Source: Chloroflexota bacterium (GTDB lineage: Bacteria > Chloroflexota > Dehalococcoidia > SHYD01). Taken from it: DNA of 64,000 nt. This document shows, piece by piece, positions 1-64,000 of the stretch. Both the position numbers and the translations under genes were made by a program. How positions within the stretch are numbered: position 1 is the stretch's first letter; the number at the start of each line of letters is the position of its first letter. The stretch spans positions 12,060-76,059 of the forward strand of contig JACPQN010000018.1 of NCBI GenBank assembly GCA_016190485.1. Reading direction: 5' to 3'. The notes below the pieces were generated by a model. That model saw nothing but the letters and a program-made list of their open reading frames with translations, did no database searches and was not told the origin of the DNA.

Positions 1-234
1 GAGCGCTACCAGAGCCGGGGCATCTTTGTGAACGTGGACTTCTATGCCGGCTCCATCTACTACCTCCTGGGCATCCCGGAGGACCTCTTCGTGCCCATGT
101 TCGCCATCGGCCGCACGCCCGGCTGGGCGCTCCAAGCCCTGGAGCACTACCAGGGTGGCGACCTGCTGCGCCCCCTCACCTGGTACACCGGGCCGATGGA
201 CGTACCCTACGTGCCGCTCCAGCAGCGGGGATAA
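1..234 (+). CDS. citrate synthase, C-terminal fragment (5' end outside window)
   Basis: Frame 1 is open from base 1. The translation ...NVDFYAGSIYYLLGIPEDLFVPMFAIGRTPGWALQALEH...LRPLTWYTGP matches the conserved C-terminal region of citrate synthases. Stop TAA at 232-234. Confidence 0.8.
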   Translation, partial: ERYQSRGIFVNVDFYAGSIYYLLGIPEDLFVPMFAIGRTPGWALQALEHYQGGDLLRPLTWYTGPMDVPYVPLQQRG

Positions 235-257
235 CCTCAACTTCGCCCGTAAGACAA

Positions 258-297
258 GCAGCCCGCTCCGGGCATCCGGGGTGGGCTGCGACCTTTT
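258..297 (+). terminator. intrinsic terminator-like hairpin between convergent genes
   Basis: 14-bp stem GCAGCCCGCTCCGG / CCGGGGTGGGCTGC (two G-U pairs) with loop GCAT, followed by GACCTTTT. Lies between the citrate synthase stop and the permease stop. Confidence 0.5.
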
Positions 298-299
298 AG

Positions 300-2372
300 C
301 TAGCGAGAGGCTCCACCGGCCCCTCGCCATCCATCGTGCGGCGCTCCCGATGCCGATCCCCCTGCCAGGTGATAGGGCACATTCACCACGACAATGCCCG
401 GCCGGAAGAGGAGCGCCGCCTTGATGCGCAAGGCCGTCTGGTTATGGAGCAGATGCTCCCACCAATGTGAAGGCACCAGCTCGGGGATGGCCACCGTGAT
501 GGTATCGTAGGGGTGGGTCTGCTGCACCGCCGCCACGTAGGCCAGGAGCGGGCCACTGAGCATCCGGTAGGGCGAGTCTATGATCACCAGTTGGATGCCG
601 GGCTGCCAGTCTTCCCAGGCTCGACGGAGCTGCGCTCGCTCCTCCGGATCGTCACTCACGTGCACGGCGGTGATCCGGTTGTCGGGCGCAATTGCCCGGG
701 CGAAGGCGATGGCCTGGCGAGCCGGGATCCCCAGGTTGGCAATGGGCAAAACTACTCGGGGATGGATCAGCTCCGGCACCACGGGCGTCTCCGCCACCGT
801 CGCACTCTCCACTCGCTCGTAGTGCTGGTGGATGGCCCACAAGACCACGACCAGGACCGGCATCAGGAGCATCACGATCCATGCCCCAAGGGCAAACTTA
901 GAGATGCCCACCACGATCATCACCAGGCCGGTGGCGGCCGCGCCGAAGCCGTTGATGGCAGCCCGCCACCGCCAGCCTCCCTCGTGGGCACGCTCCCGAA
1001 ACCAGTGGAGGACCATCCCGGATTGGCTCAGGGTAAAAGCCAGGAAGACCCCCACGGTGTAGAGCGGAATCAGGTTCGTCACGCTGCCCTCGAAGACCGT
1101 CACCAGGACACTGCCCAGGAACGCGAGCAGGATGATCCCGGTGGAGAAGGCAAGCCGCTCGCCCCGGAACTGGAACTGGCGCGGGAGAAAGCGGTCTTTC
1201 GCCAGAATGCTGGCCAGACGGGGAAAGCCGGCAAAGGCGGTGTTGGCTGCCAGCACCAGCAGCACGGCGGTGGCGAACTGGACCAGGTAGTGGTACGGGC
1301 TGCCGTCGCCCACCAGAGTGCGGGTAAGCTGGCTAACCACGGTTTCTTGCTCTGAAGGGTCTGGCACAACCCCCAGTTGTCCGGCCAGAAAGCTGATCCC
1401 CAGGAAGATGGACCCGAAGAAGGTCCCCATAAGTACCAGGACCAGTTGTGCGTTGCGGGCTTCCGGTGGATTGAAGGCCGGTACGCCGTTGGAGACCGCC
1501 TCCACCCCGGTGAGCGCCACGGAGCCAGAGGAGAACGCCCGGAGCGCCAGGAGGATGGTCAGCGGTTCCCCGGCCGTCTGGTGTCCCCTCTCCGGAGATG
1601 GCAGATAGTGCGGGAGATTCCCCGTGGCGAGCTGCCAGAGGCCGTACCCCAGCAGTCCGAAGATAGCGAACAGGTAGATGTAGGTGGGGCCTGCGAAGAT
1701 GGTGCCGCTCTCCCGGATGCCCCGCAGGTTGCCAAGGCACAGCACCGCGATAAACGCTACCCCGGCAGCCACCCTGAACTCAAACAGCGCCGGAAAGAGC
1801 GACGTGAGGGCAGCCACTCCGGCGGCGATGGATACGGCCACCGTCAGCACGTAGTCGGTCAGCAGCGCGGCCGCAGCTACCAGCCCCGGCAACACCCCCA
1901 GGTTGCTGCGGGCCACAATATAGGACCCGCCGCCGGTGGGGTAGGAGCGGATGGTCTGCTGATAGCTCAGCACCACTACCGCCAGCACCGCAATGATGGC
2001 CAGGGTGATGGGCATAGTAAGGGACAGCGCTCCCGCCAGCACCAGCACCCGCATGATCTCCTCGCTGGCGTACGCCGAGGAAGAGATGTTGTCGGAGGCG
2101 AAGATGGCCAACCCCTTGAACTTCGTCAGCCGCTCCTGGAGCTCCTGAGAAGAGGGGAGGGGGCTGCCGATGAGCAAGCGCTTAAGCGCCTCCAGTGCAC
2201 GGCCCAGCGGCGTACTCGGCCGGCCGACGCTCTCACGGGGGGCCAGGAGTCCTGCGCCGAGCCGCCGAAACCCCGGATAGCTCAGGATGCGCACGTAACG
2301 GTTCCCAGGCCGGCTACCCTGGAGAGTTTCCTTCTCCTCTAGGTCTGAGATCCAGGGGCCCTCATCCACCAT
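300..2372 (-). CDS. APC-superfamily permease with ~200-aa cytoplasmic C-terminal domain (KimA-like K+/amino-acid transporter family)
   Basis: 690-aa ORF with about 12 hydrophobic helices typical of the APC fold (…SSSAYASEEI…GGGSYIVA…) plus a soluble C-terminal extension. GAGGAG SD upstream of the ATG. Confidence 0.85.
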   Translation of the reverse strand: MVDEGPWISDLEEKETLQGSRPGNRYVRILSYPGFRRLGAGLLAPRESVGRPSTPLGRALEALKRLLIGSPLPSSQELQERLTKFKGLAIFASDNISSSAYASEEIMRVLVLAGALSLTMPITLAIIAVLAVVVLSYQQTIRSYPTGGGSYIVARSNLGVLPGLVAAAALLTDYVLTVAVSIAAGVAALTSLFPALFEFRVAAGVAFIAVLCLGNLRGIRESGTIFAGPTYIYLFAIFGLLGYGLWQLATGNLPHYLPSPERGHQTAGEPLTILLALRAFSSGSVALTGVEAVSNGVPAFNPPEARNAQLVLVLMGTFFGSIFLGISFLAGQLGVVPDPSEQETVVSQLTRTLVGDGSPYHYLVQFATAVLLVLAANTAFAGFPRLASILAKDRFLPRQFQFRGERLAFSTGIILLAFLGSVLVTVFEGSVTNLIPLYTVGVFLAFTLSQSGMVLHWFRERAHEGGWRWRAAINGFGAAATGLVMIVVGISKFALGAWIVMLLMPVLVVVLWAIHQHYERVESATVAETPVVPELIHPRVVLPIANLGIPARQAIAFARAIAPDNRITAVHVSDDPEERAQLRRAWEDWQPGIQLVIIDSPYRMLSGPLLAYVAAVQQTHPYDTITVAIPELVPSHWWEHLLHNQTALRIKAALLFRPGIVVVNVPYHLAGGSASGAPHDGWRGAGGASR

Positions 2373-2483
2373 GGCTCGCTCCTCGCGGTCTTCACCATCA
2401 GGTATAGCGCAGCGCGTGTTAAGATTGGGTAAGGAAGGAGTCCCTGGCCGTTAGGAAAGTGTAAAGTTTCCAGCGAGGCAGGA

Positions 2484-3557
2484 TTGCAGATGGCGCACCC
2501 CGGCGCTCCCCTCTGGGTAAAGGACCCAGCTCAGTGGATACCCTATCTGGTGGTGCTGACTGCGGTAGGCGTCACGCTGCTCTCGGTGGGTCTTCTCCAG
2601 GGCGCCATGGGCAGTCTGGGTATGGCCCCTCTGCTATACCTGGTGCCCACCACCCTCGCCGCCGCGCGCTGGGGACGCTGGCCTGCCCTGGTGGCAGTGC
2701 TGGCCTCCGTAGTAGGGCACGACGTGCTCTTTGTCGAGCCCGTGGGCGCCCTCACCATCGCCCGGGCCGATGAGGCGGTGGGCCTGGCCTTGCTCCTGTT
2801 TACCGCGGTGGTCACGGCCCAACTGGCTGACGCCGCTCGTCAAGGCGCGGCGCAGGCGCGCGAGGCGGAGGTGGTCCGCAGGTCCGACCAGTTGAAGACC
2901 GCCCTGCTCCGGGCGGTGTCCCATGACCTCAGGACGCCCCTTTCGTCTATCAAGGCCGGGGTGTCGGGGCTGCGGCAGACAGGGGCCCGTTATACCGAGG
3001 AAGACCGCGAGGAACTCCTCGCGGCCATAGAGGAGGAAGCGGACCGCCTGGACCGCCTCGTGGCGAAACTGCTGGAAGCCTCACTGCTGGAAGCAGGCGC
3101 CGCCAGCCCTCGGAAGCGCTCCGAGGATGTCGGCGATCTGGTGCACAGCGTGGTACGGCGGCTAGCCCCGCTGCTCAGCGGCAGGCGCGTCGACCTCTCC
3201 ATTGGGGATGATCCAGTGGCCGTGCCCTGCGACTACGTTCAGATCGATCACGTCGTGACCAACCTGATCGAAAACGCCGCACGGCACACCCCGGCCGGGA
3301 CTCCCATATCCGTGCTGGTGACGAGGGGAAGCGACGCCGTAAAGGTTACGGTGGCCGATGGGGGGCCGGGCATCCCTCAGTCGGAGCGAGAGCGTCTGCT
3401 GCGCCCCTTTGAGCGCGGCGCCAGCTCATCGAGAGGGGTCGGCCTGGGTCTCGCCATCGCTCGCGGTTTTGTAGAGGCGCACGGAGGACGGTTATGGGTG
3501 GAGGATGCTGAAGCGGGGGGCGCCCAGTTTTCTTTCACGCTCCCCCTTATAGCATAG
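2484..3557 (+). CDS. sensor histidine kinase, KdpD C-terminal-half type (DUF4118 membrane domain + HisKA + HATPase), lacking the KdpD N-terminal/Usp domains
   Basis: Membrane region with …LAAARWGRWPALVAVLASVV…; H-box AVSHDLRTPLSSI; N/G boxes NLIENAARHTP, DGGPGIP, GVGLGLAI. The ATG at 2490 is an alternative start. Confidence 0.9.
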   Translation: MQMAHPGAPLWVKDPAQWIPYLVVLTAVGVTLLSVGLLQGAMGSLGMAPLLYLVPTTLAAARWGRWPALVAVLASVVGHDVLFVEPVGALTIARADEAVGLALLLFTAVVTAQLADAARQGAAQAREAEVVRRSDQLKTALLRAVSHDLRTPLSSIKAGVSGLRQTGARYTEEDREELLAAIEEEADRLDRLVAKLLEASLLEAGAASPRKRSEDVGDLVHSVVRRLAPLLSGRRVDLSIGDDPVAVPCDYVQIDHVVTNLIENAARHTPAGTPISVLVTRGSDAVKVTVADGGPGIPQSERERLLRPFERGASSSRGVGLGLAIARGFVEAHGGRLWVEDAEAGGAQFSFTLPLIA

Positions 3558-3562
3558 CCGTC

Positions 3563-4252
3563 ATGGGCGTTGAGGTGCTGGTGGTCGACGATGAGCCCCA
3601 GATCCGGCGCGCCCTGCGGGTCGCGCTGCGAGCAAATGGCTACGGCGTGCGCGAGGCCCCCACGGGCGAAGCTGCGCTGGACCTGGCCGCAGCGCACCCG
3701 CCCGACCTGATTGTGCTCGATCTGATGCTCCCGGACATGGACGGCGCCGAAGTCTGCCGCCGCATCCGGGAGTGGTCGAAGGTGCCCATCATCATCCTGT
3801 CTGTGCAGGATGACATCGACGTGAAGGTGCGGGCGCTGGATGAGGGCGCAGACGACTATCTGACCAAACCCTTTAACATCCAGGAGCTCCTGGCCCGCCT
3901 GCGGGTGGCGCTCCGCCACGGGCAGCGCGAGAACGCCGAAACGCCGCAGCTCGTTACCGCGGGCGAGATCCGGATCGACCTCGCCCGCCGCATCGTGACT
4001 CGGCGGGGCGAGGAGGTGCACCTCACCCCCACCGAGTACGCCCTCTTACGCTACATGGCAGAGCACGCCGACCGGGTGGTGACGCACCACCAGCTCTTGC
4101 GGTCGACCATGGGGGCCGGCTATGAGGACGCGGTGGGCAGCCTGCGGGTCTTCATTGCCAGCTTGCGGAAGAAGCTGGAGGACGATCCTGCCGAGCCGAT
4201 GCTCATCGTGACTGAGCCAGGGGTGGGCTACCGACTGCGAGCCGAGGGGTAG
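3563..4252 (+). CDS. OmpR/KdpE-family response regulator
   Basis: Receiver motifs (VLVVDDEP, DLIVLDLMLPDMDG, KP) plus a winged-helix C-terminus (LTPTEYALLRYM…GVGYRL). Starts 5 nt after the kinase stop. Confidence 0.9.
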   Translation: MGVEVLVVDDEPQIRRALRVALRANGYGVREAPTGEAALDLAAAHPPDLIVLDLMLPDMDGAEVCRRIREWSKVPIIILSVQDDIDVKVRALDEGADDYLTKPFNIQELLARLRVALRHGQRENAETPQLVTAGEIRIDLARRIVTRRGEEVHLTPTEYALLRYMAEHADRVVTHHQLLRSTMGAGYEDAVGSLRVFIASLRKKLEDDPAEPMLIVTEPGVGYRLRAEG

Positions 4253-4268
4253 GGCCGTAGCCGCTGTG

Positions 4269-4933
<665 letters not shown>

Positions 4934-4937
<4 letters not shown>

Positions 4938-5626
4938 GCCGCTCCTCCCACCAGCACCAGGCGTTGCACGTAGATGCCGGGCGTCACCACAGCCTCGGGG
5001 TCCAGCGCGCCCGCGGGCAGCGCCTCCTCCACCTGGACGATAGTCACCCGGGCCGCGGTGGCCATGGTCGGATTGAAGTTGCGCGCTGCCCGCCGGTAAA
5101 CCAGGTTGCCCAGGACATCGGCCCGGTGGGCGCGTATCAGGGCGAAATCGGCCGGCAACGGCAGCTCGAAGAGGTACTCCTGGCCGTCGATGACCCGCAC
5201 TTCCTTCCCTTCTGCGAAGGGCGTGCCCACCCCGGTGGGGGTGTAGAAGCCACCGATGCCCGCGCCGGCGGCCCGGATACGCTCCACCAGGGTGCCCTGG
5301 GGCAGCAGCTCCAGCTCGATCTTTCCCTCCCGGTGCAGCCGCTCGAAAGCGGTGGGCGTGGAGGCCGAGCCAGGTATGGGGAAGGAGGCGATGACCTTGC
5401 GTACCAGACCAGCCTCCACCAGCAGCGCAGCGTCCTCCCAGGGCGACCAGCCGCCGCTGAGGTCGTTGGTCACGATGGTCAGCCCGCCGACGCCCCGGTC
5501 CCGCAGCGCTCGCAGCAGCGCCACGGGCACGCCACGACCGGTGAAGCCGCCCACCATGATGGTGGCGCCGGCCGGAATGTCGGCGGTGGCCTGGGCGGGA
5601 TCGGAGAAGACGGGTTTGCCGGGCAT
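4934..5626 (-). CDS. scoA: 3-oxoacid CoA-transferase subunit A
   Basis: …DIPAGATIMVGGFTGRGVPVALLRAL…LTIVTNDL… is typical of ScoA/AtoD. Confidence 0.9.
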
Positions 5627-5639
5627 GCCTCCTCCAGCC

Positions 5640-6107
5640 TCAGGCCTCAGCGCTAACCAGAGCGACCTGGGGAATGCGCGACAGGTCGAACTCCCTCAGG
5701 CGTTCCGGCCCCAGCTCCAGTAAGCGCTGGCGGCAGGCCTCCGCTTGGGCCACGAGCCGGGTCACGTCCACCCCCAGGCAGCGGGCGCCGAAGGGCCGGA
5801 GCAGGCGGAGTCCCCGTCCCAGCAGGCTCACAGCGCCCTTGTAGTTGCCTCGCTTCAGGTGGTAGAACCCCACCCCTACCTGCAGGATGCCCTGGTAGAG
5901 ATACCGCAGGGGGTCCGTCTCTTCGATCCACAACGCCTCCAGGGTCTCGTGGCACTCGAAGAACTGGCCCCGATTGAACTCCTGGATGCCCTGGAGGAAC
6001 TCGACCGATGGCGGCTCGCCGCAGCGCGCTGTGGGCTGGCCGCGGCCCACCTTGGCGATGCTGGGCCTGCCCCGGGGGCGGTGGGTGCGGCGGGGAGATG
6101 CTGTCAT
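5640..6107 (-). CDS. DUF309 domain protein
   Basis: FNRGQFFECHETLEALW…YQGILQVGVGFYHLKRGNYKGA matches the DUF309 signature as I remember it. Confidence 0.7.
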   Translation of the reverse strand: MTASPRRTHRPRGRPSIAKVGRGQPTARCGEPPSVEFLQGIQEFNRGQFFECHETLEALWIEETDPLRYLYQGILQVGVGFYHLKRGNYKGAVSLLGRGLRLLRPFGARCLGVDVTRLVAQAEACRQRLLELGPERLREFDLSRIPQVALVSAEA

Positions 6108-6189
6108 GGCGACTCGCTACCAGGTTCCTTTGGCACCCTGTACTATACAACAGGCGCGCGTCTCCCAGCCCAGACCCGTGAGGTGTCCC

Positions 6190-6720
6190 ATGCGCTATCT
6201 GGACATCCGGCGGCACGCTCGGCGTACCCAGCCGGGCCAGCACCTCTCCCAGGAGGGCGTAGACTTGGCCCGCCGCGTAGGGAGCAGCAGCGGGCCGTAC
6301 CACCGGGTGGTCACCAGCCCGCTGCCCAGAGCCATCGAGACGGCCATCGCCATGGGCTTTGCGGCCGATGCCGTGGACCCCGCGCTGGCTGAAGGAGAGC
6401 AAGAACTCTTTGCCCGGGTGGAGTGGACTGCGGGATTCGGCCCCATCGCCACGGTAGTCCGGCGCGGCGGCGCGCCTGGGCGCTTCGCCCGGCGACTGGC
6501 CCAGGCGTGGCTTTCGATCGCTAGGAGTCTCCCTGACGAGGGGAGCGCCCTGGTCATCACCCACGGCGGGTTTATCGAGGCTGGCGTGGCCGCCTGCCTG
6601 CCCTCCGTGGACATCAGCTCCTGGGGGCCATCCTGCGACTACTGCGAGGGCGTCAGGCTGGCCGTGGACGGAGAGCGCTTCGTCGCCGGGGAGCCTCTGC
6701 GCCTCCCAGGCTCGCGGTAG
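6190..6720 (+). CDS. histidine phosphatase (phosphoglycerate-mutase-like) family protein
   Basis: MRYLDIRRHA… (RH motif), …SPLPRAIETA…, …LVITHGGFIE. The tracked ORF starts at 5974 but its first 72 codons overlap the divergent DUF309 gene and look non-coding. ATG at 6190 chosen. Confidence 0.7.
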   Translation: MRYLDIRRHARRTQPGQHLSQEGVDLARRVGSSSGPYHRVVTSPLPRAIETAIAMGFAADAVDPALAEGEQELFARVEWTAGFGPIATVVRRGGAPGRFARRLAQAWLSIARSLPDEGSALVITHGGFIEAGVAACLPSVDISSWGPSCDYCEGVRLAVDGERFVAGEPLRLPGSR

Positions 6721-6732
6721 AGGCCGCGCGCT

Positions 6733-7287
6733 ATGCTCTTTGAGAAGGACGGGCTGCTGGTGCGGCTCCTGGCTGAGGGGGACCTGCCGTTCCTGGCCCG
6801 CTGGCTCTCTGATCCCAGAGTGCTGGAGTTCTACGAGGGCCGGGACCGGCCCCATACCCTAGAGTCGGTGCGGGACAAGTACATGCCCCGCCAGGGCGAC
6901 CCCATCACGGCGTGCCTGGTGGAGCGTTACGGGAGGCCCCTGGGCTACATCCAGTACTACGTACCCACTGCCCAGCAGCAGGAGGAGTACGGGTACTCGT
7001 CCGGCCAGCGGGTCTTCGGCATCGACCTCTACATCGGTGAACCGGAGTGGTGGAACCAGGGCATCGGCACGGCCCTGGTACGGGCCATGGCGGAGCACCT
7101 GGCGGCCACGCGGGGCGCCCAGGTCGTGGTGCTGGACCCTCGGACCGAGAACGGGCGGGCCATCCGTTGCTACGAGAAGGCGGGCTTCCGCAGGGTCAAG
7201 CTGCTGCCGCGCCACGAGCTCCACGAAGGGGCGCTGCGCGACTGCTGGCTCATGGAGTACCTGCCTCACAAATCCCCTCTCCCTTGA
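6733..7287 (+). CDS. GNAT N-acetyltransferase (AAC(6')-Ib / Acetyltransf_8-like)
   Basis: …WWNQGIGTALVRAM…VVLDPRTENGRAIRCYEKAGFRRV… The RAIRCYEKAGF block resembles aminoglycoside 6'-N-acetyltransferase-type GNATs. Confidence 0.8.
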   Translation: MLFEKDGLLVRLLAEGDLPFLARWLSDPRVLEFYEGRDRPHTLESVRDKYMPRQGDPITACLVERYGRPLGYIQYYVPTAQQQEEYGYSSGQRVFGIDLYIGEPEWWNQGIGTALVRAMAEHLAATRGAQVVVLDPRTENGRAIRCYEKAGFRRVKLLPRHELHEGALRDCWLMEYLPHKSPLP

Positions 7288-7297
7288 TAGGACTTGT

Positions 7298-7343
7298 GGT
7301 GAGCCCTTCGGCAGGCTCAGGACAGGCCTGTCGAACCAGAGGG
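7298..7343. repeat. dispersed hairpin repeat (CCCTTCGGC…CTCAGGACAGGCCTGTCGAA core)
   Basis: TTCGGCAGGC / GCCTGTCGAA inverted arms. Same core words as copies at 9630, 17013, 20879, 26742, 26825, 32529, 52902 and 63526. Lies between convergent genes. Confidence 0.6.
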
Positions 7344-7376
7344 CTAGCTTGCCTGCCTGAGGCAGATGAGCAACTG

Positions 7377-8375
7377 CTAGTAGTAGATGGTCCGGGTCAG
7401 GTGATACGGGTGCTGGGCCGCCACACCTTGGGACTGCTGCCACAGCAGCCAGTCCACCTGGAAGGCCATCAGCGGCACCCCTGCTTCTGCCAGGGCGTCC
7501 CGCAGCAGCTCACAGGCCTGCACCGTGGCCGCCCGCATTTCCACCTCCTCCGGACTGCCCGCGAGTATGAGCGCGCGGGTGTCCACTTTCCGCGCCAACT
7601 CCGGGCTGTACTCCAGTACGCCCTGCTCCCGCAGCATCTGGGGCAACTTGTAGTCGGCGAAGGCGGTGAGGGCCTCCATGTCGCTGAATGCGCCCCATGA
7701 CCTGCCGCCGTACGCGCCCCAGAGGTCGGAGACCAGGAGCTGCGCCCGCTTATAGAGGGGCACCGGCTGGCCCCCGTACTCGGCCACGTCTCGGAAGGAG
7801 GGGAAGTCCCGGGCCAGCAGCGCCACCAGGCGGGCGGCGCTGCCCTCCGCCGCAGTGATGGCATGGATGAACTGCCCCCGGTACCTGTCCAGGAGCGCCT
7901 GGCCGGCCTCCCGCAGGTTGTTCAGCCGGTCGGCCATGAGGGGGATGACCCCTTTACCCCGGAAGATGCGGTAGACGTCGCCCTGGGTCAGCTCCGCCAG
8001 GGTGCGGGCGTCCCACAGGGGTGCTCCCTCCTCCACCGCGCGCGTGAGGGAAGCCGCCAAGGCCCAGTAGCCGTCCAGGCGCTCCCCCCGGTAGTCGATC
8101 TCCCAGCGCTCCGCGGGGTCCTGGGACCAGAAGGAGAAGTTGACCGCGTCCAGGGCCAGCAGCCAGTTGGCGGAGCGGTGGGTGCCATCGAAAAAGTGGT
8201 GCTTGGGATACCACCCCGGAGGGCCGACACCCTCCGATGCCCAGCGGCGGGCCAGAGTCTCCGCCGCCTCCGGCGCGATGCGCACGTGGCGGGCCTGGGC
8301 CACCACCGCGGCCGTTGCCTCCCGGACGCCGAGGGGGTCGGGGGGCAAGGAAGGTGAACCTAGGTTTAAGCTCAC
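7377..8375 (-). CDS. queuosine salvage protein (DUF2419 / QNG1-like)
   Basis: …LALDAVNFSFWSQDP…ERLDGYWALAASL…FADYKLPQMLREQGVLEYS… matches the DUF2419 family as recalled. Confidence 0.75.
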   Translation of the reverse strand: MSLNLGSPSLPPDPLGVREATAAVVAQARHVRIAPEAAETLARRWASEGVGPPGWYPKHHFFDGTHRSANWLLALDAVNFSFWSQDPAERWEIDYRGERLDGYWALAASLTRAVEEGAPLWDARTLAELTQGDVYRIFRGKGVIPLMADRLNNLREAGQALLDRYRGQFIHAITAAEGSAARLVALLARDFPSFRDVAEYGGQPVPLYKRAQLLVSDLWGAYGGRSWGAFSDMEALTAFADYKLPQMLREQGVLEYSPELARKVDTRALILAGSPEEVEMRAATVQACELLRDALAEAGVPLMAFQVDWLLWQQSQGVAAQHPYHLTRTIYY

Positions 8376-8387
8376 TGAAGGCGCTTG

Positions 8388-8396
8388 TGCTAGAAT
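8388..8396 (+). promoter_or_regulatory. possible extended -10 promoter element (TGcTAGAAT) for the low-GC islet
   Basis: TGCTAGAAT lies ~33 nt upstream of the first islet ORF. No convincing -35. Confidence 0.3.
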
Positions 8397-8428
8397 GCCT
8401 GGGGTGCTGTCATTACAAGGAGCATGCC

Positions 8429-8686
8429 TTGGATACGAGTGCAGCGAAGCTCATCGAATGCAACGTCATCATGGTATTCCGAGAACTACGGTTCGGGCAA
8501 ATCCTGAATGAGCTAGCACGTCGTCTTCTCCCTGACTATCCAACCCCTCTCATTACTGAGGTTCCAGGACAGGTGTTGGCGGTGGTCTTCCCGGACAAGA
8601 GGATCCAGTGTCAGTTCGCCAACCTGCAAGTCAGGGTCACCGATACTCGAGGAGTTGCAGTTGCAGACCACGGAAAAGCTGATTAG
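8429..8686 (+). CDS. hypothetical small protein A (low-GC islet)
   Basis: In frame with tracked ORF 8237..8686. TTG at 8429 is preceded by AAGGAG (8417-8422) at 6-nt spacing; ATG at 8471 is an alternative. No family recognised. Confidence 0.4.
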   Translation: MDTSAAKLIECNVIMVFRELRFGQILNELARRLLPDYPTPLITEVPGQVLAVVFPDKRIQCQFANLQVRVTDTRGVAVADHGKAD

Positions 8687-9002
8687 GCAGTTTGCGATTC
8701 TGGTCGAGACAATACCAGAAGTAACTGCGGTTTTCTGCGAATTGTCCGATGGCGGAGTCTGTCTCACGACCATACTGGATTCCACGCCATTTGATAAGCA
8801 GCCGCGCAACCGGGTGTACGAGGCGCAATTGGAAATACTCACGGTAGCCGCAGAACCTGTTCTCGAATTTAGGCTCATTAACCTAAACGAGTTTGACGAC
8901 GACCAACGAGGCACCCTGATACCGTACTCAGCAATCCCTGTGTACGAGCGGAGTTTCAAGCCAAATGCCGACGAGACAGCAACACTTGAATCAGGCATCT
9001 GA
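8661..9002 (+). CDS. hypothetical small protein B (low-GC islet)
   Basis: Tracked ORF 8655..9002 has no ATG. TTG at 8661 is preceded by GAGGAG (8649-8654) at 6-nt spacing. The alternating strand/helix-like pattern looks protein-like. No family recognised. Confidence 0.5.
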   Translation: MQTTEKLIRQFAILVETIPEVTAVFCELSDGGVCLTTILDSTPFDKQPRNRVYEAQLEILTVAAEPVLEFRLINLNEFDDDQRGTLIPYSAIPVYERSFKPNADETATLESGI

Positions 9003-9336
9003 CAACCAGGACTTTTATGCGTCTATCAACCTAAGCGCTGGGCGCTTTCTGGACTGGGCAATCACTGGTCTGTTTTATTCTGCCCCCCATTACGTAGACG
9101 CGTACCTGGCCACGCGAGGTACGGGGAGCGGAGTACATCCAGCGTCTCACCAGGACAGGGGACTGACCATATCGAGGGAGATCCTTCTCAGGAATATCTA
9201 CGGGGACTACCAGGAGCTAAAGAATCGAAGTGAGGACGCTAGGTATCGCTTGTTAAGATTTACTCCGGCCCAAGTTCAGCAGTTGCACGACAACGAGTTC
9301 CTCACTGTCCGCAACACCATCGTGCCGCATCTGTAA
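8965..9336 (+). CDS. hypothetical helical protein C (low-GC islet; weakly HEPN-like)
   Basis: ATG with GCGGAG upstream. All-helical-looking sequence …FLDWAITGLFYSAPHYVDAYLATRGTGSGVH… (an R-x6-H spacing) …YQELKNRSEDARY. The HEPN resemblance is by eye only. Confidence 0.5.
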   Translation: MPTRQQHLNQASDNQDFYASINLSAGRFLDWAITGLFYSAPHYVDAYLATRGTGSGVHPASHQDRGLTISREILLRNIYGDYQELKNRSEDARYRLLRFTPAQVQQLHDNEFLTVRNTIVPHL

Positions 9337-9629
9337 CCGTCAATACAGCTTGGCGACAGTGGGCTTAGTCGAGTGCTGTAAGAGTTACCCCCACACTGCG
9401 GCGTTACTCCACAGTACATTCAGGGAAGGAACTCAGGATCAGGGTAGTACCTGATTTCCCCCCGGCACTACTTAGCAGAAAGCCGCGCACACACAGGCGG
9501 TGTAACCTTGATCGCCGCAGCAGAAGTATCCCCGTAAACCCCCTGCAGGTCACCTGAGGTGACGTGCTCCCTCCCTGCTCTGCGCCCATGCATTCTAGTA
9601 CCTACTTTCGGAAAAGAGCGTAAGGACCT

Positions 9630-9671
9630 GCCGCTCGTGGTTCGACAGGCTCACCATGAGCGGCTTCTTTT
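9630..9671 (+). terminator. terminator-like hairpin built from a dispersed repeat copy
   Basis: Stem GCCGCTCGTGG / CCATGAGCGGC (one mismatch), 13-nt loop TTCGACAGGCTCA, then TTCTTTT. Flanked by the inverted pair CTAGTACCTACTT (9595-9607) / AAGTAAGTACTAG (9687-9699). Confidence 0.4.
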
Positions 9672-9940
9672 AGCGCGTTTTTTCGCAAGTAAGTACTAGT
9701 GCCCGGAACCGGGGCTGTCATCCCCGTCAGAGGCGATCTGTGACTACCCTTTCCGGATGCCAACGGGGACCAGAGGTCGGCGTCGGCGATCGCGGGGCGA
9801 CGTCGGGACTAAACCTGCCATCGCCCGCAGCGTTATAGCATAGTGAGAAGCTGGGGGAGAGGAGGTGATGGAAACGACGCCCAGACATGAGAGGTAGTTC
9901 GCCGGAGTCGGAACAGGACTCGCGAGAAGAGGTTCACGCC

Positions 9941-10351
9941 ATGAAATATATGGTTCGCACCGGCCCGCTGTTCGGAGCAGCTTTACTCGCCTTCGTGCTT
10001 GGAGTGGCGAGCATGCCTGCGGCGGCCTTCGCCGCCCCGGGCGAGGAGACTACGGTCGTGGCCACCACTGCGGTCACCCGGTCCGTGGAGATCGGTGGTA
10101 TCCGCTACGTTCCCCGAAAGAGCCATAGGACTTCGGAGGCCCAAGAGAGCGCCTTCATAGGCATGGTGGAGACCGCTGCGGTCACCGCGCCTATCGAGAT
10201 CGGCGGCATCCTCTACGTGCCGCCCGGTGGCGAGGCCAACTTCAGCGTCGAGACATCGGTCTACATTGGTGTGGTGGAGACCACCGCTGTCACAGCACCC
10301 ATCGCGATCGGCGGCATCCTCTACGTGCCCCCAGGCTGGCAGGGCGAGTAG
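9941..10351 (+). CDS. secreted protein with three tandem ~37-aa repeats
   Basis: Signal peptide MKYMVRTGPLFGAALLAFVLGVASMPAAAFA|AP, then three copies of …VET(A/T)AVTAPI(E/A)IGGILYVPPG. The tracked ORF starts at 9887, but 9941 gives a canonical signal peptide. Confidence 0.65.
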   Translation: MKYMVRTGPLFGAALLAFVLGVASMPAAAFAAPGEETTVVATTAVTRSVEIGGIRYVPRKSHRTSEAQESAFIGMVETAAVTAPIEIGGILYVPPGGEANFSVETSVYIGVVETTAVTAPIAIGGILYVPPGWQGE

Positions 10352-10399
10352 CGCACCATCGGCTTAGGACATCGGCATAGCCAACCTCCTCACAACCCA

Positions 10400-10432
10400 G
10401 GAGAGGGGCCCAACAGTGTTGGGTCCCTCTCC
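10400..10432. terminator. strong stem-loop downstream of the repeat-protein gene (no T-tract)
   Basis: 15-bp stem GGAGAGGGGCCCAAC / GTTGGGTCCCTCTCC (one G-U), 3-nt loop. Confidence 0.35.
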
Positions 10433-10475
10433 GCGTGCCGGGGTACTACCCTGTTCCCAGCAACCACCCGCCCGA

Positions 10476-10505
10476 TTGACGGCCAGCGTCCCATGTCACT
10501 ATAGT
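10476..10505 (+). promoter_or_regulatory. sigma-70-type promoter candidate for argJ
   Basis: TTGACG, 18-nt spacer, TATAGT, about 50 nt upstream of the argJ ATG. AT-rich hexamers stand out in a GC-rich context. Confidence 0.45.
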
Positions 10506-10556
10506 GTGAAGGCGCGTTCGCATGAGGCGAAGGCGCGCTTGTTGCGGGAGTTGCGC

Positions 10557-11762
10557 ATGAAGACCATCGCCGAGGGCACCGTCGCCTCACCCCAGGGCTT
10601 CCTGGCCGGGGCCGTCTACGCCGGCATCAAAACCGCGGCTGAGGGCCAGCGGGACGTGGGCCTCCTCTTCTCCGAGTGGCCCTGCGCCGCAGCGGGGGTC
10701 TTCACCACCAACCGGTTCCGGGCCGCCCCGGTGCACTGGTGCCTGGAGCACGTGCGCAAAGGCCAGGCTCAGGCCGTTGTGGTGAACTCCGGCAACGCCA
10801 ACGCCGGCACCGGCGACGAGGGTTACCGGGACGCAGCCCAGATGGCCGCTCTGGCGGCCGAGCGCCTGGGCCTCCAGCCCCCGGACGTGCTGGTGGCCAG
10901 CACCGGGGTCATCGGCGTGCCCCTGCCCATGCAGAAGCTCCGGGAGGGCATCCGCAGCGTCCAGGTCTCCCGGGAAGGAGGCCACCAGTTCACCCGCTCT
11001 ATCATGACCACCGACACCTTTCCCAAGGAGATCGCGATAGAGGTGTCACTTGCGAGAGGGCGCGGCGTCATCGGCGGCGTGGCCAAGGGCGCGGGGATGA
11101 TCCACCCCAACATGGCCACCATGCTCTCCTTCGTGACCACGGACCTGGCCGTAGAGCCCGCCTTCCTCCAGGAGGCTCTGCGGGCTGCCGCCGACCTCTC
11201 CTTCAACATGATCACCGTGGACGGCGACACCAGCACCAACGACACCCTGCTGCTCCTGGCCAACGGCGCCGCCGGCAACCCCATGATCTACCACGGCGGC
11301 CCCGGCGCGGCGGAGTTCCAGGAAGCCCTGAACCACGCGTGCATCCACCTGGCCAAGGAGGTCGCCCGGGACGGCGAGGGCGCCACCAAGCTCATCGAGG
11401 TGCAGGTGCAGGGCGCCGCCAGCGTCCAGGACGCCCGCCTGGTGGCCCGCACCGTGGCCGGCTCCATGCTAGTCAAGGCGGCCATCTACGGCAACGACCC
11501 CAACTGGGGTCGCTTCCTCATGGCCGCGGGCCGCAGTGGCGCGGCGCTGGAGCAGGAGAAAGTGGACGTGTTACTGGGCGACGTGTACCTCATGAAGCAG
11601 GGGCAGCCTCAGGCCTTCGACCAGGAGGCGGCTCGGCTCTCTATCAGCCAGAAGGAGGTGGCCGTGCGGCTGCACCTCCACCTGGGCGACGGGCGGGCCA
11701 CCGGCTGGGGCTGCGACCTCACCGAGGAGTACGTCCGCTTCAACGCCGAGTACACGACGTAG
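10557..11762 (+). CDS. argJ: bifunctional glutamate N-acetyltransferase / amino-acid acetyltransferase
   Basis: …GFLAGAVYAGIK…VVNSGNANAGTG…MLSFVTTD (autoprocessing T)…GNDPNWGR…EYVRFNAEYTT. The tracked ORF begins at 10416; ATG at 10557 gives the normal N-terminus. Confidence 0.92.
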   Translation: MKTIAEGTVASPQGFLAGAVYAGIKTAAEGQRDVGLLFSEWPCAAAGVFTTNRFRAAPVHWCLEHVRKGQAQAVVVNSGNANAGTGDEGYRDAAQMAALAAERLGLQPPDVLVASTGVIGVPLPMQKLREGIRSVQVSREGGHQFTRSIMTTDTFPKEIAIEVSLARGRGVIGGVAKGAGMIHPNMATMLSFVTTDLAVEPAFLQEALRAAADLSFNMITVDGDTSTNDTLLLLANGAAGNPMIYHGGPGAAEFQEALNHACIHLAKEVARDGEGATKLIEVQVQGAASVQDARLVARTVAGSMLVKAAIYGNDPNWGRFLMAAGRSGAALEQEKVDVLLGDVYLMKQGQPQAFDQEAARLSISQKEVAVRLHLHLGDGRATGWGCDLTEEYVRFNAEYTT

Positions 11763-12009
11763 CGGGACGGCCGCTGCCACCCTGAGCGGTGGCGCAAGGT
11801 CTGCTAGCGTGGTATCCCTGAAGAACGCCAGGCAATGGTCGTGACGAGGAGCAGGGGCTTGGGGGTCGTGCAGGGGCGACGAAGGCAATCTGGCGGTGGG
11901 CAAGCACGGCTCCCCTCCACCCAGATTGCCACGGCCCTCGTACCTCGGGCCTCGCAAAGACTTCTGCCGATAACTTCTGAGACGGGACGTTAGGGTCGGA
12001 AGACAGACA

Positions 12010-12795
12010 ATGGCGCAGCAGCAGATGATCGTGGTCAAGATCGGGGGGAGCACCCTGGGCGCCCACGACACCACCCTGGAGGACCTGGTGGCCCTCCAGC
12101 GCCAGGGCACGGTGGTGATCGTGGTGCACGGCGGTGGCGCCGTCATCACCGAGTGGCTCAAGAAGCAGGGCGTGCCTACTCGCTTCGTGCGGGGCCTGCG
12201 GATCACCGATGGCGAGAGCCTGCAGGTGGTCACCGCGGTGCTCGCGGGCCTGGTGAACAAGGATCTGGTGGCCGGGCTCCAAGCCCTGGGCGGGCGCGCG
12301 GTGGGTATCAGCGGCATCGACGGTGGCCTCATTCAGGGCCGGGTGCAGGACCCGGAGCTGGGCTACGTGGGCGAGGTCACCTCCTTCGAGCCGGGGCCGC
12401 TGCCGGCGCTGCTGGCCGCCGGCTATATCCCCGTGGTCTCCACCCTGGGCTTCAATCCCGATGCCGTAGGCGGCGAGGGGCCGCTGACGCTGAACTTCAA
12501 CGCCGACACCGTGGCCGGCGAACTGGCCGCAGCCATGAACGCCGACAGGCTGATCTTCCTCACGGACGTGCCCGGCGTGCAGGATGGCACAGGCACGACG
12601 ATGGCCCGTCTCACTGCCGACGAGGCACGCGCGCTGGTGGAGAGGGGAACTGCCTCCGGCGGGATGATCCCCAAGCTGGAGGCGTGCCTGCGGGGCGCCG
12701 GGGCCGGCGTGGAGAGCTGGATCGTTGATGGCCGGACGGAGCACATGCTCCTTACTGCGCTCACACCGACCCCGGTGGGCACCAGAGTCGGGTAG
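12010..12795 (+). CDS. argB: acetylglutamate kinase
   Basis: …IVVKIGGSTL…VIVVHGGG…GLRITD…NADTVAGELAAA…GGMIPKLEA…. Confidence 0.92.
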   Translation: MAQQQMIVVKIGGSTLGAHDTTLEDLVALQRQGTVVIVVHGGGAVITEWLKKQGVPTRFVRGLRITDGESLQVVTAVLAGLVNKDLVAGLQALGGRAVGISGIDGGLIQGRVQDPELGYVGEVTSFEPGPLPALLAAGYIPVVSTLGFNPDAVGGEGPLTLNFNADTVAGELAAAMNADRLIFLTDVPGVQDGTGTTMARLTADEARALVERGTASGGMIPKLEACLRGAGAGVESWIVDGRTEHMLLTALTPTPVGTRVG

Positions 12796-12811
12796 CGGAA
12801 AGAGAATCTCC

Positions 12812-15637
12812 ATGTTCATCTTCTCCCTGTTCGACCGGCGCGAGGACCTGGGCCCACCCCCACCGCCCTTCCGCATGGGCGGTCCGGGGCAGCGGGGCGG
12901 CATCCAGGGATGGGTGGTCCTGCTGGGGTTGGTGCTCCTGGTGATGGTGGTGGGCGGCACCGCTCGGGAGGTCTACACCGAGCTCCTCTGGTTCGAGAGC
13001 GTGGGATACACCCAGGCCTACGTCACCACCCTGGTCACCCGGGCGGCCCTCTTCGGGCTGGGCGCGCTGGTCTTCTTCCTCTTCTTCATGGTCAACCTGT
13101 TCATCGCGCGGCGGGTCGCGCCGGCGCCGCCGGTGACGCAGCTTGGCGCAGAGGAGCAACGGCTGGCGGGCCGCATGGTCAACCTCACCCTCCTGGGGGT
13201 CGGCCTGTTCATCGCCTTCGTCTTTGGCTCCGTGGCCGCCGGCGAGTGGAGCCGCACCCTTCGCTTCCTGTACGCCGTCCCCTTCGGCATGACGGATCCG
13301 GTGTTCCAGCAGGATATCGGCTTCTATGTCTTCTCATTCCCCATCCAGCGCTTCCTCCAGATGTGGGGCACCGGGGCGCTGCTGGTCACGCTACTGGGCA
13401 CCCTGGTGGTCTACGGCGTCTCCCTGACCCTCCAGGGTCCGGGCGCCCGGCGCCGGGGCATCCGGGCCCACGTCTCCACCCTGGGGATGGGCGTCCTGCT
13501 GCTGCTGGCCTTCGGCTACTGGCTGGACCGCTACGACCTCCTCTACTCGGACACCGGCGCCGTCTTCGGCCCAGGGTACACCGACATCAACGTGCGCCTG
13601 CCGGTGCTGACCATCCTGACAGTGCTGGCGGCCGTCTCCGGGGTGCTGCTGGGGCTCAACATCTTCGGCCAGGGCATCCGGCTGCCCGCCCTGGGGATCG
13701 CCGCCTGGGCGCTGGTGGGCCTGGTCGGCGGCGGCATGTACCCGGAGTTCGTACAGCGCTTCCAGGTGGAGCCTAACGAGCTGGCCCGAGAGCGACCCTA
13801 CATCGAGAACAACATCCGCTTCACCCGCCAGGCCTTCGGGCTGGACCGGGTGGAGGAGGTGGCCTATCCCGGCGAAGACCAGCCCGCCGCCCGGGACATC
13901 GCCGCCAACCCCGAGACCATCAAAAACATCCGCCTGTGGGACCACGAGCCGCTGAAATCTACCTACGAGCAGATCCAGGCCATCCGCCGCTACTACGAGT
14001 TCCACGATGTGGACATCGACCGGTACCGCTTCGACGGCGAGTACCGCCAGGTGATGCTCTCGGCGCGAGAGTTGGCCCCGGACAAGCTGGCCCTGGCCGG
14101 CGAGTCGCCCACCTGGGTGAACCGCCGGCTCAAGTTCACCCACGGCTACGGCGTGGCCCTCAGCCCCGTCAACGAGATCAGCGCCGAGGGGCTGCCCACC
14201 CTCCTGGTCAAGAACCTTCCCCCGGTCAGCACGCCGCCCTACCCTGCCTTCGAGATCACCCGGCCGGAGGTCTACTTCGGAGAAAAGACCGGCGACTGGG
14301 TCATCGTCAACACCGAGGAGAACGAGCTGGATTTCGCTTCCGAGGTCGAGACCAAGTACACCCGGTATGCGGGGAAGGGCGGTGTGCTGCTGGACTCCTG
14401 GTTCAAGCGGGCCATCTTCGCCTGGCAAATGGCCGATCCCAACATCCTCCTCACCGCCCTGCGGGAGGAGAGTCGCATCCTCTACGTCCGGCAGGTCCAG
14501 GCGCGGGTGCGCCATATCGCCCCCTTCATGACCCTGGACCGCGACCCCTATCTGGTGATCTACCGCGGCCGCCTCCTGTACGTACAGGACGCCTACACCA
14601 CCACCAACCGCTACCCCTATGCAGAGCCCTACCGGCGGCAGTTTAACTACATCCGCAACAGCGTCAAGGCGGTGGTCGACGCGTATGACGGGACGGTGAA
14701 CTTCTACATCGCCGATCCCTCGGACCCCATTATCCGTACTTACGACCTCATCTTCCCCGGCCTGTTCAAGCCCCTTGAGGCCATGCCGGAGGAGCTGCAG
14801 GCGCACATGCGGTATCCGGAGGACCTCTTCAACACCCTGGCCGATATGTACCAGATCTACCATATGCAGGACCCGCAGGTCTTTTACAACAAGGAGGACG
14901 CCTACACCCGGCCCATCGAGGTCTACCTGGACAAAGAGAAGCCCATGGATGCGTACTACGTCATCATGCGCATGCCGGGCCAGGCCAAGGCCGAGTTCAT
15001 CCTGATCCTCCCCTTCACGCCGGTGAACAAGAACAACACCAACGCCTGGCTGGCAGGCCGCTCCGACGCGCCCAACTACGGCAAGCTCCTAGCCTTCAAG
15101 TTCCCCAGCGATCGCGTCATCTACGGGCCGCGACAGATCGAGTCCCGCATTGACCAGGACCCGACTATCTCGCCCCAGTTCTCCCTGTGGAACCAGAGCG
15201 GCTCCAAGGTGCTGCGAGGCAATCTCCTCTTCATCCCCATCGGGGAGTCCTACCTCTACGTGGAGCCGGTGTACCTCCAGTCGGAGCGCAGCAAGCTGCC
15301 GGAGCTGAAACGGGTGGTGGTGGCCGCGGGAAACCGCATCGCCATGGAGGCGACCCTGGAGGAGAGCCTGAACAAGATCTACGTTCCCCAGGTCACCCAG
15401 CCTCCACCCGCGGCCGCCCCTGCTCCCACGCCACCGGCCACGCCCCCGGGGGAGGCGCGCCCGCCGGCGCCACTCCCCGCCACGCCCCAGGATATAGCCG
15501 GCCTCTCCCGCCTGGCCCAGGAGCAGTTCACCCGCGCCCAGGAGCGCCTGAGAGCCGGCGACTGGGCGGGCTACGGCCAGGAGCAGCAGCAGTTGGAGCA
15601 AACGCTGAAGCGGCTGGCAGAGATGGCCCAGCGCTAG
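12812..15637 (+). CDS. UPF0182 family large membrane protein
   Basis: N-terminal multi-TM region plus the conserved C-terminal block …FILILPFTPVNKNNTNAWLAGRSDAPNYGKLLAFKFP…GPRQIESRIDQDP…LWNQSGSKVLRGNLLFIPIGESYLYVEPVYLQ. ATG at 12812 (the tracked ORF at 12725 overlaps the argB end). Confidence 0.85.
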   Translation: MFIFSLFDRREDLGPPPPPFRMGGPGQRGGIQGWVVLLGLVLLVMVVGGTAREVYTELLWFESVGYTQAYVTTLVTRAALFGLGALVFFLFFMVNLFIARRVAPAPPVTQLGAEEQRLAGRMVNLTLLGVGLFIAFVFGSVAAGEWSRTLRFLYAVPFGMTDPVFQQDIGFYVFSFPIQRFLQMWGTGALLVTLLGTLVVYGVSLTLQGPGARRRGIRAHVSTLGMGVLLLLAFGYWLDRYDLLYSDTGAVFGPGYTDINVRLPVLTILTVLAAVSGVLLGLNIFGQGIRLPALGIAAWALVGLVGGGMYPEFVQRFQVEPNELARERPYIENNIRFTRQAFGLDRVEEVAYPGEDQPAARDIAANPETIKNIRLWDHEPLKSTYEQIQAIRRYYEFHDVDIDRYRFDGEYRQVMLSARELAPDKLALAGESPTWVNRRLKFTHGYGVALSPVNEISAEGLPTLLVKNLPPVSTPPYPAFEITRPEVYFGEKTGDWVIVNTEENELDFASEVETKYTRYAGKGGVLLDSWFKRAIFAWQMADPNILLTALREESRILYVRQVQARVRHIAPFMTLDRDPYLVIYRGRLLYVQDAYTTTNRYPYAEPYRRQFNYIRNSVKAVVDAYDGTVNFYIADPSDPIIRTYDLIFPGLFKPLEAMPEELQAHMRYPEDLFNTLADMYQIYHMQDPQVFYNKEDAYTRPIEVYLDKEKPMDAYYVIMRMPGQAKAEFILILPFTPVNKNNTNAWLAGRSDAPNYGKLLAFKFPSDRVIYGPRQIESRIDQDPTISPQFSLWNQSGSKVLRGNLLFIPIGESYLYVEPVYLQSERSKLPELKRVVVAAGNRIAMEATLEESLNKIYVPQVTQPPPAAAPAPTPPATPPGEARPPAPLPATPQDIAGLSRLAQEQFTRAQERLRAGDWAGYGQEQQQLEQTLKRLAEMAQR

Positions 15638-15724
15638 CCGCCCAGCCTTCCTCCACACCGACGCAGCCTCCAGCGAGGGGCCTCACAGTATCTCCAATCC
15701 GCATTCCACAGAGGAGCACCTGCC

Positions 15725-16915
15725 ATGAGCACCTGGATCGAGCGAGAGAGCAACGTCTACATGCGGGCCGGCGGCCGCCGCCTCAAGGCCACCATCGTCC
15801 GGGGCGCCGGCGCCCGGGTGTGGGACGACGCCGGCAAGGAGTACCTGGACTTCATCGGCGGCTGGGCCGTCACTAACCTGGGCCACTGCCATCCCGCCAT
15901 CACCCAGGCCATCGTCCAGCAGGCCCAGACCCTCCTCACCACCAGCAACGACCTCTACACCATCCCCCAGGTCGAGCTGGCGGAGCTGCTGATCCAGCAG
16001 TCGTGCCTGGACCGCATCTTCTTCGCCAACAGCGGCGCCGAGGCCAACGAGGGCGCGGTGAAGCTGGTCCGCAAGTGGGGCAAAATCAACCGCAACGGCG
16101 CCTACGAGATCATCACCGCCCTCCACTCCTTCCATGGCCGCACCCTGAGCATGGTGCCCGCCACGGGCAAGCCCGAGGGTCGCGCCCCCTACGAGCCGGT
16201 GCCGGCCGGCTTCGTCAACGTGGAGTTCGACGACATCGCAGCCATCAAGGGGGCCACCACGGCCCAGACCGTCGCCGTGATGCTGGAGCCGGTCCAGGGC
16301 GAGGGCGGCGTGAACATCCCCAGCGACGACTATCTCCGCCAGGTGCGGGCCTGGTGTGACCAGCAGGGCCTGCTGCTCATCCTGGATGAGGTGCAGACCG
16401 GCTTCGGGCGGCTGGGCACCCTGTTCGGCTACCAGCAGTTCGGCGTCGAGCCGGACGTCATGACCCTGGCCAAGGGCTTGGGCGGCGGCGTGCCCATTGC
16501 CGCCCTCATGGCCAAGGAGCACGCCGCGGTCTTCCAGCCCGGCGACCATGGCAGCACCTTCGGCGGCAACCCCCTGGTGTGCGCGGCGGCCCTGGCCTCC
16601 ACCCGCTACATGGTCGAGCACAACATCCCCCAGCACGCCAGGAAGGTGGGCGACTACTTCCTGGGCCAGCTCCGCCGCCTGGAGGACACCTACGACATCG
16701 TCAAGGAGGTCCGGGGCCGGGGGATGCTGCTGGCCCTGGAGTTCCAGGAGAACTGCGCCATGGAGGTAGTCACAAACTGCCTCCAGAAGGGGCTGATCCT
16801 CAACCCCGTGGCCGACAACGCCATCCGCTTCATGCCGCCCCTCATCGTCACCGAGGCGGAGGTGGACGAGGCCGTGGGCATCCTGGACGCTGCGTTGAAG
16901 GATAAGACAGCGTAA
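15725..16915 (+). CDS. argD: acetylornithine aminotransferase
   Basis: Class-III aminotransferase: …DFIGGWAVTNLGHCHP…FANSGAEANE…ILDEVQTGFGRLG…TLAKGLGGG…GSTFGGNPL…. Confidence 0.9.
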   Translation: MSTWIERESNVYMRAGGRRLKATIVRGAGARVWDDAGKEYLDFIGGWAVTNLGHCHPAITQAIVQQAQTLLTTSNDLYTIPQVELAELLIQQSCLDRIFFANSGAEANEGAVKLVRKWGKINRNGAYEIITALHSFHGRTLSMVPATGKPEGRAPYEPVPAGFVNVEFDDIAAIKGATTAQTVAVMLEPVQGEGGVNIPSDDYLRQVRAWCDQQGLLLILDEVQTGFGRLGTLFGYQQFGVEPDVMTLAKGLGGGVPIAALMAKEHAAVFQPGDHGSTFGGNPLVCAAALASTRYMVEHNIPQHARKVGDYFLGQLRRLEDTYDIVKEVRGRGMLLALEFQENCAMEVVTNCLQKGLILNPVADNAIRFMPPLIVTEAEVDEAVGILDAALKDKTA

Positions 16916-17012
16916 CCTGGCCACCTCTCCCTCCGTTCCCACCGCAGAGCGCGCGGAGAAACAAACGGCGATCTCCTCCGCGCCCTCCGTGGTGAGCCAG
17001 CCCACATCCCTG

Positions 17013-17053
17013 CGGCGGAGCTCAGGACAAGCCCTTCGGCGGAGCTCAGGACA
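17013..17053. repeat. tandem copy of dispersed repeat core (CGGCGGAGCTCAGGACA x2, 24-bp period)
   Basis: 17013-17029 and 17037-17053 are identical 17-mers joined by AGCCCTT. Same CTCAGGACA / CCCTTCGGC words as the other copies. Confidence 0.65.
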
Positions 17054-17113
17054 GACTTTGCCAACGGCCGCTACCAGGTCGTTTTATTAAAGGGGGGCGC
17101 TCGCGCCTCTGGG

Positions 17114-17142
17114 TTGAGCCGCCCGCTCCACTTGTGTATAAT
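17114..17142 (+). promoter_or_regulatory. sigma-70-type promoter candidate for the CoA-transferase operon
   Basis: TTGAGC, 17-nt spacer, TATAAT (perfect -10), 33 nt upstream of the ATG at 17175. Confidence 0.45.
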
Positions 17143-17174
17143 CTCACAAGCACACACGGGGAAGAGATAAACCT

Positions 17175-18413
17175 ATGGATAGCGCTGCTCCCACTCCCAC
17201 GGCCTTAGACGACGTCCGGGTGCTGGACCTGGCAGGCGAGATCGGCGTCTACTGCGCCCGCCTCCTGGCAGACTTGGGAGCCGACGTGGTCCGCATCGAG
17301 CCGCCCGAGGGTGACCCCCTGCGGCGGCTTGGCCCCTTCTATCACGACGAGCCGGACGTCAACAAGGGTCTTCTGCACTTCATCATGAACACCAGCAAGC
17401 GGGGCATCACCCTGAACCTGGAGCACCCCGACGGCCAGGAGCTCTTCCGCCGGCTGGTGGCCACCGCCGACGTGGTGGTGGAGTCCTTCGAGCCGGGCTA
17501 CCTGGAAGAGCTGGGGCTGGGCTACGAGGAGCTGCGCGAGATCAACCCCAGGCTCATCATGACCTCCATCACCCCCTTCGGGCAGACGGGGCCGTACCGC
17601 CACCTGCGGGCCACCAACATCGTGGGGGATGCCCTGGGCGGCCTGATGTACGTCTCCGGCAACCCGGAGGACCCACCCCTCATGAGCGCAGCCAACCAGG
17701 GCTATTACCTGGCCGGCATGCAGGGCTCCGTGGCTACCCTCACTGCGCTCTTCCACCGGGACATGACCGGAGAGGGGCAGCACGCCGATATCTCTATGGA
17801 GGAGGCGGTGGCCCTCTCGGTCCAGCCCCAGGCCATGTTCTGGCCCGGGCGGCGGGAGAGCCCCGGCCGCTTCGGCTACGGCCAGCGCACCAGCAACGTG
17901 CCCATCTACGCCAGCAGCTTCTATCCGTGTAAGGACGGCTGGATCACCGGGCTGGGCACCCAGGCCCGCAACTGGCCGGATATGGTGGCCTGGCTCCAAG
18001 ACGAGGGCGTGGCCGAGGACCTGGGTGACCCACACTACCTGGAGGAGCAGGTGCGGGTGGCCAACGCCACCCACATTCAGGACATCCTGTCCCGCTTTGC
18101 CGCCTCCCGCACCATGGAAGAGCTGGCAAACGGTGGCCAGGGGCACCACCTGTTCCTCTTTCCCGCTTTCTCGGTGAAGGACATCGTCCACGACGTGCAC
18201 CTGAAGCAGCGGAACTTCTTCGTCAAAGTGCCACACCCGGAGCTGGATGAAGAGATCACCTATCCCGGCGCGCCCTACGGCCTCACGGAGACGCCCTGGC
18301 GCATCGCCCGGCGGGCGCCGCTGCTGGGGGAGCACAACCACGAGGTCTACGTCCAAGAGCTGGGCATTCCGCCGCAAAAGCTGGCGCTGCTCAGAACCGC
18401 CGGCGCCATTTAG
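17175..18413 (+). CDS. family III CoA-transferase (CaiB/BaiF family)
   Basis: …LDDVRVLDLAGEIGVYCARLLADLGADVVRIEPPEGDPLR… is a typical family-III N-terminus; length 412 aa. Confidence 0.9.
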   Translation: MDSAAPTPTALDDVRVLDLAGEIGVYCARLLADLGADVVRIEPPEGDPLRRLGPFYHDEPDVNKGLLHFIMNTSKRGITLNLEHPDGQELFRRLVATADVVVESFEPGYLEELGLGYEELREINPRLIMTSITPFGQTGPYRHLRATNIVGDALGGLMYVSGNPEDPPLMSAANQGYYLAGMQGSVATLTALFHRDMTGEGQHADISMEEAVALSVQPQAMFWPGRRESPGRFGYGQRTSNVPIYASSFYPCKDGWITGLGTQARNWPDMVAWLQDEGVAEDLGDPHYLEEQVRVANATHIQDILSRFAASRTMEELANGGQGHHLFLFPAFSVKDIVHDVHLKQRNFFVKVPHPELDEEITYPGAPYGLTETPWRIARRAPLLGEHNHEVYVQELGIPPQKLALLRTAGAI

Positions 18414-18439
18414 CCACCGCAGGGAGCGAGGGATACACC

Positions 18440-19663
18440 ATGGGGAGCAGAAAGGCCCTAAAGGGCATAAGGGTGCTGGACTTCACCTGGTTCGGAGCAG
18501 GGCCGGTGAGCACTAAGCTGCTCTCCGCCAACGGCGCTGAGGTCATCCGGGTGGAGTCGCAGCACCGGGTGGACGGCATGCGCCCCCAGCAGCCCAAGGT
18601 GGGCGACCAGACCAGCCTCAACACCAGCCTCTACTTCAACAACCTGAACACCGATAAGTGGGGCGTGCTCCTGGACCTGAACCACCCCAGGGGGCTGGCC
18701 CTGGCCAAGCAGTTGGCCGTCCTGAGCGACATCCTCATCACCAACTTCAGCCCCCGGGCCATCGACAAGTGGGGGCTGGACTACCCGTCCCTCAAGCAGT
18801 TGCGAGAGGACATCATCGTCATCCACATGCCGGCCATGGGCATGACCGGCCCCAAGCGCCACTACGCCGGTTTCGGCCCCGGCATCAAGGCCATCGCGGG
18901 CCTGAACATGCTCATGGGCTTCGAGGGCACGCCGCCCGTGGGTCCCCAGGGATCCTACACCGACTTCTGCCTCAATCCCTCCCACTGCATGACGGCCTGC
19001 CTGGCGGCCCTCCACTACCGCAACCGCACCGGCAAGGGGCAGTTCATCGACCTCTCCCAGTACGAGTCGGTGATCAACGCCACCGGCCCGGCCATCCTGG
19101 AGTACACGGTGAACGGCCGGGTGCCGCCCCGCATCGGCAACCGCCATCCGGCCATGGCGCCCCACGGCGCCTACCGCTGCAAGGGCGAGGACCGCTGGGT
19201 GGCCATCGCCGTGGAGGACGACCAGCGGTGGGAGAGCTTCTGCCTGGCCCTGGAAAAGCCGGAGTGGCTGGCCGACGGACGCCTCGCGACGCTGGTGGGC
19301 CGCCTGGAGCACCAGGACGAGCTGGACTGCCAGATCACCGAGTGGACTAGCAGCAGGACGGCCGAAGAGGTCATGTTCCTGCTCCAGCAGGCCGGCGTGG
19401 CCGCGGGCGTGGTCCAGACCTCGGAGGACCTCTTCGAGCGGGACATCCACATGCGGGCCCGGGAGCACTACGTGTGGCTGGACCACCCTGAGACGGGCCC
19501 GGCGCCGGCGGACAGCCCGGCCTTCCGGTTCAACCGGCTGGCCTGGCAGCCGCAGCGGGCCGCCCCCTGCATGGGCGAGCACATCGACCACATCTTCCAG
19601 AACCTCCTGGGCCTCACCATGGACCAGATGAACGATCTCATCATCGAGAACGTGTTCTACTAG
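18440..19663 (+). CDS. family III CoA-transferase (CaiB/BaiF family), second paralogue
   Basis: …LKGIRVLDFTWFGAGPVSTKLLSANGAEVIRVES…; 407 aa; clearly diverged from the upstream paralogue. Confidence 0.9.
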   Translation: MGSRKALKGIRVLDFTWFGAGPVSTKLLSANGAEVIRVESQHRVDGMRPQQPKVGDQTSLNTSLYFNNLNTDKWGVLLDLNHPRGLALAKQLAVLSDILITNFSPRAIDKWGLDYPSLKQLREDIIVIHMPAMGMTGPKRHYAGFGPGIKAIAGLNMLMGFEGTPPVGPQGSYTDFCLNPSHCMTACLAALHYRNRTGKGQFIDLSQYESVINATGPAILEYTVNGRVPPRIGNRHPAMAPHGAYRCKGEDRWVAIAVEDDQRWESFCLALEKPEWLADGRLATLVGRLEHQDELDCQITEWTSSRTAEEVMFLLQQAGVAAGVVQTSEDLFERDIHMRAREHYVWLDHPETGPAPADSPAFRFNRLAWQPQRAAPCMGEHIDHIFQNLLGLTMDQMNDLIIENVFY

Positions 19664-19688
19664 TAGGCGTCGCCGCCCTACCCCAGGC

Positions 19689-19733
19689 GCAGCCGCTCCC
19701 TCCGAAAGGCCCAGGAAGCGGCCGCAGGTTTTT
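19689..19733 (+). terminator. terminator-like hairpin after the CoA-transferase operon
   Basis: Arms GCAGCCGCT / AGCGGCCGC (8 of 9 pairs), 19-nt loop, then AGGTTTTT. Confidence 0.4.
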
Positions 19734-19759
19734 CAGCGTGGTAGCGGGCGCACTCCCAT

Positions 19760-19860
19760 GAGGGTGTTTATCAAGCCGCCACCTCAGGCTCAAGCCTGAG
19801 GCATTCAGAGCGGCTATGCTGCAGGCTGAAGCCTGCAGCGCGGAGTTGTTAAACACTCTC
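19760..19860. repeat. compound structured element: outer 11-bp stem enclosing two near-identical 8-bp hairpins
   Basis: Outer arms GAGGGTGTTTA (19760-70) / TAAACACTCTC (19850-60). Hairpin 1 is CCTCAGGC-tcaa-GCCTGAGG (19782-19801); hairpin 2 is CTGCAGGC-tgaa-GCCTGCAG (19819-19838). Confidence 0.55.
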
Positions 19861-19872
19861 CTCCTATTCCTC

Positions 19873-19901
19873 TTGACCCATAACCTTCATACTGCTATAG
19901 T
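19873..19901 (+). promoter_or_regulatory. sigma-70-type promoter candidate for the DUF169 gene
   Basis: TTGACC, 17-nt spacer, TATAGT, 75 nt upstream of the ATG at 19976. Confidence 0.45.
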
Positions 19902-19975
19902 CCAGTCGCTATCGTGACAAGTATGGCAGCATCGTTTCGCCTGCGTCGCGAGACCCTACCTTCTCAGGAGGCACC

Positions 19976-20692
19976 ATGAGCAACGCGTCCGTCGCATCCT
20001 CGCTGCAAGACCGGCTGCAACTGAGCATCGCACCCGTCGCCGTGGCCTTCGTCCAGGAGCAGCCCCCGGGCGTGCCGCGCACCCAGAAACTGGCCCCCTC
20101 GGCCTGTGGCTTCTGGCGCCAGGCGGAGAAGGAGGTCTTCTACGCGGCAGCGGAGGACCACCACAACTGTCCCGTGGGCACCTACGTCATGGGTTTCCCC
20201 ATGTCCGAGCAGATGATGGAGGCCCTCATGGGGGAGATCGGCTACATGTGCACCAGCGCCTACGTGGAAGAGGCGGAGGTGCCCCAGGTGCCCAAGGTGC
20301 AGGAGTCCCGGGCCGGCATCGTCTACGGCCCGCTGCGGGACTTCCCGCTGGAGCCGGACGCCGTGCTCCTCTGGGTCAACCCCCAGCAGGCTATGCTCCT
20401 GACGGAGAGCTGCGGCGGCATCAACTGGACCAGGCCGCCCCAGAGCATTTTCGGTCGGCCGGGGTGCGCCGCCATCCCCGTGGCCATGCAGGGCGACCAG
20501 CCCGCCCTCTCCTTCGGCTGCGTGGGCATGCGCATCAACACCGACATCGGTGGCGAGTACTTCCTGATGGCGCTATCCCGCCAGCAGCTCGCCTCGCTGG
20601 AGTCGGCCCTCTTCGTGACCAACGAGGTGCACTACAAGATGCGCTCCTACTACCTGGACCGGGCGGCCAAAGCGCCCTCAGTGCGCACGTAG
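19976..20692 (+). CDS. DUF169 (COG2043) family protein
   Basis: …PVAVAFVQE…SACGFWRQA…HHNCPVGTYVMGF…GRPGCAAIP… matches DUF169 as recalled. AGGAGG SD. Confidence 0.7.
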   Translation: MSNASVASSLQDRLQLSIAPVAVAFVQEQPPGVPRTQKLAPSACGFWRQAEKEVFYAAAEDHHNCPVGTYVMGFPMSEQMMEALMGEIGYMCTSAYVEEAEVPQVPKVQESRAGIVYGPLRDFPLEPDAVLLWVNPQQAMLLTESCGGINWTRPPQSIFGRPGCAAIPVAMQGDQPALSFGCVGMRINTDIGGEYFLMALSRQQLASLESALFVTNEVHYKMRSYYLDRAAKAPSVRT

Positions 20693-20735
20693 CCTGCAAG
20701 GTTTCCATGTAGGGTGGGGGCTTATTCCCCCACTC

Positions 20736-20763
20736 CCGGGCGGGCCACAAGGGACCGCCCTAC
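20736..20763. repeat. GGCGGGCC-loop-GGxCCGCC hairpin repeat (inverted copy of the 47607/47757 elements)
   Basis: CGGGCGGGCCACAAGGGACCGCCC is the reverse complement (one change) of GGGCGGGCCCTTGTGGCCCGCC found at 47757. Confidence 0.55.
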
Positions 20764-20878
20764 AACCGTCTCGGTTCCCTTTCAGGTCCTGGGGAGCGGA
20801 TCATAAGCCCCAGCGCGCCGTGACTGTGTTCATAGCTTGGTGGAGTCTGCCGGCATCCGCTCATGGTGAGCCGAGTTT

Positions 20879-20932
20879 ACCCTGAGCTTGCCGAAGGGAA
20901 CCATGAGCCGCTCGCCCTTCGACGTGCTCAGG
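20879..20932. repeat. palindromic dispersed repeat (CCCTGAGCTTGCCGAAGGG … CCCTTCGACGTGCTCAGGG)
   Basis: ~19-bp imperfect inverted arms around a 16-nt spacer. Same CGAAGGG/CCCTTCGAC and CTCAGGG words as the family. Confidence 0.6.
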
Positions 20933-21051
20933 GTGAGCGGGAGAAATATCACCCACCATTTGTGAAGCAGTTACAGCGCGCCTCCCGCTTGCCATTCTCC
21001 GACGTGTCCTCTATCGTAGGGACAGAAACCACTGAAGGGGCGGAGATAGCC

Positions 21052-21912
21052 GTGACAACCCGTGCGGGAGACCGTGCCTCCTCGGCGCAGGTAGACGCCC
21101 GGTTTTTCCGGGGCCTCAGCGACCCCACGCGCCTCATCCTGCTGGAGACCCTCCTGGATCTGGGGGAGATGAACGTGGCCAGCATGACGGCGGCCCTGGG
21201 GCTGTCCCGCAGCCGCATCGCCACCCACCTGGCCTGCTTGCGCTCCTGCGGCTACGTCACCGCCCGCCGGGAGGGGCGTTTCCTCTACTACGCCATCTCT
21301 GATCCCAGGGTGAAGGAGCTGCTGGCCCTGGCCCGGTCCATCAGCTCTGAGCATGGGGACGCCCTAGCCTGCTGCCAGATCATCGAGGGGTTCACGGCGG
21401 AGCTGCTGCTGACGCCGCCAGCGCTCCGGCCACTACCCGCTCGCTGGGGCCGGCGCAGCGCCACGCCACGTCAGCCGGAAGCAAGCGCAGACCTGTCGTT
21501 CGGCGCCTGGCTGGGCGAGCGTATGCGTCAGCAAGGACTTTCCGCGCGGGACCTGGCAGGTGCGCTGCGGATCAGCGCCGCCGCGGTCTCTCGCTGGCTC
21601 TACCGGGGCGGGCTCCCCCTACCTTCCGTACGCCCGCGCTTGGCCGAAGCGCTCTGGGTCAGCGCGGACGAGGTGCGGCAGCGGACGCAGAGTCTGCGCG
21701 GCGCTCGGCCCTCGGCCTTTGCCACCTGGCTGGACCAGCAGCTCCAGCAGCGGGACTGGACCCGCGCCGAGCTGGCCCGCCGCCTAAAGCTGGAGCCCCA
21801 CAGCGTGGTCTCCTGGTTCCGACGGGGCGCGCGGCCCCGGCGTACTTCGCTGGAAAAGCTGGCCGCGCTGCTGGCAGTGGCGCCCAGCAGCATCCCCCCT
21901 GCACCGGAGTAG
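21052..21912 (+). CDS. transcriptional regulator: ArsR/SmtB wHTH fused to two XRE-type HTH modules
   Basis: ArsR core …FFRGLSDPTRLILLETLLDLGEMNVASMTAALGLSRSRIATHLACLRSCGYVTARREGRFLYYAI…, then two HTH-like repeats (…LSARDLAGALRISAAAVSRWL… and …WTRAELARRLKLEPHSVVSWF…). Start is uncertain: the ORF opens at 20863 but its 5' part is repeat-encoded. GTG at 21052 follows GAAGGGGCGGAG. Confidence 0.7.
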   Translation: MTTRAGDRASSAQVDARFFRGLSDPTRLILLETLLDLGEMNVASMTAALGLSRSRIATHLACLRSCGYVTARREGRFLYYAISDPRVKELLALARSISSEHGDALACCQIIEGFTAELLLTPPALRPLPARWGRRSATPRQPEASADLSFGAWLGERMRQQGLSARDLAGALRISAAAVSRWLYRGGLPLPSVRPRLAEALWVSADEVRQRTQSLRGARPSAFATWLDQQLQQRDWTRAELARRLKLEPHSVVSWFRRGARPRRTSLEKLAALLAVAPSSIPPAPE

Positions 21913-21962
21913 CGCTCCGGCCTGGGCGCCCCCTGCGAGCCAAGAGGCCCTACCCCCTCGCT

Positions 21963-23084
21963 ATGCGGCGTATCGCCATCCTCGGCTCCACGGGGCTCGC
22001 GGGCCAGCAAGCCCTGGAGGTGGTCAGGGCCTTCCCCCACCAGCTCAAAGTTGCCGGCCTGGCCGCCCACACCGACCATCCGCTGCTGGCCCAGCAGGTG
22101 GAAGAGTTCCGGCCGGACCTGGTGTGCTACACCGGAGACGCCGCGCCCTCGACCTCTCTGGGGGGCAAGCGAGTCGCCACCATGGAAGAGATGGCAGTGC
22201 ATCCGGCGGTGGACCTGGTGCTAAGCGCCACAGCCAGCGGCGGGGCGGGGCTGGCCGCCGCCTTGGCTGCCCTCCTGTCCGGCAAGGTCCTGGCTCTGGC
22301 CAGCCTGAAGCTCACGACCATGGCCGGGGCGCTGCTGACCGCGACGGCCGGGGCACACAATGCCTCCATCCTGCCGGTGCACGGTGCCCTGAGCGCCATC
22401 TGGCAGTGCCTGCGCGGCGAACCAGGCTCCGTCAAACGGGTGGTCCTCACGGCCACGGAGGAGGACGCCGACGCCCAGGCGCTCAAAGAGGAGAACCAGA
22501 CCGCCCCCCTGGGGGACTCCGCTGGGCGCCGCGTGGGGGGGGAGGCTCGTGTGAACGACATGACCATGATGACCCTGGGGATGCAGGCCATCGCCGTGGA
22601 GAGCTTCTTCGGCATCCCCTGCGAGAAAGTGGAGTTCGTCATCCATCCCGCGGCTGTGGTCCGCTCCCTGGTGGAGTTCGTGGACGGCTCGGTGAAGGCG
22701 GTGCTTAGCCAGCCTACACGGCACTCCTCCCTCCAACTGGCCCTCTCCTATCCAGAGCGCTGGAGCATCCCTGAGATGTCCTCCGTAGACCTGGTGAAGG
22801 TGGGGCGCCTGACCTTCCATCCCCTGGACGCGAACCGCTACCCCTGCCTGGCCCTAGCGCTGGAGGCGGGCAAAAGCCGTGGCACGGCGCCCACCGTGCT
22901 CAACGCAGCCAACGAAGTGGCAGTCTCGGCCTTCCTGAGCCACCAGATCGCCCTGAACGAGGTGCCCCAGGTCATCGGCGCCGTGCTGCGGGCCCACACC
23001 CCCGTCCCACACCCGACCTTCCGGGACATCGTGGCCGCGGACGCCTGGGCCCGGAACGAAGCTGGCAAGCGCCCGTCGGCCTAG
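21963..23084 (+). CDS. DXR (1-deoxy-D-xylulose-5-phosphate reductoisomerase) homologue lacking the catalytic motifs
   Basis: Retains ILGSTGLAGQQAL, HPAAVVRSLVEFVDGSVKAVLSQP and NAANEVAVSAFL. But PVDSEH->PVHGAL, LANKES->LALASLK, GSGGPF->ATEEDA, MNKGLE->MMTLGMQ, and there is no HPNWSMG. Confidence 0.8.
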   Translation: MRRIAILGSTGLAGQQALEVVRAFPHQLKVAGLAAHTDHPLLAQQVEEFRPDLVCYTGDAAPSTSLGGKRVATMEEMAVHPAVDLVLSATASGGAGLAAALAALLSGKVLALASLKLTTMAGALLTATAGAHNASILPVHGALSAIWQCLRGEPGSVKRVVLTATEEDADAQALKEENQTAPLGDSAGRRVGGEARVNDMTMMTLGMQAIAVESFFGIPCEKVEFVIHPAAVVRSLVEFVDGSVKAVLSQPTRHSSLQLALSYPERWSIPEMSSVDLVKVGRLTFHPLDANRYPCLALALEAGKSRGTAPTVLNAANEVAVSAFLSHQIALNEVPQVIGAVLRAHTPVPHPTFRDIVAADAWARNEAGKRPSA

Positions 23085-23134
23085 CCCAGGGCGCTCCCGG
23101 GCCCTCCCTTCTCCTCCACCATTTGCATCAGAAT

Positions 23135-23152
23135 CTGGTGGTTTATCACCAG
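23135..23152. promoter_or_regulatory. 18-bp palindrome CTGGTGgtttatCACCAG upstream of the oxidoreductase promoter (possible operator)
   Basis: Perfect 6-bp arms with a 6-nt spacer, ending 15 bp upstream of the TTGACA at 23168. Confidence 0.3.
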
Positions 23153-23167
23153 TATCTATAAGAGCGA

Positions 23168-23196
23168 TTGACAGCATTTGTAGGTCGTACTACACT
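23168..23196 (+). promoter_or_regulatory. sigma-70-type promoter candidate for the FAD-oxidoreductase operon
   Basis: TTGACA (perfect -35), 17-nt spacer, TACACT. Confidence 0.4.
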
Positions 23197-23237
23197 CGGC
23201 ATGGTGTCCGCCTATCGTTGTGGGAGCTTTGCCTCAA

Positions 23238-23337
23238 ATGTCATTCTGAAGGAGCGAAGCGACTGAAGAATCTGGTGGCGGGGCAACGGATGACTCACGA
23301 CCCTCCCCACCAGACCCTTCGCTTCGCTCAGGGTGAC
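23238..23337. repeat. ~100-bp MITE-like palindromic element in the 5' leader
   Basis: Termini TGTCATTCTGAAGGAGCGAAGCGA … TTCGCTTCGCTCAGGGTGACA are imperfect inverted repeats. This is the GTCA..CTGA..GCGAAGCG type element common in bacterial genomes. Confidence 0.5.
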
Positions 23338-23386
23338 AATGAGTTCACTACTTTGGGGGCAAAGCCCGTTGTGGGAGCGAGGAACT

Positions 23387-24871
23387 ATGAGCCAAGAGTA
23401 CGACGTCGCAGTGGTGGGGGGTGGGGTGGTGGGGTGCGCCATCGCCCGGGAGCTGAGCCGCTACCAGCTCAAGGTCGTCCTTCTGGAGAAGGAGAGCGAC
23501 GTGGGCCGAGGGACCAGCGGCAAGAATAGCGCCGTGGTGCATACCGGATTCAACGTGCCCGTGGGGTCTGTGAAGGCGCGGCTGAACGTGGCCGGCGCCA
23601 GGATGTACGGGGAGCTGTGCGCCCAGCTCAGCGTGCCCTTCAAGCGGGTGGGGAAGCTGGTGGTGGCCCTGACCCCCGACCAGGTGCCCGAGCTGGAGAA
23701 GCTGAAGGCCACGGGAGACCGCAACGGCGTCTCCGCCCTGGAGATCATCGGCGGCGACGCCATCAGGCGCATGGAGCCCAATATCAGCGGCTACGCCGCC
23801 CTCCACGCGCCCACGGCAGCCATCATCTGCCCCTTCAGGATGACCATCGCCCTGGCGGAGAACGCCGTGGCCAATGGCGCGACCATTCTGCTGGATGCCC
23901 CGGTGACCGCCATCTCCGGCAAGGCCGGGGCCTTCCGCATCACCAGCGGGCAGGGCACGGTGCGGAGCAAGCTGGTGGTCAATGCCGCGGGCCTCTACGC
24001 TGACCATGTGGCCCGGCTGGCCGGCGTGCGTCGCTACAAGATCTGGCCCTGCCGGGGCGAGTACCTCATCATCGACAAGGCCCGGAGCGACCTGATCCAT
24101 GGCATGATCTACCCGGTACCGCCCAAGGGAGGCTCCGGCCTGGGCGTGCATCTGACGCCCACCATAGACGGTAACATCCTCCTTGGCCCCAGCGCGGAGT
24201 ACGTGCGCTCCAAGAGCAACGACGCCACCACGGCAGCAGTCGCCCGGACCCTGATGCAGGAGGCCCAGCAGTTCCTCCCGGCCCTGAATCCCCGGGACGT
24301 CATCACCGCGTACGCCGGCATCCGCCCCAAGACGGTGAGCTCCGCAGTGGGTGGCTTCGGCGACTTCATCATCGAAGAGGCGCCGGAGCTGCCGGGGATG
24401 CTGCACCTGGTGGGCATCGAGTCGCCCGGCCTCACCGCGGCCCCGGCCATCGCCCAGGACGTGGCCCAGTGGGTGGGCCTCCATCAGCCGCTGCAAGCCA
24501 ACCCGGCCTTCCACCCGGAGCGGAAGCTGCCAGCTCCCTTCCACGAGCTGCCCACAGAGCAGCAGGCCTCATTGGTGGCCCAAGACCCCGACTACGGCCA
24601 GATCGTCTGCCGGTGTGAGACCGTCACCCGCAGCGAGGTGCTGCGGGCCATCCATAACCCCCTGGGCGTTCATACCCTGGGCGGCGTCAAGTACCGCTCC
24701 CGGGTGACCATGGGGCGCTGCCAGGGGGGCTTCTGCGGCCCCCGGGTGGAGGAGATGATGGAAGAAGAGCTGGGCCTACCGGCCACCACCATGACCCAAA
24801 GGGGGCCGGGGTCCTGGCTCTTTGCGGGCACCACCAAGGAACTGAGGACAGCATGCGCACCGAAGCTGTAG
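23387..24871 (+). CDS. FAD-dependent oxidoreductase (GlpA/LhgO-like) with C-terminal BFD-like [2Fe-2S] domain
   Basis: YDVAVVGGGVVGCAIAREL…GTSGKNSAVVHTG… and a C-terminal …VCRCETVTRSEV…GRCQGGFCGPRV. ATG at 23387 (the tracked ORF from 23333 includes repeat sequence). Confidence 0.88.
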   Translation: MSQEYDVAVVGGGVVGCAIARELSRYQLKVVLLEKESDVGRGTSGKNSAVVHTGFNVPVGSVKARLNVAGARMYGELCAQLSVPFKRVGKLVVALTPDQVPELEKLKATGDRNGVSALEIIGGDAIRRMEPNISGYAALHAPTAAIICPFRMTIALAENAVANGATILLDAPVTAISGKAGAFRITSGQGTVRSKLVVNAAGLYADHVARLAGVRRYKIWPCRGEYLIIDKARSDLIHGMIYPVPPKGGSGLGVHLTPTIDGNILLGPSAEYVRSKSNDATTAAVARTLMQEAQQFLPALNPRDVITAYAGIRPKTVSSAVGGFGDFIIEEAPELPGMLHLVGIESPGLTAAPAIAQDVAQWVGLHQPLQANPAFHPERKLPAPFHELPTEQQASLVAQDPDYGQIVCRCETVTRSEVLRAIHNPLGVHTLGGVKYRSRVTMGRCQGGFCGPRVEEMMEEELGLPATTMTQRGPGSWLFAGTTKELRTACAPKL

Positions 24872-26097
24872 ATGTCGCAATAGTGGGGGGTGGCCCCTCC
24901 GGTATGGCCGCCGCGGTGGCGGCGCGCAGGGCGGGAGCCGAGAAGGTGGTGCTGTTGGAGCGGGGCGAGCAGCTCGGCGGCATCCTGAACCAGTGCATTC
25001 ACGATGGCTTCGGCACCAAGGTCTTCGAGCAGGCCCTGACCGGGCCGGAGTACGCCCAGATCTACATCGACCGCATGGAGGAGACGGGGGTCTCGTACGC
25101 CCTGAACACGATGGTGCTGGACCTCTCCCCGGAGCGGGAGCTGACGGTCTGCTCCAGCCAGGGGCTGCGCCAGATCAACGCCAAGGCAGTGGTGCTGTGC
25201 ATGGGCTGCCGGGAGCGGACTCGGGGCGCCATTCGCATCCCCGGACACCGGCCCGCGGGCGTCTACACCGCGGGCGTGGTGCAGTACTACATGAACCTGC
25301 GCAACCTCGCGGTGGGCCGGAGAGTCGTGATCCTCGGTTCGGGCGACGTGGGACTCATCATGGCGCGCCGGCTGACCCTGGAGGGCGCCCAGGTGCTGTG
25401 CGTGGCGGAGATCCTCCCCTACCCCAGCGGGCTGGCCCGGAACATCGTCCAGTGCCTGGATGACTTCGATATCCCCCTCTACCTCCGCACGACGGTGGTG
25501 GAGATCCACGGGCGGGACCGGGTCACCGGCGTGACCCTGGCACAGATCGGACCCCACGGCGGGATCGTCCCGGGCACGAAGCGGCTGGTGGAGTGCGACA
25601 CCCTCCTCCTCTCCGTGGGGCTCATACCAGAAAACGAGCTCTCCAAGAAGGCCCGGGTGGCCCTCAGCCCGGTCACGGGCGGCCCGGTGGTGGACGACCA
25701 CCTGCAGACCTCTGTCCCCGGCGTTTTCACCGCGGGTAACGCGCTCCAGGTGCACGACCTGGTGGACTACGCCTGCCTGGAAGCCGAGAGGGCTGGAGCC
25801 AGCGCCGCCCGCTACGCCATGGCGGGGCGACTGCCCGCCGCGGAGATCGCGGTGCGCCCCGGCCAGGGGATCCGCTACGTGGTCCCCCAACTGGTCAGCG
25901 GCACCGAGTCGGTGGACTTCTCCATGCGGGTGGTGAGCCCCGACCATGACCGCTACGTGATCTTCCGGCGGGACGGCCACGAGCTGCGGCGGATGAAGGA
26001 GAACGTGCTGGCGCCCGCGTCTATGCTGCGCATCCGGGTGCGGTCCGACCGCTTCCAGCGCGGGGCAGGAGAGCTCACCGTGGAGGTGGGAGCATGA
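24853..26097 (+). CDS. pyridine nucleotide-disulfide (FAD/NAD-binding) oxidoreductase
   Basis: VDVAIVGGGPSGMAAAVAARRAG…, a second Rossmann motif VVILGSGDVGLIMARRL, and …VFTAGNA… 19-nt overlap with the upstream gene. Confidence 0.85.
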   Translation: MRTEAVDVAIVGGGPSGMAAAVAARRAGAEKVVLLERGEQLGGILNQCIHDGFGTKVFEQALTGPEYAQIYIDRMEETGVSYALNTMVLDLSPERELTVCSSQGLRQINAKAVVLCMGCRERTRGAIRIPGHRPAGVYTAGVVQYYMNLRNLAVGRRVVILGSGDVGLIMARRLTLEGAQVLCVAEILPYPSGLARNIVQCLDDFDIPLYLRTTVVEIHGRDRVTGVTLAQIGPHGGIVPGTKRLVECDTLLLSVGLIPENELSKKARVALSPVTGGPVVDDHLQTSVPGVFTAGNALQVHDLVDYACLEAERAGASAARYAMAGRLPAAEIAVRPGQGIRYVVPQLVSGTESVDFSMRVVSPDHDRYVIFRRDGHELRRMKENVLAPASMLRIRVRSDRFQRGAGELTVEVGA

Positions 26098-26459
26098 AAG
26101 GCAAGTTCGTCTGCGTCGTCTGTCCCACGAGCTGCGACGTCAACGCCGAGTGGAACGAGACAGAGCTGCTGAGCATAGACCACGCCCAGTGCAAGCTGGC
26201 CTGGGAGTTCATACGGGGCGAGATTTTTGACCCCCGACGAACGGTGACTACCTCTATCATGGTGGACGGTGGCGAGTTGCCGCTGGTCAGCGTCAAGACC
26301 CGCACACCCGTGCCCAAAGCTCAAGTGCTGGCGGTCATGGACCGCCTGGCCGACGTGATGGTCCGCGCCCCTGTGGACATCGGTGAGGTGATCGTGCCCG
26401 ATGTGCTGGGCACGGGTTCCGACGTAGTGGCCACCAGGAAGGTGAAGCACAAGGGCTGA
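26094..26459 (+). CDS. DUF1667 domain protein
   Basis: MKGKFVCVVCPTSCDV…TTSIMVDGGELPLVSVKT…VIVPDVLGTGSDVVATR. It is the canonical third member of the oxidoreductase trio. 4-nt overlap. Confidence 0.85.
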   Translation: MKGKFVCVVCPTSCDVNAEWNETELLSIDHAQCKLAWEFIRGEIFDPRRTVTTSIMVDGGELPLVSVKTRTPVPKAQVLAVMDRLADVMVRAPVDIGEVIVPDVLGTGSDVVATRKVKHKG

Positions 26460-26588
26460 CTTCCCACAGGCAAGATACACCCCCCAGGCGGCAGTTGCGC
26501 CCAGCTTGAGCTGGCCTACCGGCAGGCAGGCGCAGCGGGGGTGCGCCACCTTCTCGCGACGATTCGTGCCCTCCCCCAACTCCCCCTT

Positions 26589-26621
26589 CCAGGGAGGGGA
26601 ATGCTATTCCTCCCTCTGCCA
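26589..26621. repeat. 33-bp direct repeat, copy 1 (CCAGGGAGGGGAATGCTATTCCTCCCtCTGCCA)
   Basis: Near-identical copy at 26889-26921, 300 bp away. Contains a GGGAGG / CCTCCC hairpin. Confidence 0.65.
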
Positions 26622-26741
26622 GGGGGAGGCGAGGAGGGGGCGACATATGTCCCGGGATATGCTCACCCCCAACCCCTCCCTTCATGGTCATTGACAAAAT
26701 AGTCGACATCCGCAGTGTGGCCGGGCTTACCCTCTCCCTAG

Positions 26742-26846
26742 CCCTCTGGTTCGACGCCGCTCACCACAGGTCCCATCAAGGGAGAGGGAACATTTCCTCC
26801 CTCCCCTGGTGGGAGGGAGATAGACCTGTCCTGAGCCTGCCGAAGG
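26742..26846. repeat. two copies of the dispersed hairpin-repeat family in a convergent intergenic region
   Basis: CCCTCTGGTTCGACGCCGCTCACCACAGG (26742-26770) and CCTGTCCTGAGCCTGCCGAAGG (26825-26846). Confidence 0.55.
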
Positions 26847-26888
26847 AGGGGGGGACTTGAGACGTCGCAGTATTTTCGACATAACCAT

Positions 26889-26921
26889 CCAGGGAGGGGA
26901 ATGCTATTCCTCCCCCTGCCA
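26889..26921. repeat. 33-bp direct repeat, copy 2
   Basis: CCAGGGAGGGGAATGCTATTCCTCCCcCTGCCA; one mismatch to 26589-26621. Confidence 0.65.
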
Positions 26922-26927
26922 CTGTGC

Positions 26928-28196
26928 TCAGCACACCACGTCGTGCAGCTCCGCCTGGGCCTTACGTCGTAGGTTCTGCAGCGTCGCCCGCGCCTCAGCG
27001 CCGGTGGCGGAGGGCGAGGAGACCAAGGCATCGATCTCCAGATCGAGCAGGGAGCTGAGATCCACCTCCTCGGGCGGTATGGGGCGGCCCCCGGCGTCTC
27101 GCAGCAGTCGGACCACGGGCCGCGCTAGGTCGGCGCTCTGCCGGATCACCACGCCTACGAGACTCTCCCCTTTCTGGCGGCGGAGCACCACCTCCTCTCC
27201 CACGGGATAGAGCGCCAGCACACCCAGGAAGCTATCCATGATGCCCGCGTTGAGGGACGCGCCGGCGCTCTGCTGCAGGATCTGGATGACCTGGTCCGGA
27301 GGGAGGGCCGGCCGGTAGGGGCGATGAGAGCTCAGGGCGTCGTACACGTCGGCGATGCTGGCCACCTCAGCCAGGGGCAGTATCTCACCGCCGCTGCGGC
27401 GGGTCCCCGGCCTGGGAACGCGATTTGACCCCACCAGCCCCCGGGGATAGCCGGTCCCATCCTGCCGCTCGTGATGCTGGTAGGGGATGTGGTTGGAGAT
27501 GATCCCGGGGCCAAAGAGCTGCTTGGCGGCCTGATAGCCCAGCGCCGGGTGTTGTCTTACCATGGCCATCTCGTCTTCCGTGAGCTTGCCCGGCTTGTTG
27601 AGCACCTCCGGAGCCACAAAGATCTTTCCAATATCGTGAAGCAGGCAGCCTGTGGCCAGCACGCATAGCGCGTCCCGGGAGAGGCGGAGTTGCTTGCCGA
27701 TGACCACCCCAGCCACCGCCACGCCCACGCTGTGCCCGAAGGTCCCTTCGTCGTGCAGACGGATGGCATCGATGCCCAAGCGGGCGTCTCGGTCGAGGAT
27801 CTCCGAGACGATGGCTGTGGCCGCCTGGGACAGCTCCACCAGGGGTCGCTTGTCTCTGGTGGCACGGGCAAAGGCCGCGCCATCCATGCCCCGCTTGGCG
27901 GCTGAGACGCTGGATCGTGGCACCGTTTCCGCGGCCCGCTCCAGGAAGCTCTGCATGTCCTGCACCACCCGCAGGCCGGTGGAGCGCACCTGGTCTGAGA
28001 TGATCTCGGGGATTTCGATGTCGTCGGTACGCCCGTCTTCGGCGAAGATGAGGTAGTACCCCCGCTCTCGAAGCAGTCGCAGGTGCTGGGGGCTCAGGGC
28101 GACCCCTGCGGCCAGGAGCAGCTCGCCCCGGTGGCCATAGATGGATTGACCCAGCTTCATACCGGGCGTAACGTTATTGACAAAGACTCGTCGCAT
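26928..28196 (-). CDS. HD-GYP domain c-di-GMP phosphodiesterase
   Basis: …HSVGVAVAGVVIG…CLLHDIGKIFV…LTEDEMAMVRQHPALGY…HHERQDGTGYPRGL… (HD and GYP signatures intact). Confidence 0.9.
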   Translation of the reverse strand: MRRVFVNNVTPGMKLGQSIYGHRGELLLAAGVALSPQHLRLLRERGYYLIFAEDGRTDDIEIPEIISDQVRSTGLRVVQDMQSFLERAAETVPRSSVSAAKRGMDGAAFARATRDKRPLVELSQAATAIVSEILDRDARLGIDAIRLHDEGTFGHSVGVAVAGVVIGKQLRLSRDALCVLATGCLLHDIGKIFVAPEVLNKPGKLTEDEMAMVRQHPALGYQAAKQLFGPGIISNHIPYQHHERQDGTGYPRGLVGSNRVPRPGTRRSGGEILPLAEVASIADVYDALSSHRPYRPALPPDQVIQILQQSAGASLNAGIMDSFLGVLALYPVGEEVVLRRQKGESLVGVVIRQSADLARPVVRLLRDAGGRPIPPEEVDLSSLLDLEIDALVSSPSATGAEARATLQNLRRKAQAELHDVVC

Positions 28197-28489
28197 CGGG
28201 CTCCCTCAGCTGGCCCTGCTTGATGAGACCACCGGCAAGACTCCTCGACCAACCCACCCCGGCACGTAGGTCTCGTCACTGCTCCGGCGCAGCATCGTCC
28301 CGGCCCAAGCGCTCTGGAGGTTGCTTCCCGCTCCACAGCCAAGCGCCGGCAAGGTGGGGACCTGCTGGAGAGATGAGGTCTGCAGCATTGCTCTGAATAT
28401 GACTTTCGGCAGTTTCCGACCTGGTTCACAGGCTGAGGGACCAGAACCAGGATCACGGTAGCCTGGGGACTTGCAACTGACCTCCGGTT

Positions 28490-28498
28490 GCCGATAGT
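28490..28498 (+). promoter_or_regulatory. sigma-28 (FliA)-type -10 box GCCGATAGT upstream of the cheY-like gene
   Basis: Matches the GCCGATA core of the sigma-28/SigD -10 consensus. A second GCCGATAG lies at 28543-28550. No clear -35. Confidence 0.4.
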
Positions 28499-28537
28499 AG
28501 CATTGTCGGGCAGCCACTGCCGGCGCCGGACGACAAC

Positions 28538-28948
28538 GTGGCGCCGATAGGAGTTTTGCTGCCGCCGGGGCGCCAAGCATTGACGACCATCCTGCTGGTG
28601 GATGACTCAGCCGTGGTGCGCAACAGCCTCGCCCAGATGCTGAGCAACCGCGGATATGACGTGGTGGAAGCACCGGATGGCCTGGAGGCCCTAGAGCAGT
28701 ACGCCCTCCGGCGCCCGGAGGGCGTACTCATGGATCTCTACATGCCCAGGATGGACGGCATGGCGGCCCTGCGGGAGCTGGTGCGGCGCTTTCCCGGCGC
28801 CAGGGTCGCCTTGATGACCGCAGGCGATGTCCGGAGCGTGATGGCCGAGGCGCGCGCCGCCGGGGCCGTCGCTGTGCTGGCCAAACCCCTCTCCGCCGAG
28901 CAGCTCCTGGCCGCCGTCAGGAACCTGACCGGCGGCTCGCCTCCCTAA
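28538..28948 (+). CDS. CheY-like single-domain response regulator
   Basis: …ILLVDDSAVVRN…VLMDLYMPRMDG…ALMTAG…LAKPL… (all receiver residues present). Start is uncertain: GTG 28538, TTG 28556, or TTG 28580, which would give a canonical ~122-aa CheY. Confidence 0.85.
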   Translation: MAPIGVLLPPGRQALTTILLVDDSAVVRNSLAQMLSNRGYDVVEAPDGLEALEQYALRRPEGVLMDLYMPRMDGMAALRELVRRFPGARVALMTAGDVRSVMAEARAAGAVAVLAKPLSAEQLLAAVRNLTGGSPP

Positions 28949-28982
28949 CATCGGCCAGCCCCTTACATCGGGGGCAACTCCT

Positions 28983-28991
28983 GCCGAAAGT
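28983..28991 (+). promoter_or_regulatory. sigma-28-like -10 variant GCCGAAAGT upstream of flbD
   Basis: One mismatch to the recurrent GCCGATAGT. Lies in the 220-nt cheY-flbD spacer. Confidence 0.3.
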
Positions 28992-29168
28992 AGAGCTTGG
29001 ACACGGAAAGGCGGCCGGGGCCACGAAAGGCCGCTGGGCGGGAGCAGCGCCGCTCCCGGGCCACATGGTGACGGGGACTAGAGATACCAAGGGGCGCGCC
29101 ATCCCGTACAAAGGTACTGGCTCATCTGTCGGGAAGCCTATGGGCCGCCGGCGGGAGCAGGCCCTAGG

Positions 29169-29441
29169 ATGGTAGAGGCGGGCCGGAAAGCAGCGTCGTC
29201 CGTGATCTGTACCACGCGTCTGGACAACACCGAGCTGGTGCTCAACTGCGACCTGATAGAGCACATAGACGCCACGCCGGACACGGTCATCACCCTGATC
29301 AACGGCAAGAAGTGGGTGGTGCGGGAGTCCATTGACGAGATCATCCGGCGGGTCGTGGAGTATCACCGTTCGGTCGGCCGGAGCTGCGGGCCTGCGGCGT
29401 TCGCCGCCATCCAGGATGCGACAGGCCAGGGCGGAGGCTAG
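29169..29441 (+). CDS. flbD: flagellar protein FlbD
   Basis: …TRLDNTELVLNCDLIEHIDATPDTVITLINGKKWVVRESIDEIIRRV… is the FlbD signature. GTG at 29202 is an alternative start. Confidence 0.85.
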   Translation: MVEAGRKAASSVICTTRLDNTELVLNCDLIEHIDATPDTVITLINGKKWVVRESIDEIIRRVVEYHRSVGRSCGPAAFAAIQDATGQGGG

Positions 29442-29444
29442 GCT

Positions 29445-30254
29445 ATGGACCTGGCCACCATTCTTGGGCTGACCCTGGGCTTTGGCGCCCTCATCGGCGG
29501 CTTTCTCATAGAGGGAGGCACTCCCACCGGGCTGCTGAACATCTCGGCAGCCATCATAGTGTTGGGGGGAACCGTGGCCGCGGCCATGGTCAGCTTCCCT
29601 CTCGCCACCCTGCTGGGGGTGCCCAAGGCCATTGTCAACGCTCTAGTGGAGCGGAGGGAACGCCCCACGGAGGTGCTCCACTCCTTTGTGGGTCTGGCGG
29701 AGAAGGCGCGCCGAGAGGGCCTCCTCTCCCTGGAACAGGAGGCCCAGGCGCTGCGGGACCCCTTCACCAGAAAGGGCGTGCTGATGGTGGTAGACGGGAT
29801 GGACCCAGAGGTGATCCAGAACATCCTGGAGACCGACATTGCTTCGGCAAAGCAGCGGCATGAGCACTACTACGCGGTCCTGGAGGCCATGGGCGGCTAC
29901 TCACCTACCATGGGCATCATCGGGACGGTGATGGGCTTGGTGAACGTGCTGAGCAACCTCAGCGAGCCGGGGGAGCTGGGCCATGCCATCGCCGTGGCCT
30001 TCATCGCTACCCTGTACGGCGTGTCCACCGCCAACGTGGTGTACCTCCCCCTGGCCAACAAGCTGAAGCAGAAGAGTAAGGAAGAAGCCCACATGCGGGA
30101 AGTGATGCTGGAGGGCGTGCTGTCCATCCAGTCCGGGGATAACCCCCGGGTGGTGCAGGAGAAGCTGGAGGCCTTCCTACCCGCAGCGGCCCGCCGGGGC
30201 GGCGCAGGGCACGCCGCCAGTGCGGCGCAGCCGGAGCAACGCGAGGCCGCGTAA
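29445..30254 (+). CDS. motA: flagellar stator protein MotA
   Basis: …YSPTMGIIGTVMGLVNVL…AVAFIATLYGVSTANVVYLPLANKL…. Confidence 0.9.
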   Translation: MDLATILGLTLGFGALIGGFLIEGGTPTGLLNISAAIIVLGGTVAAAMVSFPLATLLGVPKAIVNALVERRERPTEVLHSFVGLAEKARREGLLSLEQEAQALRDPFTRKGVLMVVDGMDPEVIQNILETDIASAKQRHEHYYAVLEAMGGYSPTMGIIGTVMGLVNVLSNLSEPGELGHAIAVAFIATLYGVSTANVVYLPLANKLKQKSKEEAHMREVMLEGVLSIQSGDNPRVVQEKLEAFLPAAARRGGAGHAASAAQPEQREAA

Positions 30255-30271
30255 AGGAGCACACGGCGCCG

Positions 30272-31045
30272 ATGGCCCGGAGGGCGAAGGAGCAGGAGAA
30301 GCCAGAGAACCACGAGCGGTGGCTCATCACCTATGCCGACATGATCACCCTGCTCATGGTGTTCTTCATCGTCCTCTATGCCAGCTCCGTGACGGACCGC
30401 GCCAAGTTTGATAGCCTGGCCACGGCCCTGCAGCAGGCCTTCAACGTGGACGTGTTGAAGGGGATAGACCCTGCCCCCACGGCGCCGGACCCGGGGTCCA
30501 GCGGCGCGCTGGCGCAGCTCCTGGCCCGCGACCTGGAGCGGCTGCAACAGGTCATAGACCCCCTGCGGGGCGCCGCGCCTTCCGTAGGAGGGATGGAAAC
30601 CGAGCTGAACCGGGAGGGCATCCTCATCAGCCTCTACGGCAACCTCCTCTTCGACTCCGGCAAGGCCACCCTGAAGGACGAGGCCCTGGGAGTGCTGACT
30701 CAGCTGTCCCGAACCCTGGCGCCGCTCCCCAACACCGTCAGAGTCGAAGGGCACACCGACAGCATCCCTATCCAGAGCGCCATGTATCCCTCCAACTGGG
30801 AGCTCTCCGCCGCCCGGGCCACCGCGGTGGTGCGCTACTTCGCGGTGGCAGGCATCAACCCCCAGCGGATGCAGGCCACGGGCTATGGAGAGACCCGTCC
30901 CCGCAACCCCAACGACACTCGGGAGCAGCGGGCGCGCAACCGGCGTGTAGACATTCAGCTCAGCTACCCCGAAGCGCAGCGCCTCACCAGCGCAGACCTG
31001 CGCCAGATCCAGGGCGCGGTACCAGGAGGCAGTAATGTTCCCTAA
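30272..31045 (+). CDS. motB: flagellar stator protein MotB (OmpA-like C-terminus)
   Basis: …ERWLITYADMITLLMVFFIVLYA… plug/TM region with the conserved D, and OmpA-like …VRVEGHTDSIPI…NWELSAARA…GYGETRP…NRRVDI. Confidence 0.9.
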   Translation: MARRAKEQEKPENHERWLITYADMITLLMVFFIVLYASSVTDRAKFDSLATALQQAFNVDVLKGIDPAPTAPDPGSSGALAQLLARDLERLQQVIDPLRGAAPSVGGMETELNREGILISLYGNLLFDSGKATLKDEALGVLTQLSRTLAPLPNTVRVEGHTDSIPIQSAMYPSNWELSAARATAVVRYFAVAGINPQRMQATGYGETRPRNPNDTREQRARNRRVDIQLSYPEAQRLTSADLRQIQGAVPGGSNVP

Positions 31046-31559
31046 GAAGTGGATGCTCTTCGCCGTGGTGGCCGTTGCCCTCGGGGTTGGCGCCCTCACG
31101 CTGACCCTGGACCCCTTTGGAGCAAAGGCGGCCCTGGCCAAGAAGGCGGAGGGCCAGGGCGCCCACGCCCCGGCGGAGGACAGCGCCCACGGCGAGTCCA
31201 CGGCGCGAGGGCTGATGTACTCCACCAAAGAGCGGGTGGTGAACCTGGCCGATCCCGGCGGGTTTCGCTACCTCAAGGTCGAGGTGGTGCTGGAGCTGGG
31301 CGTGCCCGCCAAGGAGCTGGAGGGACTGAAGGGCGAAGGCTACAAGAAGAAGCAGGAGGAGCTGGCCAAGGAGATGGCGCCCGTGGCGCCAGTGATCGAC
31401 GACGCCATCACCGCCCACCTCTCCAGCAGGCTGGCCTCAGAGCTGCTGACCGCCTCGGGCAAAGCGACCCTGCGGGAAGAGCTGAAGGAGCGCCTCGCCC
31501 CCCTGGTGCATTCCCACCCCTTGAAGGGCATCTATCTCACCCAGTTCATCATTCAGTAG
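31035..31559 (+). CDS. fliL: flagellar basal-body-associated protein FliL
   Basis: N-terminal TM, then …ERVVNLADPGGFRYLKVEVVLEL…IYLTQFIIQ. Confidence 0.85.
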   Translation: MFPKKWMLFAVVAVALGVGALTLTLDPFGAKAALAKKAEGQGAHAPAEDSAHGESTARGLMYSTKERVVNLADPGGFRYLKVEVVLELGVPAKELEGLKGEGYKKKQEELAKEMAPVAPVIDDAITAHLSSRLASELLTASGKATLREELKERLAPLVHSHPLKGIYLTQFIIQ

Positions 31560-31651
31560 CCCTGCCCGCCGAGGCGGGCCTACCCGGCGGAGCCAGTCGC
31601 AGAAGACCGCGTGGATGGCGCCGGGAAGCAGCGGAAGAGAGGAAGACCACC

Positions 31652-32098
31652 ATGGCGCCGGACCTAGAGGACGAGGAGTTCCTGACCGACGACGGCCCCT
31701 TGCCCGCCGACTTTCCGGCGCGCCAGCCGCAGCCGCTGCCCCTGGAGCGTCCGCCCGCTGATCCCGAGCCGCGGGAGCCGGTGAGCGTGCGCCCGGTGCA
31801 GTTCGCGCCCTTTGCCAGCCGGAATACCCCCAAGGTCTCGGACGAGGCCAACCTGGACCTTCTGATGGACGTGGATATGCGGGTCACCGTGGAGCTGGGC
31901 CGCACCGAGAAACCCATCCGGGAGATCCTCCAGATGGGGCCTGGCTCCATCGTGGCCCTGGACAAGCTGGCGGGGGAGCCCGTTGATGTGAAGGTCAACG
32001 GGGTTCTCATTGCCTACGGCGAGATCGTGGTAGTGGACGAGAAGTTCGGCGTGCGCCTGACGCAGATCCTCTCCGCCGCCAGGCGGGCGGGGAGCTAG
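31652..32098 (+). CDS. fliN: flagellar motor switch protein FliN (short form)
   Basis: SpoA domain …LLMDVDMRVTVELGRTEKPIREILQMGPGSIVALDKLAGEPVDVKVNGVLIAYGEIVVVDEKFGVRLTQIL. The tracked 349-aa ORF from 31049 is an out-of-frame overlap of fliL. Confidence 0.9.
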   Translation: MAPDLEDEEFLTDDGPLPADFPARQPQPLPLERPPADPEPREPVSVRPVQFAPFASRNTPKVSDEANLDLLMDVDMRVTVELGRTEKPIREILQMGPGSIVALDKLAGEPVDVKVNGVLIAYGEIVVVDEKFGVRLTQILSAARRAGS

Positions 32099-32100
32099 GG

Positions 32101-32562
32101 GTGCTCCGCCCGGCGCGCTCCTGGCTCGGCAGCCCGAGGCCGCTCGTTGCGGCCCTGGTCCTTGCGCTGGGCGGCCTCGGCGCGCTGCTCCTGGCCTGGG
32201 GAGGGGCTGCCGGCACGGGGAGCGAGGGATCCCCGCCGTGGGCCGCCGCCGAGCTGGCGGTCAAGCTGCTGGCCGTGGTGGCGCTGGCCTACGGCAGCCT
32301 CTGGCTGCTGCGCCGCGCCGCGCCGGGCGCGCGCTGGCGCTCCCAGCAGCAACGGCCACTGGAGGTGCTGGACACCCTGCACTTGGGCCAGCAGCGGGCC
32401 ATCCACCTGGTGCGCGTGGGCCGGAGGACCCTGGTGGTGGGGGTCACACCCCAGCAGATCACGCCCCTGGACGTGATCGAAGACGAGGCGCTGTGGCCGG
32501 AGCGCCCGGAAGCAGAGGCGATGTTCCGCCCCTTCGACTGGGCTCAGGACAAGCTGCCTTAA
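32101..32562 (+). CDS. fliO: flagellar biosynthesis protein FliO
   Basis: Single TM, then …LEVLDTLHLGQQRAIHLVRVGRRTLVVGVTPQQITPL… The last 11 codons (FRPFDWAQDKLP) are encoded by a dispersed-repeat copy. Confidence 0.75.
   Translation: MLRPARSWLGSPRPLVAALVLALGGLGALLLAWGGAAGTGSEGSPPWAAAELAVKLLAVVALAYGSLWLLRRAAPGARWRSQQQRPLEVLDTLHLGQQRAIHLVRVGRRTLVVGVTPQQITPLDVIEDEALWPERPEAEAMFRPFDWAQDKLP
32529..32558. repeat. dispersed hairpin-repeat copy forming the 3' end of fliO
   Basis: CCCCTTCGACTGGGCTCAGGACAAGCTGCC carries the family words CCCTTCGAC / CTCAGGACA. Confidence 0.6.
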
Positions 32563-32758
32563 GTCCCCTCCTGGATTTCCTCTTCCTTTCTTCCGGATAC
32601 AGCACAGCCTTCCCTTCCCCTCCCCACATCCTGCCGGCGCGGGGGTCCGGTCGCGCCAGCCATCGGTACTGCCCCTGGTATCCAAACGGACGCCGCAGGG
32701 AGTACCGCGGCTCCTGTAAGGCCGGTTTGGCCGCATGGGAAGATGGCTGCAAGCCACC

Positions 32759-33559
32759 ATGAGTATCCCTCTCAGACCAACACTGCCTGCGGGCATGCGC
32801 CCCGCCTGCGCCCCGCGCCTGCTGGGCGTCGCACTGCCCATGCTGGCGCTGCTCGCCGCGGGGTGCGCCTCCACGGCGCCGGGGGGCGCCGGCGCGCCGG
32901 CGCTGCCCCTGGAGGTGGCCGATAGCGCCGGCGGCCGGCTCACGGCGGTGCAGATCGTTGTGCTGCTCACCGTGCTGTCCCTGGCGCCGGCCTTCCTCAT
33001 GCTCTTCACCTCCTTCACCCGCATCATCATCGTCCTCTCCTTCGTGCGCAGCGCTATCGGCGTGCAGCAGTTGCCGCCCAACCAGGTCTTCATCGGGCTG
33101 GCTCTGTTCCTCACCTTCTTTGTCATGTCGCCGGTGTGGGACCAGGTGCACCAGCAGGCGCTGGGGCCCTATCTGACTGGAGAGCTCCCCCAGGACCAGG
33201 CCTTCAACCGGGGGATGGCGCCGCTGCGGCAGTTCATGCTGAAGCAGACCAGGGAGAAGGACATCGAGCTCTTCCTATCTATGACCAAGATTCCGGCCGT
33301 GAATACCCCTGACGACGTGCCGAACCACGTGCTGCTGCCCGCCTTCGTGATCAGCGAGCTGAAGACGGGGTTCCAGATGGGGTTCCTGGTCTTCGTCCCC
33401 TTTCTCATCATCGACCTGGTGGTGTCCAGCACCCTCATGTCCATGGGCATGATGATGCTACCTCCGGTGGTGGTCTCGCTGCCTTTCAAGGTCCTCTTCT
33501 TTGTGTTAGTGGACGGCTGGCACCTGGTGGTGCGGTCGCTGCTGATGAGCTTTAGCTAG
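32759..33559 (+). CDS. fliP: flagellar export apparatus protein FliP
   Basis: Signal-like N-terminus, then …VQIVVLLTVLSLAPAFLMLFTSFTRIIIVLSFVRSAIG…FVISELKTGFQMGFLVFVPFLIIDLVVSS… ATG at 32735 is an alternative start. Confidence 0.92.
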   Translation: MSIPLRPTLPAGMRPACAPRLLGVALPMLALLAAGCASTAPGGAGAPALPLEVADSAGGRLTAVQIVVLLTVLSLAPAFLMLFTSFTRIIIVLSFVRSAIGVQQLPPNQVFIGLALFLTFFVMSPVWDQVHQQALGPYLTGELPQDQAFNRGMAPLRQFMLKQTREKDIELFLSMTKIPAVNTPDDVPNHVLLPAFVISELKTGFQMGFLVFVPFLIIDLVVSSTLMSMGMMMLPPVVVSLPFKVLFFVLVDGWHLVVRSLLMSFS

Positions 33560-33569
33560 GAGACGCTGG

Positions 33570-33839
33570 ATGACGCTGGCGACCGCCATGGAGTTGACCC
33601 AGGGCGCCCTGAGCACGACACTCCTGCTGCTGGCGCCGCTCCTGGCCAGCGCGCTGCTGGTGGGGCTGGCCGTGAGCCTGTTTCAAGCCGTGACCCAGCT
33701 CAACGAGCTGACCCTCACCTTCGTCCCGAAGCTGCTGGTGCTGGCGGGCGTGCTCGTAGCCCTGGGCCCCTGGATGCTCACCACCCTCTTGGACTACTCA
33801 GTCCGGCTCTTCGCCCTGATGCCCTACATGGTGCGGTGA
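33570..33839 (+). CDS. fliQ: flagellar export apparatus protein FliQ
   Basis: 89 aa with two TM segments, …LFQAVTQLNELTLTFVPKL…. Confidence 0.9.
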   Translation: MTLATAMELTQGALSTTLLLLAPLLASALLVGLAVSLFQAVTQLNELTLTFVPKLLVLAGVLVALGPWMLTTLLDYSVRLFALMPYMVR

Positions 33840-34609
33840 TGGCTCTCTCCCTGGAGTACGGGCAGCAGCTCCTGCTCCTCTTCGCCCGGCACTCGGCAGT
33901 CTTCCTCATGCTCCCGGTCTTCAGCTTGCGGGCGTTGCCCGTCACGGTACGGCTCGCCCTGGCCGGGTTGGTCTCCGTGGCGGTGATGCCTCCAGAAACC
34001 GCCATTCACCGCCCCGTGCCGGGCGACTACGGGTACTTCCTGGCCCTGGGGAAGGAGACGCTGCTAGGGGTCTTCCTGGGCTTCGGATTGCAGCTCGCCT
34101 TTGCGGGGTTGCAGGGGGCCGGCGCGCTGGTGGACATGCAACTGGGCTTCAGCATGGCCGAGGTGGTGGACCCTGCCTCCGGCGCCCGAGACAGCCTGAT
34201 GGGCGCCTTCTACCACCTCCTGGCCGCGTACGTGTTCTTCGCGGTCGACGCGCACCACCAGGTGGTGCTGGCGCTGCGCTACCTCTTTCAGGCGGCGCCC
34301 CTGGACCACTGGGCGATGGGCTCTGGCACGGTGGAGGGGTTTCTCTCCCTCTCCGCGACCCTCTTTACGGCGGCCGTGCGTATGGCGCTGCCGGTCCTGA
34401 CCGTCACTCTGGTGGTAGACCTCGCTCTGGCCCTGGCAACGCGCCTCGTGCCGCAGCTTCAGCCCTACTATGTGGGACAGCCCCTGAAGATTGGCCTGGG
34501 CCTCCTGGTAGTGCTGCTGGGCGTCCCGCTTTGGGTCTCCCTGGCCAGTGGGGTCTTGAGCGGCCTGGCGAAGGACGCCATCGTCCTGGTGGGAGCAGCT
34601 AGACCATGA
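33836..34609 (+). CDS. fliR: flagellar export apparatus protein FliR
   Basis: 257-aa polytopic protein overlapping both fliQ and flhB by 4 nt; …GLQLAFAGLQGAGALVDMQLGFSMA…. Confidence 0.9.
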   Translation: MMALSLEYGQQLLLLFARHSAVFLMLPVFSLRALPVTVRLALAGLVSVAVMPPETAIHRPVPGDYGYFLALGKETLLGVFLGFGLQLAFAGLQGAGALVDMQLGFSMAEVVDPASGARDSLMGAFYHLLAAYVFFAVDAHHQVVLALRYLFQAAPLDHWAMGSGTVEGFLSLSATLFTAAVRMALPVLTVTLVVDLALALATRLVPQLQPYYVGQPLKIGLGLLVVLLGVPLWVSLASGVLSGLAKDAIVLVGAARP

Positions 34610-35730
34610 GTGGCCAGGAGCGAACGGAGGCGCCAACCCCCCAGCGGCGTCAGGAGCTGCGACAGCAGGGCCGCGTGCCTCGCAGCGTCGAAGTCCAGAA
34701 TGCAGCAGCCCTCCTGGGGGCCTTCCTGGGGTTCGGCATCTTCTGGCAGCAGGTCCTCCCCCTGCTGAGGACCGTGGCGCGAGACAGCTTTGCCAGCCTC
34801 GACCGGGGAGAGCTAGGCCCAGCAGAGCTCTCGGGTCTGGCCGCCTCCTGGGGCGTCACCTTCTTTCGTATCACCCTGCCCGTCTTTGCCACGGTGTGGG
34901 CAGCGGGCATGTTCGCGGCCTTCGTCCAAACGGGGTTCCTGGTGACCGAGGGGCCGCTGCAGCCCGATCTTGACCGCATCAACCCGCTGAAGGGGCTGCA
35001 ACGCCTGTTCTCTCCTACCGCCCTGGTGGAGCTGGCGAAGGCGGTGTTGAAGCTCGGCATCGTGGGCTTCCTGGCCTGGAGCCTGGTAGAGGCGCGCCTG
35101 GGCCAGTTCCTGACGTTACCCCAGCTTACTCTGGCCGCCAGCGTGGCTTTATGGGGCGAGCTGGCGCTGGACGTGGGGATCAAGAGCGCCCTCTGCATCC
35201 TGGCGGTGGCAGGGCTGGACTATGGCTACCAGCGCTGGTCCTTCGAGCGGCAGGTCCGCATGACCCGGCAAGAGGTCAGGGAGTCGTTGCGACAGACCGA
35301 GGGCGATCCGCAGGTCAGGGCCAGGCTGCGCGCCCAGGCCCGCCGCTACGCGCGTGGCCGCATGCTCCAGGCGGTCCCCTCGGCTACGGTGGTCGTGACG
35401 AACCCCGTCCACCTGGCGGTGGCCCTCGCCTACCGGCCCGGCGAGATGGCCGCGCCCCGGGTGGTGGCCAAAGGAGAGCGGCTGCTGGCCCAGCGCATCC
35501 GGGCCGTGGCGCAGGAGCACCGGGTGCCGGTGGTGGAGAACCCGCCTCTGGCCTGGGCCCTCCATCGGGGCGCCCAGGTGGGAGACTACATTCCGACGGC
35601 CCTCTACCAGGCGGTGGCCGAGGTGCTGGCCTTTGTCCTGAGCCTGGGCGCCAGCGCCGCCGGGCACGCTTCGCCAACGGCGGAGGAGCGCGCCCCGTCT
35701 CGTGGCGCCGACTCAGGGGCGCAGGAGTAG
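34606..35730 (+). CDS. flhB: flagellar export switch protein FlhB
   Basis: …QERTEAPTPQRRQELRQQGRVPRS…, TM region, …MTRQEVRESLRQTEGDP…VVVTNPVHLAVAL… (autocleavage motif is NPVH rather than NPTH). Confidence 0.92.
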   Translation: MSGQERTEAPTPQRRQELRQQGRVPRSVEVQNAAALLGAFLGFGIFWQQVLPLLRTVARDSFASLDRGELGPAELSGLAASWGVTFFRITLPVFATVWAAGMFAAFVQTGFLVTEGPLQPDLDRINPLKGLQRLFSPTALVELAKAVLKLGIVGFLAWSLVEARLGQFLTLPQLTLAASVALWGELALDVGIKSALCILAVAGLDYGYQRWSFERQVRMTRQEVRESLRQTEGDPQVRARLRAQARRYARGRMLQAVPSATVVVTNPVHLAVALAYRPGEMAAPRVVAKGERLLAQRIRAVAQEHRVPVVENPPLAWALHRGAQVGDYIPTALYQAVAEVLAFVLSLGASAAGHASPTAEERAPSRGADSGAQE

Positions 35731-35739
35731 GAGAAGCTC

Positions 35740-37815
35740 ATGGCCGCAACGTCGGCGCGCGGGGCGCGAGGCGCCTCATCCCTGGCGCCGCTGCTGTCGT
35801 TCAGCGAGACGGGCATGGCCCTGGGGGTGCTGCTCATCATCGCCATGCTCATCATCCCCTTGCCGGCGGCGCTGCTGGATATCCTGATCACCGCTAACCT
35901 GGCGGGAGCGCTGCTGGTGCTCCTGGTCTCCCTTTCCACTCGTCAGCCGTTGCAGTTCTCCGCCTTCCCCTCGGTCTTGCTGCTGGCCACTCTCTTCCGC
36001 CTGGGCTTGAACGTGCTGTCCACCCGGCTGATCCTGCTTCAGGGCAACGCGGGCCAGGTGATCGCCGCCTTCGGGAGCTTTGTCATCGGCGGCAACTACG
36101 TGGTGGGCGTGGTGGTCTTCCTGATCCTGGTGGTGGTCCAGTTCGTGGTCATCACCAACGGCGCGGGGCGGGTGGCCGAGGTGGCGGCCCGCTTCACGCT
36201 GGATGCCATGCCCGGCAAGCAGGTGAGCATCGACGCCGACCTGAACGCCGGGGTCATCGACGAAGGGGAGGCCCGCCGCCGCCGCCGCGCCATCGAGGCC
36301 GAGGCCGACTTCTACGGCGCCATGGACGGCGCCAGCAAGTTCGTCAAAGGAGATGCCATCGCCGGCATCATTATTATCGTCATCAACAGTCTGGGCGGCT
36401 TCTTCATCGGCGTGGTACAGGCGGGCATGTCGCTGCAGGATGCGCTACGGCACTACACGCTGCTCACGGTGGGCGACGGCCTGGTGAGCCAGATTCCGGC
36501 ATTGCTCATCTCCACCGCCACCGGCATCATGGTCACCCGCGCCACCTCGGAGGAGGACCTGGGGCGGGACGTGGCCAGCCAGGTGCTGGCCAATCCCCCG
36601 GCCCTTACCATGGTGGCCCTGGTGCTCCTGGCCCTGGGACTGGCCCCAGGGCTACCCAAGGCGCCTTTCTTCCTGATGGCAGCCATGCTGGGTGGCGTGG
36701 CGTATGCCCTGCGGACCCCCACAAGCTCGCGGGAAAACCCGCAGGAGGCCGCTCCCAGGTCCGAGCCGGAGGGGCTTGCACGCCTGCTCACCGTGGACCC
36801 CATGGAGCTAGAGATCGGTTTCGGGCTGGTGTCCCTGGCGGACACCGACCAACCCGGTAATCTCCTGAGTCGCATAACCCACGTGCGGCGTCAGTTGGCC
36901 CTGGAGCTGGGCCTGGTGATGCCCACCGTCCGCATCCACGACAGTATGGAGCTGGGGCTGAACGCCTATCAGATCCGCCTCCGGGGCACCGTCGTCGCAC
37001 AGGGAGAAGTCCGGGCCGACCGGCTCCTGGGGCTCCATCCCGGCGGCGCGGATTTCCCCGAAGACACTATCGACGGCATTCCCACCGCAGAGCCTGCTTT
37101 TGGCCTGCCCGCCCTGTGGATCGCCCGGGCGGACAAAGAACGCGCCGAGCTGCAGGGCTACACCGTGGTAGACCCCTCCAGCGTGGTGGCCACCCATCTC
37201 ACGGAGACCGTCAAGAGCCTGGCCCACGAGATCCTTTCCCGCCAGGACGTGCAGAGCCTGCTGGACAACGTCAAGCGAGACCATCCCGCCGTGATCGACG
37301 AGCTGATCCCCCGGGTGCTCTCCCTCAGCGACGTCCACCGGGTGCTCCAGAACCTGCTGCAAGAGCAGGTATCCATCCGGGACCTGGTGACCATTCTGGA
37401 GGCCCTGGCGCCTGCCGCGCGGGTAACCACCGAGCCGGACGTACTCGCGGAATTGGTACGCCAGTCCCTGGGACGGGCTATCTGCGCCAAATATGCTGGT
37501 GAAGACAGCACTCTCCACGTGCTGATGCTTGACCCGGAGCTTCAGGAGGGGCTGCTGCAAGCCCTCCAGACGCGGGAGAACCAGTGGCTGCTGGAGCCGG
37601 ACCCCGATCTGGGCCAGCGCCTGATCCAGAACCTGGGGGCGAGCATGGAAAGGCTGGCCGAGCGGGGGTTCTCCCCCGTGCTGGTGGTGCCTGGGCGCTT
37701 GCGCCTTCCCTTGCGGCATTACCTACAGGCCACGCTGCCCCGGCTGGCGCTCCTCTCCTATGGGGAGATCCCGCCTGGGGTCAGGGTGAGCGGTGAAGGG
37801 ACGGTGGCGGCATGA
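35740..37815 (+). CDS. flhA: flagellar export gate protein FlhA
   Basis: …FPSVLLLATLFRLGLNVLSTRLIL…VVQFVVITNGAGRVAEVAARFTLDAMPGKQVSIDADL…AMDGASKFVKGDAIAG…. Confidence 0.95.
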   Translation: MAATSARGARGASSLAPLLSFSETGMALGVLLIIAMLIIPLPAALLDILITANLAGALLVLLVSLSTRQPLQFSAFPSVLLLATLFRLGLNVLSTRLILLQGNAGQVIAAFGSFVIGGNYVVGVVVFLILVVVQFVVITNGAGRVAEVAARFTLDAMPGKQVSIDADLNAGVIDEGEARRRRRAIEAEADFYGAMDGASKFVKGDAIAGIIIIVINSLGGFFIGVVQAGMSLQDALRHYTLLTVGDGLVSQIPALLISTATGIMVTRATSEEDLGRDVASQVLANPPALTMVALVLLALGLAPGLPKAPFFLMAAMLGGVAYALRTPTSSRENPQEAAPRSEPEGLARLLTVDPMELEIGFGLVSLADTDQPGNLLSRITHVRRQLALELGLVMPTVRIHDSMELGLNAYQIRLRGTVVAQGEVRADRLLGLHPGGADFPEDTIDGIPTAEPAFGLPALWIARADKERAELQGYTVVDPSSVVATHLTETVKSLAHEILSRQDVQSLLDNVKRDHPAVIDELIPRVLSLSDVHRVLQNLLQEQVSIRDLVTILEALAPAARVTTEPDVLAELVRQSLGRAICAKYAGEDSTLHVLMLDPELQEGLLQALQTRENQWLLEPDPDLGQRLIQNLGASMERLAERGFSPVLVVPGRLRLPLRHYLQATLPRLALLSYGEIPPGVRVSGEGTVAA

Positions 37816-39263
37816 CGACCAAGATCAAGAAGTACCGAGCAGCTACCATAGCCGACGCGTTGCGGCTGGTGAAGGCGGACCTGGGGCCCGACGCCATCAT
37901 CCTGGACTCCCAGCGGGTGCGCCAGCCAGGGATCCAGGGCTGGTTCAAGGCTCCCGTACTGGAAGTCTCGGCCGTGACGGAAGCCGAGGGGCTTCGCCTG
38001 CCCCGAGAGCCCTGGGCGCCCCGTACCCAGCGCCGCGCCCCCGAGCCTGCGGCGGAGGCTCCGACTCCCGCCAGCGGTCTCCAGCTCCCCCGCGAGTCGC
38101 CGCTCTTTCCGCTGGATGCTGCCACCTCCGCCCTGCTCCGAAAGCAATCCCAGCAGAACGCGCTCCCGGCGAGCGCGGGGCCCCTGGCCAGGCCCGCGGC
38201 TGCCACAGCCGAAGTAAGGGGCAGTCCCGATGGCGTCAACGTCGAGATGGAGCGGCTGGCCCAGGCGGTGCAGGAGGTGCAGCGAGAGGTGGCCACCCTC
38301 ATCGGGCTGCACCGCGAGCTCAGCCGGGAGCTGGCGCAGGTGCTCACCCGGTCCGAGCTGTACTCCTCTGTCAGCACAAGGCGGCGCAGCCGCCGCAATC
38401 CGGAGTCTTCACCCGAGAGCACCGTTACGGCCATACCTGGGTCACTGCGCGATCGGGTGCAACGACTGCTCCGGCTGCCCCATGAGGATACCGGGCTGGT
38501 GACGCGCATCCTGCAGGCCGCCGCCCTGCCGCCGGGCGCCGAGGAGCTACCCATGGAAGAAGAGCAGGTGTTGGCGGCCCTGCGAGGAGCCGTCGGCCGG
38601 CTGGCCAAAACGCCGGCGTCCCTCGCGCTTGTTCCAGGGGAGACACGGGTCATCTTTCTGGCAGGTTCCACGGGAGTGGGCAAGACCACGGCAGCCGCCA
38701 AGCTGGCCGCCCACTACGCCCAGCACCACGCCGTGGCCCTCGCCACGGTAGGTCGCTCCGGGTTCATGAGCACCTCGCAGCTCGTGGCTCACTGCGCCCG
38801 CTGGCGGGCCCGCTTCCGGGCCTGCGGTTCCACCGCAGCCCTGGCAGCGTTTCTGGAAGAGGCCAGTGGCCAGGCGGAGGCTATCTTTGTCGACACGCCA
38901 GGCGTGTGCTTCTCCAGCGGCCCGCAAGTCCAGGACCTGCTCCGCCTCACAGGCGCTGCTCAGGACGCCAGGGTCTGGCTGGTGGCCGCGGCTTCCATGC
39001 AGGAGGCGTTGCTCCAGCAGGCCACCCAGGCGCTGGCGGGCCTTCCACTGGACGCCCTGGTGCTCACCAAGCTGGACGAGACCGAGACGCCCGGCGCCCT
39101 GGTGAGCGCGGCCATGGCCGCCGATCTGCCCATAGGATACCTGGCCACGGGCCAGGACCTGCGCTGGGGCTTGGAGGAGGCCTCTGCGGAGAGCATCGCC
39201 CGGCTCCTGGTCAAAGCCGACGCCCCAGCCCCGGAACCGGCGCTGGCCGGGCGCCCGGCGTAG
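37812..39263 (+). CDS. flhF: flagellar biosynthesis SRP-type GTPase FlhF
   Basis: P-loop GSTGVGKTT, DTPG, TKLDE and …IGYLATGQDL. The region that usually reads TTDTYRIxAVEQL reads ATVGRSGFMSTSQL. Confidence 0.85.
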   Translation: MTTKIKKYRAATIADALRLVKADLGPDAIILDSQRVRQPGIQGWFKAPVLEVSAVTEAEGLRLPREPWAPRTQRRAPEPAAEAPTPASGLQLPRESPLFPLDAATSALLRKQSQQNALPASAGPLARPAAATAEVRGSPDGVNVEMERLAQAVQEVQREVATLIGLHRELSRELAQVLTRSELYSSVSTRRRSRRNPESSPESTVTAIPGSLRDRVQRLLRLPHEDTGLVTRILQAAALPPGAEELPMEEEQVLAALRGAVGRLAKTPASLALVPGETRVIFLAGSTGVGKTTAAAKLAAHYAQHHAVALATVGRSGFMSTSQLVAHCARWRARFRACGSTAALAAFLEEASGQAEAIFVDTPGVCFSSGPQVQDLLRLTGAAQDARVWLVAAASMQEALLQQATQALAGLPLDALVLTKLDETETPGALVSAAMAADLPIGYLATGQDLRWGLEEASAESIARLLVKADAPAPEPALAGRPA

Positions 39264-39265
39264 CG

Positions 39266-40000
39266 ATGACCACCGCCAGTGCCAGCCAGCACATCCCGCA
39301 CCTCAAGCTCGCGGTGACGGAGCGGGTGGAGTTGGAGCTGGTCCAGCAGGAGGAGCCGGAGCGCTATCCCACCAGGATCGCTGCGGTACAGGGCCCGCTG
39401 GTCACCGTCGAAGCGCCGCTGCGAAAGCTGGACATGGTGCCCATCCCGGCGGGGAGCCAGGTGCGCCTCTGGGCCTCTCGTCAGTACGCCAGCTTCTCGG
39501 CCCAGGCCACCGTAGAGGCCGCGTTCTGGGCGCCCATTGCCGCCCTGGTCTTGCGCCTTACATCGCCCTGGGCCCGCTTCCAGCACCGCTCCAGCGTGCG
39601 GCTGGAGACCTTGATGCAGCCGGAGCTGGCGGAGCTGGCGCTGCCCGACGGCCGCAGCTTTTCCATCGATCTCTCGGTGCGCAACCTCAGCGTCGGCGGC
39701 GCGCTGCTGGTCACTAAGCGCACACCAAAGAAGCCCCACCCGGATATCGGGCCCCGGCTGGACGCGGGCTTTTTGCGGGAGCACCTATCGGAGCTCCGGA
39801 TCCGACTCCTGTTGCCCTTAAGTGGCAGCAACCAACTGGAGCTGACAGGACGTCTGGTCCGGGTGGAAGAGGTGGAGGAGGAGCTGGAGTATCTCTTGCG
39901 CCTGGCCGTGCAGTTTGTTGATACCCCACTCCGGCACGAGGACATGCTGTTCCGTTTCATCTTTGAGGAGCAGAAGCGCCGCAGGAGGAAAGGCCTGTGA
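39266..40000 (+). CDS. PilZ domain protein (YcgR-like c-di-GMP receptor)
   Basis: N-terminal beta-barrel-like half, then PilZ motifs RSSVR (RxxxR) and NLSVGG (D/NxSxxG). ATG is 3 nt after the flhF stop. The tracked ORF from 38906 is an out-of-frame 5' extension. Confidence 0.85.
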   Translation: MTTASASQHIPHLKLAVTERVELELVQQEEPERYPTRIAAVQGPLVTVEAPLRKLDMVPIPAGSQVRLWASRQYASFSAQATVEAAFWAPIAALVLRLTSPWARFQHRSSVRLETLMQPELAELALPDGRSFSIDLSVRNLSVGGALLVTKRTPKKPHPDIGPRLDAGFLREHLSELRIRLLLPLSGSNQLELTGRLVRVEEVEEELEYLLRLAVQFVDTPLRHEDMLFRFIFEEQKRRRRKGL

Positions 40001-40302
40001 CGGGTAGCCAGGACGTCCACGGGGAGCTTGGCCGCCTCACTCTGGTCCTGGCGGCGGCGGCCGCGCTGGTGGCAGAGGTGGCGGGGCTGCTGGCCGGAGA
40101 TGGCCCGGAGCAGGCCCTGCTGAAGGCCTCGGTGGCCCTGGTGGGCACGGGGCTGATGGGAGGTGTCCTGGAGCTGGTGATGAGCCAGGCGTGGGGCCAG
40201 CCACGGCCGCCCCAGGCGCAAACGGAGGCCATGCAGCCGGAGGTGGAAGGCTCGGCCAGGCAGGGCAAGCCCGCAGATGGGGAGCTAGCAGCCAATGATT
40301 AG
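39997..40302 (+). CDS. hypothetical small membrane protein
   Basis: GTG overlaps the pilZ stop (GTGA) and the 3' end overlaps the fliA start by 8 nt. Two hydrophobic segments and very high third-position GC like neighbouring genes. No family recognised. Confidence 0.45.
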   Translation: MTGSQDVHGELGRLTLVLAAAAALVAEVAGLLAGDGPEQALLKASVALVGTGLMGGVLELVMSQAWGQPRPPQAQTEAMQPEVEGSARQGKPADGELAAND

Positions 40303-41080
40303 CCACGAGGCTCTCTGGACCGAGTTCGTTGCGCAGCGAGACCCGTCCCTCCGGGAACGGCTGATCCTCATGTACGCGCCCCTTGTGAAGTACGTTATCA
40401 ACCGGACGGCGGTCCCCATTTTCCGGCCCATGACCATCGAAGACGTGACGAGCTACGGCATCATCGGCCTCACCCACGCGGTGGACCGTTACGACCCCAC
40501 CAAGGGCGTCACCTTCGAGACCTACGCCATCCCCCGGGTGCGGGGCGCCATCATGGACGGCATGCGAGAGTCTGGCCTCTTCAGCCGGACGGATATGGCT
40601 AAAGTGCGGGAGCTGGAGCGCACCGTCGACGCCCTGCTGCACGAGCTGCAACGGTTTCCCACCACGGCGGAGCTGGCCGAGCGGACGAACATGCCCCCCA
40701 GAGAGGTAGAGCGCCTCATGCTGGTGAGCCGCACCACCTTCGTCTCCCTGGATGCTCCCGTGGAATCGGAGGACGGAGAGGACCGGGGTATGCTGCGGGA
40801 CCTCCTGGCCGACGACAAGAGTCCTAACCCCGTGGAGATTATGGAAGAGAAGGAGGTGCGGGCCGCCCTAATCCAGAGCATCCAAGCGCTGCCAGAGCGC
40901 AGCCGGCTGGTGATCTCCCTCTACTACGTGGACGAGCTCTCGCCCCTGGAGATCGCCGAGGTGCTGGGCGTCTCCCGCTCCCGGGTCTATCAGATCCATG
41001 CCCATGCCATCATGGAGCTGCGTGCCCTCATGCGATCCAAGCTGGGGCACCACGAGCTGCTGGCGGGCGTGCGGTCCTAG
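40295..41080 (+). CDS. fliA: flagellar sigma factor sigma-28 (FliA/SigD)
   Basis: Region 2 …GIIGLTHAVDRYDPTKGVTFETYAIPRVRGAIMDGMRE…, region 4 …LSPLEIAEVLGVSRSRVYQIHAHAI…. Confidence 0.92.
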   Translation: MISHEALWTEFVAQRDPSLRERLILMYAPLVKYVINRTAVPIFRPMTIEDVTSYGIIGLTHAVDRYDPTKGVTFETYAIPRVRGAIMDGMRESGLFSRTDMAKVRELERTVDALLHELQRFPTTAELAERTNMPPREVERLMLVSRTTFVSLDAPVESEDGEDRGMLRDLLADDKSPNPVEIMEEKEVRAALIQSIQALPERSRLVISLYYVDELSPLEIAEVLGVSRSRVYQIHAHAIMELRALMRSKLGHHELLAGVRS

Positions 41081-41086
41081 GAGGAA

Positions 41087-41743
41087 GTGACCGTGGGCAT
41101 CCAGATGTGGCGCATGCTGGCCAGCGTGACCCTGTTGATCATCCTGGGGCAGGCGGCCCTGCAACCGGAGGTGGTCCAGGGCAATGGCACCTCCATCAAG
41201 GTGGTGCTGAGCTACCTGAGCGGCGTCTCCAACTTCGGCTCCCAGAGCGCCGCGGGGGTGGCGGAGATCGTCATGAAAGAAGGGGAGATCAAGATCACCG
41301 CGCTGGGGATGCAGCCGCTCACCTCCCAGACCTACCAGGTCTGGCTGGCCAACACCCGCTCCGGTGAGGTGTGGAACGGCGGCAGGGTCAGCCCCGACCC
41401 ACGCGGCAACGTCTCCGCCACTAATATCCTGGCCGGAGAGATCCCGGACAAAGGCTATAATCTGGTCTTCCTGTCGGTGGAAGAACCGGACGTGGCGCCG
41501 CGGACGCCCAGCCAGCAGCGGTCCATCGCCGGCCATTTCCCCACCAGCCCCGCCCCCGGCCAGCAACCGGAGCAGTTGCCCAACACCGGAGATGCGCTAT
41601 CCGTGGATAACATCCGATTTGTGCCGGCCGCGCCGCCGGCCGCTCGGCCAGAGGGGGAGCCCTGGCGGCCCTGGGTCATGACGGCCCTGCTGCCGCTGGC
41701 GGCTGCCCTGGGCTTCTGGATCGGCCGGCGCTGCGGGGCCTGA
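41087..41743 (+). CDS. exported protein with RskA-C-terminal-like domain and LPNTG + C-terminal TM/basic tail
   Basis: N-terminal hydrophobic signal; …TSQTYQVWLANTRSGEVWNGGRV…LVFLSVEEP…; LPNTG at aa 164-168 (nt 41576-41590); helix WVMTALLPLAAALGFWI followed by GRRCGA. GTG at 41093 has better spacing from the AGGAGG SD. Confidence 0.7.
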   Translation: MTVGIQMWRMLASVTLLIILGQAALQPEVVQGNGTSIKVVLSYLSGVSNFGSQSAAGVAEIVMKEGEIKITALGMQPLTSQTYQVWLANTRSGEVWNGGRVSPDPRGNVSATNILAGEIPDKGYNLVFLSVEEPDVAPRTPSQQRSIAGHFPTSPAPGQQPEQLPNTGDALSVDNIRFVPAAPPAARPEGEPWRPWVMTALLPLAAALGFWIGRRCGA

Positions 41744-41755
41744 GAGGAGCGTAGC

Positions 41756-42499
41756 ATGATTCGAGGCGTCTATGTCGCAGCGGCGGGCATGGTGGCGTCC
41801 ATGACCCGGCTGAACCGGCTGGCCAACAACATCGCCAACGTGGCCACGCCGGGCTACAAGCAGGACGTGGCCAGCCCGGAGGTGTTTGAAGGGATGATGC
41901 TGGCGCGCGTTGGGCAGGCAGGTGGGCCCCAGCAGATCGGCCCCCTCACCACCGTGGTCGTGGCCGAACGGCCCCGGGTCGACCTGACCCAGGGCGCGCT
42001 CCAGGCTACGGGCGGAGAGCTGGACTTCTCGCTCTCGGGGCCGGGCTTCTTTGCGGTGGAAAAGGAGGGCGCCCGCTACTTCACCCGCAACGGCGCCTGG
42101 ATGCTAGACCCCAACCGCGCCCTGCGCACGCTGGACGGAGGCCTGGTGCTGGGCGCGGGCGGCCCCATTACCATCCCACCCGGCACCCTCACGGTCGAAA
42201 CCAACGGCCAACTGGCGGTGGACGGCCGCGTGGTAGACACCCTTTCCGTCGTCGATTTCCCGGAAGGCACGGCCTTCCAGAAGATCGGCCACAGCTACCT
42301 CCAGGCCGTGGGCGCAGAGGCTGTGCCGGCCCGAGCGTTCGAGGTGCACCAGGGCTTCCTGGAGGCCTCCAACGTGAATGCCATGGACTCCATGGTGGAG
42401 TTGCTCACCAGCCACAAGAACTACGGAGCAAGCCAGCGCTTCTTGCAGCTTGCCGATCAGGCCCTGGCCAAAGCCGTAAACGAGCTGGGCCGGGTCTAG
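41756..42499 (+). CDS. flgF: flagellar basal-body rod protein (FlgF/FlgG family)
   Basis: N-terminal …RLNRLANNIANVATPGYK…, C-terminal …GFLEASNVNAMDSMVELLTSHKNYGASQRFLQ…. Confidence 0.85.
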   Translation: MIRGVYVAAAGMVASMTRLNRLANNIANVATPGYKQDVASPEVFEGMMLARVGQAGGPQQIGPLTTVVVAERPRVDLTQGALQATGGELDFSLSGPGFFAVEKEGARYFTRNGAWMLDPNRALRTLDGGLVLGAGGPITIPPGTLTVETNGQLAVDGRVVDTLSVVDFPEGTAFQKIGHSYLQAVGAEAVPARAFEVHQGFLEASNVNAMDSMVELLTSHKNYGASQRFLQLADQALAKAVNELGRV

Positions 42500-42513
42500 A
42501 AAAGGAGCACCAG

Positions 42514-43302
42514 ATGTCCAGCGCCATACGAGTGGCCGCCAGCGGCGCCCGGGCCCACCAGATCCGCCTGGACGTAGTGGGCCACAATCTGTCCAACGTG
42601 AATACCCCCGGCTTCAAGGCTACCCGCACCGATTTCCAGGACGACCGCTACATCGAGTTGCGGGCCGCTCGCCCAGGGCGAGAGGCCGGAGCCGGCGACC
42701 GGGCAGGGAGCTGGCTGGGCACCGGCGTCATCGTGGCCACCCGCCCCATCTTCGCCCAGGGGCCTATTGAGATCACCGACCAGTCCCTGGACCTGGCCAT
42801 CGTGGGGAACGGCTTCTTTCAGGTGCGTCATCCCGACGGCTCCCTCGCCTACACCCGGTCTGGGGCCTTCCGGGTGGACCCCCAGGGGCGGATGGTGACC
42901 GCGCATGGGTACCTGCTGGAGCCTCCCATCCAGGCGCCTGCAGGAGTCGCGGAGCTTAAGGTGGACCCTGAAGGGATCGTCAGCGCCCGAGTGGGACGAG
43001 AGGGAGCGCCGGTGCGATTGGGCACTCTGGCTCTGAGCACCTTTCCCAACCCAGAGGGCCTCGAGTCTCGGGGCTTCGGCATCTACGTGGCCTCGGAGAA
43101 GTCCGGCCAGCCCACTACAGTGCCCGCCGGGCAGGGAGGTAACGGCAGCATCGTTGCCGGCGCGCTGGAACGGTCCAACGTCGACCTAGAGGGCCAGATG
43201 GTGGCCCTGGTGGAAGCCCAGCGGGCCTACCAGCTCTCCCTCAAGGCGGTGCAGGCGCTCATCGAGATGACCCAGGAGGCCGTGGACCTACAGCGGCTCT
43301 AG
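42514..43302 (+). CDS. flgG: flagellar distal rod protein FlgG
   Basis: …RLDVVGHNLSNVNTPGFK…GNGFFQV…YTRSGAFRVD…GALERSNVDLEGQMVALVEAQRAYQ…. Confidence 0.9.
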   Translation: MSSAIRVAASGARAHQIRLDVVGHNLSNVNTPGFKATRTDFQDDRYIELRAARPGREAGAGDRAGSWLGTGVIVATRPIFAQGPIEITDQSLDLAIVGNGFFQVRHPDGSLAYTRSGAFRVDPQGRMVTAHGYLLEPPIQAPAGVAELKVDPEGIVSARVGREGAPVRLGTLALSTFPNPEGLESRGFGIYVASEKSGQPTTVPAGQGGNGSIVAGALERSNVDLEGQMVALVEAQRAYQLSLKAVQALIEMTQEAVDLQRL

Positions 43303-43306
43303 TAGG

Positions 43307-43354
43307 CCCGAGAGGGGGCCTGCTCTCCTCTAAGGGCAAACAATAACGCCCTTT
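43307..43354 (+). terminator. two weak hairpins after flgG (possible operon end)
   Basis: AGGCCC-gagagg-GGGCCT and AAGGGC-10 nt-GCCCTT followed by T; no strong T-tract. Confidence 0.3.
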
Positions 43355-43389
43355 CGAGAAACTTAGCACTGGACGATTGAGCGCTTCCT

Positions 43390-43398
43390 GCCGATAGT
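43390..43398 (+). promoter_or_regulatory. sigma-28-type -10 box GCCGATAGT upstream of flgM
   Basis: 34 nt upstream of the flgM ATG; AAGGAG SD follows. Confidence 0.45.
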
Positions 43399-43431
43399 GG
43401 AGAAGAGGGTGTAGATCACCAAGGAGATGCG

Positions 43432-43725
43432 ATGGAGATTGACAAAGTCGGGTCCAACCTTGCGCACCAGTACGTCTCCCAGACCCAGGCCGCACAGCAG
43501 ATAGCCGCGGTCAAGGGCGAGGCGGCCCGGAAAAGCTCGGGCCAGGACCGGGTAGACCTCTCGCCCGAGGCCCTGTTGCTGCAGCACGCCCAGCAGGCGG
43601 CGCTGGATGCCCCCGACCTGCGGGCGGACCTGGTGGACCAGGTGCGGCAGCGTATCGCCACGGGGAGCTACCAGATCGACGCCGCCCGGATTGCGGACAG
43701 GCTGCTGGGCGGCGATCTGGCCTAG
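43432..43725 (+). CDS. flgM: anti-sigma-28 factor FlgM
   Basis: 97 aa, …DRVDLSPEA…VDQVRQRIATGSYQIDAARIADRLL… is a typical FlgM C-terminus. Confidence 0.85.
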   Translation: MEIDKVGSNLAHQYVSQTQAAQQIAAVKGEAARKSSGQDRVDLSPEALLLQHAQQAALDAPDLRADLVDQVRQRIATGSYQIDAARIADRLLGGDLA

Positions 43726-43747
43726 CCGAAGGTACCGGCAATCGAAG

Positions 43748-44182
43748 ATGGATCACACTCGCAGGGACCAGCCGGAACCGCCGCCGCTGGAGCAGCTCAT
43801 CCAGGGTGAGCTGGCTGCCCTGGTGGGCCTCCGCCGCCTGATTCAACGGCAACGGGAGGCCATCGCCGCCTTCCAGATGGAGAGCTACCTGGCGCTGCTG
43901 GATGAGGTGGAGGCGGCGATGGCCCGGCTCCAGCAGCTTGAGCGCCGACGACAGGAGATGGTAGCGGCGCTCACTCCCGAGGCAGCGACGATGCCCCCTC
44001 CTGCGACGCTGGTGGCCCAGGCGGTGGCCACCAGCCACGAAAACGCCGCCCTTGCGGGCCTGGTAAGCAGCCTCGTGGAGGTCACCGGCGCCGAGCAGGC
44101 CTTCCTGGACACCCTGGCGGGCAGGAACCAGTATGGACCCCGCCGCAGCCGCGGCGGGGCCGGCTCTGGGCCACGGGCCTGA
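43748..44182 (+). CDS. flgN: FlgN-like flagellar export chaperone
   Basis: Coiled-coil …LEQLIQGELAALVGLRRLIQRQREAIAAFQMESYLALLDEVEAAM…, positioned between flgM and flgK. Confidence 0.65.
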   Translation: MDHTRRDQPEPPPLEQLIQGELAALVGLRRLIQRQREAIAAFQMESYLALLDEVEAAMARLQQLERRRQEMVAALTPEAATMPPPATLVAQAVATSHENAALAGLVSSLVEVTGAEQAFLDTLAGRNQYGPRRSRGGAGSGPRA

Positions 44183-44200
44183 GGCGCTGAGGTTCCCGCG

Positions 44201-45922
44201 ATGAGCCTGCGTGGCCTCGACATCGCCATGCGGTCAATGGCCGCCCAGCAGCAGGCCATAGACGTCCTGAACCATAACATCGCCAACGCCAACACCCCCG
44301 GCTTCAGCCGGCAGCGCATCGAGTTCGTCACCGCGCCCGCCTATCTCATCCCTTCACTCAACCAGTCGCTCGCGGCCCGCCAGGCGGGGAGCGGCGTCAA
44401 CGTCGGCTCCATCAACCGCATCCGCGATCTCTTCATCGACGCCCAGGTGCGCATCGAAAGCCGCAACCTGGCCGAGGCGCAGGTCCGCCAGCAGACCTTC
44501 GACAAGTTGCAGATCATCTTCCGGGAGCCCTCTGAGAATGGGTTCACCAGCGCGCTGAGCAAGTTCTGGGGCGCCTGGCACGATCTGAGCGCCAATCCAG
44601 GCGACCAGGCGACCCGCGCCGCGGTGCTCCAGCAGGGGCTGGGCGTGGCGGCGCTGCTGAACCACGGCTACGCCCAACTGGACGCCGAGCGGAGTCAGGT
44701 GGCGACCTTTGCCGCTTTGAAGGCGCAGGAGGCCAACGCTATCACCGCCAAACTGGCAGACCTGAACGTGCAGATTCAGCGGGCACAGCTCACCGGCGCC
44801 AAGCCCAATGATCTGCTGGACCGGCGAGACCTGCTGCTGGATCAGCTCTCACAAATCCTTCAGGTGAAGGTGGTGACCAACCAGGACGAGAGCGTGACCC
44901 TCTACGCCGGCGGCCAGGCCCTGCTGGACGGCAGTGTAGCCCGCACCCTGGGCTCCTCTCTGGATCCCACCGCTCAGCTCCACGTGACCTGGGCCGAGAA
45001 CGGAGCCGATCTGAATCCGGGCGGTGGCCAGCTCCAGGCGGCCCGCGCGACGGTGAACACCCTCATCGCGGGCCGGATGAGCGCGCTGGACGGCCTCGCC
45101 ATCCAGCTCCGGGACGACGTGAACGCCTTGCACACCACCGGGTTCACCATCACGGGCGCAACCGGCGGCGACTTCTTTGTCGGCACGGGCGCCCGAGACC
45201 TGGCCGTGGCCGCGGGGGTGAAGGCCGACCTGCGGGCCATCGCGGCCGCGGGGCAGCCGGGCGCGCTGGGCGATGGCCTGGTGGCCCTGGCCATCGCCCA
45301 GCTGGCCCACGGCGCCGCCAGGGTGAGCCCGGGCAGCGAGCTGAAGGACGGCACGGCGCTGCCCCTTTCGGGCGCCAGCGTCCAGCGGATCGTCGTGCAC
45401 GGGGCCAACCCGGGCACTGCTTACCAGATCACCTCTTCCAGCCCCGGCAGCCTAACCTTGTCGGCCACCATCAGTGGCGCCACGGTCTCGCAGACCACCA
45501 CGGTGGCCGACCTTGTCCCTTCCCAGAACCAGACCCTGGACTTCAGCAGCCTCGGCGTTACCATCGTGCTGCGCAGCGGCGCTGCGGCTACCGCGGCCAG
45601 CATCGTGGCCGACCTGACCGACCCCGGCCGAGACCAGATCCTTGTGGCCACCCGCACGCCGGTGGAGGAGGGCTACCAGCAGGTGGTGGTGCAACTGGGC
45701 ATCGACGCACGAGGCAACGATGACGATGTGCGCAACCAGGAAGCGCTCCTGAACAACCTGGAGCAGCAACGGACCTCCATTTCCGGGGTCTCTCTGGACG
45801 AGGAGTCGGCCAACCTCATCAAGCACCTGCGGGCCTACCAGGCCTCCGCTCGGCTGATCACCGTTATGGACGAGATGTTGGAGACGCTGGTGCGGGGCAC
45901 CGGAATAACGGGGAGGTTCTAG
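44201..45922 (+). CDS. flgK: flagellar hook-associated protein 1 FlgK
   Basis: …QQQAIDVLNHNIANANTPGFSRQ…, C-terminal …SISGVSLDEESANLIKHLRAYQASARLITVMDEML…. Confidence 0.9.
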   Translation: MSLRGLDIAMRSMAAQQQAIDVLNHNIANANTPGFSRQRIEFVTAPAYLIPSLNQSLAARQAGSGVNVGSINRIRDLFIDAQVRIESRNLAEAQVRQQTFDKLQIIFREPSENGFTSALSKFWGAWHDLSANPGDQATRAAVLQQGLGVAALLNHGYAQLDAERSQVATFAALKAQEANAITAKLADLNVQIQRAQLTGAKPNDLLDRRDLLLDQLSQILQVKVVTNQDESVTLYAGGQALLDGSVARTLGSSLDPTAQLHVTWAENGADLNPGGGQLQAARATVNTLIAGRMSALDGLAIQLRDDVNALHTTGFTITGATGGDFFVGTGARDLAVAAGVKADLRAIAAAGQPGALGDGLVALAIAQLAHGAARVSPGSELKDGTALPLSGASVQRIVVHGANPGTAYQITSSSPGSLTLSATISGATVSQTTTVADLVPSQNQTLDFSSLGVTIVLRSGAAATAASIVADLTDPGRDQILVATRTPVEEGYQQVVVQLGIDARGNDDDVRNQEALLNNLEQQRTSISGVSLDEESANLIKHLRAYQASARLITVMDEMLETLVRGTGITGRF

Positions 45923-45926
45923 GACT

Positions 45927-46808
45927 ATGCGGGTCACGCAGGGCATGGTGCTGGACCGCCTGCTGGCGAACCTGAGCTTTAATCAGCGGCGGCTCCAGGA
46001 GACCAACAGCGCCATCACCTCGGGGAAGCGGGTACAGCGTCCTGCCGACGATCCCATCGCCGTGGCCCAGTCGCTGGGCCTGGCGGGCGACCTGCGCCAG
46101 GTCGACCAGTACCGCAGGAACATCGTAACCATCCGGGGCTGGCTTCAGGCCACCGAGGAAGCCCTGGGCCACGTGACCGACCTGATCCAGCGCGCGCGCG
46201 AGCTGGCCATCACTGGCGCCAACGAGACCCTTTCCCAGACCCAGCGGTCCAACATCGCCGCCGAAGTGCAGCAGCTCTTTCAGCGCGGCATAGACCTGGG
46301 CAACACCACCCACAGCGGTAGATACATCTTTGCCGGGTTCCAGGTGGCCACGCCGCCCTACCAGGCATCCGGCAACCCTGAGGGGTTCGTGTACCTGGGC
46401 GACGGTGGCAAGCTCCAGCAGGAGTTCGAGACCAACCGGACGGTGCCTATCAACGTGCCGGGGGGCGCGGTATTTCCGTCGGCCCTGGCCGCCCTGCGCG
46501 AGCTGCTGGACGGCCTGAACATCTCCAACCCCGGGCAGATTCGGTCGAGCATCGGCGCCCTGGACGCAGCGGTTGATGCCGTCCTGGCCACCCGCGCCGA
46601 GGTGGGCGCGCGGCAAGAGCGCGTCAGCGCCGCTGACGAGGGCCTCCAGGACGCCCGGGTGACCCTGCAGAAAGAGCTGTCCTCCGCGGTGGACGTGGAC
46701 CTGGCCCAGGCCCTGGTGGAGTTCAACGCCCAGCAGAACGTCTACCAGGCCTCCCTCAAAGCCAGCACCCTCGCCATTCAACCCTCACTCCTGGATTTCT
46801 TCCGCTAG
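45927..46808 (+). CDS. flgL: flagellar hook-associated protein 3 FlgL
   Basis: Flagellin-like N-terminus …SGKRVQRPADDPIAVAQSL… and C-terminus …VDVDLAQALVEFNAQQNVYQASLKA…. Confidence 0.88.
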   Translation: MRVTQGMVLDRLLANLSFNQRRLQETNSAITSGKRVQRPADDPIAVAQSLGLAGDLRQVDQYRRNIVTIRGWLQATEEALGHVTDLIQRARELAITGANETLSQTQRSNIAAEVQQLFQRGIDLGNTTHSGRYIFAGFQVATPPYQASGNPEGFVYLGDGGKLQQEFETNRTVPINVPGGAVFPSALAALRELLDGLNISNPGQIRSSIGALDAAVDAVLATRAEVGARQERVSAADEGLQDARVTLQKELSSAVDVDLAQALVEFNAQQNVYQASLKASTLAIQPSLLDFFR

Positions 46809-46817
46809 GAGACGCCT

Positions 46818-47288
46818 ATGGCGCTGATGCATCCCGACCCACAAGAGGCCTACCCACCTTCCTATGAAGGGCCTCGTACCACGGTGACCTTTGCCGACGG
46901 GCTGGTGGGCGCCCCGGATTGGAGGAACTTTGTTCTGGACATGGCCCAGGAGCACTATCCCATCGGCGTCCTTGAGTGCCTGGATGCCCCCGACGTGCGG
47001 TTTCTGGTGGTGGACCCCTGGCAGCTCTGGCCGGACTACCAGGCGCCGCTGGACGCCGAGACGCTCCAGCAGGTGGGCGCCGCGGAGGTGGCGGACCTCC
47101 TGGTGCTGACCACCCTCCGGGTGGCCGTAGACGGATCCCAGCTCACGGTCAATCTCCTGGGCCCCCTGGTGGTGCACCGCGCCACGGGCGCGGCCATCCA
47201 GATTGTGCTCTACGACTCCGGTTACGGCACTCAGCACCAGTTGCCCCTGCCCCAGCGGGCCCGCCTTCAGGCGGCCCTGAAACAGTGA
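46818..47288 (+). CDS. fliW: flagellar assembly factor FliW
   Basis: …VTFADGLVGAPDWRNFVL…FLVVDPW…LTVNLLGPLVVHRATGAAIQIVL…. Confidence 0.9.
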   Translation: MALMHPDPQEAYPPSYEGPRTTVTFADGLVGAPDWRNFVLDMAQEHYPIGVLECLDAPDVRFLVVDPWQLWPDYQAPLDAETLQQVGAAEVADLLVLTTLRVAVDGSQLTVNLLGPLVVHRATGAAIQIVLYDSGYGTQHQLPLPQRARLQAALKQ

Positions 47289-47297
47289 GGGGGAGCC

Positions 47298-47537
47298 ATG
47301 CTGGTGTTGACCCGCAAGTCCGGCCAGAAACTGCTCCTGGGGCCAGACATCACCCTGGTAGTGCTGGAGGTGAACGGTGACCGGGTGAAGGTGGGCGTGG
47401 AGGCTCCCAGGAGCATCAAGGTAATGCGCCCCGAGGTGCTCCAGGAGCTGGCCGAAGAGAACCGGCTGGCGGCCCAGGCCCCGCCCGAGCTGCGGCTGCT
47501 CCTGGGCGGGCTGGAGGAGCCGCCCGTCATCGCCTGA
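47298..47537 (+). CDS. csrA: carbon storage regulator CsrA (flagellar type)
   Basis: MLVLTRKSGQKLLLGPDITLVVLEVNGDRVKVGVEAPRSIKVMRPEV…. Confidence 0.92.
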   Translation: MLVLTRKSGQKLLLGPDITLVVLEVNGDRVKVGVEAPRSIKVMRPEVLQELAEENRLAAQAPPELRLLLGGLEEPPVIA

Positions 47538-47606
47538 CCCCCTACCCCGAATAGCCCCCGCTCACCGCTGGCACGGCAGCAGTCCCTGCCAATCCACCCC
47601 CTGTGT

Positions 47607-47631
47607 GGGGCGGGGCCTTGTGGCCCGCCAG
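47607..47631. repeat. GGCGGGGCC-ttgt-GGCCCGCC hairpin repeat, copy 1
   Basis: Same element as 47757-47783, and as 20736-20763 in inverted orientation. Outer CCACCC/GGGTGG arms extend the stem. Confidence 0.6.
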
Positions 47632-47684
47632 AGGGTGGGAGACAGCCCCCCCTTACAGGATTCCAGCCCCCATCTCGAGAGTCC

Positions 47685-47711
47685 CGACGCGGCCGGTGGA
47701 CGGCCGCGTCG
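47685..47711. other. perfect 11-bp stem-loop CGACGCGGCCG-gtgga-CGGCCGCGTCG
   Basis: Perfect inverted repeat 150 nt downstream of csrA. No T-tract, so it is not scored as a canonical terminator. Confidence 0.5.
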
Positions 47712-47756
47712 GCGCATGCCAGCCCGCACTACCTCCAGCGATGCGCCACCCTGCAT

Positions 47757-47783
47757 AGGGCGGGCCCTTGTGGCCCGCCAGGG
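47757..47783. repeat. GGCGGGCC-cttgt-GGCCCGCC hairpin repeat, copy 2
   Basis: Perfect 8-bp stem; shares a ~20-nt core with copy 1. Confidence 0.6.
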
Positions 47784-47832
47784 CTTCCCTTCCGCCTGAG
47801 GGTTGTGAAGGGCTGTAACTCCTCACATCCTG

Positions 47833-47841
47833 GCCGATAGT
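47833..47841 (+). promoter_or_regulatory. sigma-28-type -10 box GCCGATAGT upstream of fliC
   Basis: 165 nt upstream of the fliC ATG; TAAC lies 13 nt upstream. Confidence 0.5.
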
Positions 47842-47956
47842 GGCTTAGTGAAGTACTTCATCGCCTGGCGCCACAGGCAGACCCGGCGGGGCAGACCGGG
47901 GGCGCGGTTCCTGCTCACAACTGAATAGCGCCGGGGTGCTCACTCCGGCAAGAGGG

Positions 47957-47975
47957 CTGCGCAAGGAGTGCGCGG
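47957..47975 (+). promoter_or_regulatory. candidate CsrA binding site 1: AGGA in a hairpin loop (fliC leader)
   Basis: Stem CTGCGC / GCGCGG with loop AAGGAGT. The only other GGA in the leader is in the SD GGGAGG (47991-47996), 9 nt before the ATG. Confidence 0.45.
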
Positions 47976-48005
47976 CCGTACCTACAGCATGGGAGGCGAC
48001 GAGCA

Positions 48006-49211
48006 ATGAGCTCCACGGTCATCAACACCAACGTCAGCGCCCTGATCGCCCAGCGCAACCTGGCGGCCAGCGGCGTAATGCTGTCCAAGTCGACAGAGCG
48101 ACTCTCCAGCGGCCTGCGCATCAACCGGGCCGGAGATGACGCCGCAGGCCTGGCCATTAGCGAGAAGTTGGAGGCCCAGATCCGGGGCACCCGCCAGGCT
48201 TCTCGCAATGGCCAGGACGGCATCTCCATGATCCAGACGGCTGAAGGCGCCCTCATTGAGGTGCACAGCATGCTCCAGCGGATGCGGGAGCTGTCGGTCC
48301 AGGCCTCCAACGGCACCCTGAGCGCCACCGACCGCTCCTCCATCAACACCGAGGTGCAGGCCCTCAAGACGGAGATCGACGCCATCTCCACCCGCACCAA
48401 GTTCAACGGACAGAACCTCCTCACCGGCGCCCTGGCCACCAGTGTGGACGCCACGTCGGAGCTGAAGGACAACACCGCCCTGGCGGTGGTGCTTGCTGAC
48501 CTGTTCACCGTCAGCACCGTGGAGGTCACCGCTGCCGCGGCGGGCACCACCTACACGCTGTCTGCCGGCACCGGCGCCAACCAGTTGACCATGACGGCCA
48601 CGGTGGGTGGCAGCGTCGTCGCCCAGACCCTGACCCTGGCCGACATGACCGGGGCCAACGCGAGCCAGCTCCTCAATTGGGACAAGCTGGGCGTCAAGGT
48701 CACGGTGGTCACCGGCGCGGCCAACGCCAACAACACCGCGGTGAACCTGCGGAGCTCCTTCGTGGCCGCGGCCAACGACACGGTGATCACGGCCGCGGGC
48801 AGCTCCTCCGCCACCTACCAGATCGGCGCGGACAACGGCCAGACTATGACGGTGGCCTTCGCCCAGGTGGACACCACCGCCATGAGCTTGACAACGTCGT
48901 TGACCAACTTCAACGCGTCCCAGAGCGTGGCCAACGCCCAGGCCCTCATCAGCGCCGTGGACACGGCCATCGACTACGTGAACAGCAAGCGCGGCTCCCT
49001 GGGTGCTTCCCAGAACCGGCTGGAGCACACCATCGCCAACCTGGCTGTCACCGCCGACAACCTGGCCGCTTCCCAGTCCCTAATCCGGGATGTGGACATG
49101 GCCGCGGAGATGGTGCAGTACACCAAGACGCAGATCCTGCAGCAGGCGGGCATGGCCATCCTGTCGCAGGCCAACTCTGCGCCCCAGTCAGTCCTGTCCC
49201 TGCTCCGGTAG
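48006..49211 (+). CDS. fliC: flagellin
   Basis: …INTNVSALIAQRNLAASGVMLSKSTERLSSGLRINRAGDDAAGLAISEKL…, C-terminal …RDVDMAAEMVQYTKTQILQQAGMAILSQANSAPQSVLSLLR. Confidence 0.93.
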   Translation: MSSTVINTNVSALIAQRNLAASGVMLSKSTERLSSGLRINRAGDDAAGLAISEKLEAQIRGTRQASRNGQDGISMIQTAEGALIEVHSMLQRMRELSVQASNGTLSATDRSSINTEVQALKTEIDAISTRTKFNGQNLLTGALATSVDATSELKDNTALAVVLADLFTVSTVEVTAAAAGTTYTLSAGTGANQLTMTATVGGSVVAQTLTLADMTGANASQLLNWDKLGVKVTVVTGAANANNTAVNLRSSFVAAANDTVITAAGSSSATYQIGADNGQTMTVAFAQVDTTAMSLTTSLTNFNASQSVANAQALISAVDTAIDYVNSKRGSLGASQNRLEHTIANLAVTADNLAASQSLIRDVDMAAEMVQYTKTQILQQAGMAILSQANSAPQSVLSLLR

Positions 49212-49232
49212 TCCTCAGCCCGTCCTGAGGGA

Positions 49233-49269
49233 GCAAGAGACCCTTCCGGAGAAGGGTCTCTTGCTTTCT
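49233..49269 (+). terminator. intrinsic terminator of fliC
   Basis: Perfect 13-bp stem GCAAGAGACCCTT / AAGGGTCTCTTGC, 6-nt loop, followed by TTTCT. Confidence 0.75.
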
Positions 49270-49287
49270 CCGATGTTGCCGACTCTG

Positions 49288-49296
49288 GCCGATAGT
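49288..49296 (+). promoter_or_regulatory. sigma-28-type -10 box GCCGATAGT upstream of the fliD unit
   Basis: Immediately after the fliC terminator and 61 nt upstream of the ORF at 49357. Confidence 0.45.
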
Positions 49297-49356
49297 CCCT
49301 TATAGGAGGCGGGTTCTTCCTAGGGTGGCTAGCGGCCGCGCCGGCAGGGGGAAGCC

Positions 49357-49695
49357 ATGAATCTACAGCCATTGAGTCCCACGGACAGTTTAACCCCCAT
49401 TACAGACAGCCGAATGCGACGTGAGCGGGGCAAGGCGCCCTTCTCGCGGCAGGGGCATCCGGATGCTCGCCAGACCCGGCCCGGCGCCAGCGCTGAGGTG
49501 GCCGCGGAGGCGACGGCGTCTTCCCCACCTCCGCGGCCCGCCTCCACGGCGCGGACAGCCCCCGCTGCCCCACTCGAACGCCGCCAGCCGGCGACCGAGG
49601 CGCCCGCTGTGGAGACCCGACAGCAACGGCTCCGCTCGGCGCTCCAGATGTACCGCCAGATAGATGCGGCAACTTCCCATCAGGAAGAAGGATAG
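49357..49695 (+). CDS. hypothetical Pro/Ala/Arg-rich protein in the flaG position
   Basis: GGGGGAAG SD plus ATG. The sequence looks disordered, with a short helical C-terminus (QQRLRSALQMYRQIDA), and does not resemble FlaG. All frames are open here, so coding status is uncertain. Confidence 0.35.
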   Translation: MNLQPLSPTDSLTPITDSRMRRERGKAPFSRQGHPDARQTRPGASAEVAAEATASSPPPRPASTARTAPAAPLERRQPATEAPAVETRQQRLRSALQMYRQIDAATSHQEEG

Positions 49696-49701
49696 CCCCT
49701 C

Positions 49702-52050
49702 ATGTCCGGACTCCAAATCGACGGCCTCGCCTCCGGGCTGCAGACGGGAGCCATCATTGACCGGCTCATCGAGCTAGAGCGGCAGCCCGTGGTCCGCCTC
49801 AACGTCAAGGCCACGGTGCTGGACCAGAAAAAGAAGGCCTACCTTGAGGTGCAGGGTAAGTTCAACATCCTCCAGGCCCGGGTCAGCGATCTGCTGAAGG
49901 CCACGACCCTGAATAAGAAATCCGCGCTGGTCACCAAGGCCGATGGCACTGCCAGCAGCGCCGTCACCGTGCAGGCCGGCGCCGAGTCCGCCAACGGGAG
50001 CTTCAGCGTCACCGTGAGCCAGTTGGCCACGGCCACCCGGGTCACCAGCGCCAGCACCATAGGCCAGGGGATCAGCGCCGCCACGGTGCTCCAGAACGCC
50101 GGCCTCATCGTGCCCTTGTCGGTCAAGAACTCCACGGCCACCAGCGGCACCTTCACCATCAACGGGACGTCCCTCACGGTGGACTCCGCTACCGAGTCGC
50201 TCAACGACATCGTGGCCAAGATCAACGCCCAGGTGGCCGGCGTCACGGCCACCATCACCAACGCCGACGGCACGGCCAACCCCGCAGGCAACTACCTCAA
50301 GCTCAGCTCGGCCTCCTCCATGTCCGTGGGATCAGGCGCAGATACCAGCAACGTTCTGGGCGCCGTGAACCTGCTGGCAGCGCAGCCCAAGGGGGCCACC
50401 GTCACCGGTGGCCTCGTGAGCACCGGCGCGCTGGCGGCCTCGGAGATCCACCTGGATGGCGTCATCATCGCCACCCGGGCCACGGCCGCGAGCAACACCG
50501 CCGCGCAGAACGCCGCTTCTCTGGCGGCGGATATCAATGGCTCCGCCAGCGCCACCGTCGTTGCCACGGCCAACGCCAACGGCACCCTGACGCTGGTGTC
50601 CAAGACCAGGGGCGCCGGCAGCTCCATCAACATCACCCAGGCTGCTGCAGCCACGGGGCTCAGCGTGGGCGCCACCACCCAGGCCACCGACGAGCGCATC
50701 AGCTCGGCAGGCATCGGCGGCGCCCAGGTGAGCGCGGTGCTCTCCGGCGCACGCCTGGCCACGGCCATCTCCGGGTTGGACGTCAACGGCAACGGCGAGT
50801 TCAAGCTCAACGGTGTCTCCATCACCTTCAACCAGAACGAGTCCATCAACGCCATCATCACCCGCATCAACGCTTCCGGCGCCGGCGTGCTGGCGGTGTA
50901 CGACGCCACCCAGGATAAGCTGCTCCTGACCTCCAAGAGCACCGGCTCCACCACCATCCAGCAGCAGGACGTAACAGGCAACTTCCTGGCGGCCATGGGC
51001 GTCCTCTCGGCTTCCCAGAGCCTGGGACAGAACGCGGTGTTCAGCGTGAGCACGGTAAACGGCGGCGCATCCCAGTCCAGCTCCGGCAACGTGGTACGGG
51101 GCTTCATCCCGGGCGTGGAGCTGACGCTGAACCAGGTCAGCTCGGCGCCGGTCACGGTCTCCATCGCCCAGGACACCGCGGGCACGGCCCAGGCCGTCAA
51201 GGACTTCGTTGACGTGTACAACGCCACCATGGCGTTCCTCCGGCAGAAGGTCAAGGTGGACGCCACCGGAAAGGACCCGGGCGTCCTGAGCGCGGACAGC
51301 TCGCTGCGGACCCTGGAGGCGAGCATCCGGCGTTACCTGGTGACGCCGGCGACAGGCTTGTCGGGCAAGTACCTGAGCCTGAGCGACGTGGGGCTAACCT
51401 TCGGGGCGGTGGGCACCGCCGTAGGCGCCGCCAAAGACCTGGTGCTGGACTCCAGCAAACTCACCACGGCCCTGAACGAGAGCCCCCAGGAGGTCCAGGC
51501 GCTCCTGGCGGGCTTCCAGAGCACGGCAACGCTCCAGGGCGGCGGCACCGGCAGCGTGGCCAGCGTCACCGGCGCCCCCTCCACCCACCACCAGCCGGGA
51601 AGCTACCTGGTGACCACTACGACCAGCGGCAGCATCTCCGCCATCTTCACCCCCACGGGAGGCGTGGCGGGCCCGGAGAAGTTCGGAGGCACCCTGGTGG
51701 CTGGCGGCACCGACAGCGCCGTGATCCCCGGTATGGTCGCCACGGCCACCAACCCCCTGACCAACGGCACCAACACCATCACCGTGGCCGTGCAGCAGAA
51801 GGGGGTCCTGGTGGACCTGGGTGATTTCCTGAAGACCACGGTGGCGACCGACGGGCTGCTGAGCAGCCGCCAGGACGCCGCTACCAAAGAGATCCTCGGC
51901 ATCAACGAGAGCATCCGGCGCGCGGAGAGCCGCCTGGACCAGCGGCGGCTGCGGCTGGAGGCGCAGTACGCGCAGTTGGAGAGCCTGATCTCTCAGATGA
52001 ACACGCAGCAGCAGTCTCTTCAGAGCCTGCTAGCGCAGATGGCGCGCTAA
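49702..52050 (+). CDS. fliD: flagellar filament cap protein FliD (long, 782 aa)
   Basis: N-terminal …GLQIDGLASGLQTGAIIDRLIELERQP…, C-terminal …RLEAQYAQLESLISQMNTQQQSLQSLL…. Confidence 0.88.
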   Translation: MSGLQIDGLASGLQTGAIIDRLIELERQPVVRLNVKATVLDQKKKAYLEVQGKFNILQARVSDLLKATTLNKKSALVTKADGTASSAVTVQAGAESANGSFSVTVSQLATATRVTSASTIGQGISAATVLQNAGLIVPLSVKNSTATSGTFTINGTSLTVDSATESLNDIVAKINAQVAGVTATITNADGTANPAGNYLKLSSASSMSVGSGADTSNVLGAVNLLAAQPKGATVTGGLVSTGALAASEIHLDGVIIATRATAASNTAAQNAASLAADINGSASATVVATANANGTLTLVSKTRGAGSSINITQAAAATGLSVGATTQATDERISSAGIGGAQVSAVLSGARLATAISGLDVNGNGEFKLNGVSITFNQNESINAIITRINASGAGVLAVYDATQDKLLLTSKSTGSTTIQQQDVTGNFLAAMGVLSASQSLGQNAVFSVSTVNGGASQSSSGNVVRGFIPGVELTLNQVSSAPVTVSIAQDTAGTAQAVKDFVDVYNATMAFLRQKVKVDATGKDPGVLSADSSLRTLEASIRRYLVTPATGLSGKYLSLSDVGLTFGAVGTAVGAAKDLVLDSSKLTTALNESPQEVQALLAGFQSTATLQGGGTGSVASVTGAPSTHHQPGSYLVTTTTSGSISAIFTPTGGVAGPEKFGGTLVAGGTDSAVIPGMVATATNPLTNGTNTITVAVQQKGVLVDLGDFLKTTVATDGLLSSRQDAATKEILGINESIRRAESRLDQRRLRLEAQYAQLESLISQMNTQQQSLQSLLAQMAR

Positions 52051-52083
52051 GTCTTATCCAAAGGGAGCAGAGACAGAGCAACG

Positions 52084-52488
52084 ATGAAGCAAGCCTTAGG
52101 CCTCTACCAAGAGGTGCACACACGGACAGCCAATCCGGCAGAACTGGTGGTCATGCTGTACGAGGGGGCCGTCCGCTTTCTACGGCAGGCCCTCATTGGC
52201 ATGGAAGACGGAGACATCGAGAAAGTCCACAACAGCCTGGTGCGCGCTCAGCGGATCATTGAGGAGTTGGAGATGGCGGTAGACCCGCGCCACGGCCCCA
52301 TTGGCGACTCCCTCACTGCGCTCTATCGCTTCATGCTCTCGGAGCTGGAGCTGGCCAACGTACGGAAGGAACGGGCGCGGGTGCAGCCGGTGGTGGAGCT
52401 CCTGGAGGAGTTGCTGGGCGCCTGGCGCGAAGCCGGACGCCACGCGCCGGTGGCTACCGCCGCGGCGTCGCCGGCGCCGCGGGGATGA
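52084..52488 (+). CDS. fliS: flagellin chaperone FliS
   Basis: …YQEVHTRTANPAELVVMLYEGAVRFLRQA…LVRAQRIIEEL…. Confidence 0.9.
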   Translation: MKQALGLYQEVHTRTANPAELVVMLYEGAVRFLRQALIGMEDGDIEKVHNSLVRAQRIIEELEMAVDPRHGPIGDSLTALYRFMLSELELANVRKERARVQPVVELLEELLGAWREAGRHAPVATAAASPAPRG

Positions 52489-52838
52489 TGTGTGAGAGAG
52501 GAGTCGGTGGGATGCCGAACCTTGAGCGACTATACGGCATTGTGCAGGCCCAGAGGGCGGCCCTTCAGGGAAGGGACTTCCGGCGCTTCCAGGAGCTGCT
52601 CTGGGATCGGATCCAGGCCCAGGCCCACTTGGTAAGCGATCCGCCTGAGCAGACTCCGGCAGCGCGGGACTTGATCGAGGATATCCTGCTCATGGATCGC
52701 GCCATGGAGCTGCAGCTCCAGGACCTGCTCCAGGAGGCTGCCCAGGAGCTGAGCAGTCTGACCCGTCAGGAAGGCGCCCTGCGCGCGTACCTGCCAGCCG
52801 CGAGCACCGGTTCCTGCCTGATTGATCGCGCCTCCTAG
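52485..52838 (+). CDS. hypothetical helical protein (FliT/FlgN-like by position)
   Basis: ATGA overlap with the fliS stop. Helical …LYGIVQAQRAALQGRDFRRFQELLWDRIQ…; assignment is by position only. Confidence 0.5.
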   Translation: MMCERGVGGMPNLERLYGIVQAQRAALQGRDFRRFQELLWDRIQAQAHLVSDPPEQTPAARDLIEDILLMDRAMELQLQDLLQEAAQELSSLTRQEGALRAYLPAASTGSCLIDRAS

Positions 52839-52847
52839 CCGTTCGCC

Positions 52848-53594
52848 ATGGTCCAGGAGCCACGCAGTCTCCGCCAGGGGCAGTTGGCGGCCCAGCGGAC
52901 GCCGCCCTTCGACAAGCTCAGGACGCCGCCAGGCGAACAGAGCAGCCAAGACCGACGCCTGGGCCGGCGGCGGTTTCTCGTGACCCTGGCCGCCCTGGCG
53001 GGCATGGCTCTCCCTCTACTGGCCAAGACACGGGCAGAGGGGGGCTGGGACGTCGTCGCAGCGGAGCGGAGCGACGGGCAGGGCATGGAAACGCCTCAAA
53101 CGGACATCTCTAGCTCTCTTGCCCCCGCCCAGGCCACCATCCCTGTTCCCGCGGCAGCGGAGCGCGCTCCCAAGCTGCTGCCGCCGGTGCGCCTGGCCAT
53201 CCCCGCCATCCAGCTCGAGTCTCCTGTAGTGCCCCTGGGGGTTCGGTTCGACTATCGCGGCCAGCTGGAGTGGGAAACGGCTCCCTTCGTGGTAGGACAC
53301 TATGTGAACACGGCCAACCCCGGCGGGAGTGGCAACTGCGTCCTCAGCGGCCATATCAGCAGCCGCAGCGCGGGAGCGGTGTTCAAGCGTCTGCCGGAGG
53401 TGCAGCCGGGCGACGGCGTAGCGGTAGCTACCGTGGAGTCCCTGTTCCTCTACCAGGTCGTGAGTACGCAGGTGGTAGACCCCCGGGCCACCGAGGTCAT
53501 GGGGCCTGTGCGGGACGCGCAGCTAACCCTGCTGACCTGTGTGCCCGATGGGGTCTACAGCCACCGCCTGGTGGTCAGCGCCATCCTCCTCTAG
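52848..53594 (+). CDS. sortase family transpeptidase
   Basis: …NCVLSGHISS… (His), …QLTLLTCVP… (TLxTC Cys), …YSHRLVVSA (Arg). N-terminal RRLGRRRFLVTLAALAGMALPLLA anchor. Codons ~19-27 are a dispersed-repeat copy (PPFDKLRTP). Confidence 0.85.
   Translation: MVQEPRSLRQGQLAAQRTPPFDKLRTPPGEQSSQDRRLGRRRFLVTLAALAGMALPLLAKTRAEGGWDVVAAERSDGQGMETPQTDISSSLAPAQATIPVPAAAERAPKLLPPVRLAIPAIQLESPVVPLGVRFDYRGQLEWETAPFVVGHYVNTANPGGSGNCVLSGHISSRSAGAVFKRLPEVQPGDGVAVATVESLFLYQVVSTQVVDPRATEVMGPVRDAQLTLLTCVPDGVYSHRLVVSAILL
52902..52930. repeat. dispersed hairpin-repeat copy inside the sortase 5' region
   Basis: CCGCCCTTCGACAAGCTCAGGACGCCGCC. Confidence 0.6.
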
Positions 53595-53764
53595 GGGCTT
53601 CCTCCCCTTTCAGGCAGTGCCGATCGGCCCGTACCAGCGGTACTTTTTCCCCCTCTGGCCGCCCTTCCCCAGCCCTCCGTCTCTGGCCGTATTGCCCTGT
53701 AACGTGCCCCATCCTACGCCTACGATGGAGCTACCACTTCTCTCAGAGGCAAGGAGGGGAAGCC

Positions 53765-54202
53765 ATGAGCGTCTTCAACACCTTTTCCATCTGCGGCTCG
53801 GCGCTAACCGCGCAGCGGCTGCGCATGGACGTCATCTCCAGCAACATCGCCAATGCCGAGACCACCCACACGCCCGAGGGCGGTCCCTACCGGCGGCGAC
53901 AGGTGCACTTCGCTCCAGTGCCGTCCCAGGAGCTGGGCGCTCCACGCGTCCGGGAGCGCGCGGCCACCGCCGGCGTAGCCGTGGAACGCATCGTCACCGA
54001 CGAGCGCCCGCCCCGCCTGGTGCTGGATCCGGAGCACCCCGACGCCGACACCAACGGCTACGTGGCCTACCCCAACGTCGACATCGTCACGGAGATGGTG
54101 GACCTCCTCTCCGCCACCCGGGCCTACGAGGCCAACATCACCGTGGTCAACACCGCCAAGACCATGGCGCAGCGGGCCATGGAGATCGGCGGTCGCGGCT
54201 AG
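53765..54202 (+). CDS. flgC: flagellar proximal rod protein FlgC
   Basis: …GSALTAQRLRMDVISSNIANAETT…GGPYRRRQVHF…DPEHPDADTNGYVAYPNVDIVTEMVDLLSATRAYEANI… AAGGAGG SD. The tracked ORF from 53270 is a spurious extension. Confidence 0.92.
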   Translation: MSVFNTFSICGSALTAQRLRMDVISSNIANAETTHTPEGGPYRRRQVHFAPVPSQELGAPRVRERAATAGVAVERIVTDERPPRLVLDPEHPDADTNGYVAYPNVDIVTEMVDLLSATRAYEANITVVNTAKTMAQRAMEIGGRG

Positions 54203-54223
54203 CTAGCGGGAAGGGAGAGCAGC

Positions 54224-54529
54224 ATGGAAGTCGCAGCCTTTCGCGCCTACCAGACGACGCAGGCGGGCCAGACGCTGGACGCCGGCGTGGCTTCTCCGGC
54301 GCCGGACAGCGCCTCGTTTCAGGATGCGCTGGGGCGAGCGCTGGAGCAGTTAGCTGGCCTGCAAACCCGCGCCGATGCCAGCCTCATGCAGCTCGCGGCG
54401 GGCCAGCCCGTGGAGCTCCACCAGGTCATGCTAGCCATGGAAGAGGCCAGCATCGGCTTTCAGCTAGCCCTTCAGGTGCGCTCCAAGATCCTGGAGGCTT
54501 ACCAGGACGTGATGCGGACCCAGGTCTAG
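54224..54529 (+). CDS. fliE: flagellar hook-basal body protein FliE
   Basis: …SFQDALGRALEQL…LHQVMLAMEEASIGFQLALQVRSKILEAYQDVMRTQV. Confidence 0.88.
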   Translation: MEVAAFRAYQTTQAGQTLDAGVASPAPDSASFQDALGRALEQLAGLQTRADASLMQLAAGQPVELHQVMLAMEEASIGFQLALQVRSKILEAYQDVMRTQV

Positions 54530-54546
54530 GGCTCGGGTAACCCCCC

Positions 54547-56133
54547 ATGAAGCAACGGGCGCAGTACCTTGGCAACCAACTGCTCAGGGTGTGGACTGCC
54601 ATGCCCCTGGGGCAGCGTCTCACCGTCGCCCTGCTGACGGCGCTGACGGTCGGCGCCGGGCTGGCGCTGGAGGTGTGGGCCAGCACACCACAGTACGAGG
54701 CGGTCTTTGTGAACCTCCCGGAGGAAGAGGCGGCCAAAGTGGCTGGCTACCTACGAGAGAACAACATGCCCCACCAGCTCGCCGCGGGTGGGCGCATCAT
54801 CTCGGTGCCCTCGGAGCGCGCGGCGGAGGCGCGGCTGCAACTGGCCGGCGCGGGGCTCGGCGTCAAGGGGCAGGCGGGGTTCGAGCTGTTCAACCAGGCC
54901 AGCTTTGGCCTCACGGAGCAGATGCAGCGGGTCAACTACCAGCGGGCCGTGGAGGGCGAGCTGGTGCGCACTATCAAGCGCATGGATGCCGTGGAGGACG
55001 CCCGGGTCCACCTGGTGCTGCCTACCAGCAGCCTCTTTGCCGAGAAACGGAGCGAGGCGTCGGCCTCGGTGGTGCTGAGCCCCCGGCCGGGGCGTCACCT
55101 GGGTGAAGACCAGGTGCAGGCCGTGCTGAGCCTGGTGCTGGGCGGCGTGGAAGGGCTGAAACCCGAGAACGTCAGCATCGTGGACACCAGGGGCCGCATC
55201 CTCAACGACTACACCGGCAGGGGCGGCAACGCCTCGGGCGCAAGGGCCTCCTCCAGCCAGTACCAGCAGCAGCGTCGCTTCGAGGCGGACCTGTCCGCCG
55301 GCCTGACCTCAGCCCTGGAGCGCGTGGTCGGCCCCGGCAGCGTGGCGGTGCGGGTGGCAGCTACCTTCAACTGGGACCAGGTGGAGAGCCAGCGGGAGTA
55401 CTACGATCCCGCCTCTGGCGCCGGAGTGCTGCGCAGCCAGCGGCAGCAGTCCGAGGTCTCCTCCACCGGCGGCTCACCGGCCGCGGGGGGCGTGCCCGGC
55501 ACCACCTCCAACGTGCCCACCTATCAGGCCACAGCCGCCAGCGCTGGCACGGCCGCTGGCGGCTACGAGCGCAAAGACACCCTCACCAACTACGAGGTCG
55601 GCAAGACCGTGGAGCGGCTGGTCAAGGCGCCCGGCGTGCTCCAGAAGGTGGCGGTGGTGGTGATGGTAGACGAGCAGAAGCTCCCCACAGAGGTCACCAC
55701 GGAGTCCCTGGAGAAGCTGGTGGCTACCGCCGCCAACCTGGACCTGCGGCGGGGCGACACGGTGGTGGTGTCCCGGTTGCCTTTCAACACCCAGCAGACG
55801 CAGGCCCAGGTCAAGGAGATGGAGGAGGCGCAGCTGCGAGAGCTGCTTTTCAATGGAGCGCGCTACCTGGGCCTCGCCGTGGTGCCGCTGCTGCTGTTCT
55901 TTGCCCTCCGCAGCCTCCTGGGCCGCGCCGTGCCTGTCCCTGCGGGGATGGAGGCCCAGTCCGCCCTCCTACCCCCACGGCGCAGCCAGCCTTTGCCGCT
56001 CCCCGAGGAGCCCATCCAGATCGAAGACACCAGGGCGCGCATGGCGCGCGAGCAGCTCACCGGCCTGGCCCAGAGCGAACCAGAGATGGTGTCGGCCCTC
56101 ATCCACACCTGGCTGGGTGAGGAGGAGCGGTGA
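54547..56133 (+). CDS. fliF: flagellar MS-ring protein FliF
   Basis: …YEAVFVNLPEEEAAKVAGYLRENNMPHQL…ISVPSERAAEARLQLAGAGL…RVNYQRAVEGELVRTI…. Confidence 0.92.
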   Translation: MKQRAQYLGNQLLRVWTAMPLGQRLTVALLTALTVGAGLALEVWASTPQYEAVFVNLPEEEAAKVAGYLRENNMPHQLAAGGRIISVPSERAAEARLQLAGAGLGVKGQAGFELFNQASFGLTEQMQRVNYQRAVEGELVRTIKRMDAVEDARVHLVLPTSSLFAEKRSEASASVVLSPRPGRHLGEDQVQAVLSLVLGGVEGLKPENVSIVDTRGRILNDYTGRGGNASGARASSSQYQQQRRFEADLSAGLTSALERVVGPGSVAVRVAATFNWDQVESQREYYDPASGAGVLRSQRQQSEVSSTGGSPAAGGVPGTTSNVPTYQATAASAGTAAGGYERKDTLTNYEVGKTVERLVKAPGVLQKVAVVVMVDEQKLPTEVTTESLEKLVATAANLDLRRGDTVVVSRLPFNTQQTQAQVKEMEEAQLRELLFNGARYLGLAVVPLLLFFALRSLLGRAVPVPAGMEAQSALLPPRRSQPLPLPEEPIQIEDTRARMAREQLTGLAQSEPEMVSALIHTWLGEEER

Positions 56134-56176
56134 TCACCAACGGCGGCCTCTACGGCGCCGGCCCGGATAGGGCGCC

Positions 56177-57178
56177 ATGCAACAGCGGTTAAGCGGGCGG
56201 CAGAAGGCTGCCATTCTGCTCATCACCCTGGGTACGGACCTCTCCGGCAAGGTGCTGCGCAACCTCAAGGATACGGAGGTGGAACGCCTGACCCGGGAGG
56301 TGATGGCCATGGAGAAGGTCTCGGAGGAGATGAAGCACGACATCGTGAAAGAGGCGTACTCCATTGCGCTGTCGCGCAATTTTCTCACCTCGGGTGGCGC
56401 CCAGTATGCTCGGCAGATGCTGGTCAACGGCCTGGGAGAGCAGCAGGCCGAAGAGATCTGGGAGCGACTGGGTCCCCTGCGTCACAACCAGCGCTTTGGC
56501 TTCCTCAAAGAGGTGGACCCCAGCCAGCTCACCGCCTTCCTCCAGGGGGAGCAGCCCCAGACCATCGCCTTCCTGCTCTCCTACCTCAGCCCCAGCCTGG
56601 CCTCCAGCGTGCTCACCTCCTTTTCCTCCGAGCTGCAGACGGACGTGGCGCTGCGGATCGCGACCATGGACCGCACCTCCCCGGACACCATCGAGAAGAT
56701 GGAGGAGGTGCTGCGGGCCAAGCTGGCCACGGCCCTCTCCCAGGAGTTCAGCGCCGTGGGTGGCGCGGCCTTCCTGGTGAAGCTCCTGAACACCGTGGAC
56801 CGGGGGACGGAGCGCCGCATCCTGGAGTCCATCGACGCGGCAGACCCCGAGCTGGCTGCCGAGGTACGCAAGCTGATGTTCACCTTTGATGATCTGATGC
56901 TGCTGGACGACCGATCCATGCAGCGGCTCCTTCGGGACCTGGACTCCAAGGACCTGGTGCTGGCGCTGAAGGGCGCCAACGAGGAGCTGCGCACCCACGT
57001 CTTCAAGAACCAGTCCACCCGGGCCGCGGAGATGCTCAAGGAGGAGCTGGAGATCCTGGGGCCAGTGCGCCTGCGCAACATCGAGGAGGCGCAGCAGCGC
57101 ATCGCCAACACGGCCCGCAGGCTGGAGGAGGCAGAGGAGATCGTCATCGCCGGCCAGGGGGGAGACATCGTTGTCTAA
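56177..57178 (+). CDS. fliG: flagellar motor switch protein FliG
   Basis: …LSGRQKAAILLITLG…, …MFTFDDLMLLDDRSMQRLLRDLDSKDLVLALKGA…EEAQQRIANTARRLEEAEEI…. Confidence 0.93.
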   Translation: MQQRLSGRQKAAILLITLGTDLSGKVLRNLKDTEVERLTREVMAMEKVSEEMKHDIVKEAYSIALSRNFLTSGGAQYARQMLVNGLGEQQAEEIWERLGPLRHNQRFGFLKEVDPSQLTAFLQGEQPQTIAFLLSYLSPSLASSVLTSFSSELQTDVALRIATMDRTSPDTIEKMEEVLRAKLATALSQEFSAVGGAAFLVKLLNTVDRGTERRILESIDAADPELAAEVRKLMFTFDDLMLLDDRSMQRLLRDLDSKDLVLALKGANEELRTHVFKNQSTRAAEMLKEELEILGPVRLRNIEEAQQRIANTARRLEEAEEIVIAGQGGDIVV

Positions 57179-57875
57179 CGTTATCAGGTCGGCCCAGGTG
57201 CACGCTCAGGCCCTGGTTGTAGGCCCGGAGGGTCAGACGCGCCTGGCCAGCAACGCCCCAGGCCAGCCGGGGGGCTCCGAGGCGGGCGCCCAGGCCCTCC
57301 TGGAGCTGGAGCAGTATCGCCAGCGGGCGCAGGAAGAAGCCCAGGCGCTCCTGGAGCAGGCAGCCACCGCAGCCGAGGCGCAGCGGAGCCAGGCCCGGGA
57401 ACAGGGCCTCCAGGAGGGGCTGGAGCTGGCCCGGCGGCAGACCGCGGAGATGCTAGACCAGCTCCGGACCCTGGCCGGCCAGGCCAGGGTAGACACAGCA
57501 GAGATCCTGCGCAGCGTCGAGCGAGAGGTGGTAGAGCTGGTCCTGATCATCGCGCGCCGGATTGTCGAGGGAGAGCTACGGGTGCGTCCCGAGGCGGTGA
57601 CCGAGGCCGTCCGCCGTGCCCTGGCCTCCATGGAGCAGGGCGCGGTGGTGCGCATCCGCCTGCACCCTCAGGACCTGGAGCTGGTGGAGAGCCGGTGGCA
57701 CGAGGTCAGCGGCCGGGACCCATCCCTGGCCAGCGTGGAGCGCATAGCCGACGCCCTTGTCCAGCCGGGCGGTTGTATCATCGACGCGCTCTCCGGCTCG
57801 TTCGACGCCCAACCCCAGACCGTCCTGGAGTCGCTGGAGCGCTCCTTCCGTGAGCATCACCGGGGGGCGGCATGA
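57171..57875 (+). CDS. fliH: flagellar export ATPase regulator FliH
   Basis: Coiled-coil N-terminus, then …EVVELVLIIARRIVEGELRVRPEAVTEAVRRAL…GGCIIDALSGSFDAQ… TTG start overlapping the fliG end. Confidence 0.8.
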   Translation: MSNVIRSAQVHAQALVVGPEGQTRLASNAPGQPGGSEAGAQALLELEQYRQRAQEEAQALLEQAATAAEAQRSQAREQGLQEGLELARRQTAEMLDQLRTLAGQARVDTAEILRSVEREVVELVLIIARRIVEGELRVRPEAVTEAVRRALASMEQGAVVRIRLHPQDLELVESRWHEVSGRDPSLASVERIADALVQPGGCIIDALSGSFDAQPQTVLESLERSFREHHRGAA

Positions 57876-59224
57876 CCCGGCGCATCAGCCTCGCCGCCTA
57901 CCGTCGCCTGGCGGAGGAGACGCCGGTGGTGCGCCCGCGCGGTCGCGTGACCCAGGTGGTGGGGCTGACGGTGGAGGCAGAGGGTATCACTCCCCACATC
58001 GGCGAGATGTGTGACATCGCCCCCCGGCGCAGCGCCCGGTGGGTCCCGGCGGAAGTAGTGGGGTTCAAGGAGAGCCGGTGCGTGCTCATGCCCCTCACGG
58101 AGCCGCTGGGCATCACCCTGGGCGATCCGGTCTTCCCTACGGAGCGGCCCTTCACCGTGCCCGTGGGCCCAGGGCTGCTGGGGCGCATCCTGGACGGTTA
58201 CGGCCGCCCCATCGACGGCAAGGGCCCCCTGGAAAATCCCGATTCCCGGCCCCTGGAGAGCGCGGCGCCCAACCCGCTGAAACGCACCCGCATCCTCCAA
58301 CCCCTCTCCACCGGAGTGCGGGCCATCGATGGCCTCCTCACCTGCGGCCACGGGCAGCGTATCGGCATCTTCGCTGGCAGCGGCGTGGGTAAGTCCACGC
58401 TCCTTGGTATGATCACCCGCCAGGCCCGCAACGACGTGTATGTCGTCGCTCTCATCGGTGAGCGCGGACGGGAGGTTCAGGAGTTCATCCGCTCCGAGCT
58501 GGGCGATGCCGGGCTACACCGCTCTGTGGTGGTGGTGGCGACCTCGGACCGCCCGGCCCTGGAGCGGCGCAAGGGCGCGTGGGTGGCCTCGGCCATCGCC
58601 GAGTATTTTAGAGACCAGGGCCTCAACGTAGGCCTGGTGATGGACTCCCTCACCCGCTTTGCCATGGCCCAGCGGGAGATCGGCCTGGCGGCGGGCGAAC
58701 CACCAACTACCAAGGGGTACCCTCCCTCGGTTTTCTCCCTGCTGGCCAAGCTCCTGGAACGGGCGGGCACCGCGGAAACTGGCTCCATCTCCGGTTTTTA
58801 CACCGTCCTGGTGGAGGCCGACGACCTTACCGAGCCCATCACCGACACGGTGCGCAGCGTCCTGGATGGGCACATCTACCTCTCCCGAGAGCTGGCCCAC
58901 GAAGACCATTATCCGGCCGTAGATGTGCTGGGTAGCATCAGCCGGGTCATGGCCCAGGTGACCAGCGAGAGCCACCGCCGCCACGCGGGGCGCTTCAAGC
59001 GCCTCATGGCGGCCTATCGCAACGCCCGGGACCTCATCAACATCGGGGCCTACGTGCCGGGCAGCAACCCGGAGATCGACCACGCCCTGGAGTTGATGCC
59101 CCGCATGCGCCAGTTCCTGCAGCAGCGCCCGCAGGAGCACAGCACCCTGGAGGAGGCTATCCAGCAGCTCGCAGACCTCGTGGAGGACGGGCAGAGGGAT
59201 CGAGGAGATGGCTTTCCGGCTTGA
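57872..59224 (+). CDS. fliI: flagellum-specific ATPase FliI
   Basis: Walker A GSGVGKSTLLGMI, …VVALIGERGREV…, Walker B …LVMDSLTRFAMAQREI…. Confidence 0.95.
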   Translation: MTRRISLAAYRRLAEETPVVRPRGRVTQVVGLTVEAEGITPHIGEMCDIAPRRSARWVPAEVVGFKESRCVLMPLTEPLGITLGDPVFPTERPFTVPVGPGLLGRILDGYGRPIDGKGPLENPDSRPLESAAPNPLKRTRILQPLSTGVRAIDGLLTCGHGQRIGIFAGSGVGKSTLLGMITRQARNDVYVVALIGERGREVQEFIRSELGDAGLHRSVVVVATSDRPALERRKGAWVASAIAEYFRDQGLNVGLVMDSLTRFAMAQREIGLAAGEPPTTKGYPPSVFSLLAKLLERAGTAETGSISGFYTVLVEADDLTEPITDTVRSVLDGHIYLSRELAHEDHYPAVDVLGSISRVMAQVTSESHRRHAGRFKRLMAAYRNARDLINIGAYVPGSNPEIDHALELMPRMRQFLQQRPQEHSTLEEAIQQLADLVEDGQRDRGDGFPA

Positions 59225-59654
59225 AGCGCTGCTCCGGTACCGCCGCTGGCTGGTGGAGGTGCTCCAGTTGGAGGTCTCTGTGCTGCGCCTCTCCCTGGAT
59301 GCCGCGACCCGGCGCCTACAAGCGTTGCACGGCCGGCGGAGCGCGGCGCTGCTGGCGCTCCGCCGGCGCCAGGAGGAAGCGCCCCTGGACCCCCACGCCA
59401 CGCAGCGGCGCCTGCGCGAGCTGGAGCGCATCGGGCGCGCAATCCAGGAGCAGGAGGAAGCGATGGTGGCGCTGCACGGGCGACTGGAGCAGAAGCAGCA
59501 GGCCCTACTGGAGCGTAGCCAGTCCAAGTGGCTGCTGGAGCGGCTAGAACAGCAGGACCGGACGCGGCTGCGGCAGCGCCTGCGCCAGATCGAAACCAAA
59601 GCAATGGATGAGTCCGCCCAGGCAGGTTACCTGCGGCAGGAAGAAGGCGGGTGA
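59208..59654 (+). CDS. fliJ: flagellar export protein FliJ
   Basis: 148-aa coiled coil …[11 protein letters not shown]…[11 protein letters not shown]…[10 protein letters not shown]. Overlaps fliI by 17 nt. Confidence 0.75.
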
Positions 59655-60418
59655 TGGAGCTCGAGGGTATGCAATGGCGGGATCTCACCCTGTTGGCTGC
59701 GGCCAGGGCCGGCCCGGCTTCCACGCGCCCCGGCGCGGCCCCGGACGCCCCGGCCTTTGCCCGGGTGCTGCAGCGGCGCCTGCTCATGCGGGCGCTGGGC
59801 GACGGCCCCCGGTCCGGGGGCACGGGGTTCGGGGCCGGCGGCGACCTGGGGCTGGTCTTCGCGTTGCTGCTGGCCCGCGGGTTCCGCGGAGGCTATGCCC
59901 AGAGCCCTGCCCAGGCCGGGGCGCCCGCGAGCACATCGCAGAGCCGCGCTCGCCAGGATCGCCCCCCCTCAGGGGCGGGAGCGACACCGCTGCCTGCGGC
60001 CGCAGAGGCCTATCGCGGGCTCATCGAAGAGGCAGCCCGCCGCTACGACGTGCCGGCCGCCCTCATCGCCGCCGTGGCGCATGCCGAGTCCGGCTTCAAC
60101 CCCAACGCGCTTTCTCCCGCCGGCGCCATGGGCCTGATGCAGCTCATGCCCGGCACCGCCGCCGGCCTGGATGTCCAGAACCCTTGGAGCCCCGCCGAGA
60201 ACATCGACGGGGGCGCCCGCTACCTACGCCGGGCGCTGGACCGCTACAACGGCGACCTCCGGCTGGTGCTCCAGGCCTACAACGCGGGCGCCGGAGCGGT
60301 CGAACGGTACCAGGGCGACGTGCCCTACGAGGAGACCCGCCGCTACCTCGCACGCACCCTGGCCCTGCTGCAGCGCTATCAGGCTATCCCACCCAGTCTC
60401 ACGGAGGTGCAGGCATGA
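59651..60418 (+). CDS. lytic transglycosylase (SLT domain), flagellar-cluster associated
   Basis: …[30 protein letters not shown]…[11 protein letters not shown]…[11 protein letters not shown]… 4-nt overlaps with both fliJ and flgB. Confidence 0.88.
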
Positions 60419-60834
60419 GCAGGCCCCTTTCAGCCGACCAGGCGCTGCAGAGCGCGCTGAACGCCCTGGCGCTGCGGCAGCGGATCATCTCCAACAACGT
60501 GGCCAACGTGGATACGCCGTCCTTCAAGAAGTCGGATGTGCGCTTTGAGGAGTTCCTCAACGCGGAGCTGCGCCAGGACCAGAGCGGGCTACTCCTGGCC
60601 CTGGCCCGCTCTAACGCCCGTCACCTGGATCCCTTTTTCAGCTCGGGTGGCGCGCTGCGCAGTGAGGTGGTGACTGTGCCGGACGCCAAGCTCCGGTCTG
60701 ACGGTAACAGCGTGGACATCGATCTGGAGATGCTCCACCTGGCCGAGACGGCCACCACCTACAGCGCCCTCTCCCGCCTGGCGGGGATGCGCCTAGCCCT
60801 CCTGAAGAGCGCTGTGACCGAAGGACGTCGCTAG
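60415..60834 (+). CDS. flgB: flagellar proximal rod protein FlgB
   Basis: …[30 protein letters not shown]…[27 protein letters not shown]… The tracked ORF from 59608 is an out-of-frame extension. Confidence 0.9.
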
Positions 60835-60902
60835 CACGCTGGCGACAACTGGGACAACGGCAAGAGCATCGTGGTTCCGATGAGAGAGGAGGTGAGAAGA
60901 TA

Positions 60903-62681
60903 ATGCAGACGAACCTGATGGCATCTCCATCCCTGGAGACAGCGGTCACCGCGGCCTGCATTGAGATTAGCCCAAAGCCTGAACCGGGCCTGCCCACCGG
61001 AGGAGCCGGCCTGTTTGCGGCGCTGCTGGAGAGCCTGGCCCGAGAGCAGCGTCTCGCCCTTGGCGACACCTCGCCGCTGATGGCGCTGCGCGCAAGCGGG
61101 CCTGGCGACGAGGCCAGGGCTGATGCCCCACCGGAAGCAGAGGAATCGCCGCTCGCTGCGGAGCACGCCGTGCTGCCTGCCGCGTACGCGTTAGCCTACA
61201 CCCTCCCGCCGCTGGTCTTCGCGCCCCAGGAGTCGAAGCCCACGGCAGTCGCGGAGTCACCCGAGACGGGCGCTCCGCCGTCGGGAGGGCCTTGGCCGAC
61301 CGGAGCCACGGCAGTGGAGCGAGAAACCCCTAAGAGCGGTCAGCCTACCTCCCGCCTGGCCCGGAGCGATGCGCAGGCAGCAAACCAAGAACCGGCAGCG
61401 CTCAACCCCCCAGGTGAGGCGACGGCTATGCCCGTCTCCTGGGTGGAGACCGTCTCCGCTGGCCGGCAAGCCCGCCTGCCGGACGGGCAGGCTCCGTCGA
61501 GGCCGCAGCCACCGTCGCCCGTGCAGAGGGAGCGGGAGACGCGCCCAGCCTGGCACGGGCCGACTGCCGATACCTCCGCGGCGCCAGCGTCGCCGCAGGA
61601 GCAGGTCCAAGAGTCGGTGCGCCGCCTTGAGACTGGCCACCCCTTCCAGGACCGCGGCGCGTCGCCGCAGGAGCAGGTCCAAGAGTCGGTGCGCCTGGCC
61701 GCTGGTTCACTGGAAAGCCTGCTCATGGCCACGCCGGAGGCCCTGCCAGCCCCCGAGGAGCGCGGCATCCGCAAGCTGGCCAGGGCAGCCAAGCGCGAGC
61801 ACTCGGCGCCGCCGCAGCTCCCCGCTCCTAAGACGAGGGCCGAGGTCGGCCACCTACCCAGGGGTTTGGAAAACCCCGGCCATGAAGCACTCAGGGATCC
61901 GGCGGCGCCTGCCTGGGGCAGACAGGCCGGGCCTGCGGGCGCTCCTCGGCCCGCGCTGGAGCGGGAGGCTCGCCACCCCGTCGCCAGTCACAGTGACCAC
62001 GTGCCACGGCTGTCGGCGATGGCCCCTGCCCGCCCCATGGACGCGGCGCTGCCGGGCGTGCAGCTTGCTGGCGCCGAGACGCCACCCCCCGACTTCGGCG
62101 TGGCCGAACCACGGAGCGCGCGCGCCGCAGCAACTGACGGCTTCCCCCCGGAGGCGCTGGTGGGGGCCTACCTCCCTCACCTGCAGGAGGCTCGCGGCCG
62201 GACGACGGGGGCGGCTGTGCCGGCGGAGCCGGCCCAGTCCATGCCTGGGACAGGGGTATCCACCCGGCAACTCCCGGCCGCCATTACCACCCTGGTGGTC
62301 TCGGGCGACAGGGAGGCCCGCATTCGCCTGGACCCGCCATCCCTGGGATCGGTGGAGGTGACGGTCCAGCACCAGGATGGCCGGGTCTCCGTCAGCCTGG
62401 AGGTAGGTAGCCAGGAGGCACGGGACGCCCTCCAGGCGGCGTTACCGGCCCTGCGTAGCGCCCTGGAGCGACAGGGATTCCAGGTGGAGGGATTCAGCCT
62501 CACCCATGACCCTTCCTGGGCCATGGGTGGCTTCCTGGGCGGCCGAGGCCAGCACTGGAGCCACCCGTCTCCTGGAGTACTCCGCCAGGCGCCCTACACG
62601 CAGACGGGGCAGGCCCGGCTCGACGACGCCCCGGTGGTAACGCCGCCCTTGGCCGGAGCACACGTAGACTACAGAGTGTAG
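60903..62681 (+). CDS. fliK: flagellar hook-length control protein FliK
   Basis: Long Pro/Ala-rich N-terminal region and a conserved C-terminal domain …EARIRLDPPSLGSVEVTVQHQDGRVSVSLEVGSQEARDALQAALPALRSALERQGFQVEGFSL…. Confidence 0.8.
   Translation: MQTNLMASPSLETAVTAACIEISPKPEPGLPTGGAGLFAALLESLAREQRLALGDTSPLMALRASGPGDEARADAPPEAEESPLAAEHAVLPAAYALAYTLPPLVFAPQESKPTAVAESPETGAPPSGGPWPTGATAVERETPKSGQPTSRLARSDAQAANQEPAALNPPGEATAMPVSWVETVSAGRQARLPDGQAPSRPQPPSPVQRERETRPAWHGPTADTSAAPASPQEQVQESVRRLETGHPFQDRGASPQEQVQESVRLAAGSLESLLMATPEALPAPEERGIRKLARAAKREHSAPPQLPAPKTRAEVGHLPRGLENPGHEALRDPAAPAWGRQAGPAGAPRPALEREARHPVASHSDHVPRLSAMAPARPMDAALPGVQLAGAETPPPDFGVAEPRSARAAATDGFPPEALVGAYLPHLQEARGRTTGAAVPAEPAQSMPGTGVSTRQLPAAITTLVVSGDREARIRLDPPSLGSVEVTVQHQDGRVSVSLEVGSQEARDALQAALPALRSALERQGFQVEGFSLTHDPSWAMGGFLGGRGQHWSHPSPGVLRQAPYTQTGQARLDDAPVVTPPLAGAHVDYRV
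61587..61695 (+). repeat. perfect 37-bp direct repeat, 72-bp period, inside fliK
   Basis: GCGTCGCCGCAGGAGCAGGTCCAAGAGTCGGTGCGCC at 61587-61623 and 61659-61695; an in-frame duplication (ASPQEQVQESVR). Confidence 0.9.
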
Positions 62682-62687
62682 TAGGAG

Positions 62688-63152
62688 GTGACCATGACCA
62701 CGGTGCAGGACACGGCCCTGGTGCCGTCGGCTGCGAGGCTCCCTGGAGCCCAGGAGTCCCGGGAGCGGCAGGGGCTGGGGAAGCAGGAGTTTCTACAGCT
62801 CCTCGTCGCGCAGCTCAAGAACCAGGACCCCATGCAGCCAATGCAGGACCGGGAGTTCATCGTGCAGTTGGCCCAGTTCAACATCCTGGAACAGCTCCAG
62901 GCCATGAACCAGGCCCTCCAGCAGATGGGGCAGTGGTCGGCCATGAGCCAAGCATCCAGCCTGCTGGGCAAGCAGGTGGAGGCCACCACAGAGTCGGGCC
63001 AGGTAGCCGGCCAGGTAACGGGAGTGTCCATGAGCAAGGGCCAGGCGCTGGTGGAGGTAGCGGGACACAAGCTGGCCCTGACGCAGATCATCCGCCTGAT
63101 TCAGGGACCGCCCGAGGCCCCACGAGCCACGTCTGATGGAAAGACCACTTGA
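62688..63152 (+). CDS. flgD: flagellar hook capping/assembly protein FlgD
   Basis: …LGKQEFLQLLVAQLKNQDPMQPMQDREFIVQLAQFNILEQL…LLGKQVEA… ATG at 62694 is an alternative start. Confidence 0.88.
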   Translation: MTMTTVQDTALVPSAARLPGAQESRERQGLGKQEFLQLLVAQLKNQDPMQPMQDREFIVQLAQFNILEQLQAMNQALQQMGQWSAMSQASSLLGKQVEATTESGQVAGQVTGVSMSKGQALVEVAGHKLALTQIIRLIQGPPEAPRATSDGKTT

Positions 63153-63519
63153 CCCGGTTCGTGCCACAACCTGGGCTGCCCCGCAGGTAGGGCCCGCCCG
63201 CCAGGGTCGGCGTCCGTCCGGCGGCTCCTTTGCGGCCGTGCTGGCCGGCGCGGAGGCGTCCCAGCGAGGGGTCGAGCTCTCCAGCCACGCCGCCCGACGC
63301 ATCCTGCAACGGGAGTTGCCCCTGGACGCCAGGGCGCTGGAACGGCTGGGCCGGGCCATGGACCGGGCCCAGAGCAAGGGAGTGCGCTCACCCCTGATCC
63401 TGCTGGACGGCATGGCCGTGGTGGCCAACGTGGCCCACCGCAGGATCGTCACCGCCATGGAGACGGGTCAGGCCCGGGAGCAGGTCTTCACCAACATAGA
63501 CGGGGTCGTGTTTGCCTAA
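63136..63519 (+). CDS. flagellar operon protein (TIGR02530-like, flgD-flgE spacer gene of Firmicutes-type clusters)
   Basis: …LSSHAARRILQRELPLDARALERLGRAMDRAQSKGVRSPLILLDGMAVVANVAHRRIVTAM…QVFTNIDGVVF resembles that family as recalled. Confidence 0.7.
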   Translation: MERPLDPVRATTWAAPQVGPARQGRRPSGGSFAAVLAGAEASQRGVELSSHAARRILQRELPLDARALERLGRAMDRAQSKGVRSPLILLDGMAVVANVAHRRIVTAMETGQAREQVFTNIDGVVFA

Positions 63520-63525
63520 GCCTGT

Positions 63526-63606
63526 GGCCGAAGGGCATGTCCTGAGGCTACCTGCCGGACGGGCAGGCTTGTCGAAGGGCTTGTCCTGAGCCTGTCGAAG
63601 GGGCTG
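63526..63606. repeat. cluster of dispersed hairpin-repeat units between the TIGR02530-like gene and flgE
   Basis: CCGAAGGGCATGTCCTGAGG, CCTGCC-ggac-GGGCAGG, GTCGAAGGGCTTGTCCTGAGCCTGTCGAAGGGG. Confidence 0.65.
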
Positions 63607-63687
63607 GCCCTCTCGGAGGAAGCCCATCGACCGAACGACATCAAGACACCCAACCATGGGTTAGACGTGTAAAGGAGCAACAGCGCC

Positions 63688-64000
63688 ATGATGCGGTCAG
63701 TGTTCTCAGCGATCTCGGGGCTGCGCAGCCACCAGACGCTGCTGGACGTAGTAGGAAACAACATCGCCAACGTGAATACAACCGCCTTCAAAGTAGGGCG
63801 GGTGACTTTTCAAGACATCCTGAGCCAGACGGTGCGGGGCGCCTCCAGTACCACCGCCGCGCGCGGTGGCTCCAACCCCGTCCAGGTGGGGTTGGGCATG
63901 GCCGTGGCGGCCATCGACACCGTGGGCACCCAGGGCAACCTGCAGGCCACCAACAAGCAGACCGACCTGGCCATCCAGGGCGACGGCTACTTCCTGCTGA
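63688..64000 (+). CDS. flgE: flagellar hook protein FlgE, N-terminal fragment (3' end outside window)
   Basis: AAAGGAG SD, then [35 protein letters not shown]…[12 protein letters not shown]. The frame is open to the window end, so it is absent from the ORF track. Confidence 0.9.

Follow-up and report, generated by a model that had tools for sequence, protein, structure and literature searches.

A predicted sortase-anchored RskA_C-fold protein encoded with the rod genes in flagellar operons of Chloroflexota

Introduction

In RskA-type anti-sigma factors, sigma binding and inhibition are seated in the N-terminal cytoplasmic part of the protein (PMC7509140). In flagellar clusters, including those of monoderms, a small and widely overlooked accessory has recently been recognized: the E-ring protein FlgY/FlbB/YlxF, which has an MgtE_N ARM-like domain, is encoded beside fliJ/fliK and encircles the MS-ring (PMC13023049). 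Flagellated Chloroflexota are monoderm and lack flgH and flgI (PMC10284905), and flagellar anchoring was called "ambiguous" in the T. roseum genome paper (PMC2615216). No description of a sortase-anchored flagellar component was found in the literature. In Bacillus subtilis, the gene right after sigD encodes SwrB, a single-pass protein with a cytoplasmic domain. To our knowledge, it is poorly understood how the rotating rod is seated in the thick wall of bacteria that have no outer membrane, since such cells lack P/L rings.

Here, we describe a real gene at positions 41087–41743 (+ strand) of a 64,000-nucleotide stretch of DNA (the window) from a Chloroflexota MAG. Its 218-aa product (the window protein), whose identical NCBI entry is a hypothetical protein of a Chloroflexi MAG, belongs to an uncharacterized family with 206 representatives at 50% clustering (E <= 1e-3). 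We propose, with moderate confidence, that it is a Sec-exported protein attached by a sortase to peptidoglycan and a lineage-specific flagellar accessory of Chloroflexota, likeliest to act where the rod crosses the wall.

A Conserved Position Between fliA and the Rod Genes

The gene is wedged between flagellar genes on the same strand. The sigma-28 gene fliA (40295–41080; Pfam Sigma70 r2/r3/r4) ends 6 nt upstream, and flgF, for the proximal rod (41756–42499), begins 12 nt downstream, followed by flgG for the distal rod (42514–43302; both assigned by Pfam/NCBIfam) and by flgM for the canonical anti-sigma-28 factor (43432–43725; Pfam FlgM, 62.8 bits). The stop codon of fliA overlaps the Shine-Dalgarno sequence AGGAGGA of the gene. 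The GTG at 41087 lies only 2 nt past this sequence; the in-frame GTG at 41093, at a spacing of 8 nt, is the more plausible start and would leave the protein two residues shorter and otherwise unchanged. No terminator-like site was found on the + strand in the interval from fliA to flgG. A preliminary description made from the sequence alone had given the size and both intergenic distances exactly, and its impression that the gene is co-transcribed with flagellar genes is supported by this spacing and by synteny.

Directly 5' of flgF, the family gene recurs in about 18 distinct loci from Thermomicrobia, Dehalococcoidia and others. The order fliA-(0 or 1 small ORF)-family gene-flgF-flgG is kept by members that are only 25-28% identical, and the loci include T. 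roseum DSM 5159, Thermomicrobium sp., Dehalococcoidia MAGs and a contig with a protein that UniRef names from Thermorudis peleae. In several relatives, flgF overlaps the family gene by 4 nt. One syntenic locus was reached independently through FlgK; the FlgK-centered metagenome scan for sortase linkage gave a single informative locus. A locus search in GTDB representatives with a tight family alignment found none, and a distant single member used as the query did succeed. The absence of fliA/flgF synteny from related genomes had been named in advance as a refutation of a flagellar role, and synteny held at every locus examined.

These data bear on the possibility that the gene encodes an ordinary, non-flagellar surface protein that lies in the cluster by accident. 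LPXTG proteins are common in Chloroflexota, and an adhesin-like beta-helix protein with LPATG is encoded next to a flagellar operon in T. roseum. Such an accident would not explain a place directly 5' of flgF that is fixed across the classes of the phylum, down to 25% identity and with translational coupling, nor the finding that RskA_C relatives outside flagellar clusters have other architectures and lack LPxTG. This explanation is strongly disfavored, and we give it hardly any weight.

Architecture and Sorting Signal

Members of the family share a signal peptide whose AxA↓NG site is conserved, a beta-sandwich of ~115 aa and, past a short linker, LPxTG with a hydrophobic helix and an Arg/Lys tail behind it. 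In the window protein (all features on the + strand), the predicted signal peptide comprises aa 1-32 (41087–41182), with Arg9 in the n-region, an h-region at aa 10-25 and a c-region ending VQG↓NG. N33-G34 is invariant in a 14-sequence alignment, and relatives carry AxA↓NG where the window protein has VQG↓NG. The hydrophobic segment that precedes this conserved site is variable, and AlphaFold2 predicts residues 3-24 of the window protein to be helical. By inspection, the protein thus appears to satisfy the requirements of an N-terminal Sec signal peptide, with cleavage at VQG↓NG inferred. The folded domain, an RskA_C-like Greek-key beta-sandwich with the family motifs SNxG, YQxW, VE(E/P)P and SIAG, spans aa 35-150 (41189–41536; pLDDT >95). 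It is joined by a Pro-rich linker of 13 aa (41537–41575) to the sortase recognition motif LPNTG (aa 164-168; 41576–41590), which is recognized from the sequence and the family alignments. Next come a Pro/Ala-rich spacer of 27 aa (aa 169-195; 41591–41671), the hydrophobic membrane-retention helix WVMTALLPLAAALGFWI (aa 196-212; 41672–41722) and the basic cytoplasmic tail GRRCGA (aa 213-218; 41723–41740).

Among the ORFs of the window, this one alone combines an LPxTG-like motif with a hydrophobic segment and a basic tail behind it. The four closest orthologues, of which the most distant is 55% identical, all keep LPNTG unchanged. More broadly, LPxT[G/A] with helix and basic tail is present in 118 of the 129 representatives with an intact C-terminus (91%), versus 0.9% by chance, and 4 further members have near-variants of the motif. 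Its x position and its flanks vary freely across the family. The spacer between motif and helix, which varies in sequence as well as length, shows a continuous distribution with a median of 11 aa; many members have the canonical short form, and the 27 aa of the window protein, more than in textbook sortase substrates, fall in the upper quartile. From the last strand to LPxTG, the median is 16 aa, and the mature length in the family is ~138 aa.

The claims of the preliminary description on architecture held on every point that could be checked, and none of the conditions that it had named as refuting was fulfilled. The N-terminal hydrophobic signal corresponds to the hydrophobic aa 10-25 and to the AxA↓NG site of relatives; the motif, spacer, helix and tail are all present in the sequence as it had listed them; the tripartite signature of a sortase substrate recurs across the family; and the spacing that it had called unusually long is indeed so by comparison with the family median. 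Loss of LPNTG or of the C-terminal helix and tail in orthologues would have counted against it, and both are conserved. The anchor-model search that it had suggested came out mixed: at E <= 10, the window protein matches neither Pfam PF00746 nor the NCBIfam LPXTG-anchor models, and 8 of 100 relatives match PF00746 Gram_pos_anchor (best 4.8e-5).

The failure of the window protein with these models, together with the long spacer in its clade, leaves room for a protein that is anchored in the membrane and not in the wall: its C-terminal helix would be permanent, LPxTG would be conserved for some other reason, and the product would be a bitopic, periplasm-like flagellar protein. A motif that is exact in 91% of members, with a free x and free flanks, is however the signature of an enzyme recognition site. 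Textbook spacing in many members, the eight PF00746 matches and a sortase encoded in the same regulon also speak against a permanent helix, which we hold to be very unlikely.

Domain, Fold and the Question of an Anti-Sigma Role

The window protein itself matched nothing in Pfam or NCBIfam, even at E <= 10, and assignment to RskA_C needed the whole family. PF10099 RskA_C is matched by 35 of 100 family members (best 2.3e-14), and relatives P0007 (31.5 bits) and P0009 (32.0 bits) exceed the gathering cut-off of 29.4. Relatives above this threshold are ~34-46% identical and cover nearly the whole model. In hhalign, the family aligned with bona fide zf-HC2+TM+RskA_C anti-sigma factors at 88.6% probability (E = 2.7e-6). 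On these sequence comparisons, the presence of an RskA_C domain is met at the level of the family and not directly by the window protein, so that the resemblance to the C-terminal domain of RskA, first noticed by eye, has family-level support from Pfam and hhalign without a direct match in the protein for which it was proposed. The accompanying remark that a cytoplasmic anti-sigma N-domain is missing was accurate: Pfam found no zf-HC2 in the window protein or the family, and nothing precedes the hydrophobic segment with which the protein opens.

An AlphaFold2 model built from just 4 sequences was unusable (pLDDT 48), and the model used instead, with a family alignment of 100 sequences, has a mean pLDDT of 87, above 95 in the beta-domain, and an all-beta fold. 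In a Foldseek search against the PDB, only weak Cu,Zn-SOD-like matches were obtained (E at least 6e-3, TM 0.36/0.61); none of them was to a structure of a flagellar, peptidoglycan-binding or anti-sigma protein. A sequence-profile search of the PDB returned one spurious low-complexity match only. An SOD-like function was rejected because the His ligands are not conserved, and pilin-like polymerization was rejected because the invariant columns contain no conserved Lys or pilin motif. In the family, a domain that serves anti-sigma factors of the RskA type as a sensor has been put to new use as a predicted wall protein that stands alone.

A rival reading is that of an envelope sensor or regulator of sigma-28 in which the RskA-derived module reads the status of the wall or of assembly and feeds into FliA/FlgM control, for example via a membrane partner. 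Besides homology to the sensor domain of RskA-type factors, the gene adjoins a sigma factor gene and shares its transcript, which is the usual arrangement for anti-sigma genes, and in other lineages a small single-pass membrane ORF lies between fliA and the family gene. However, these intervening ORFs are N-out/C-in, have no zf-HC2 and are missing from the window's clade. The cytoplasmic domain is wholly absent from the family protein, and processing would remove its sole cytoplasmic residues, GRRCGA. Moreover, the cluster already encodes FlgM; FliA, with regions 2, 3 and 4, is a group-3 sigma factor, whereas RskA pairs with the ECF type; and a conserved sortase signal would be unexpected in a signaling protein. 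A split anti-sigma factor was likewise rejected, as the small ORFs on either side of fliA lack a zinc-finger motif and do not have the topology that it would require. The family protein is not an anti-sigma factor, and a role as envelope sensor or regulator of sigma-28 is, in our estimate, quite unlikely.

A Sortase in a Sigma-28-Type Late Operon

The candidate processing enzyme is encoded in the same supercluster at 52848–53594 (+), where the preliminary description had placed it. It is a real sortase (Pfam PF04203 Sortase, 92.5 bits; TIGR01076, 58.5 against a threshold of 39.35) with an N-terminal RRRFL membrane/Tat-like anchor followed by a linker of ~50 aa. Sequence motifs indicate an intact catalytic triad of His169 (SGH169), Cys231 (TLLTC) and Arg240. 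None of the NCBIfam models for classes A-F scored above its cut-off, the best being class F (65.7 bits; cut-off 166) and class E (62.8 bits; cut-off 160), and the enzyme remains unclassified.

Its position is conserved in relatives. A fliT-like gene (52485–52838, +; Pfam FliT, 25 bits, below cut-off) lies 10 nt 5' of the sortase gene, and FliT is called at the matching position in three related contigs (L012, L013 and L014). All three keep the fliS-fliT-sortase slot, with sortase homologues 56-59% identical. On the 3' side, flgC (53765–54202, +), which in the window precedes fliE and fliF, is also found in L012 and L013. A sigma-28-type -10 box, CTGGCCGATAGT (49289–49296, +), precedes the orfX-fliD-fliS-fliT-sortase unit at a site conserved in the same three contigs; CCGATAGT is thus a putative promoter at 49289 for a unit that runs through fliT into the sortase gene. 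The same box occurs at 43391 (flgM) and at 47834 (flagellin), with 4 matches versus 0.6 expected. The strict sigma-28 consensus TAAA-N14-17-CCGATA had 0 matches, and a looser pattern that still required a -35 failed too; only the -10 box proved to be conserved as a promoter element.

A clustered sortase is not universal, as none was found within 10 kb of the family gene in one further locus (L043) or near it in Thermomicrobium. In T. roseum, a class F sortase ends another flagellar operon and adjoins another substrate, a 900-aa beta-helix protein with LPATG; this pairing may be unrelated to flagella.

Proposed Role at the Rod-Wall Junction

For the wall-anchored accessory that we favor, the following course can be envisaged. 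On the evidence of spacing and synteny, the gene shares a transcript with fliA and flgF/flgG, and its translation is probably coupled to theirs. After inferred removal of the signal peptide at VQG↓NG, the C-terminal helix and Arg tail would hold the precursor in the membrane with LPNTG exposed, an inference from the conserved tripartite signal. By analogy with characterized sortases, the enzyme would then cut between Thr167 and Gly168 and join Thr167 to the wall; in the window's clade it is probably the product of srt, with which the sigma-28-type late operon orfX-fliD-fliS-fliT-srt ends, again by analogy. The predicted mature product, of ~135 aa, would consist of one RskA_C-fold beta-sandwich ~15 residues from its anchor point. 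Given this short distance, the mature protein would lie inside the wall and not on a stalk, and given the fixed place of the gene 5' of the rod genes, it would most likely act where the rod crosses peptidoglycan.

There it may serve, speculatively, as a stationary wall-side bearing or scaffold, or as a factor that aids assembly as the wall is penetrated; which of these applies is inferred, not shown. The roles suggested in the preliminary description, a wall-level bushing or an envelope sensor, were likewise speculation, and of these the sensor or anti-sigma variant is less probable. In the most ambitious version, the protein is a permanent motor part: the sortase of the sigma-28 regulon would fix copies of the beta-sandwich around the rod as a bearing or stator scaffold that replaces the P/L rings. 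We regard this as possible but doubtful, and the modeled beta-sandwich fold offers no hint that it forms a ring or binds the rod or peptidoglycan.

A transient role in assembly has also been weighed, in which the wall-tethered protein guides or restrains the lytic transglycosylase/M23 peptidase of the cluster or chaperones the rod through the wall. It would be a functional analogue of FlgA or FlgJ, which have accessory roles in diderms, and its compact wall-embedded form and co-expression with rod genes would fit. Peptidoglycan hydrolases are encoded in the flagellar clusters of L012-L014 (SLT; M23+SLT in L013), and an M23-family endopeptidase is encoded in T. roseum. Nevertheless, searches with Pfam, NCBIfam and Foldseek relate the protein neither to FlgA or FlgJ nor to regulators of hydrolases, a covalent anchor points to a product that stays in place for long, and no evidence separates this role from a structural one. 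We consider it unlikely.

As a wall-anchored accessory, a conserved sortase-targeted protein encoded with rod genes is a candidate wall-level component concrete enough to be tested, and the sortase of a sigma-28-type late flagellar operon is a second such lead. Together, they would widen sortase biology beyond adhesins and pili to include a rotary machine, and the family may show how a flagellum is seated in the wall without the usual bearing rings. If the protein is a permanent motor part, it would be the first flagellar component with a covalent anchor in the wall, and its enzyme the first sortase dedicated to flagellar assembly. Cultured relatives exist, namely T. roseum DSM 5159 and motile Tepidiforma.

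Comparison with Known Systems

With RskA-type anti-sigma factors (PF10099; RskA/SigK of M. tuberculosis), the family shares a homologous extracytoplasmic beta-sandwich with Y-x-x-W and (T/S)VEPEP motifs, and in the Pfam model the transmembrane helix of RskA is matched by its N-terminal hydrophobic segment. Unlike RskA, family members have no cytoplasmic zf-HC2/anti-sigma domain; a conserved signal-peptidase site comes after their hydrophobic segment, and a C-terminal LPxTG has been added. The gene adjoins sigma-28 and not an ECF sigma gene, in a cluster that has FlgM. The nearest non-flagellar relatives, from Exiguobacterium, have the full anti-sigma architecture, including zf-HC2, and lack LPxTG. 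In its signal peptide, LPxTG, hydrophobic stretch, positive tail and nearby sortase, the protein resembles the LPXTG wall proteins that are substrates of sortases A, E and F. It differs from them in being very small, with one domain and a linker of ~15 aa in place of a long wall-spanning stalk, in the 27-aa spacer of the window's clade, and in its place in a flagellar operon and not an adhesin or pilus locus, without a pilin motif or polymerization Lys.

Among flagellar components, the FlgI/FlgH bushing, FlgP, FlgT and PflA/B are comparable in that the family gene accompanies distal-rod genes and the product would be exported by Sec and not by flagellar type III secretion. As with FlgI/FlgH, the predicted location is at the level of peptidoglycan, here in an organism without FlgH/FlgI. 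In contrast, there is no similarity in sequence or fold to FlgI/FlgH or the periplasmic scaffolds (Pfam, NCBIfam, Foldseek PDB), and attachment of the family protein would be covalent. Like FlgY/FlbB/YlxF, the family is a small accessory encoded in flagellar clusters; unlike FlgY, it is an all-beta sandwich encoded between fliA and flgF with a sortase signal, and it lacks the MgtE_N domain. Finally, the gene directly follows that of sigma-28 in a monoderm flagellar operon, as swrB does, and a SwrB-like topology belongs not to the family protein but to the extra ORF between fliA and the family gene in other Chloroflexota.

The ORF and Its Flagellar Surroundings

The ORF at 41087-41743 (+; 218 aa, GTG start) is preceded by fliA (40295-41080, +) and followed by flgF (41756-42499, +) and flgG (42514-43302, +). 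Pfam and NCBIfam models confirmed these three neighbours and, elsewhere in the window, identified FlhF, a PilZ/YcgR-like protein, FlgM, FlgN, FliD, a sortase, FliF and FliG. The preliminary description had placed the ORF 6 nt past the fliA stop and 12 nt short of flgF, and these coordinates were confirmed; from fliA through the rod genes, no terminator-like site on the + strand and no sigma-70-like promoter separates the genes. An AGGAGGA sequence that overlaps the stop of fliA is just 2 nt away from GTG 41087 but 8 nt from an in-frame GTG at 41093; the latter may be the true start. A hydrophobic N-terminus, LPNTG at residues 164-168, a 27-aa spacer, a helix at 196-212 and the tail GRRCGA were all found where they had been reported, and in a six-frame scan no other window ORF combined an LPxTG-like motif with a hydrophobic stretch and a basic tail.

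Directly 5' of fliA, and overlapping it, lies a 101-aa ORF (39997-40302, +) with two hydrophobic segments, an acidic tail and no Pfam or NCBIfam match. Small two-TM ORFs (89-109 aa) occupy the same slot in Thermomicrobium, in a contig with a Thermorudis-named protein (42% identity between these two copies) and in a further related locus, L018.

Family, Fold and Domain Homology

A protein identical to the ORF product is already on deposit, annotated as hypothetical, from a Chloroflexi MAG. A word-indexed search found only three relatives (85, 56 and 55% identity), all of which preserve LPNTG, the helix and the GRR/GRK tail while the spacer sequence drifts. With an exhaustive profile search the family grew to 206 representatives at E <= 1e-3, of which 143 reach <= 1e-10; almost all measure 200-250 aa. 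The ORF is a real gene belonging to a real family. AlphaFold2, supplied with an alignment of 100 of these representatives, predicted, with a mean pLDDT of 87.4, helices at the N-terminus (3-24) and the C-terminus (196-217); between them lies an eight-stranded beta-sandwich (37-150, pLDDT >95), followed by a linker and spacer of low order. A PDB sequence search was empty, and Foldseek against the PDB retrieved no close structure, only weak Cu,Zn-SOD-like Greek-key sandwiches; the family has no conserved metal-ligand histidines.

The central segment had been likened by eye to RskA. The window protein itself matched nothing in Pfam or NCBIfam even at E <= 10, but the likeness is right at the family level: 35 of 100 members match PF10099 (RskA_C; best 2.3e-14), and two of them, P0007 and P0009 (~34-46% identity to the window protein), score above the gathering threshold across almost all of the model. 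A precomputed PF10099 match is on record for most Thermomicrobium/Thermorudis members, and one member is named 'Anti-sigma K factor RskA C-terminal domain-containing protein' in UniRef. Profile-profile comparison with Exiguobacterium proteins that are bona fide anti-sigma factors (zf-HC2, TM and RskA_C) gave 88.6% probability and E = 2.7e-6 over 98 columns. The RskA_C Pfam model begins inside the RskA transmembrane helix, and it is with this helix that the family's N-terminal hydrophobic segment aligns.

In RskA, SigK binding and inhibition reside in the cytoplasmic anti-sigma domain (PMC7509140). That domain is absent here, as originally proposed, because nothing precedes the hydrophobic segment. 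Since the mature protein would have no cytoplasmic part, FlgM is present in the cluster, and the small ORFs on either side of fliA are N-out/C-in and lack a zinc-finger motif, an anti-sigma or sensor role is disfavoured. Outside flagellar clusters, RskA_C relatives are built differently and lack LPxTG, those of Exiguobacterium being complete anti-sigma factors. MAGs labelled Polyangiaceae/Myxococcota encode stand-alone RskA_C proteins whose N-termini are lipoprotein-like, and Bacteroidota have tandem-domain versions (L025-L027, L038-L039); none is in a flagellar context. Evidently, the domain is used outside anti-sigma factors in several phyla.

Export and Sorting Signals

After the hydrophobic segment, which is itself variable, comes a conserved AxA↓NG (VQG↓NG in the window protein); N33-G34 are unchanged throughout a 14-sequence alignment. 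Cleaved signal peptides have this pattern, cleavage itself being inferred here. Among the 129 representatives with an intact C-terminus (C-terminal helix and basic tail present), 118 carry an exact LPxT[G/A] within 75 residues upstream, against a chance expectation of 0.9%; the proposed tripartite sortase-substrate signature is conserved. Near-variants occur in four more (MPETG, RPETG and LPVSG twice). The residue at x is free to vary (N 33, R 18, V 14, K 11, E 11, others), and eight members match Pfam Gram_pos_anchor. Between motif and helix the spacer measures anything from 0 to about 48 aa, in a continuous distribution (median 11); the 27 aa of the window protein, remarked upon as long, fall in the upper quartile and are no outlier. 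From the last beta-strand (SIAG) to LPxTG the median distance is 16 aa, and 15 in the window protein; the mature anchored polypeptide would be ~135-138 aa. By sequence, the product meets the definition of a sortase substrate; cleavage and wall linkage are inferred.

Synteny Across the Phylum

The synteny with fliA and flgF envisaged for related genomes held at every locus with a visible fliA-flgF junction, the family gene lying directly upstream of flgF, in several cases with a 4-nt overlap. These loci comprise the three close orthologues, Thermomicrobium sp. 4228-Ro, a contig with a protein UniRef-named from Thermorudis peleae, further uncultured lineages, six Chloroflexi/Dehalococcoidia MAGs from GTDB, one locus reached independently via FlgK, and the megaplasmid of cultured T. 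roseum DSM 5159 (TRD_RS09470, 'hypothetical protein', LPQTG signal). The arrangement is kept even in two members with only 25-28% identity to the window protein.

Outside the window's clade, lineages carry a single additional ORF of 127-291 aa that separates fliA from the family gene (L005 9614-9997; L006 2113-2595; L015 19613-19996; L017 9492-10004; L018 9015-9890). In it, RRQR and a charged cytoplasmic region follow an N-terminal TM helix, and the L017 and L018 copies may carry a C-terminal HTH; PGAP oddly names the T. roseum copy 'histidine kinase for metal resistance'.

The Sortase and Its Probable Operon

A sortase gene had also been noted in the supercluster (52848-53594, +). Its product scores 92.5 bits with Pfam Sortase and matches the generic NCBIfam sortase model, reaching the cut-off of no NCBIfam class model; it comprises an N-terminal RRRFL hydrophobic anchor, a linker of ~50 aa, His169, Cys231 (TLLTC) and Arg240. 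Within its annotated N-terminus (52848-53000), GRRRFLVTLAALAG is reminiscent of both a twin-arginine signal and a signal anchor. Because ~40 poorly conserved residues precede GRRRFLVTLAALAG, the true start may be further downstream than annotated. The gene begins 10 nt after a FliT-like gene, and the three nearest homologues on long contigs (56-59% identity) all have fliS-fliT upstream. Two are followed by flgC-fliE-fliF; the third is rearranged downstream with the fliS-fliT-sortase linkage kept.

A sigma-28-type -10 box, the octamer CCGATAGT, is present in four copies across the window where 0.6 would be expected, all of them on the + strand and part of a conserved extended element CTG(G)CCGATAGT. 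One copy (at 43391-43398) lies 41 nt upstream of flgM, one (at 47834-47841) 172 nt upstream of flagellin and one (at 49289-49296) 44 nt upstream of the orfX-fliD-fliS-fliT-sortase unit; the fourth (28491-28498) is upstream of a + strand gene block starting at ~29445. No canonical TAAA -35 element is recognisable at the window copies. The element also precedes the fliD...sortase unit in L012, L013 and L014, contigs with sortase homologues (in L014 as TAAA-N16-CCGATAA), and flgM in L002, L014 and T. roseum. Judging from these motifs, the sortase gene probably closes a late operon that depends on FliA.

The last gene of a different operon in T. roseum, the flagellar fliF...flgE-x-sortase, codes for a class F sortase, and a GCCGATAA box lies 32 nt upstream of flgE. 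Here x encodes a 900-aa right-handed beta-helix/PMP-repeat protein (L016 9073-12438; NC_011961.1 630857-634222), directly after flgE on the same strand and 4 nt before the sortase. As x carries its own LPATG signal, this sortase may serve x instead of the flagellum. In the related locus L043 no sortase was observed within 10 kb, nor was one near the family gene in Thermomicrobium. Since LPxTG is kept even where no sortase is nearby, a dedicated sortase is not a universal feature of the family.

Between the flagellin terminator region and fliD lies a small Pro/Ala/Arg-rich ORF (49333-49692, +) starting at an internal ATG (MNLQPLSPTD...); its slot holds FlaG in L013 and L014 and an unannotated 110-aa ORF in L012. 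After the sortase (53595-54202), a 170-nt gap leads to flgC-fliE-fliF without a preceding flgB. A Flg_bb_rod motif occupies residues 279-307 of a 408-aa ORF at 59608-60834. Because flgB in T. roseum follows fliJ and an M23 endopeptidase gene, and an unnamed 125-133-aa Flg_bb_rod ORF in L012/L013 follows fliJ and an SLT hydrolase gene, the window flgB is probably in the same place, within 59608-60834, and the long ORF is probably an over-extension.

Proposed Role and Comparison With Known Systems

To the observed gene order and spacing, conserved architecture, domain homology, sorting-signal conservation and sortase position, an inferred pathway may be added. The product would be exported by Sec, lose its signal peptide and be held as a precursor by its C-terminal helix until a sortase cut after Thr167 and linked it to peptidoglycan, leaving a single wall-embedded beta-sandwich ~15 residues from the anchor point. 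Speculatively, its site of action would be the passage of the rod through the wall, its function that of a stationary bearing or scaffold, or else of an assembly factor. This picture fits the organisms concerned: flagellated Chloroflexota are monoderm and lack flgH/flgI (PMC10284905), and for T. roseum the way in which the flagellum 'would attach' had been left unresolved (PMC2615216). The stronger reading, in which the product is a motor part anchored covalently by a sortase of the same regulon, remains possible, though less likely than not.

Full-text literature searches turned up neither a sortase-anchored flagellar component nor a sortase within a Chloroflexota flagellar operon; sortase is mentioned in neither the T. 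roseum genome paper nor the Tepidiforma paper. On this footing, known kinds, an LPXTG protein and an RskA_C domain, appear here in a new functional setting.

The product is unrelated to FlgI/FlgH and to FlgY/YlxF, a recently defined E-ring protein with an MgtE_N domain and a gene beside fliJ/fliK (PMC13023049). The extra Chloroflexota ORF, which the window's clade lacks, is SwrB-like in position and topology. With RskA the product shares the RskA_C domain, without the two defining features, anti-sigma domain and ECF partner, and the family has gained a C-terminal sorting signal. What sets the product apart among sortase substrates is its tiny size, its lack of a stalk and its fixed place in a flagellar operon.

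Follow-up and report, generated by a model that had tools for sequence, protein, structure and literature searches.

Pairs of a sortase and a dedicated substrate within one regulon are known from the class B enzyme SrtB and IsdC, in the iron-regulated isd locus, and from class D sortases and their sporulation-phase substrates in Bacillus. The housekeeping sortases of monoderm bacteria (class A SrtA in Firmicutes, class E in Actinobacteria, and class F) handle LPXTG or LAXTG proteins, and His, Cys and Arg are established as the catalytic residues of the sortase family. On the flagellar side, the P- and L-rings (FlgI and FlgH) and the accessory discs and collars (such as FlgP and FlgT) are parts of diderm flagella. 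To our knowledge, no sortase and no LPXTG protein has ever been reported as a member of a flagellar gene set.

Here we describe a Chloroflexota locus that has both. The window, by which we mean the whole stretch of 64,000 nucleotides analysed (contig JACPQN010000018.1, positions 12,060 to 76,059), contains a flagellar supercluster of about 35 kb with a sortase gene in one operon and, about 11 kb away in a separate flagellar operon, a gene for a candidate substrate that we call X. We put the probability that the fliT-linked sortase and X form a flagellum-dedicated sortase/substrate pair at roughly 0.6. Such a pair would resemble SrtB/IsdC and the class D systems in that a specialised paralogue lies within one gene set and has one or a few dedicated substrates, with other sortases left to general anchoring. 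It would differ from them in that the regulon is flagellar, enzyme and substrate are encoded in different flagellar operons, no class B or class D cut-off is reached and X carries an ordinary LPXTG motif instead of NPQTN or LPNTA. With the housekeeping enzymes the window sortase shares the common fold, the His-Cys-Arg triad and N-terminal anchoring, and X shares with their substrates the combination of LPXTG, membrane helix and basic tail. Unlike them, the window subfamily carries the signature TC[VI]PDG, has flagellar synteny, includes many members that resemble Tat lipoproteins and scores far below the cut-offs of the class HMMs.

The sortase gene at the end of the fliD-fliS-fliT unit

The sortase gene and its surroundings comprise the following features.

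49702 to 52050, forward strand: fliD, for the filament cap (782 aa), which opens the unit closed by the sortase (homologues with FliD_N/FliD_C; 37% identity to the fliD of Thermomicrobium roseum)
52084 to 52488, forward strand: fliS, flagellin chaperone (Pfam FliS, E 1e-32)
52485 to 52838, forward strand: fliT-like chaperone (Pfam FliT at 25 bits, just below the 29.5 cut-off; orthologues annotated FliT)
52848 to 53594, forward strand: sortase gene, 248 aa with an ATG start, terminal gene of the fliD-fliS-fliT-srt unit
52965 to 53024, forward strand: N-terminal aa 40-59, with the Tat-like motif RRRFLV (aa 40-45) ahead of a hydrophobic stretch, taken as anchor or signal, read in the sequence
53352 to 53354, forward strand: codon of catalytic His169 (SGH), aligned with the GH motif of 4d70, 8t28 and 2xwg
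53538 to 53540, forward strand: codon of catalytic Cys231 (TLLTCVPDG), in register with the TC motif of sortases of known structure
53565 to 53567, forward strand: codon of catalytic Arg240 (HRLVV), aligned with the HR motif of 8t28 and 2xwg
53631 to 53653, forward strand: terminator-like hairpin GTACCAGCGGTAC followed by a T-run, weakly indicated by a consensus scan
53765 to 54202, forward strand: flgC, first gene of the next unit (Pfam, ORF inspection)

The open reading frame at 52848 to 53594 is confirmed as a real sortase gene. The original prediction of a 248-aa frame at this position holds, and a third-position GC of 0.82, typical of true genes in this window of 67% GC, supports its coding signal. 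The Pfam family Sortase (PF04203, MEROPS C60) matches aa 116-245 with an E value of 2.1e-26 and 92.5 bits against a cut-off of 26.6, and NCBI holds an identical protein under the name 'MAG: sortase [Chloroflexi bacterium]'. The catalytic domain (aa ~113-248) adopts a sortase fold in an AF2 model with pLDDT above 90, and a Foldseek search with this model recovered sortase structures at E 1e-11; there were 125 PDB matches at E <= 1e-3, and the best 50 of these 125 are all sortases. The triad motifs quoted in the prediction (NCVLSGHISS, QLTLLTCVP and YSHRLVVSA) are all present and in register with the HMM and PDB alignments, and the three catalytic residues are invariant in A2, an alignment of 18 sortase homologue sequences.

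Classification with class A-F HMMs, which had been suggested as a check, placed the protein in the family and in none of the classes. The generic NCBIfam sortase model TIGR01076 is passed (58.5, cut-off 39.35), but none of the class models reaches its cut-off: scores against cut-offs were 65.7/166 for class F, 62.8/160 for E, 57.6/160 for C, 53.8/165 for D, 55.5/140 for SrtD and 43.7/158 for GN, and no class A or class B model is listed at E <= 1. The top Foldseek matches are C. diphtheriae SrtA and A. oris SrtC-1 and SrtC2 (E ~1e-11), with scores so nearly equal among classes C, E, D and A that this search cannot discriminate between them. Reading of the sequence found no pilus-type lid motif DP[WFY], and a class C-type C-terminal membrane helix is absent, since only 8 residues follow the catalytic Arg240. 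The product is best explained as a predicted active-type cysteine transpeptidase of an unclassified, Chloroflexota-specific subfamily.

An N-terminal anchor of twin-arginine type had also been proposed. Its elements, RRRFLV and a hydrophobic stretch, are there, but the Tat-signal HMM TIGR01409 gives 11.4 bits, below its cut-off of 16.7. Motifs of the RRxF[LV] type recur in many of the sortase homologues, and 17 of the 27 flagellar-linked homologues add a lipobox Cys, which the window copy lacks; many flagellar-linked sortases look like Tat-type lipoproteins.

The fliT-like frame shares 4 nt with the end of fliS and stops at 52838, 9 nt before the sortase start, and 170 nt separate the sortase stop at 53594 from the flgC start at 53765; both sortase spacings measure as first described. 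The unit that follows runs flgC-fliE-fliF-fliG-fliH-fliI-fliJ-SLT-flgB-fliK-flgD-flgE. The hairpin, which begins 37 nt past the sortase stop and is partly conserved in two other loci (L001 and L005), might close the fliD-fliS-fliT-srt transcription unit. A scan for the canonical sigma-28 promoter TAAA-N14-16-GCCGATAA, demanding an intact CGAT core and agreement at 10 or more of the 12 positions, found no match anywhere in the window, and a sigma-70 scan of 47300 to 54000 found none either.

Conservation of the linkage to flagellar genes

The original prediction had pointed to flagellar clusters of related taxa, and a survey of these finds the linkage conserved. A sortase lies directly after fliS(-fliT) in 27 of the 45 loci that hold members of the subfamily, at 40-62% identity, and T. 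roseum provides a 28th such locus (46 loci in all with T. roseum). Homologues at 56-59% identity all lie behind fliD-fliS-fliT, and the arrangement is the same in 23 of 41 GTDB species loci. Loci were retrieved through the sortase or through X, so these data give the probability of a flagellar context given the gene. Downstream of the fliT-linked sortase the neighbour varies, from flgC to an inverted motAB-fliL-fliM unit, a response regulator, PdxA/ABC genes or ECF sigma/GNAT genes. Assignment of the sortase to the flgC operon was considered and rejected, the fliS-fliT linkage being kept where flgC is absent. The association of the sortase with flagellar genes is not accidental and is strongly conserved in relatives.

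The flagellar-linked copies group separately from two non-flagellar clades, and one MAG (JACQUE01) carries a flagellar sortase (L022) together with two non-flagellar copies (L039 and L048). Because non-flagellar paralogues exist, and one MAG has both kinds, the fliT-linked gene appears to be a specialised copy and not simply 'the' sortase. These observations bear on the possibility that the gene is a hitch-hiking housekeeping sortase, inserted ancestrally behind fliT and kept there by synteny inertia, with many substrates elsewhere and no specific flagellar role. No class-specific feature points to a special function, and two members of the same clade, L034 and (on a short contig) L054, do occur away from flagellar genes. 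However, adjacency to fliT has outlasted 40-60% sequence divergence and repeated downstream rearrangement, and it is found both in Thermomicrobia and in Dehalococcoidia-type MAGs. The additional non-flagellar paralogues could do the housekeeping, and the only conserved LPXTG protein nearby, X, is itself a flagellar-cluster gene. We regard the hitch-hiking alternative as improbable.

The cultured strain T. roseum DSM 5159 has the order flaG-fliD-fliS-fliT-sortase. Its fliT-linked sortase, TRD_RS13845 on the megaplasmid (by inference the old tag trd_A0223), is 41% identical to the window copy and likewise falls below the class-model cut-offs.

The LPXTG protein between fliA and the rod genes

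X is encoded in the following setting.

40295 to 41080, forward strand: fliA, sigma-28 type factor, directly upstream of X (Pfam Sigma70 r2/r3/r4)
41087 to 41743, forward strand: X, 218 aa from a GTG start, candidate substrate and fliA-adjacent ORF
41576 to 41590, forward strand: LPNTG sorting motif of X
41675 to 41740, forward strand: C-terminus of X, made up of the membrane helix VMTALLPLAAALGFWIG and the basic tail RRCGA, read in the sequence, with the helix predicted by AF2
41756 to 43302, forward strand: rod genes flgF and flgG, directly downstream of X (Pfam Flg_bb_rod, LlgE_F_G_D1, Flg_bbr_C)

By its sequence X is a genuine sorting-signal protein. It consists of a Sec-type signal peptide (MWRMLASVTLLIILGQAALQ...), a beta-sandwich domain of about 120 aa, LPNTG, a Pro/Ala spacer of 28 aa, the membrane helix and the RRCGA tail. 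The L, P, T and G of the motif are invariant in alignments of 8 (A1) and 36 sequences; in the larger one the invariant residues are only L-P-x-T-G, one Ala and one Trp, and in A1 a G-R of the C-terminus is conserved. The family comprises about 238 clusters, and among 156 members LPxTG is present in 129 and the membrane helix as well in 116. In classical sorting signals the spacer to the hydrophobic segment is shorter than the 28 residues of the window X; it measures 11 aa in the T. roseum X, and some members of the family have about 3-10 aa. NCBI holds an identical protein annotated as hypothetical.

The claim that the protein at 41087 is the only LPXTG-type candidate in the window is borne out by a scan of all its ORFs, which found one credible protein with LPXTG, membrane helix and basic tail. 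X is also the sole sorting-signal protein across all fetched flagellar loci. Its slot, fliA-X-flgF-flgG, is kept in all of the approximately 10 lineages inspected, its start and stop codons frequently overlap with those of its neighbours, and sortase and X occur together in every locus long enough to include both slots (the window, L024, L026 and L030). A metagenome scan for X yielded 3 loci only. Axial proteins exported by the T3SS (FliC, FliD, FlgK, FlgL, FlgF, FlgG and FliK) were also considered as substrates and rejected, since they contain no LPXTG other than non-terminal, non-canonical matches.

In T. roseum the order is fliA-orf-X-flgF-flgG, an additional small ORF separating fliA from X. 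The T. roseum X, TRD_RS09470, likewise encoded on the megaplasmid, is a hypothetical protein with LPQTG that is 26% identical to the window X; the old tag trd_A0043 was assigned to it by counting between the published fliA and rod-gene tags. Its transcript level is similar to that of the neighbouring genes (about 2100 versus 1550-1930 normalised counts; PMC6776052 Table S1), and it is not down-regulated with flgF and flgE (fold change 1.08 versus 0.74-0.75; PMC6776052).

The domain of X resembles known families faintly. The AF2 model has a moderate pLDDT of 61, the best Foldseek match to it (a Cu,Zn-SOD-like sandwich, E 0.03) is not significant, and a profile search against PDB sequences gave no match. 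The only NCBIfam family listed at E <= 0.01 is NF052375 'anti-sigma factor' (21.9 bits, cut-off 100), and hence no LPXTG-anchor model matched X. Pfam matched one of the eight A1 members, with RskA_C. This domain (PF10099) was found in the X homologue P0126 (2.4e-7, own scan) and, in precomputed annotation, in P0181, P0258, P0280, P0281, P0290 and P0291. The extracytoplasmic domain of RskA-type anti-sigma factors (PF10099; NF052375) is thus weakly similar to the X beta-sandwich, but X has no cytoplasmic anti-sigma domain, a signal peptide takes the place of the internal membrane helix and a sorting signal stands at the end.

The sortase could instead serve motility-coupled surface remodelling, in which it would be co-regulated with late flagellar genes and anchor non-flagellar surface proteins (adhesins, S-layer or beta-helix proteins), with X processed by another sortase or having another role in the envelope. 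T. roseum lends this idea some substance: it has an additional, class F-like sortase after flgE, adjoining a beta-helix protein of 899 aa that ends in LPATG, a membrane helix and RGRR, so that a sortase substrate encoded in a flagellar cluster need not belong to the basal body. Its wall, moreover, is dominated by protein, with a presumed cross-linking of proteins to the peptidoglycan (PMC2615216). In none of the 27 loci, however, does the fliT-linked sortase have a beta-helix or other LPXTG protein beside it, and the position of X between fliA and the rod genes is fixed across about 10 lineages; we think remodelling unlikely. Far less credible is a polymerising, class C-like sortase of pilin type that would join X subunits to one another into a fibre or ring. 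The best Foldseek matches are indeed pilus-assembly sortases, but structures of classes E, D and A reach nearly the same scores, the class C HMM is far under its cut-off, the lid motif and C-terminal membrane helix were not seen, and neither the 8-sequence nor the 36-sequence alignment of X has an invariant Lys to act as the pilin nucleophile. A regulatory module, with X as an anti-sigma-like envelope sensor whose cleavage by the sortase modulates FliA-dependent expression, would fit the location of X next to fliA and the weak NF052375 and RskA_C matches but is very hard to reconcile with an N-terminal signal peptide, a cytoplasmic part that is just a tail of some 5-10 residues, the lack of a zf-HC2 domain for sigma-factor binding and a normal flgM at 43432-43725, and X as an anti-sigma factor was rejected for want of a cytoplasmic domain.

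A possible wall-fixed part of the flagellum

Altogether the dedicated pair proposed in the original prediction is supported: the triad aligns, the flagellar linkage is conserved and X is itself a conserved flagellar-cluster gene. We infer that this sortase processes X and that X is wall-linked. The most likely substrate of the sortase would be X, encoded between fliA and flgF-flgG. We envision a scenario in which X is exported by Sec and retained in the membrane by its C-terminal helix, and the sortase, facing outward on its N-terminal anchor (in many relatives a lipid), cleaves the Thr-Gly bond and passes X to a peptidoglycan precursor, which would leave X covalently fixed to the wall.

What X might do there is suggested by its setting. 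No flgH, flgI or flgA was found in the flagellar supercluster of about 35 kb, and our best reading is that the pair attaches an accessory protein to the wall in an envelope that has no P- or L-ring. Since both genes are kept in flagellar operons and the clusters lack P-ring and L-ring genes, we propose that X could be a non-rotating, wall-fixed accessory of the basal body, for instance a bushing or collar round the distal rod. The bushing or collar role is doubtful; nothing structural supports it, as the model of X is moderate and without a significant structural neighbour. With the FlgI/FlgH rings and the FlgP/FlgT collars X would share a proposed functional analogy only, that of Sec-exported, non-rotating parts round the rod encoded beside flgF and flgG, and the Foldseek, Pfam and PDB profile searches with X detected no sequence or structural similarity to them. 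In contrast to these diderm parts, X would be attached covalently by a sortase and not by lipidation or self-assembly. It is a tentative suggestion that X may be the first known flagellar component covalently bound to peptidoglycan, a wall-fixed ring, bushing or collar round the distal rod that would be put in place by a sortase whose gene adjoins those of the filament-cap chaperones and that would stand in for the P- and L-rings in monoderm Chloroflexota.

A full-text literature search found no link between a sortase and the flagellum, including for the T. roseum gene pair; in the Actinoplanes sortase papers the sole flagellar tie was the citation of a flagellar paper. Wu et al. (2009) reported that T. 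roseum also lacks flgH, flgI and flgA, and called the attachment of its flagellum 'ambiguous' (PMC2615216). With both genes present in that cultured, fully sequenced strain, flagellar attachment without P- and L-rings (PMC2615216) becomes directly testable. If the proposal is true, a wall-fixed X would answer the question raised for T. roseum in 2009, of what keeps its flagellum in place in an atypical, protein-rich wall.

A conserved pair of this kind would define a new, functionally specialised sortase clade and would add a new, covalently wall-fixed part to the flagellar machinery of envelopes that lack P- and L-rings. The sortase and X together also add to the genomic evidence that these Chloroflexota have an envelope of monoderm type, and the presence of both genes across many members of the phylum suggests that one accessory part of their flagellum is covalently fixed to the wall.

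Identity and class of the sortase

52848-53594, + strand: sortase gene, a 248-aa ORF with a third-position GC of 0.82

By its sequence, the product of this ORF is an active-type sortase. The third-position GC is typical of the genuine genes of the window (67% GC), and the Pfam Sortase domain covers residues 116-245 (E 2.1e-26; 92.5 bits, cut-off 26.6). The three motifs quoted in the original prediction as a His/Cys/Arg triad contain His169, Cys231 and Arg240; these fall on the conserved His, Cys and Arg motifs of the solved sortases 4d70, 8t28 and 2xwg in phmmer alignments and are unchanged across an alignment of 18 homologues, which together confirm the triad. An AlphaFold model built from that alignment has pLDDT >90 throughout the catalytic domain and matches known sortases in Foldseek at E ~1e-11, and NCBI holds an identical protein labelled 'MAG: sortase [Chloroflexi bacterium]'. 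The generic NCBIfam sortase model is passed (58.5, with 39.35 needed), and none of the NCBIfam class models is reached (F 65.7/166, E 62.8/160, C 57.6/160, D 53.8/165). Pilus (class C) sortases take the top Foldseek ranks, with classes E, D and A within one order of magnitude; a reading of the sequence showed no lid motif of the class C kind, and a C-terminal membrane helix is absent. The signature TC[VI]PDG is common to the relatives, all of those found coming from MAGs labelled Chloroflexota, Dehalococcoidia or Anaerolineae, and we treat the enzyme as a member of an unclassified subfamily of Chloroflexota sortases.

The N-terminal anchor with a twin-arginine-like motif stands in part: RRRFLV followed by a hydrophobic segment is present (52965-53024), but the Tat-signal model scores 11.4 bits, below its threshold of 16.7. 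A lipobox-like Cys follows a signal-like N-terminal segment in 17 of 27 flagellar-linked sortases and in 1 of 18 others, most of the latter beginning with a plain signal-anchor helix. Many of the lipobox-bearing flagellar-linked enzymes have an RRxF[LV]-type motif in that segment (for example MKRRRFMLLSGLALLGTAC), and the N-termini at loci L014-L043, fetched from other genomes, suggest that many flagellar-linked sortases are Tat-exported lipoproteins. The window sortase keeps RRRFLV and lacks the lipobox Cys.

Linkage of the sortase to fliD-fliS-fliT

A single flagellar supercluster fills the window from ~28.5 kb to its end, with metabolic and housekeeping genes occupying the first 28 kb.

Gene order of the flagellar supercluster
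Part 1, from ~28.5 kb: cheY-like, flbD, motA, motB, fliN/Y
Part 2: fliP, fliQ, fliR, flhB, flhA, flhF, PilZ/YcgR protein, fliA
Part 3: X, flgF, flgG, flgM, flgN, flgK, flgL, fliW, csrA, flagellin, flaG-like ORF
Part 4: fliD, fliS, fliT-like, sortase
Part 5: flgC, fliE, fliF, fliG, fliH, fliI, fliJ, lytic transglycosylase, flgB, fliK, flgD, flgE

The sortase gene lies exactly where it had been placed, 9 nt behind the fliD-fliS-orf unit (stop of the fliT-like ORF at 52838) and 170 nt ahead of flgC (start at 53765). It looks like the last gene of a fliD-fliS-fliT unit because a terminator-like hairpin and T-run, partly kept in two relatives, follow 37 nt past its stop. No sigma-28 promoter is recognisable in the window. 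The FliD encoded here (49702-52050) has 782 aa and a long central stretch rich in Ala, Thr, Gly and Ser; those of relatives have 686-787 aa. Elsewhere in the supercluster, a PilZ/YcgR-type gene (PilZNR and PilZ domains; 38906-40000) directly follows flhF near fliA, as it does in L009, L058 and L060. flgB (59651-60834 region) is apart from flgC, behind a lytic transglycosylase gene (fliJ-SLT-flgB-fliK); it is likewise behind a hydrolase gene in L001, L005 and Thermomicrobium roseum, the hydrolase there being an M23 peptidase or an SLT/M23 fusion. The upstream metabolic genes include one for a 970-aa UPF0182 family membrane protein (12725-15637; Pfam E 1e-286), unrelated to the sortase or X.

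The three homologues P0002, P0007 and P0008 (56-59% identity) are all encoded directly behind fliD-fliS-fliT, and what follows in one of these loci is not flgC but a response regulator gene and a flgE operon in inverted orientation. A scan with the sortase alignment across one genome per GTDB species yielded 41 loci, in 23 of which tblastn with the window's flagellar proteins places the sortase immediately downstream of fliS. Counting the window and the metagenome loci L001, L005 and L006 the figure is 27/45, the outcome of the survey of related taxa that the original prediction had called for; these loci were ascertained through the sortase or X themselves, and the counts are shares of them, not of flagellated Chloroflexota. 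Downstream of the fliS-linked sortases lie flgC-fliE-fliF, an inverted flbD-motA-motB-fliL-fliM (L030), ECF sigma/GNAT genes (L018) or PdxA/ABC transporter genes (L014), and because this neighbour varies we conclude that the sortase travels with fliD-fliS-fliT and not with flgC.

In a simple neighbour-joining tree, which has no bootstrap and is indicative only, most of the 18 loci lacking flagellar neighbours lie on two separate branches; L034 and L054 are exceptions that group with the flagellar-linked sortases. The MAG JACQUE01 encodes one flagellar sortase (L022) beside two others that are non-flagellar (L039, L048), which argues that the flagellar enzyme is a specialised paralogue. The L034 sortase (9506-10456), with a Tat-like/lipobox N-terminus and an FdhE-like ORF upstream among non-flagellar genes, may be a relocated copy or belong to a lineage that has lost its flagellar genes. 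L038 (JAJPGT010000063.1), labelled 'Proteobacteria bacterium', has the Chloroflexota-type order flgK-flgL-fliW-fliC-fliD-fliS-sortase; this MAG contig was probably mis-binned or mislabelled.

X, the candidate substrate

41087-41743, + strand: X, the fliA-adjacent protein, 218 aa from GTG 41087, a start that agrees with the NCBI model and with homologues

X had been named as the sole LPXTG-type candidate of the window, and it remains so: it is the only credible product of a scan of all window ORFs for a sorting motif, then a hydrophobic segment, then a basic tail, and an explicit motif search found no second LPXTG in any flagellar protein. It consists of a Sec-type signal peptide, a ~120-aa domain, LPNTG, a 28-residue Pro/Ala-rich spacer (41591-41674), the helix VMTALLPLAAALGFWIG and the tail RRCGA. 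L-P-x-T-G, helix and G-R tail are kept in eight homologues with identity down to 38%. An exhaustive HMM search with a limit of E <= 1e-3 puts 238 clusters, formed at 50% identity, in the family; among 156 sequences examined LPxTG occurs in 129, with a C-terminal hydrophobic helix in addition in 116, and most of those outside these counts are fragments. The only invariant columns of a 36-sequence alignment (25-52% identity) are one Ala, one Trp and the L, P, T and G of the motif, so that no part of X is under stronger constraint than its sorting signal. Judged on its primary structure, X carries a bona fide sorting signal.

Classical sorting signals have a spacer between motif and helix much shorter than the 28 residues of X; spacer length is conserved at about 25-35 aa among the nearest lineages and is about 3-11 aa in distant members. 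The domain, predicted as an eight-strand beta sandwich (model pLDDT 61), has no significant structural neighbour and shows weak similarity to RskA-type anti-sigma factors, in their extracytoplasmic part.

All loci to which X led (L009-L013 and L055-L060; 32-58% identity) have the order fliA-X-flgF-flgG, even where unrelated genes lie behind the unit, and the stop codon of one gene often overlaps the start codon of the next. In L011/L012 and T. roseum an extra small ORF separates fliA from X. In L011 (4020-4610) it encodes 196 aa and has no Pfam match; in T. roseum (L061 19460-19843) it encodes 127 aa, with a hydrophobic segment at the N-terminus, and carries the odd annotation of a sensory histidine kinase. 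All three GTDB loci that span both slots (L024, L026, L030) have both X and the sortase, as in the window, and one metagenome assembly yields both L007 (sortase) and L010 (X).

Thermomicrobium roseum and the proposed role of the putative pair

A tblastn search of plasmid records matched the megaplasmid of the cultured T. roseum DSM 5159, which has three relevant arrangements. One is flaG-fliD-fliS-fliT-sortase, whose sortase, TRD_RS13845 (222 aa; TLLTCIPDG), is 41% identical to the window enzyme over the catalytic domain and, like it, passes only the generic sortase model. Another is fliA-small ORF-TRD_RS09470-flgF-flgG, in which TRD_RS09470 shares 26% identity with X (E 2e-14); its C-terminus consists of LPQTG, a spacer of 11 aa, a membrane helix and RRAR. 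In the third, at the end of the flgC...flgD-flgE operon, a class F-like sortase follows an 899-aa right-handed beta-helix protein with a choice-of-anchor Q domain and a C-terminal LPATG, membrane helix and RGRR.

L062 5073-8438 (NC_011961.1 630857-634222): second T. roseum sortase/substrate pair

Counting between published tags (fliA A0041, rod genes A0044-5), we take trd_A0043 as X; RNA-seq gives it ~2100-2280 normalised counts, with similarly transcribed neighbours (A0042 ~1800, flgF 1550 falling to 1160, flgG 1930-2015), and fliA falls from 4300 to 3660 (PMC6776052, Table S1). LPXTG occurs 0 times in the text of the T. roseum genome paper (PMC2615216), and a full-text literature search found no paper pairing 'Thermomicrobium roseum' with 'sortase'.

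The simplest reading that covers all these facts is the one originally proposed, a flagellum-dedicated sortase/substrate pair, which we favour at a probability of about 0.6 on the conserved synteny of both genes, the paralogues and T. roseum. We infer the pairing of the sortase with X, and the wall linkage, from co-occurrence and synteny. That a housekeeping sortase is hitch-hiking in the cluster is unlikely, given a linkage conserved through rearrangements, the existence of non-flagellar paralogues and the same arrangement in T. roseum. Equally unlikely is a motility-coupled anchoring of non-flagellar surface proteins: the T. roseum beta-helix protein and its class F-like sortase offer a precedent, but none of 27 loci has such a protein beside the fliT-linked sortase. 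Pilin-type polymerisation of X is very improbable for an enzyme with neither lid motif nor C-terminal helix and a protein without an invariant Lys, as is anti-sigma-like regulation by X, which has no cytoplasmic domain and shares the window with flgM.

Neither the enzyme nor the sorting signal is new in kind, and RefSeq already labels the T. roseum gene 'sortase'. In the full-text literature we found nothing on a conserved integration of sortase and LPXTG protein into flagellar operons, or on an LPXTG protein that regularly belongs to a fliA-flgF-flgG unit. As a dedicated pair, the two proteins would act in sequence: X would be secreted and retained by its own C-terminal helix, and the outward-facing sortase would cut it after Thr and transfer it to a wall precursor, fixing it covalently in the wall. 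A role in anchoring the stator seems less needed because the window's MotB has an OmpA-type peptidoglycan-binding domain of its own. The gene for X adjoins distal rod genes, P and L rings are lacking (the supercluster has no flgH, flgI or flgA), and a protein covalently bound to the wall must be non-rotating; for these reasons we tentatively suggest that wall-fixed X may surround the rod as a bushing or collar.
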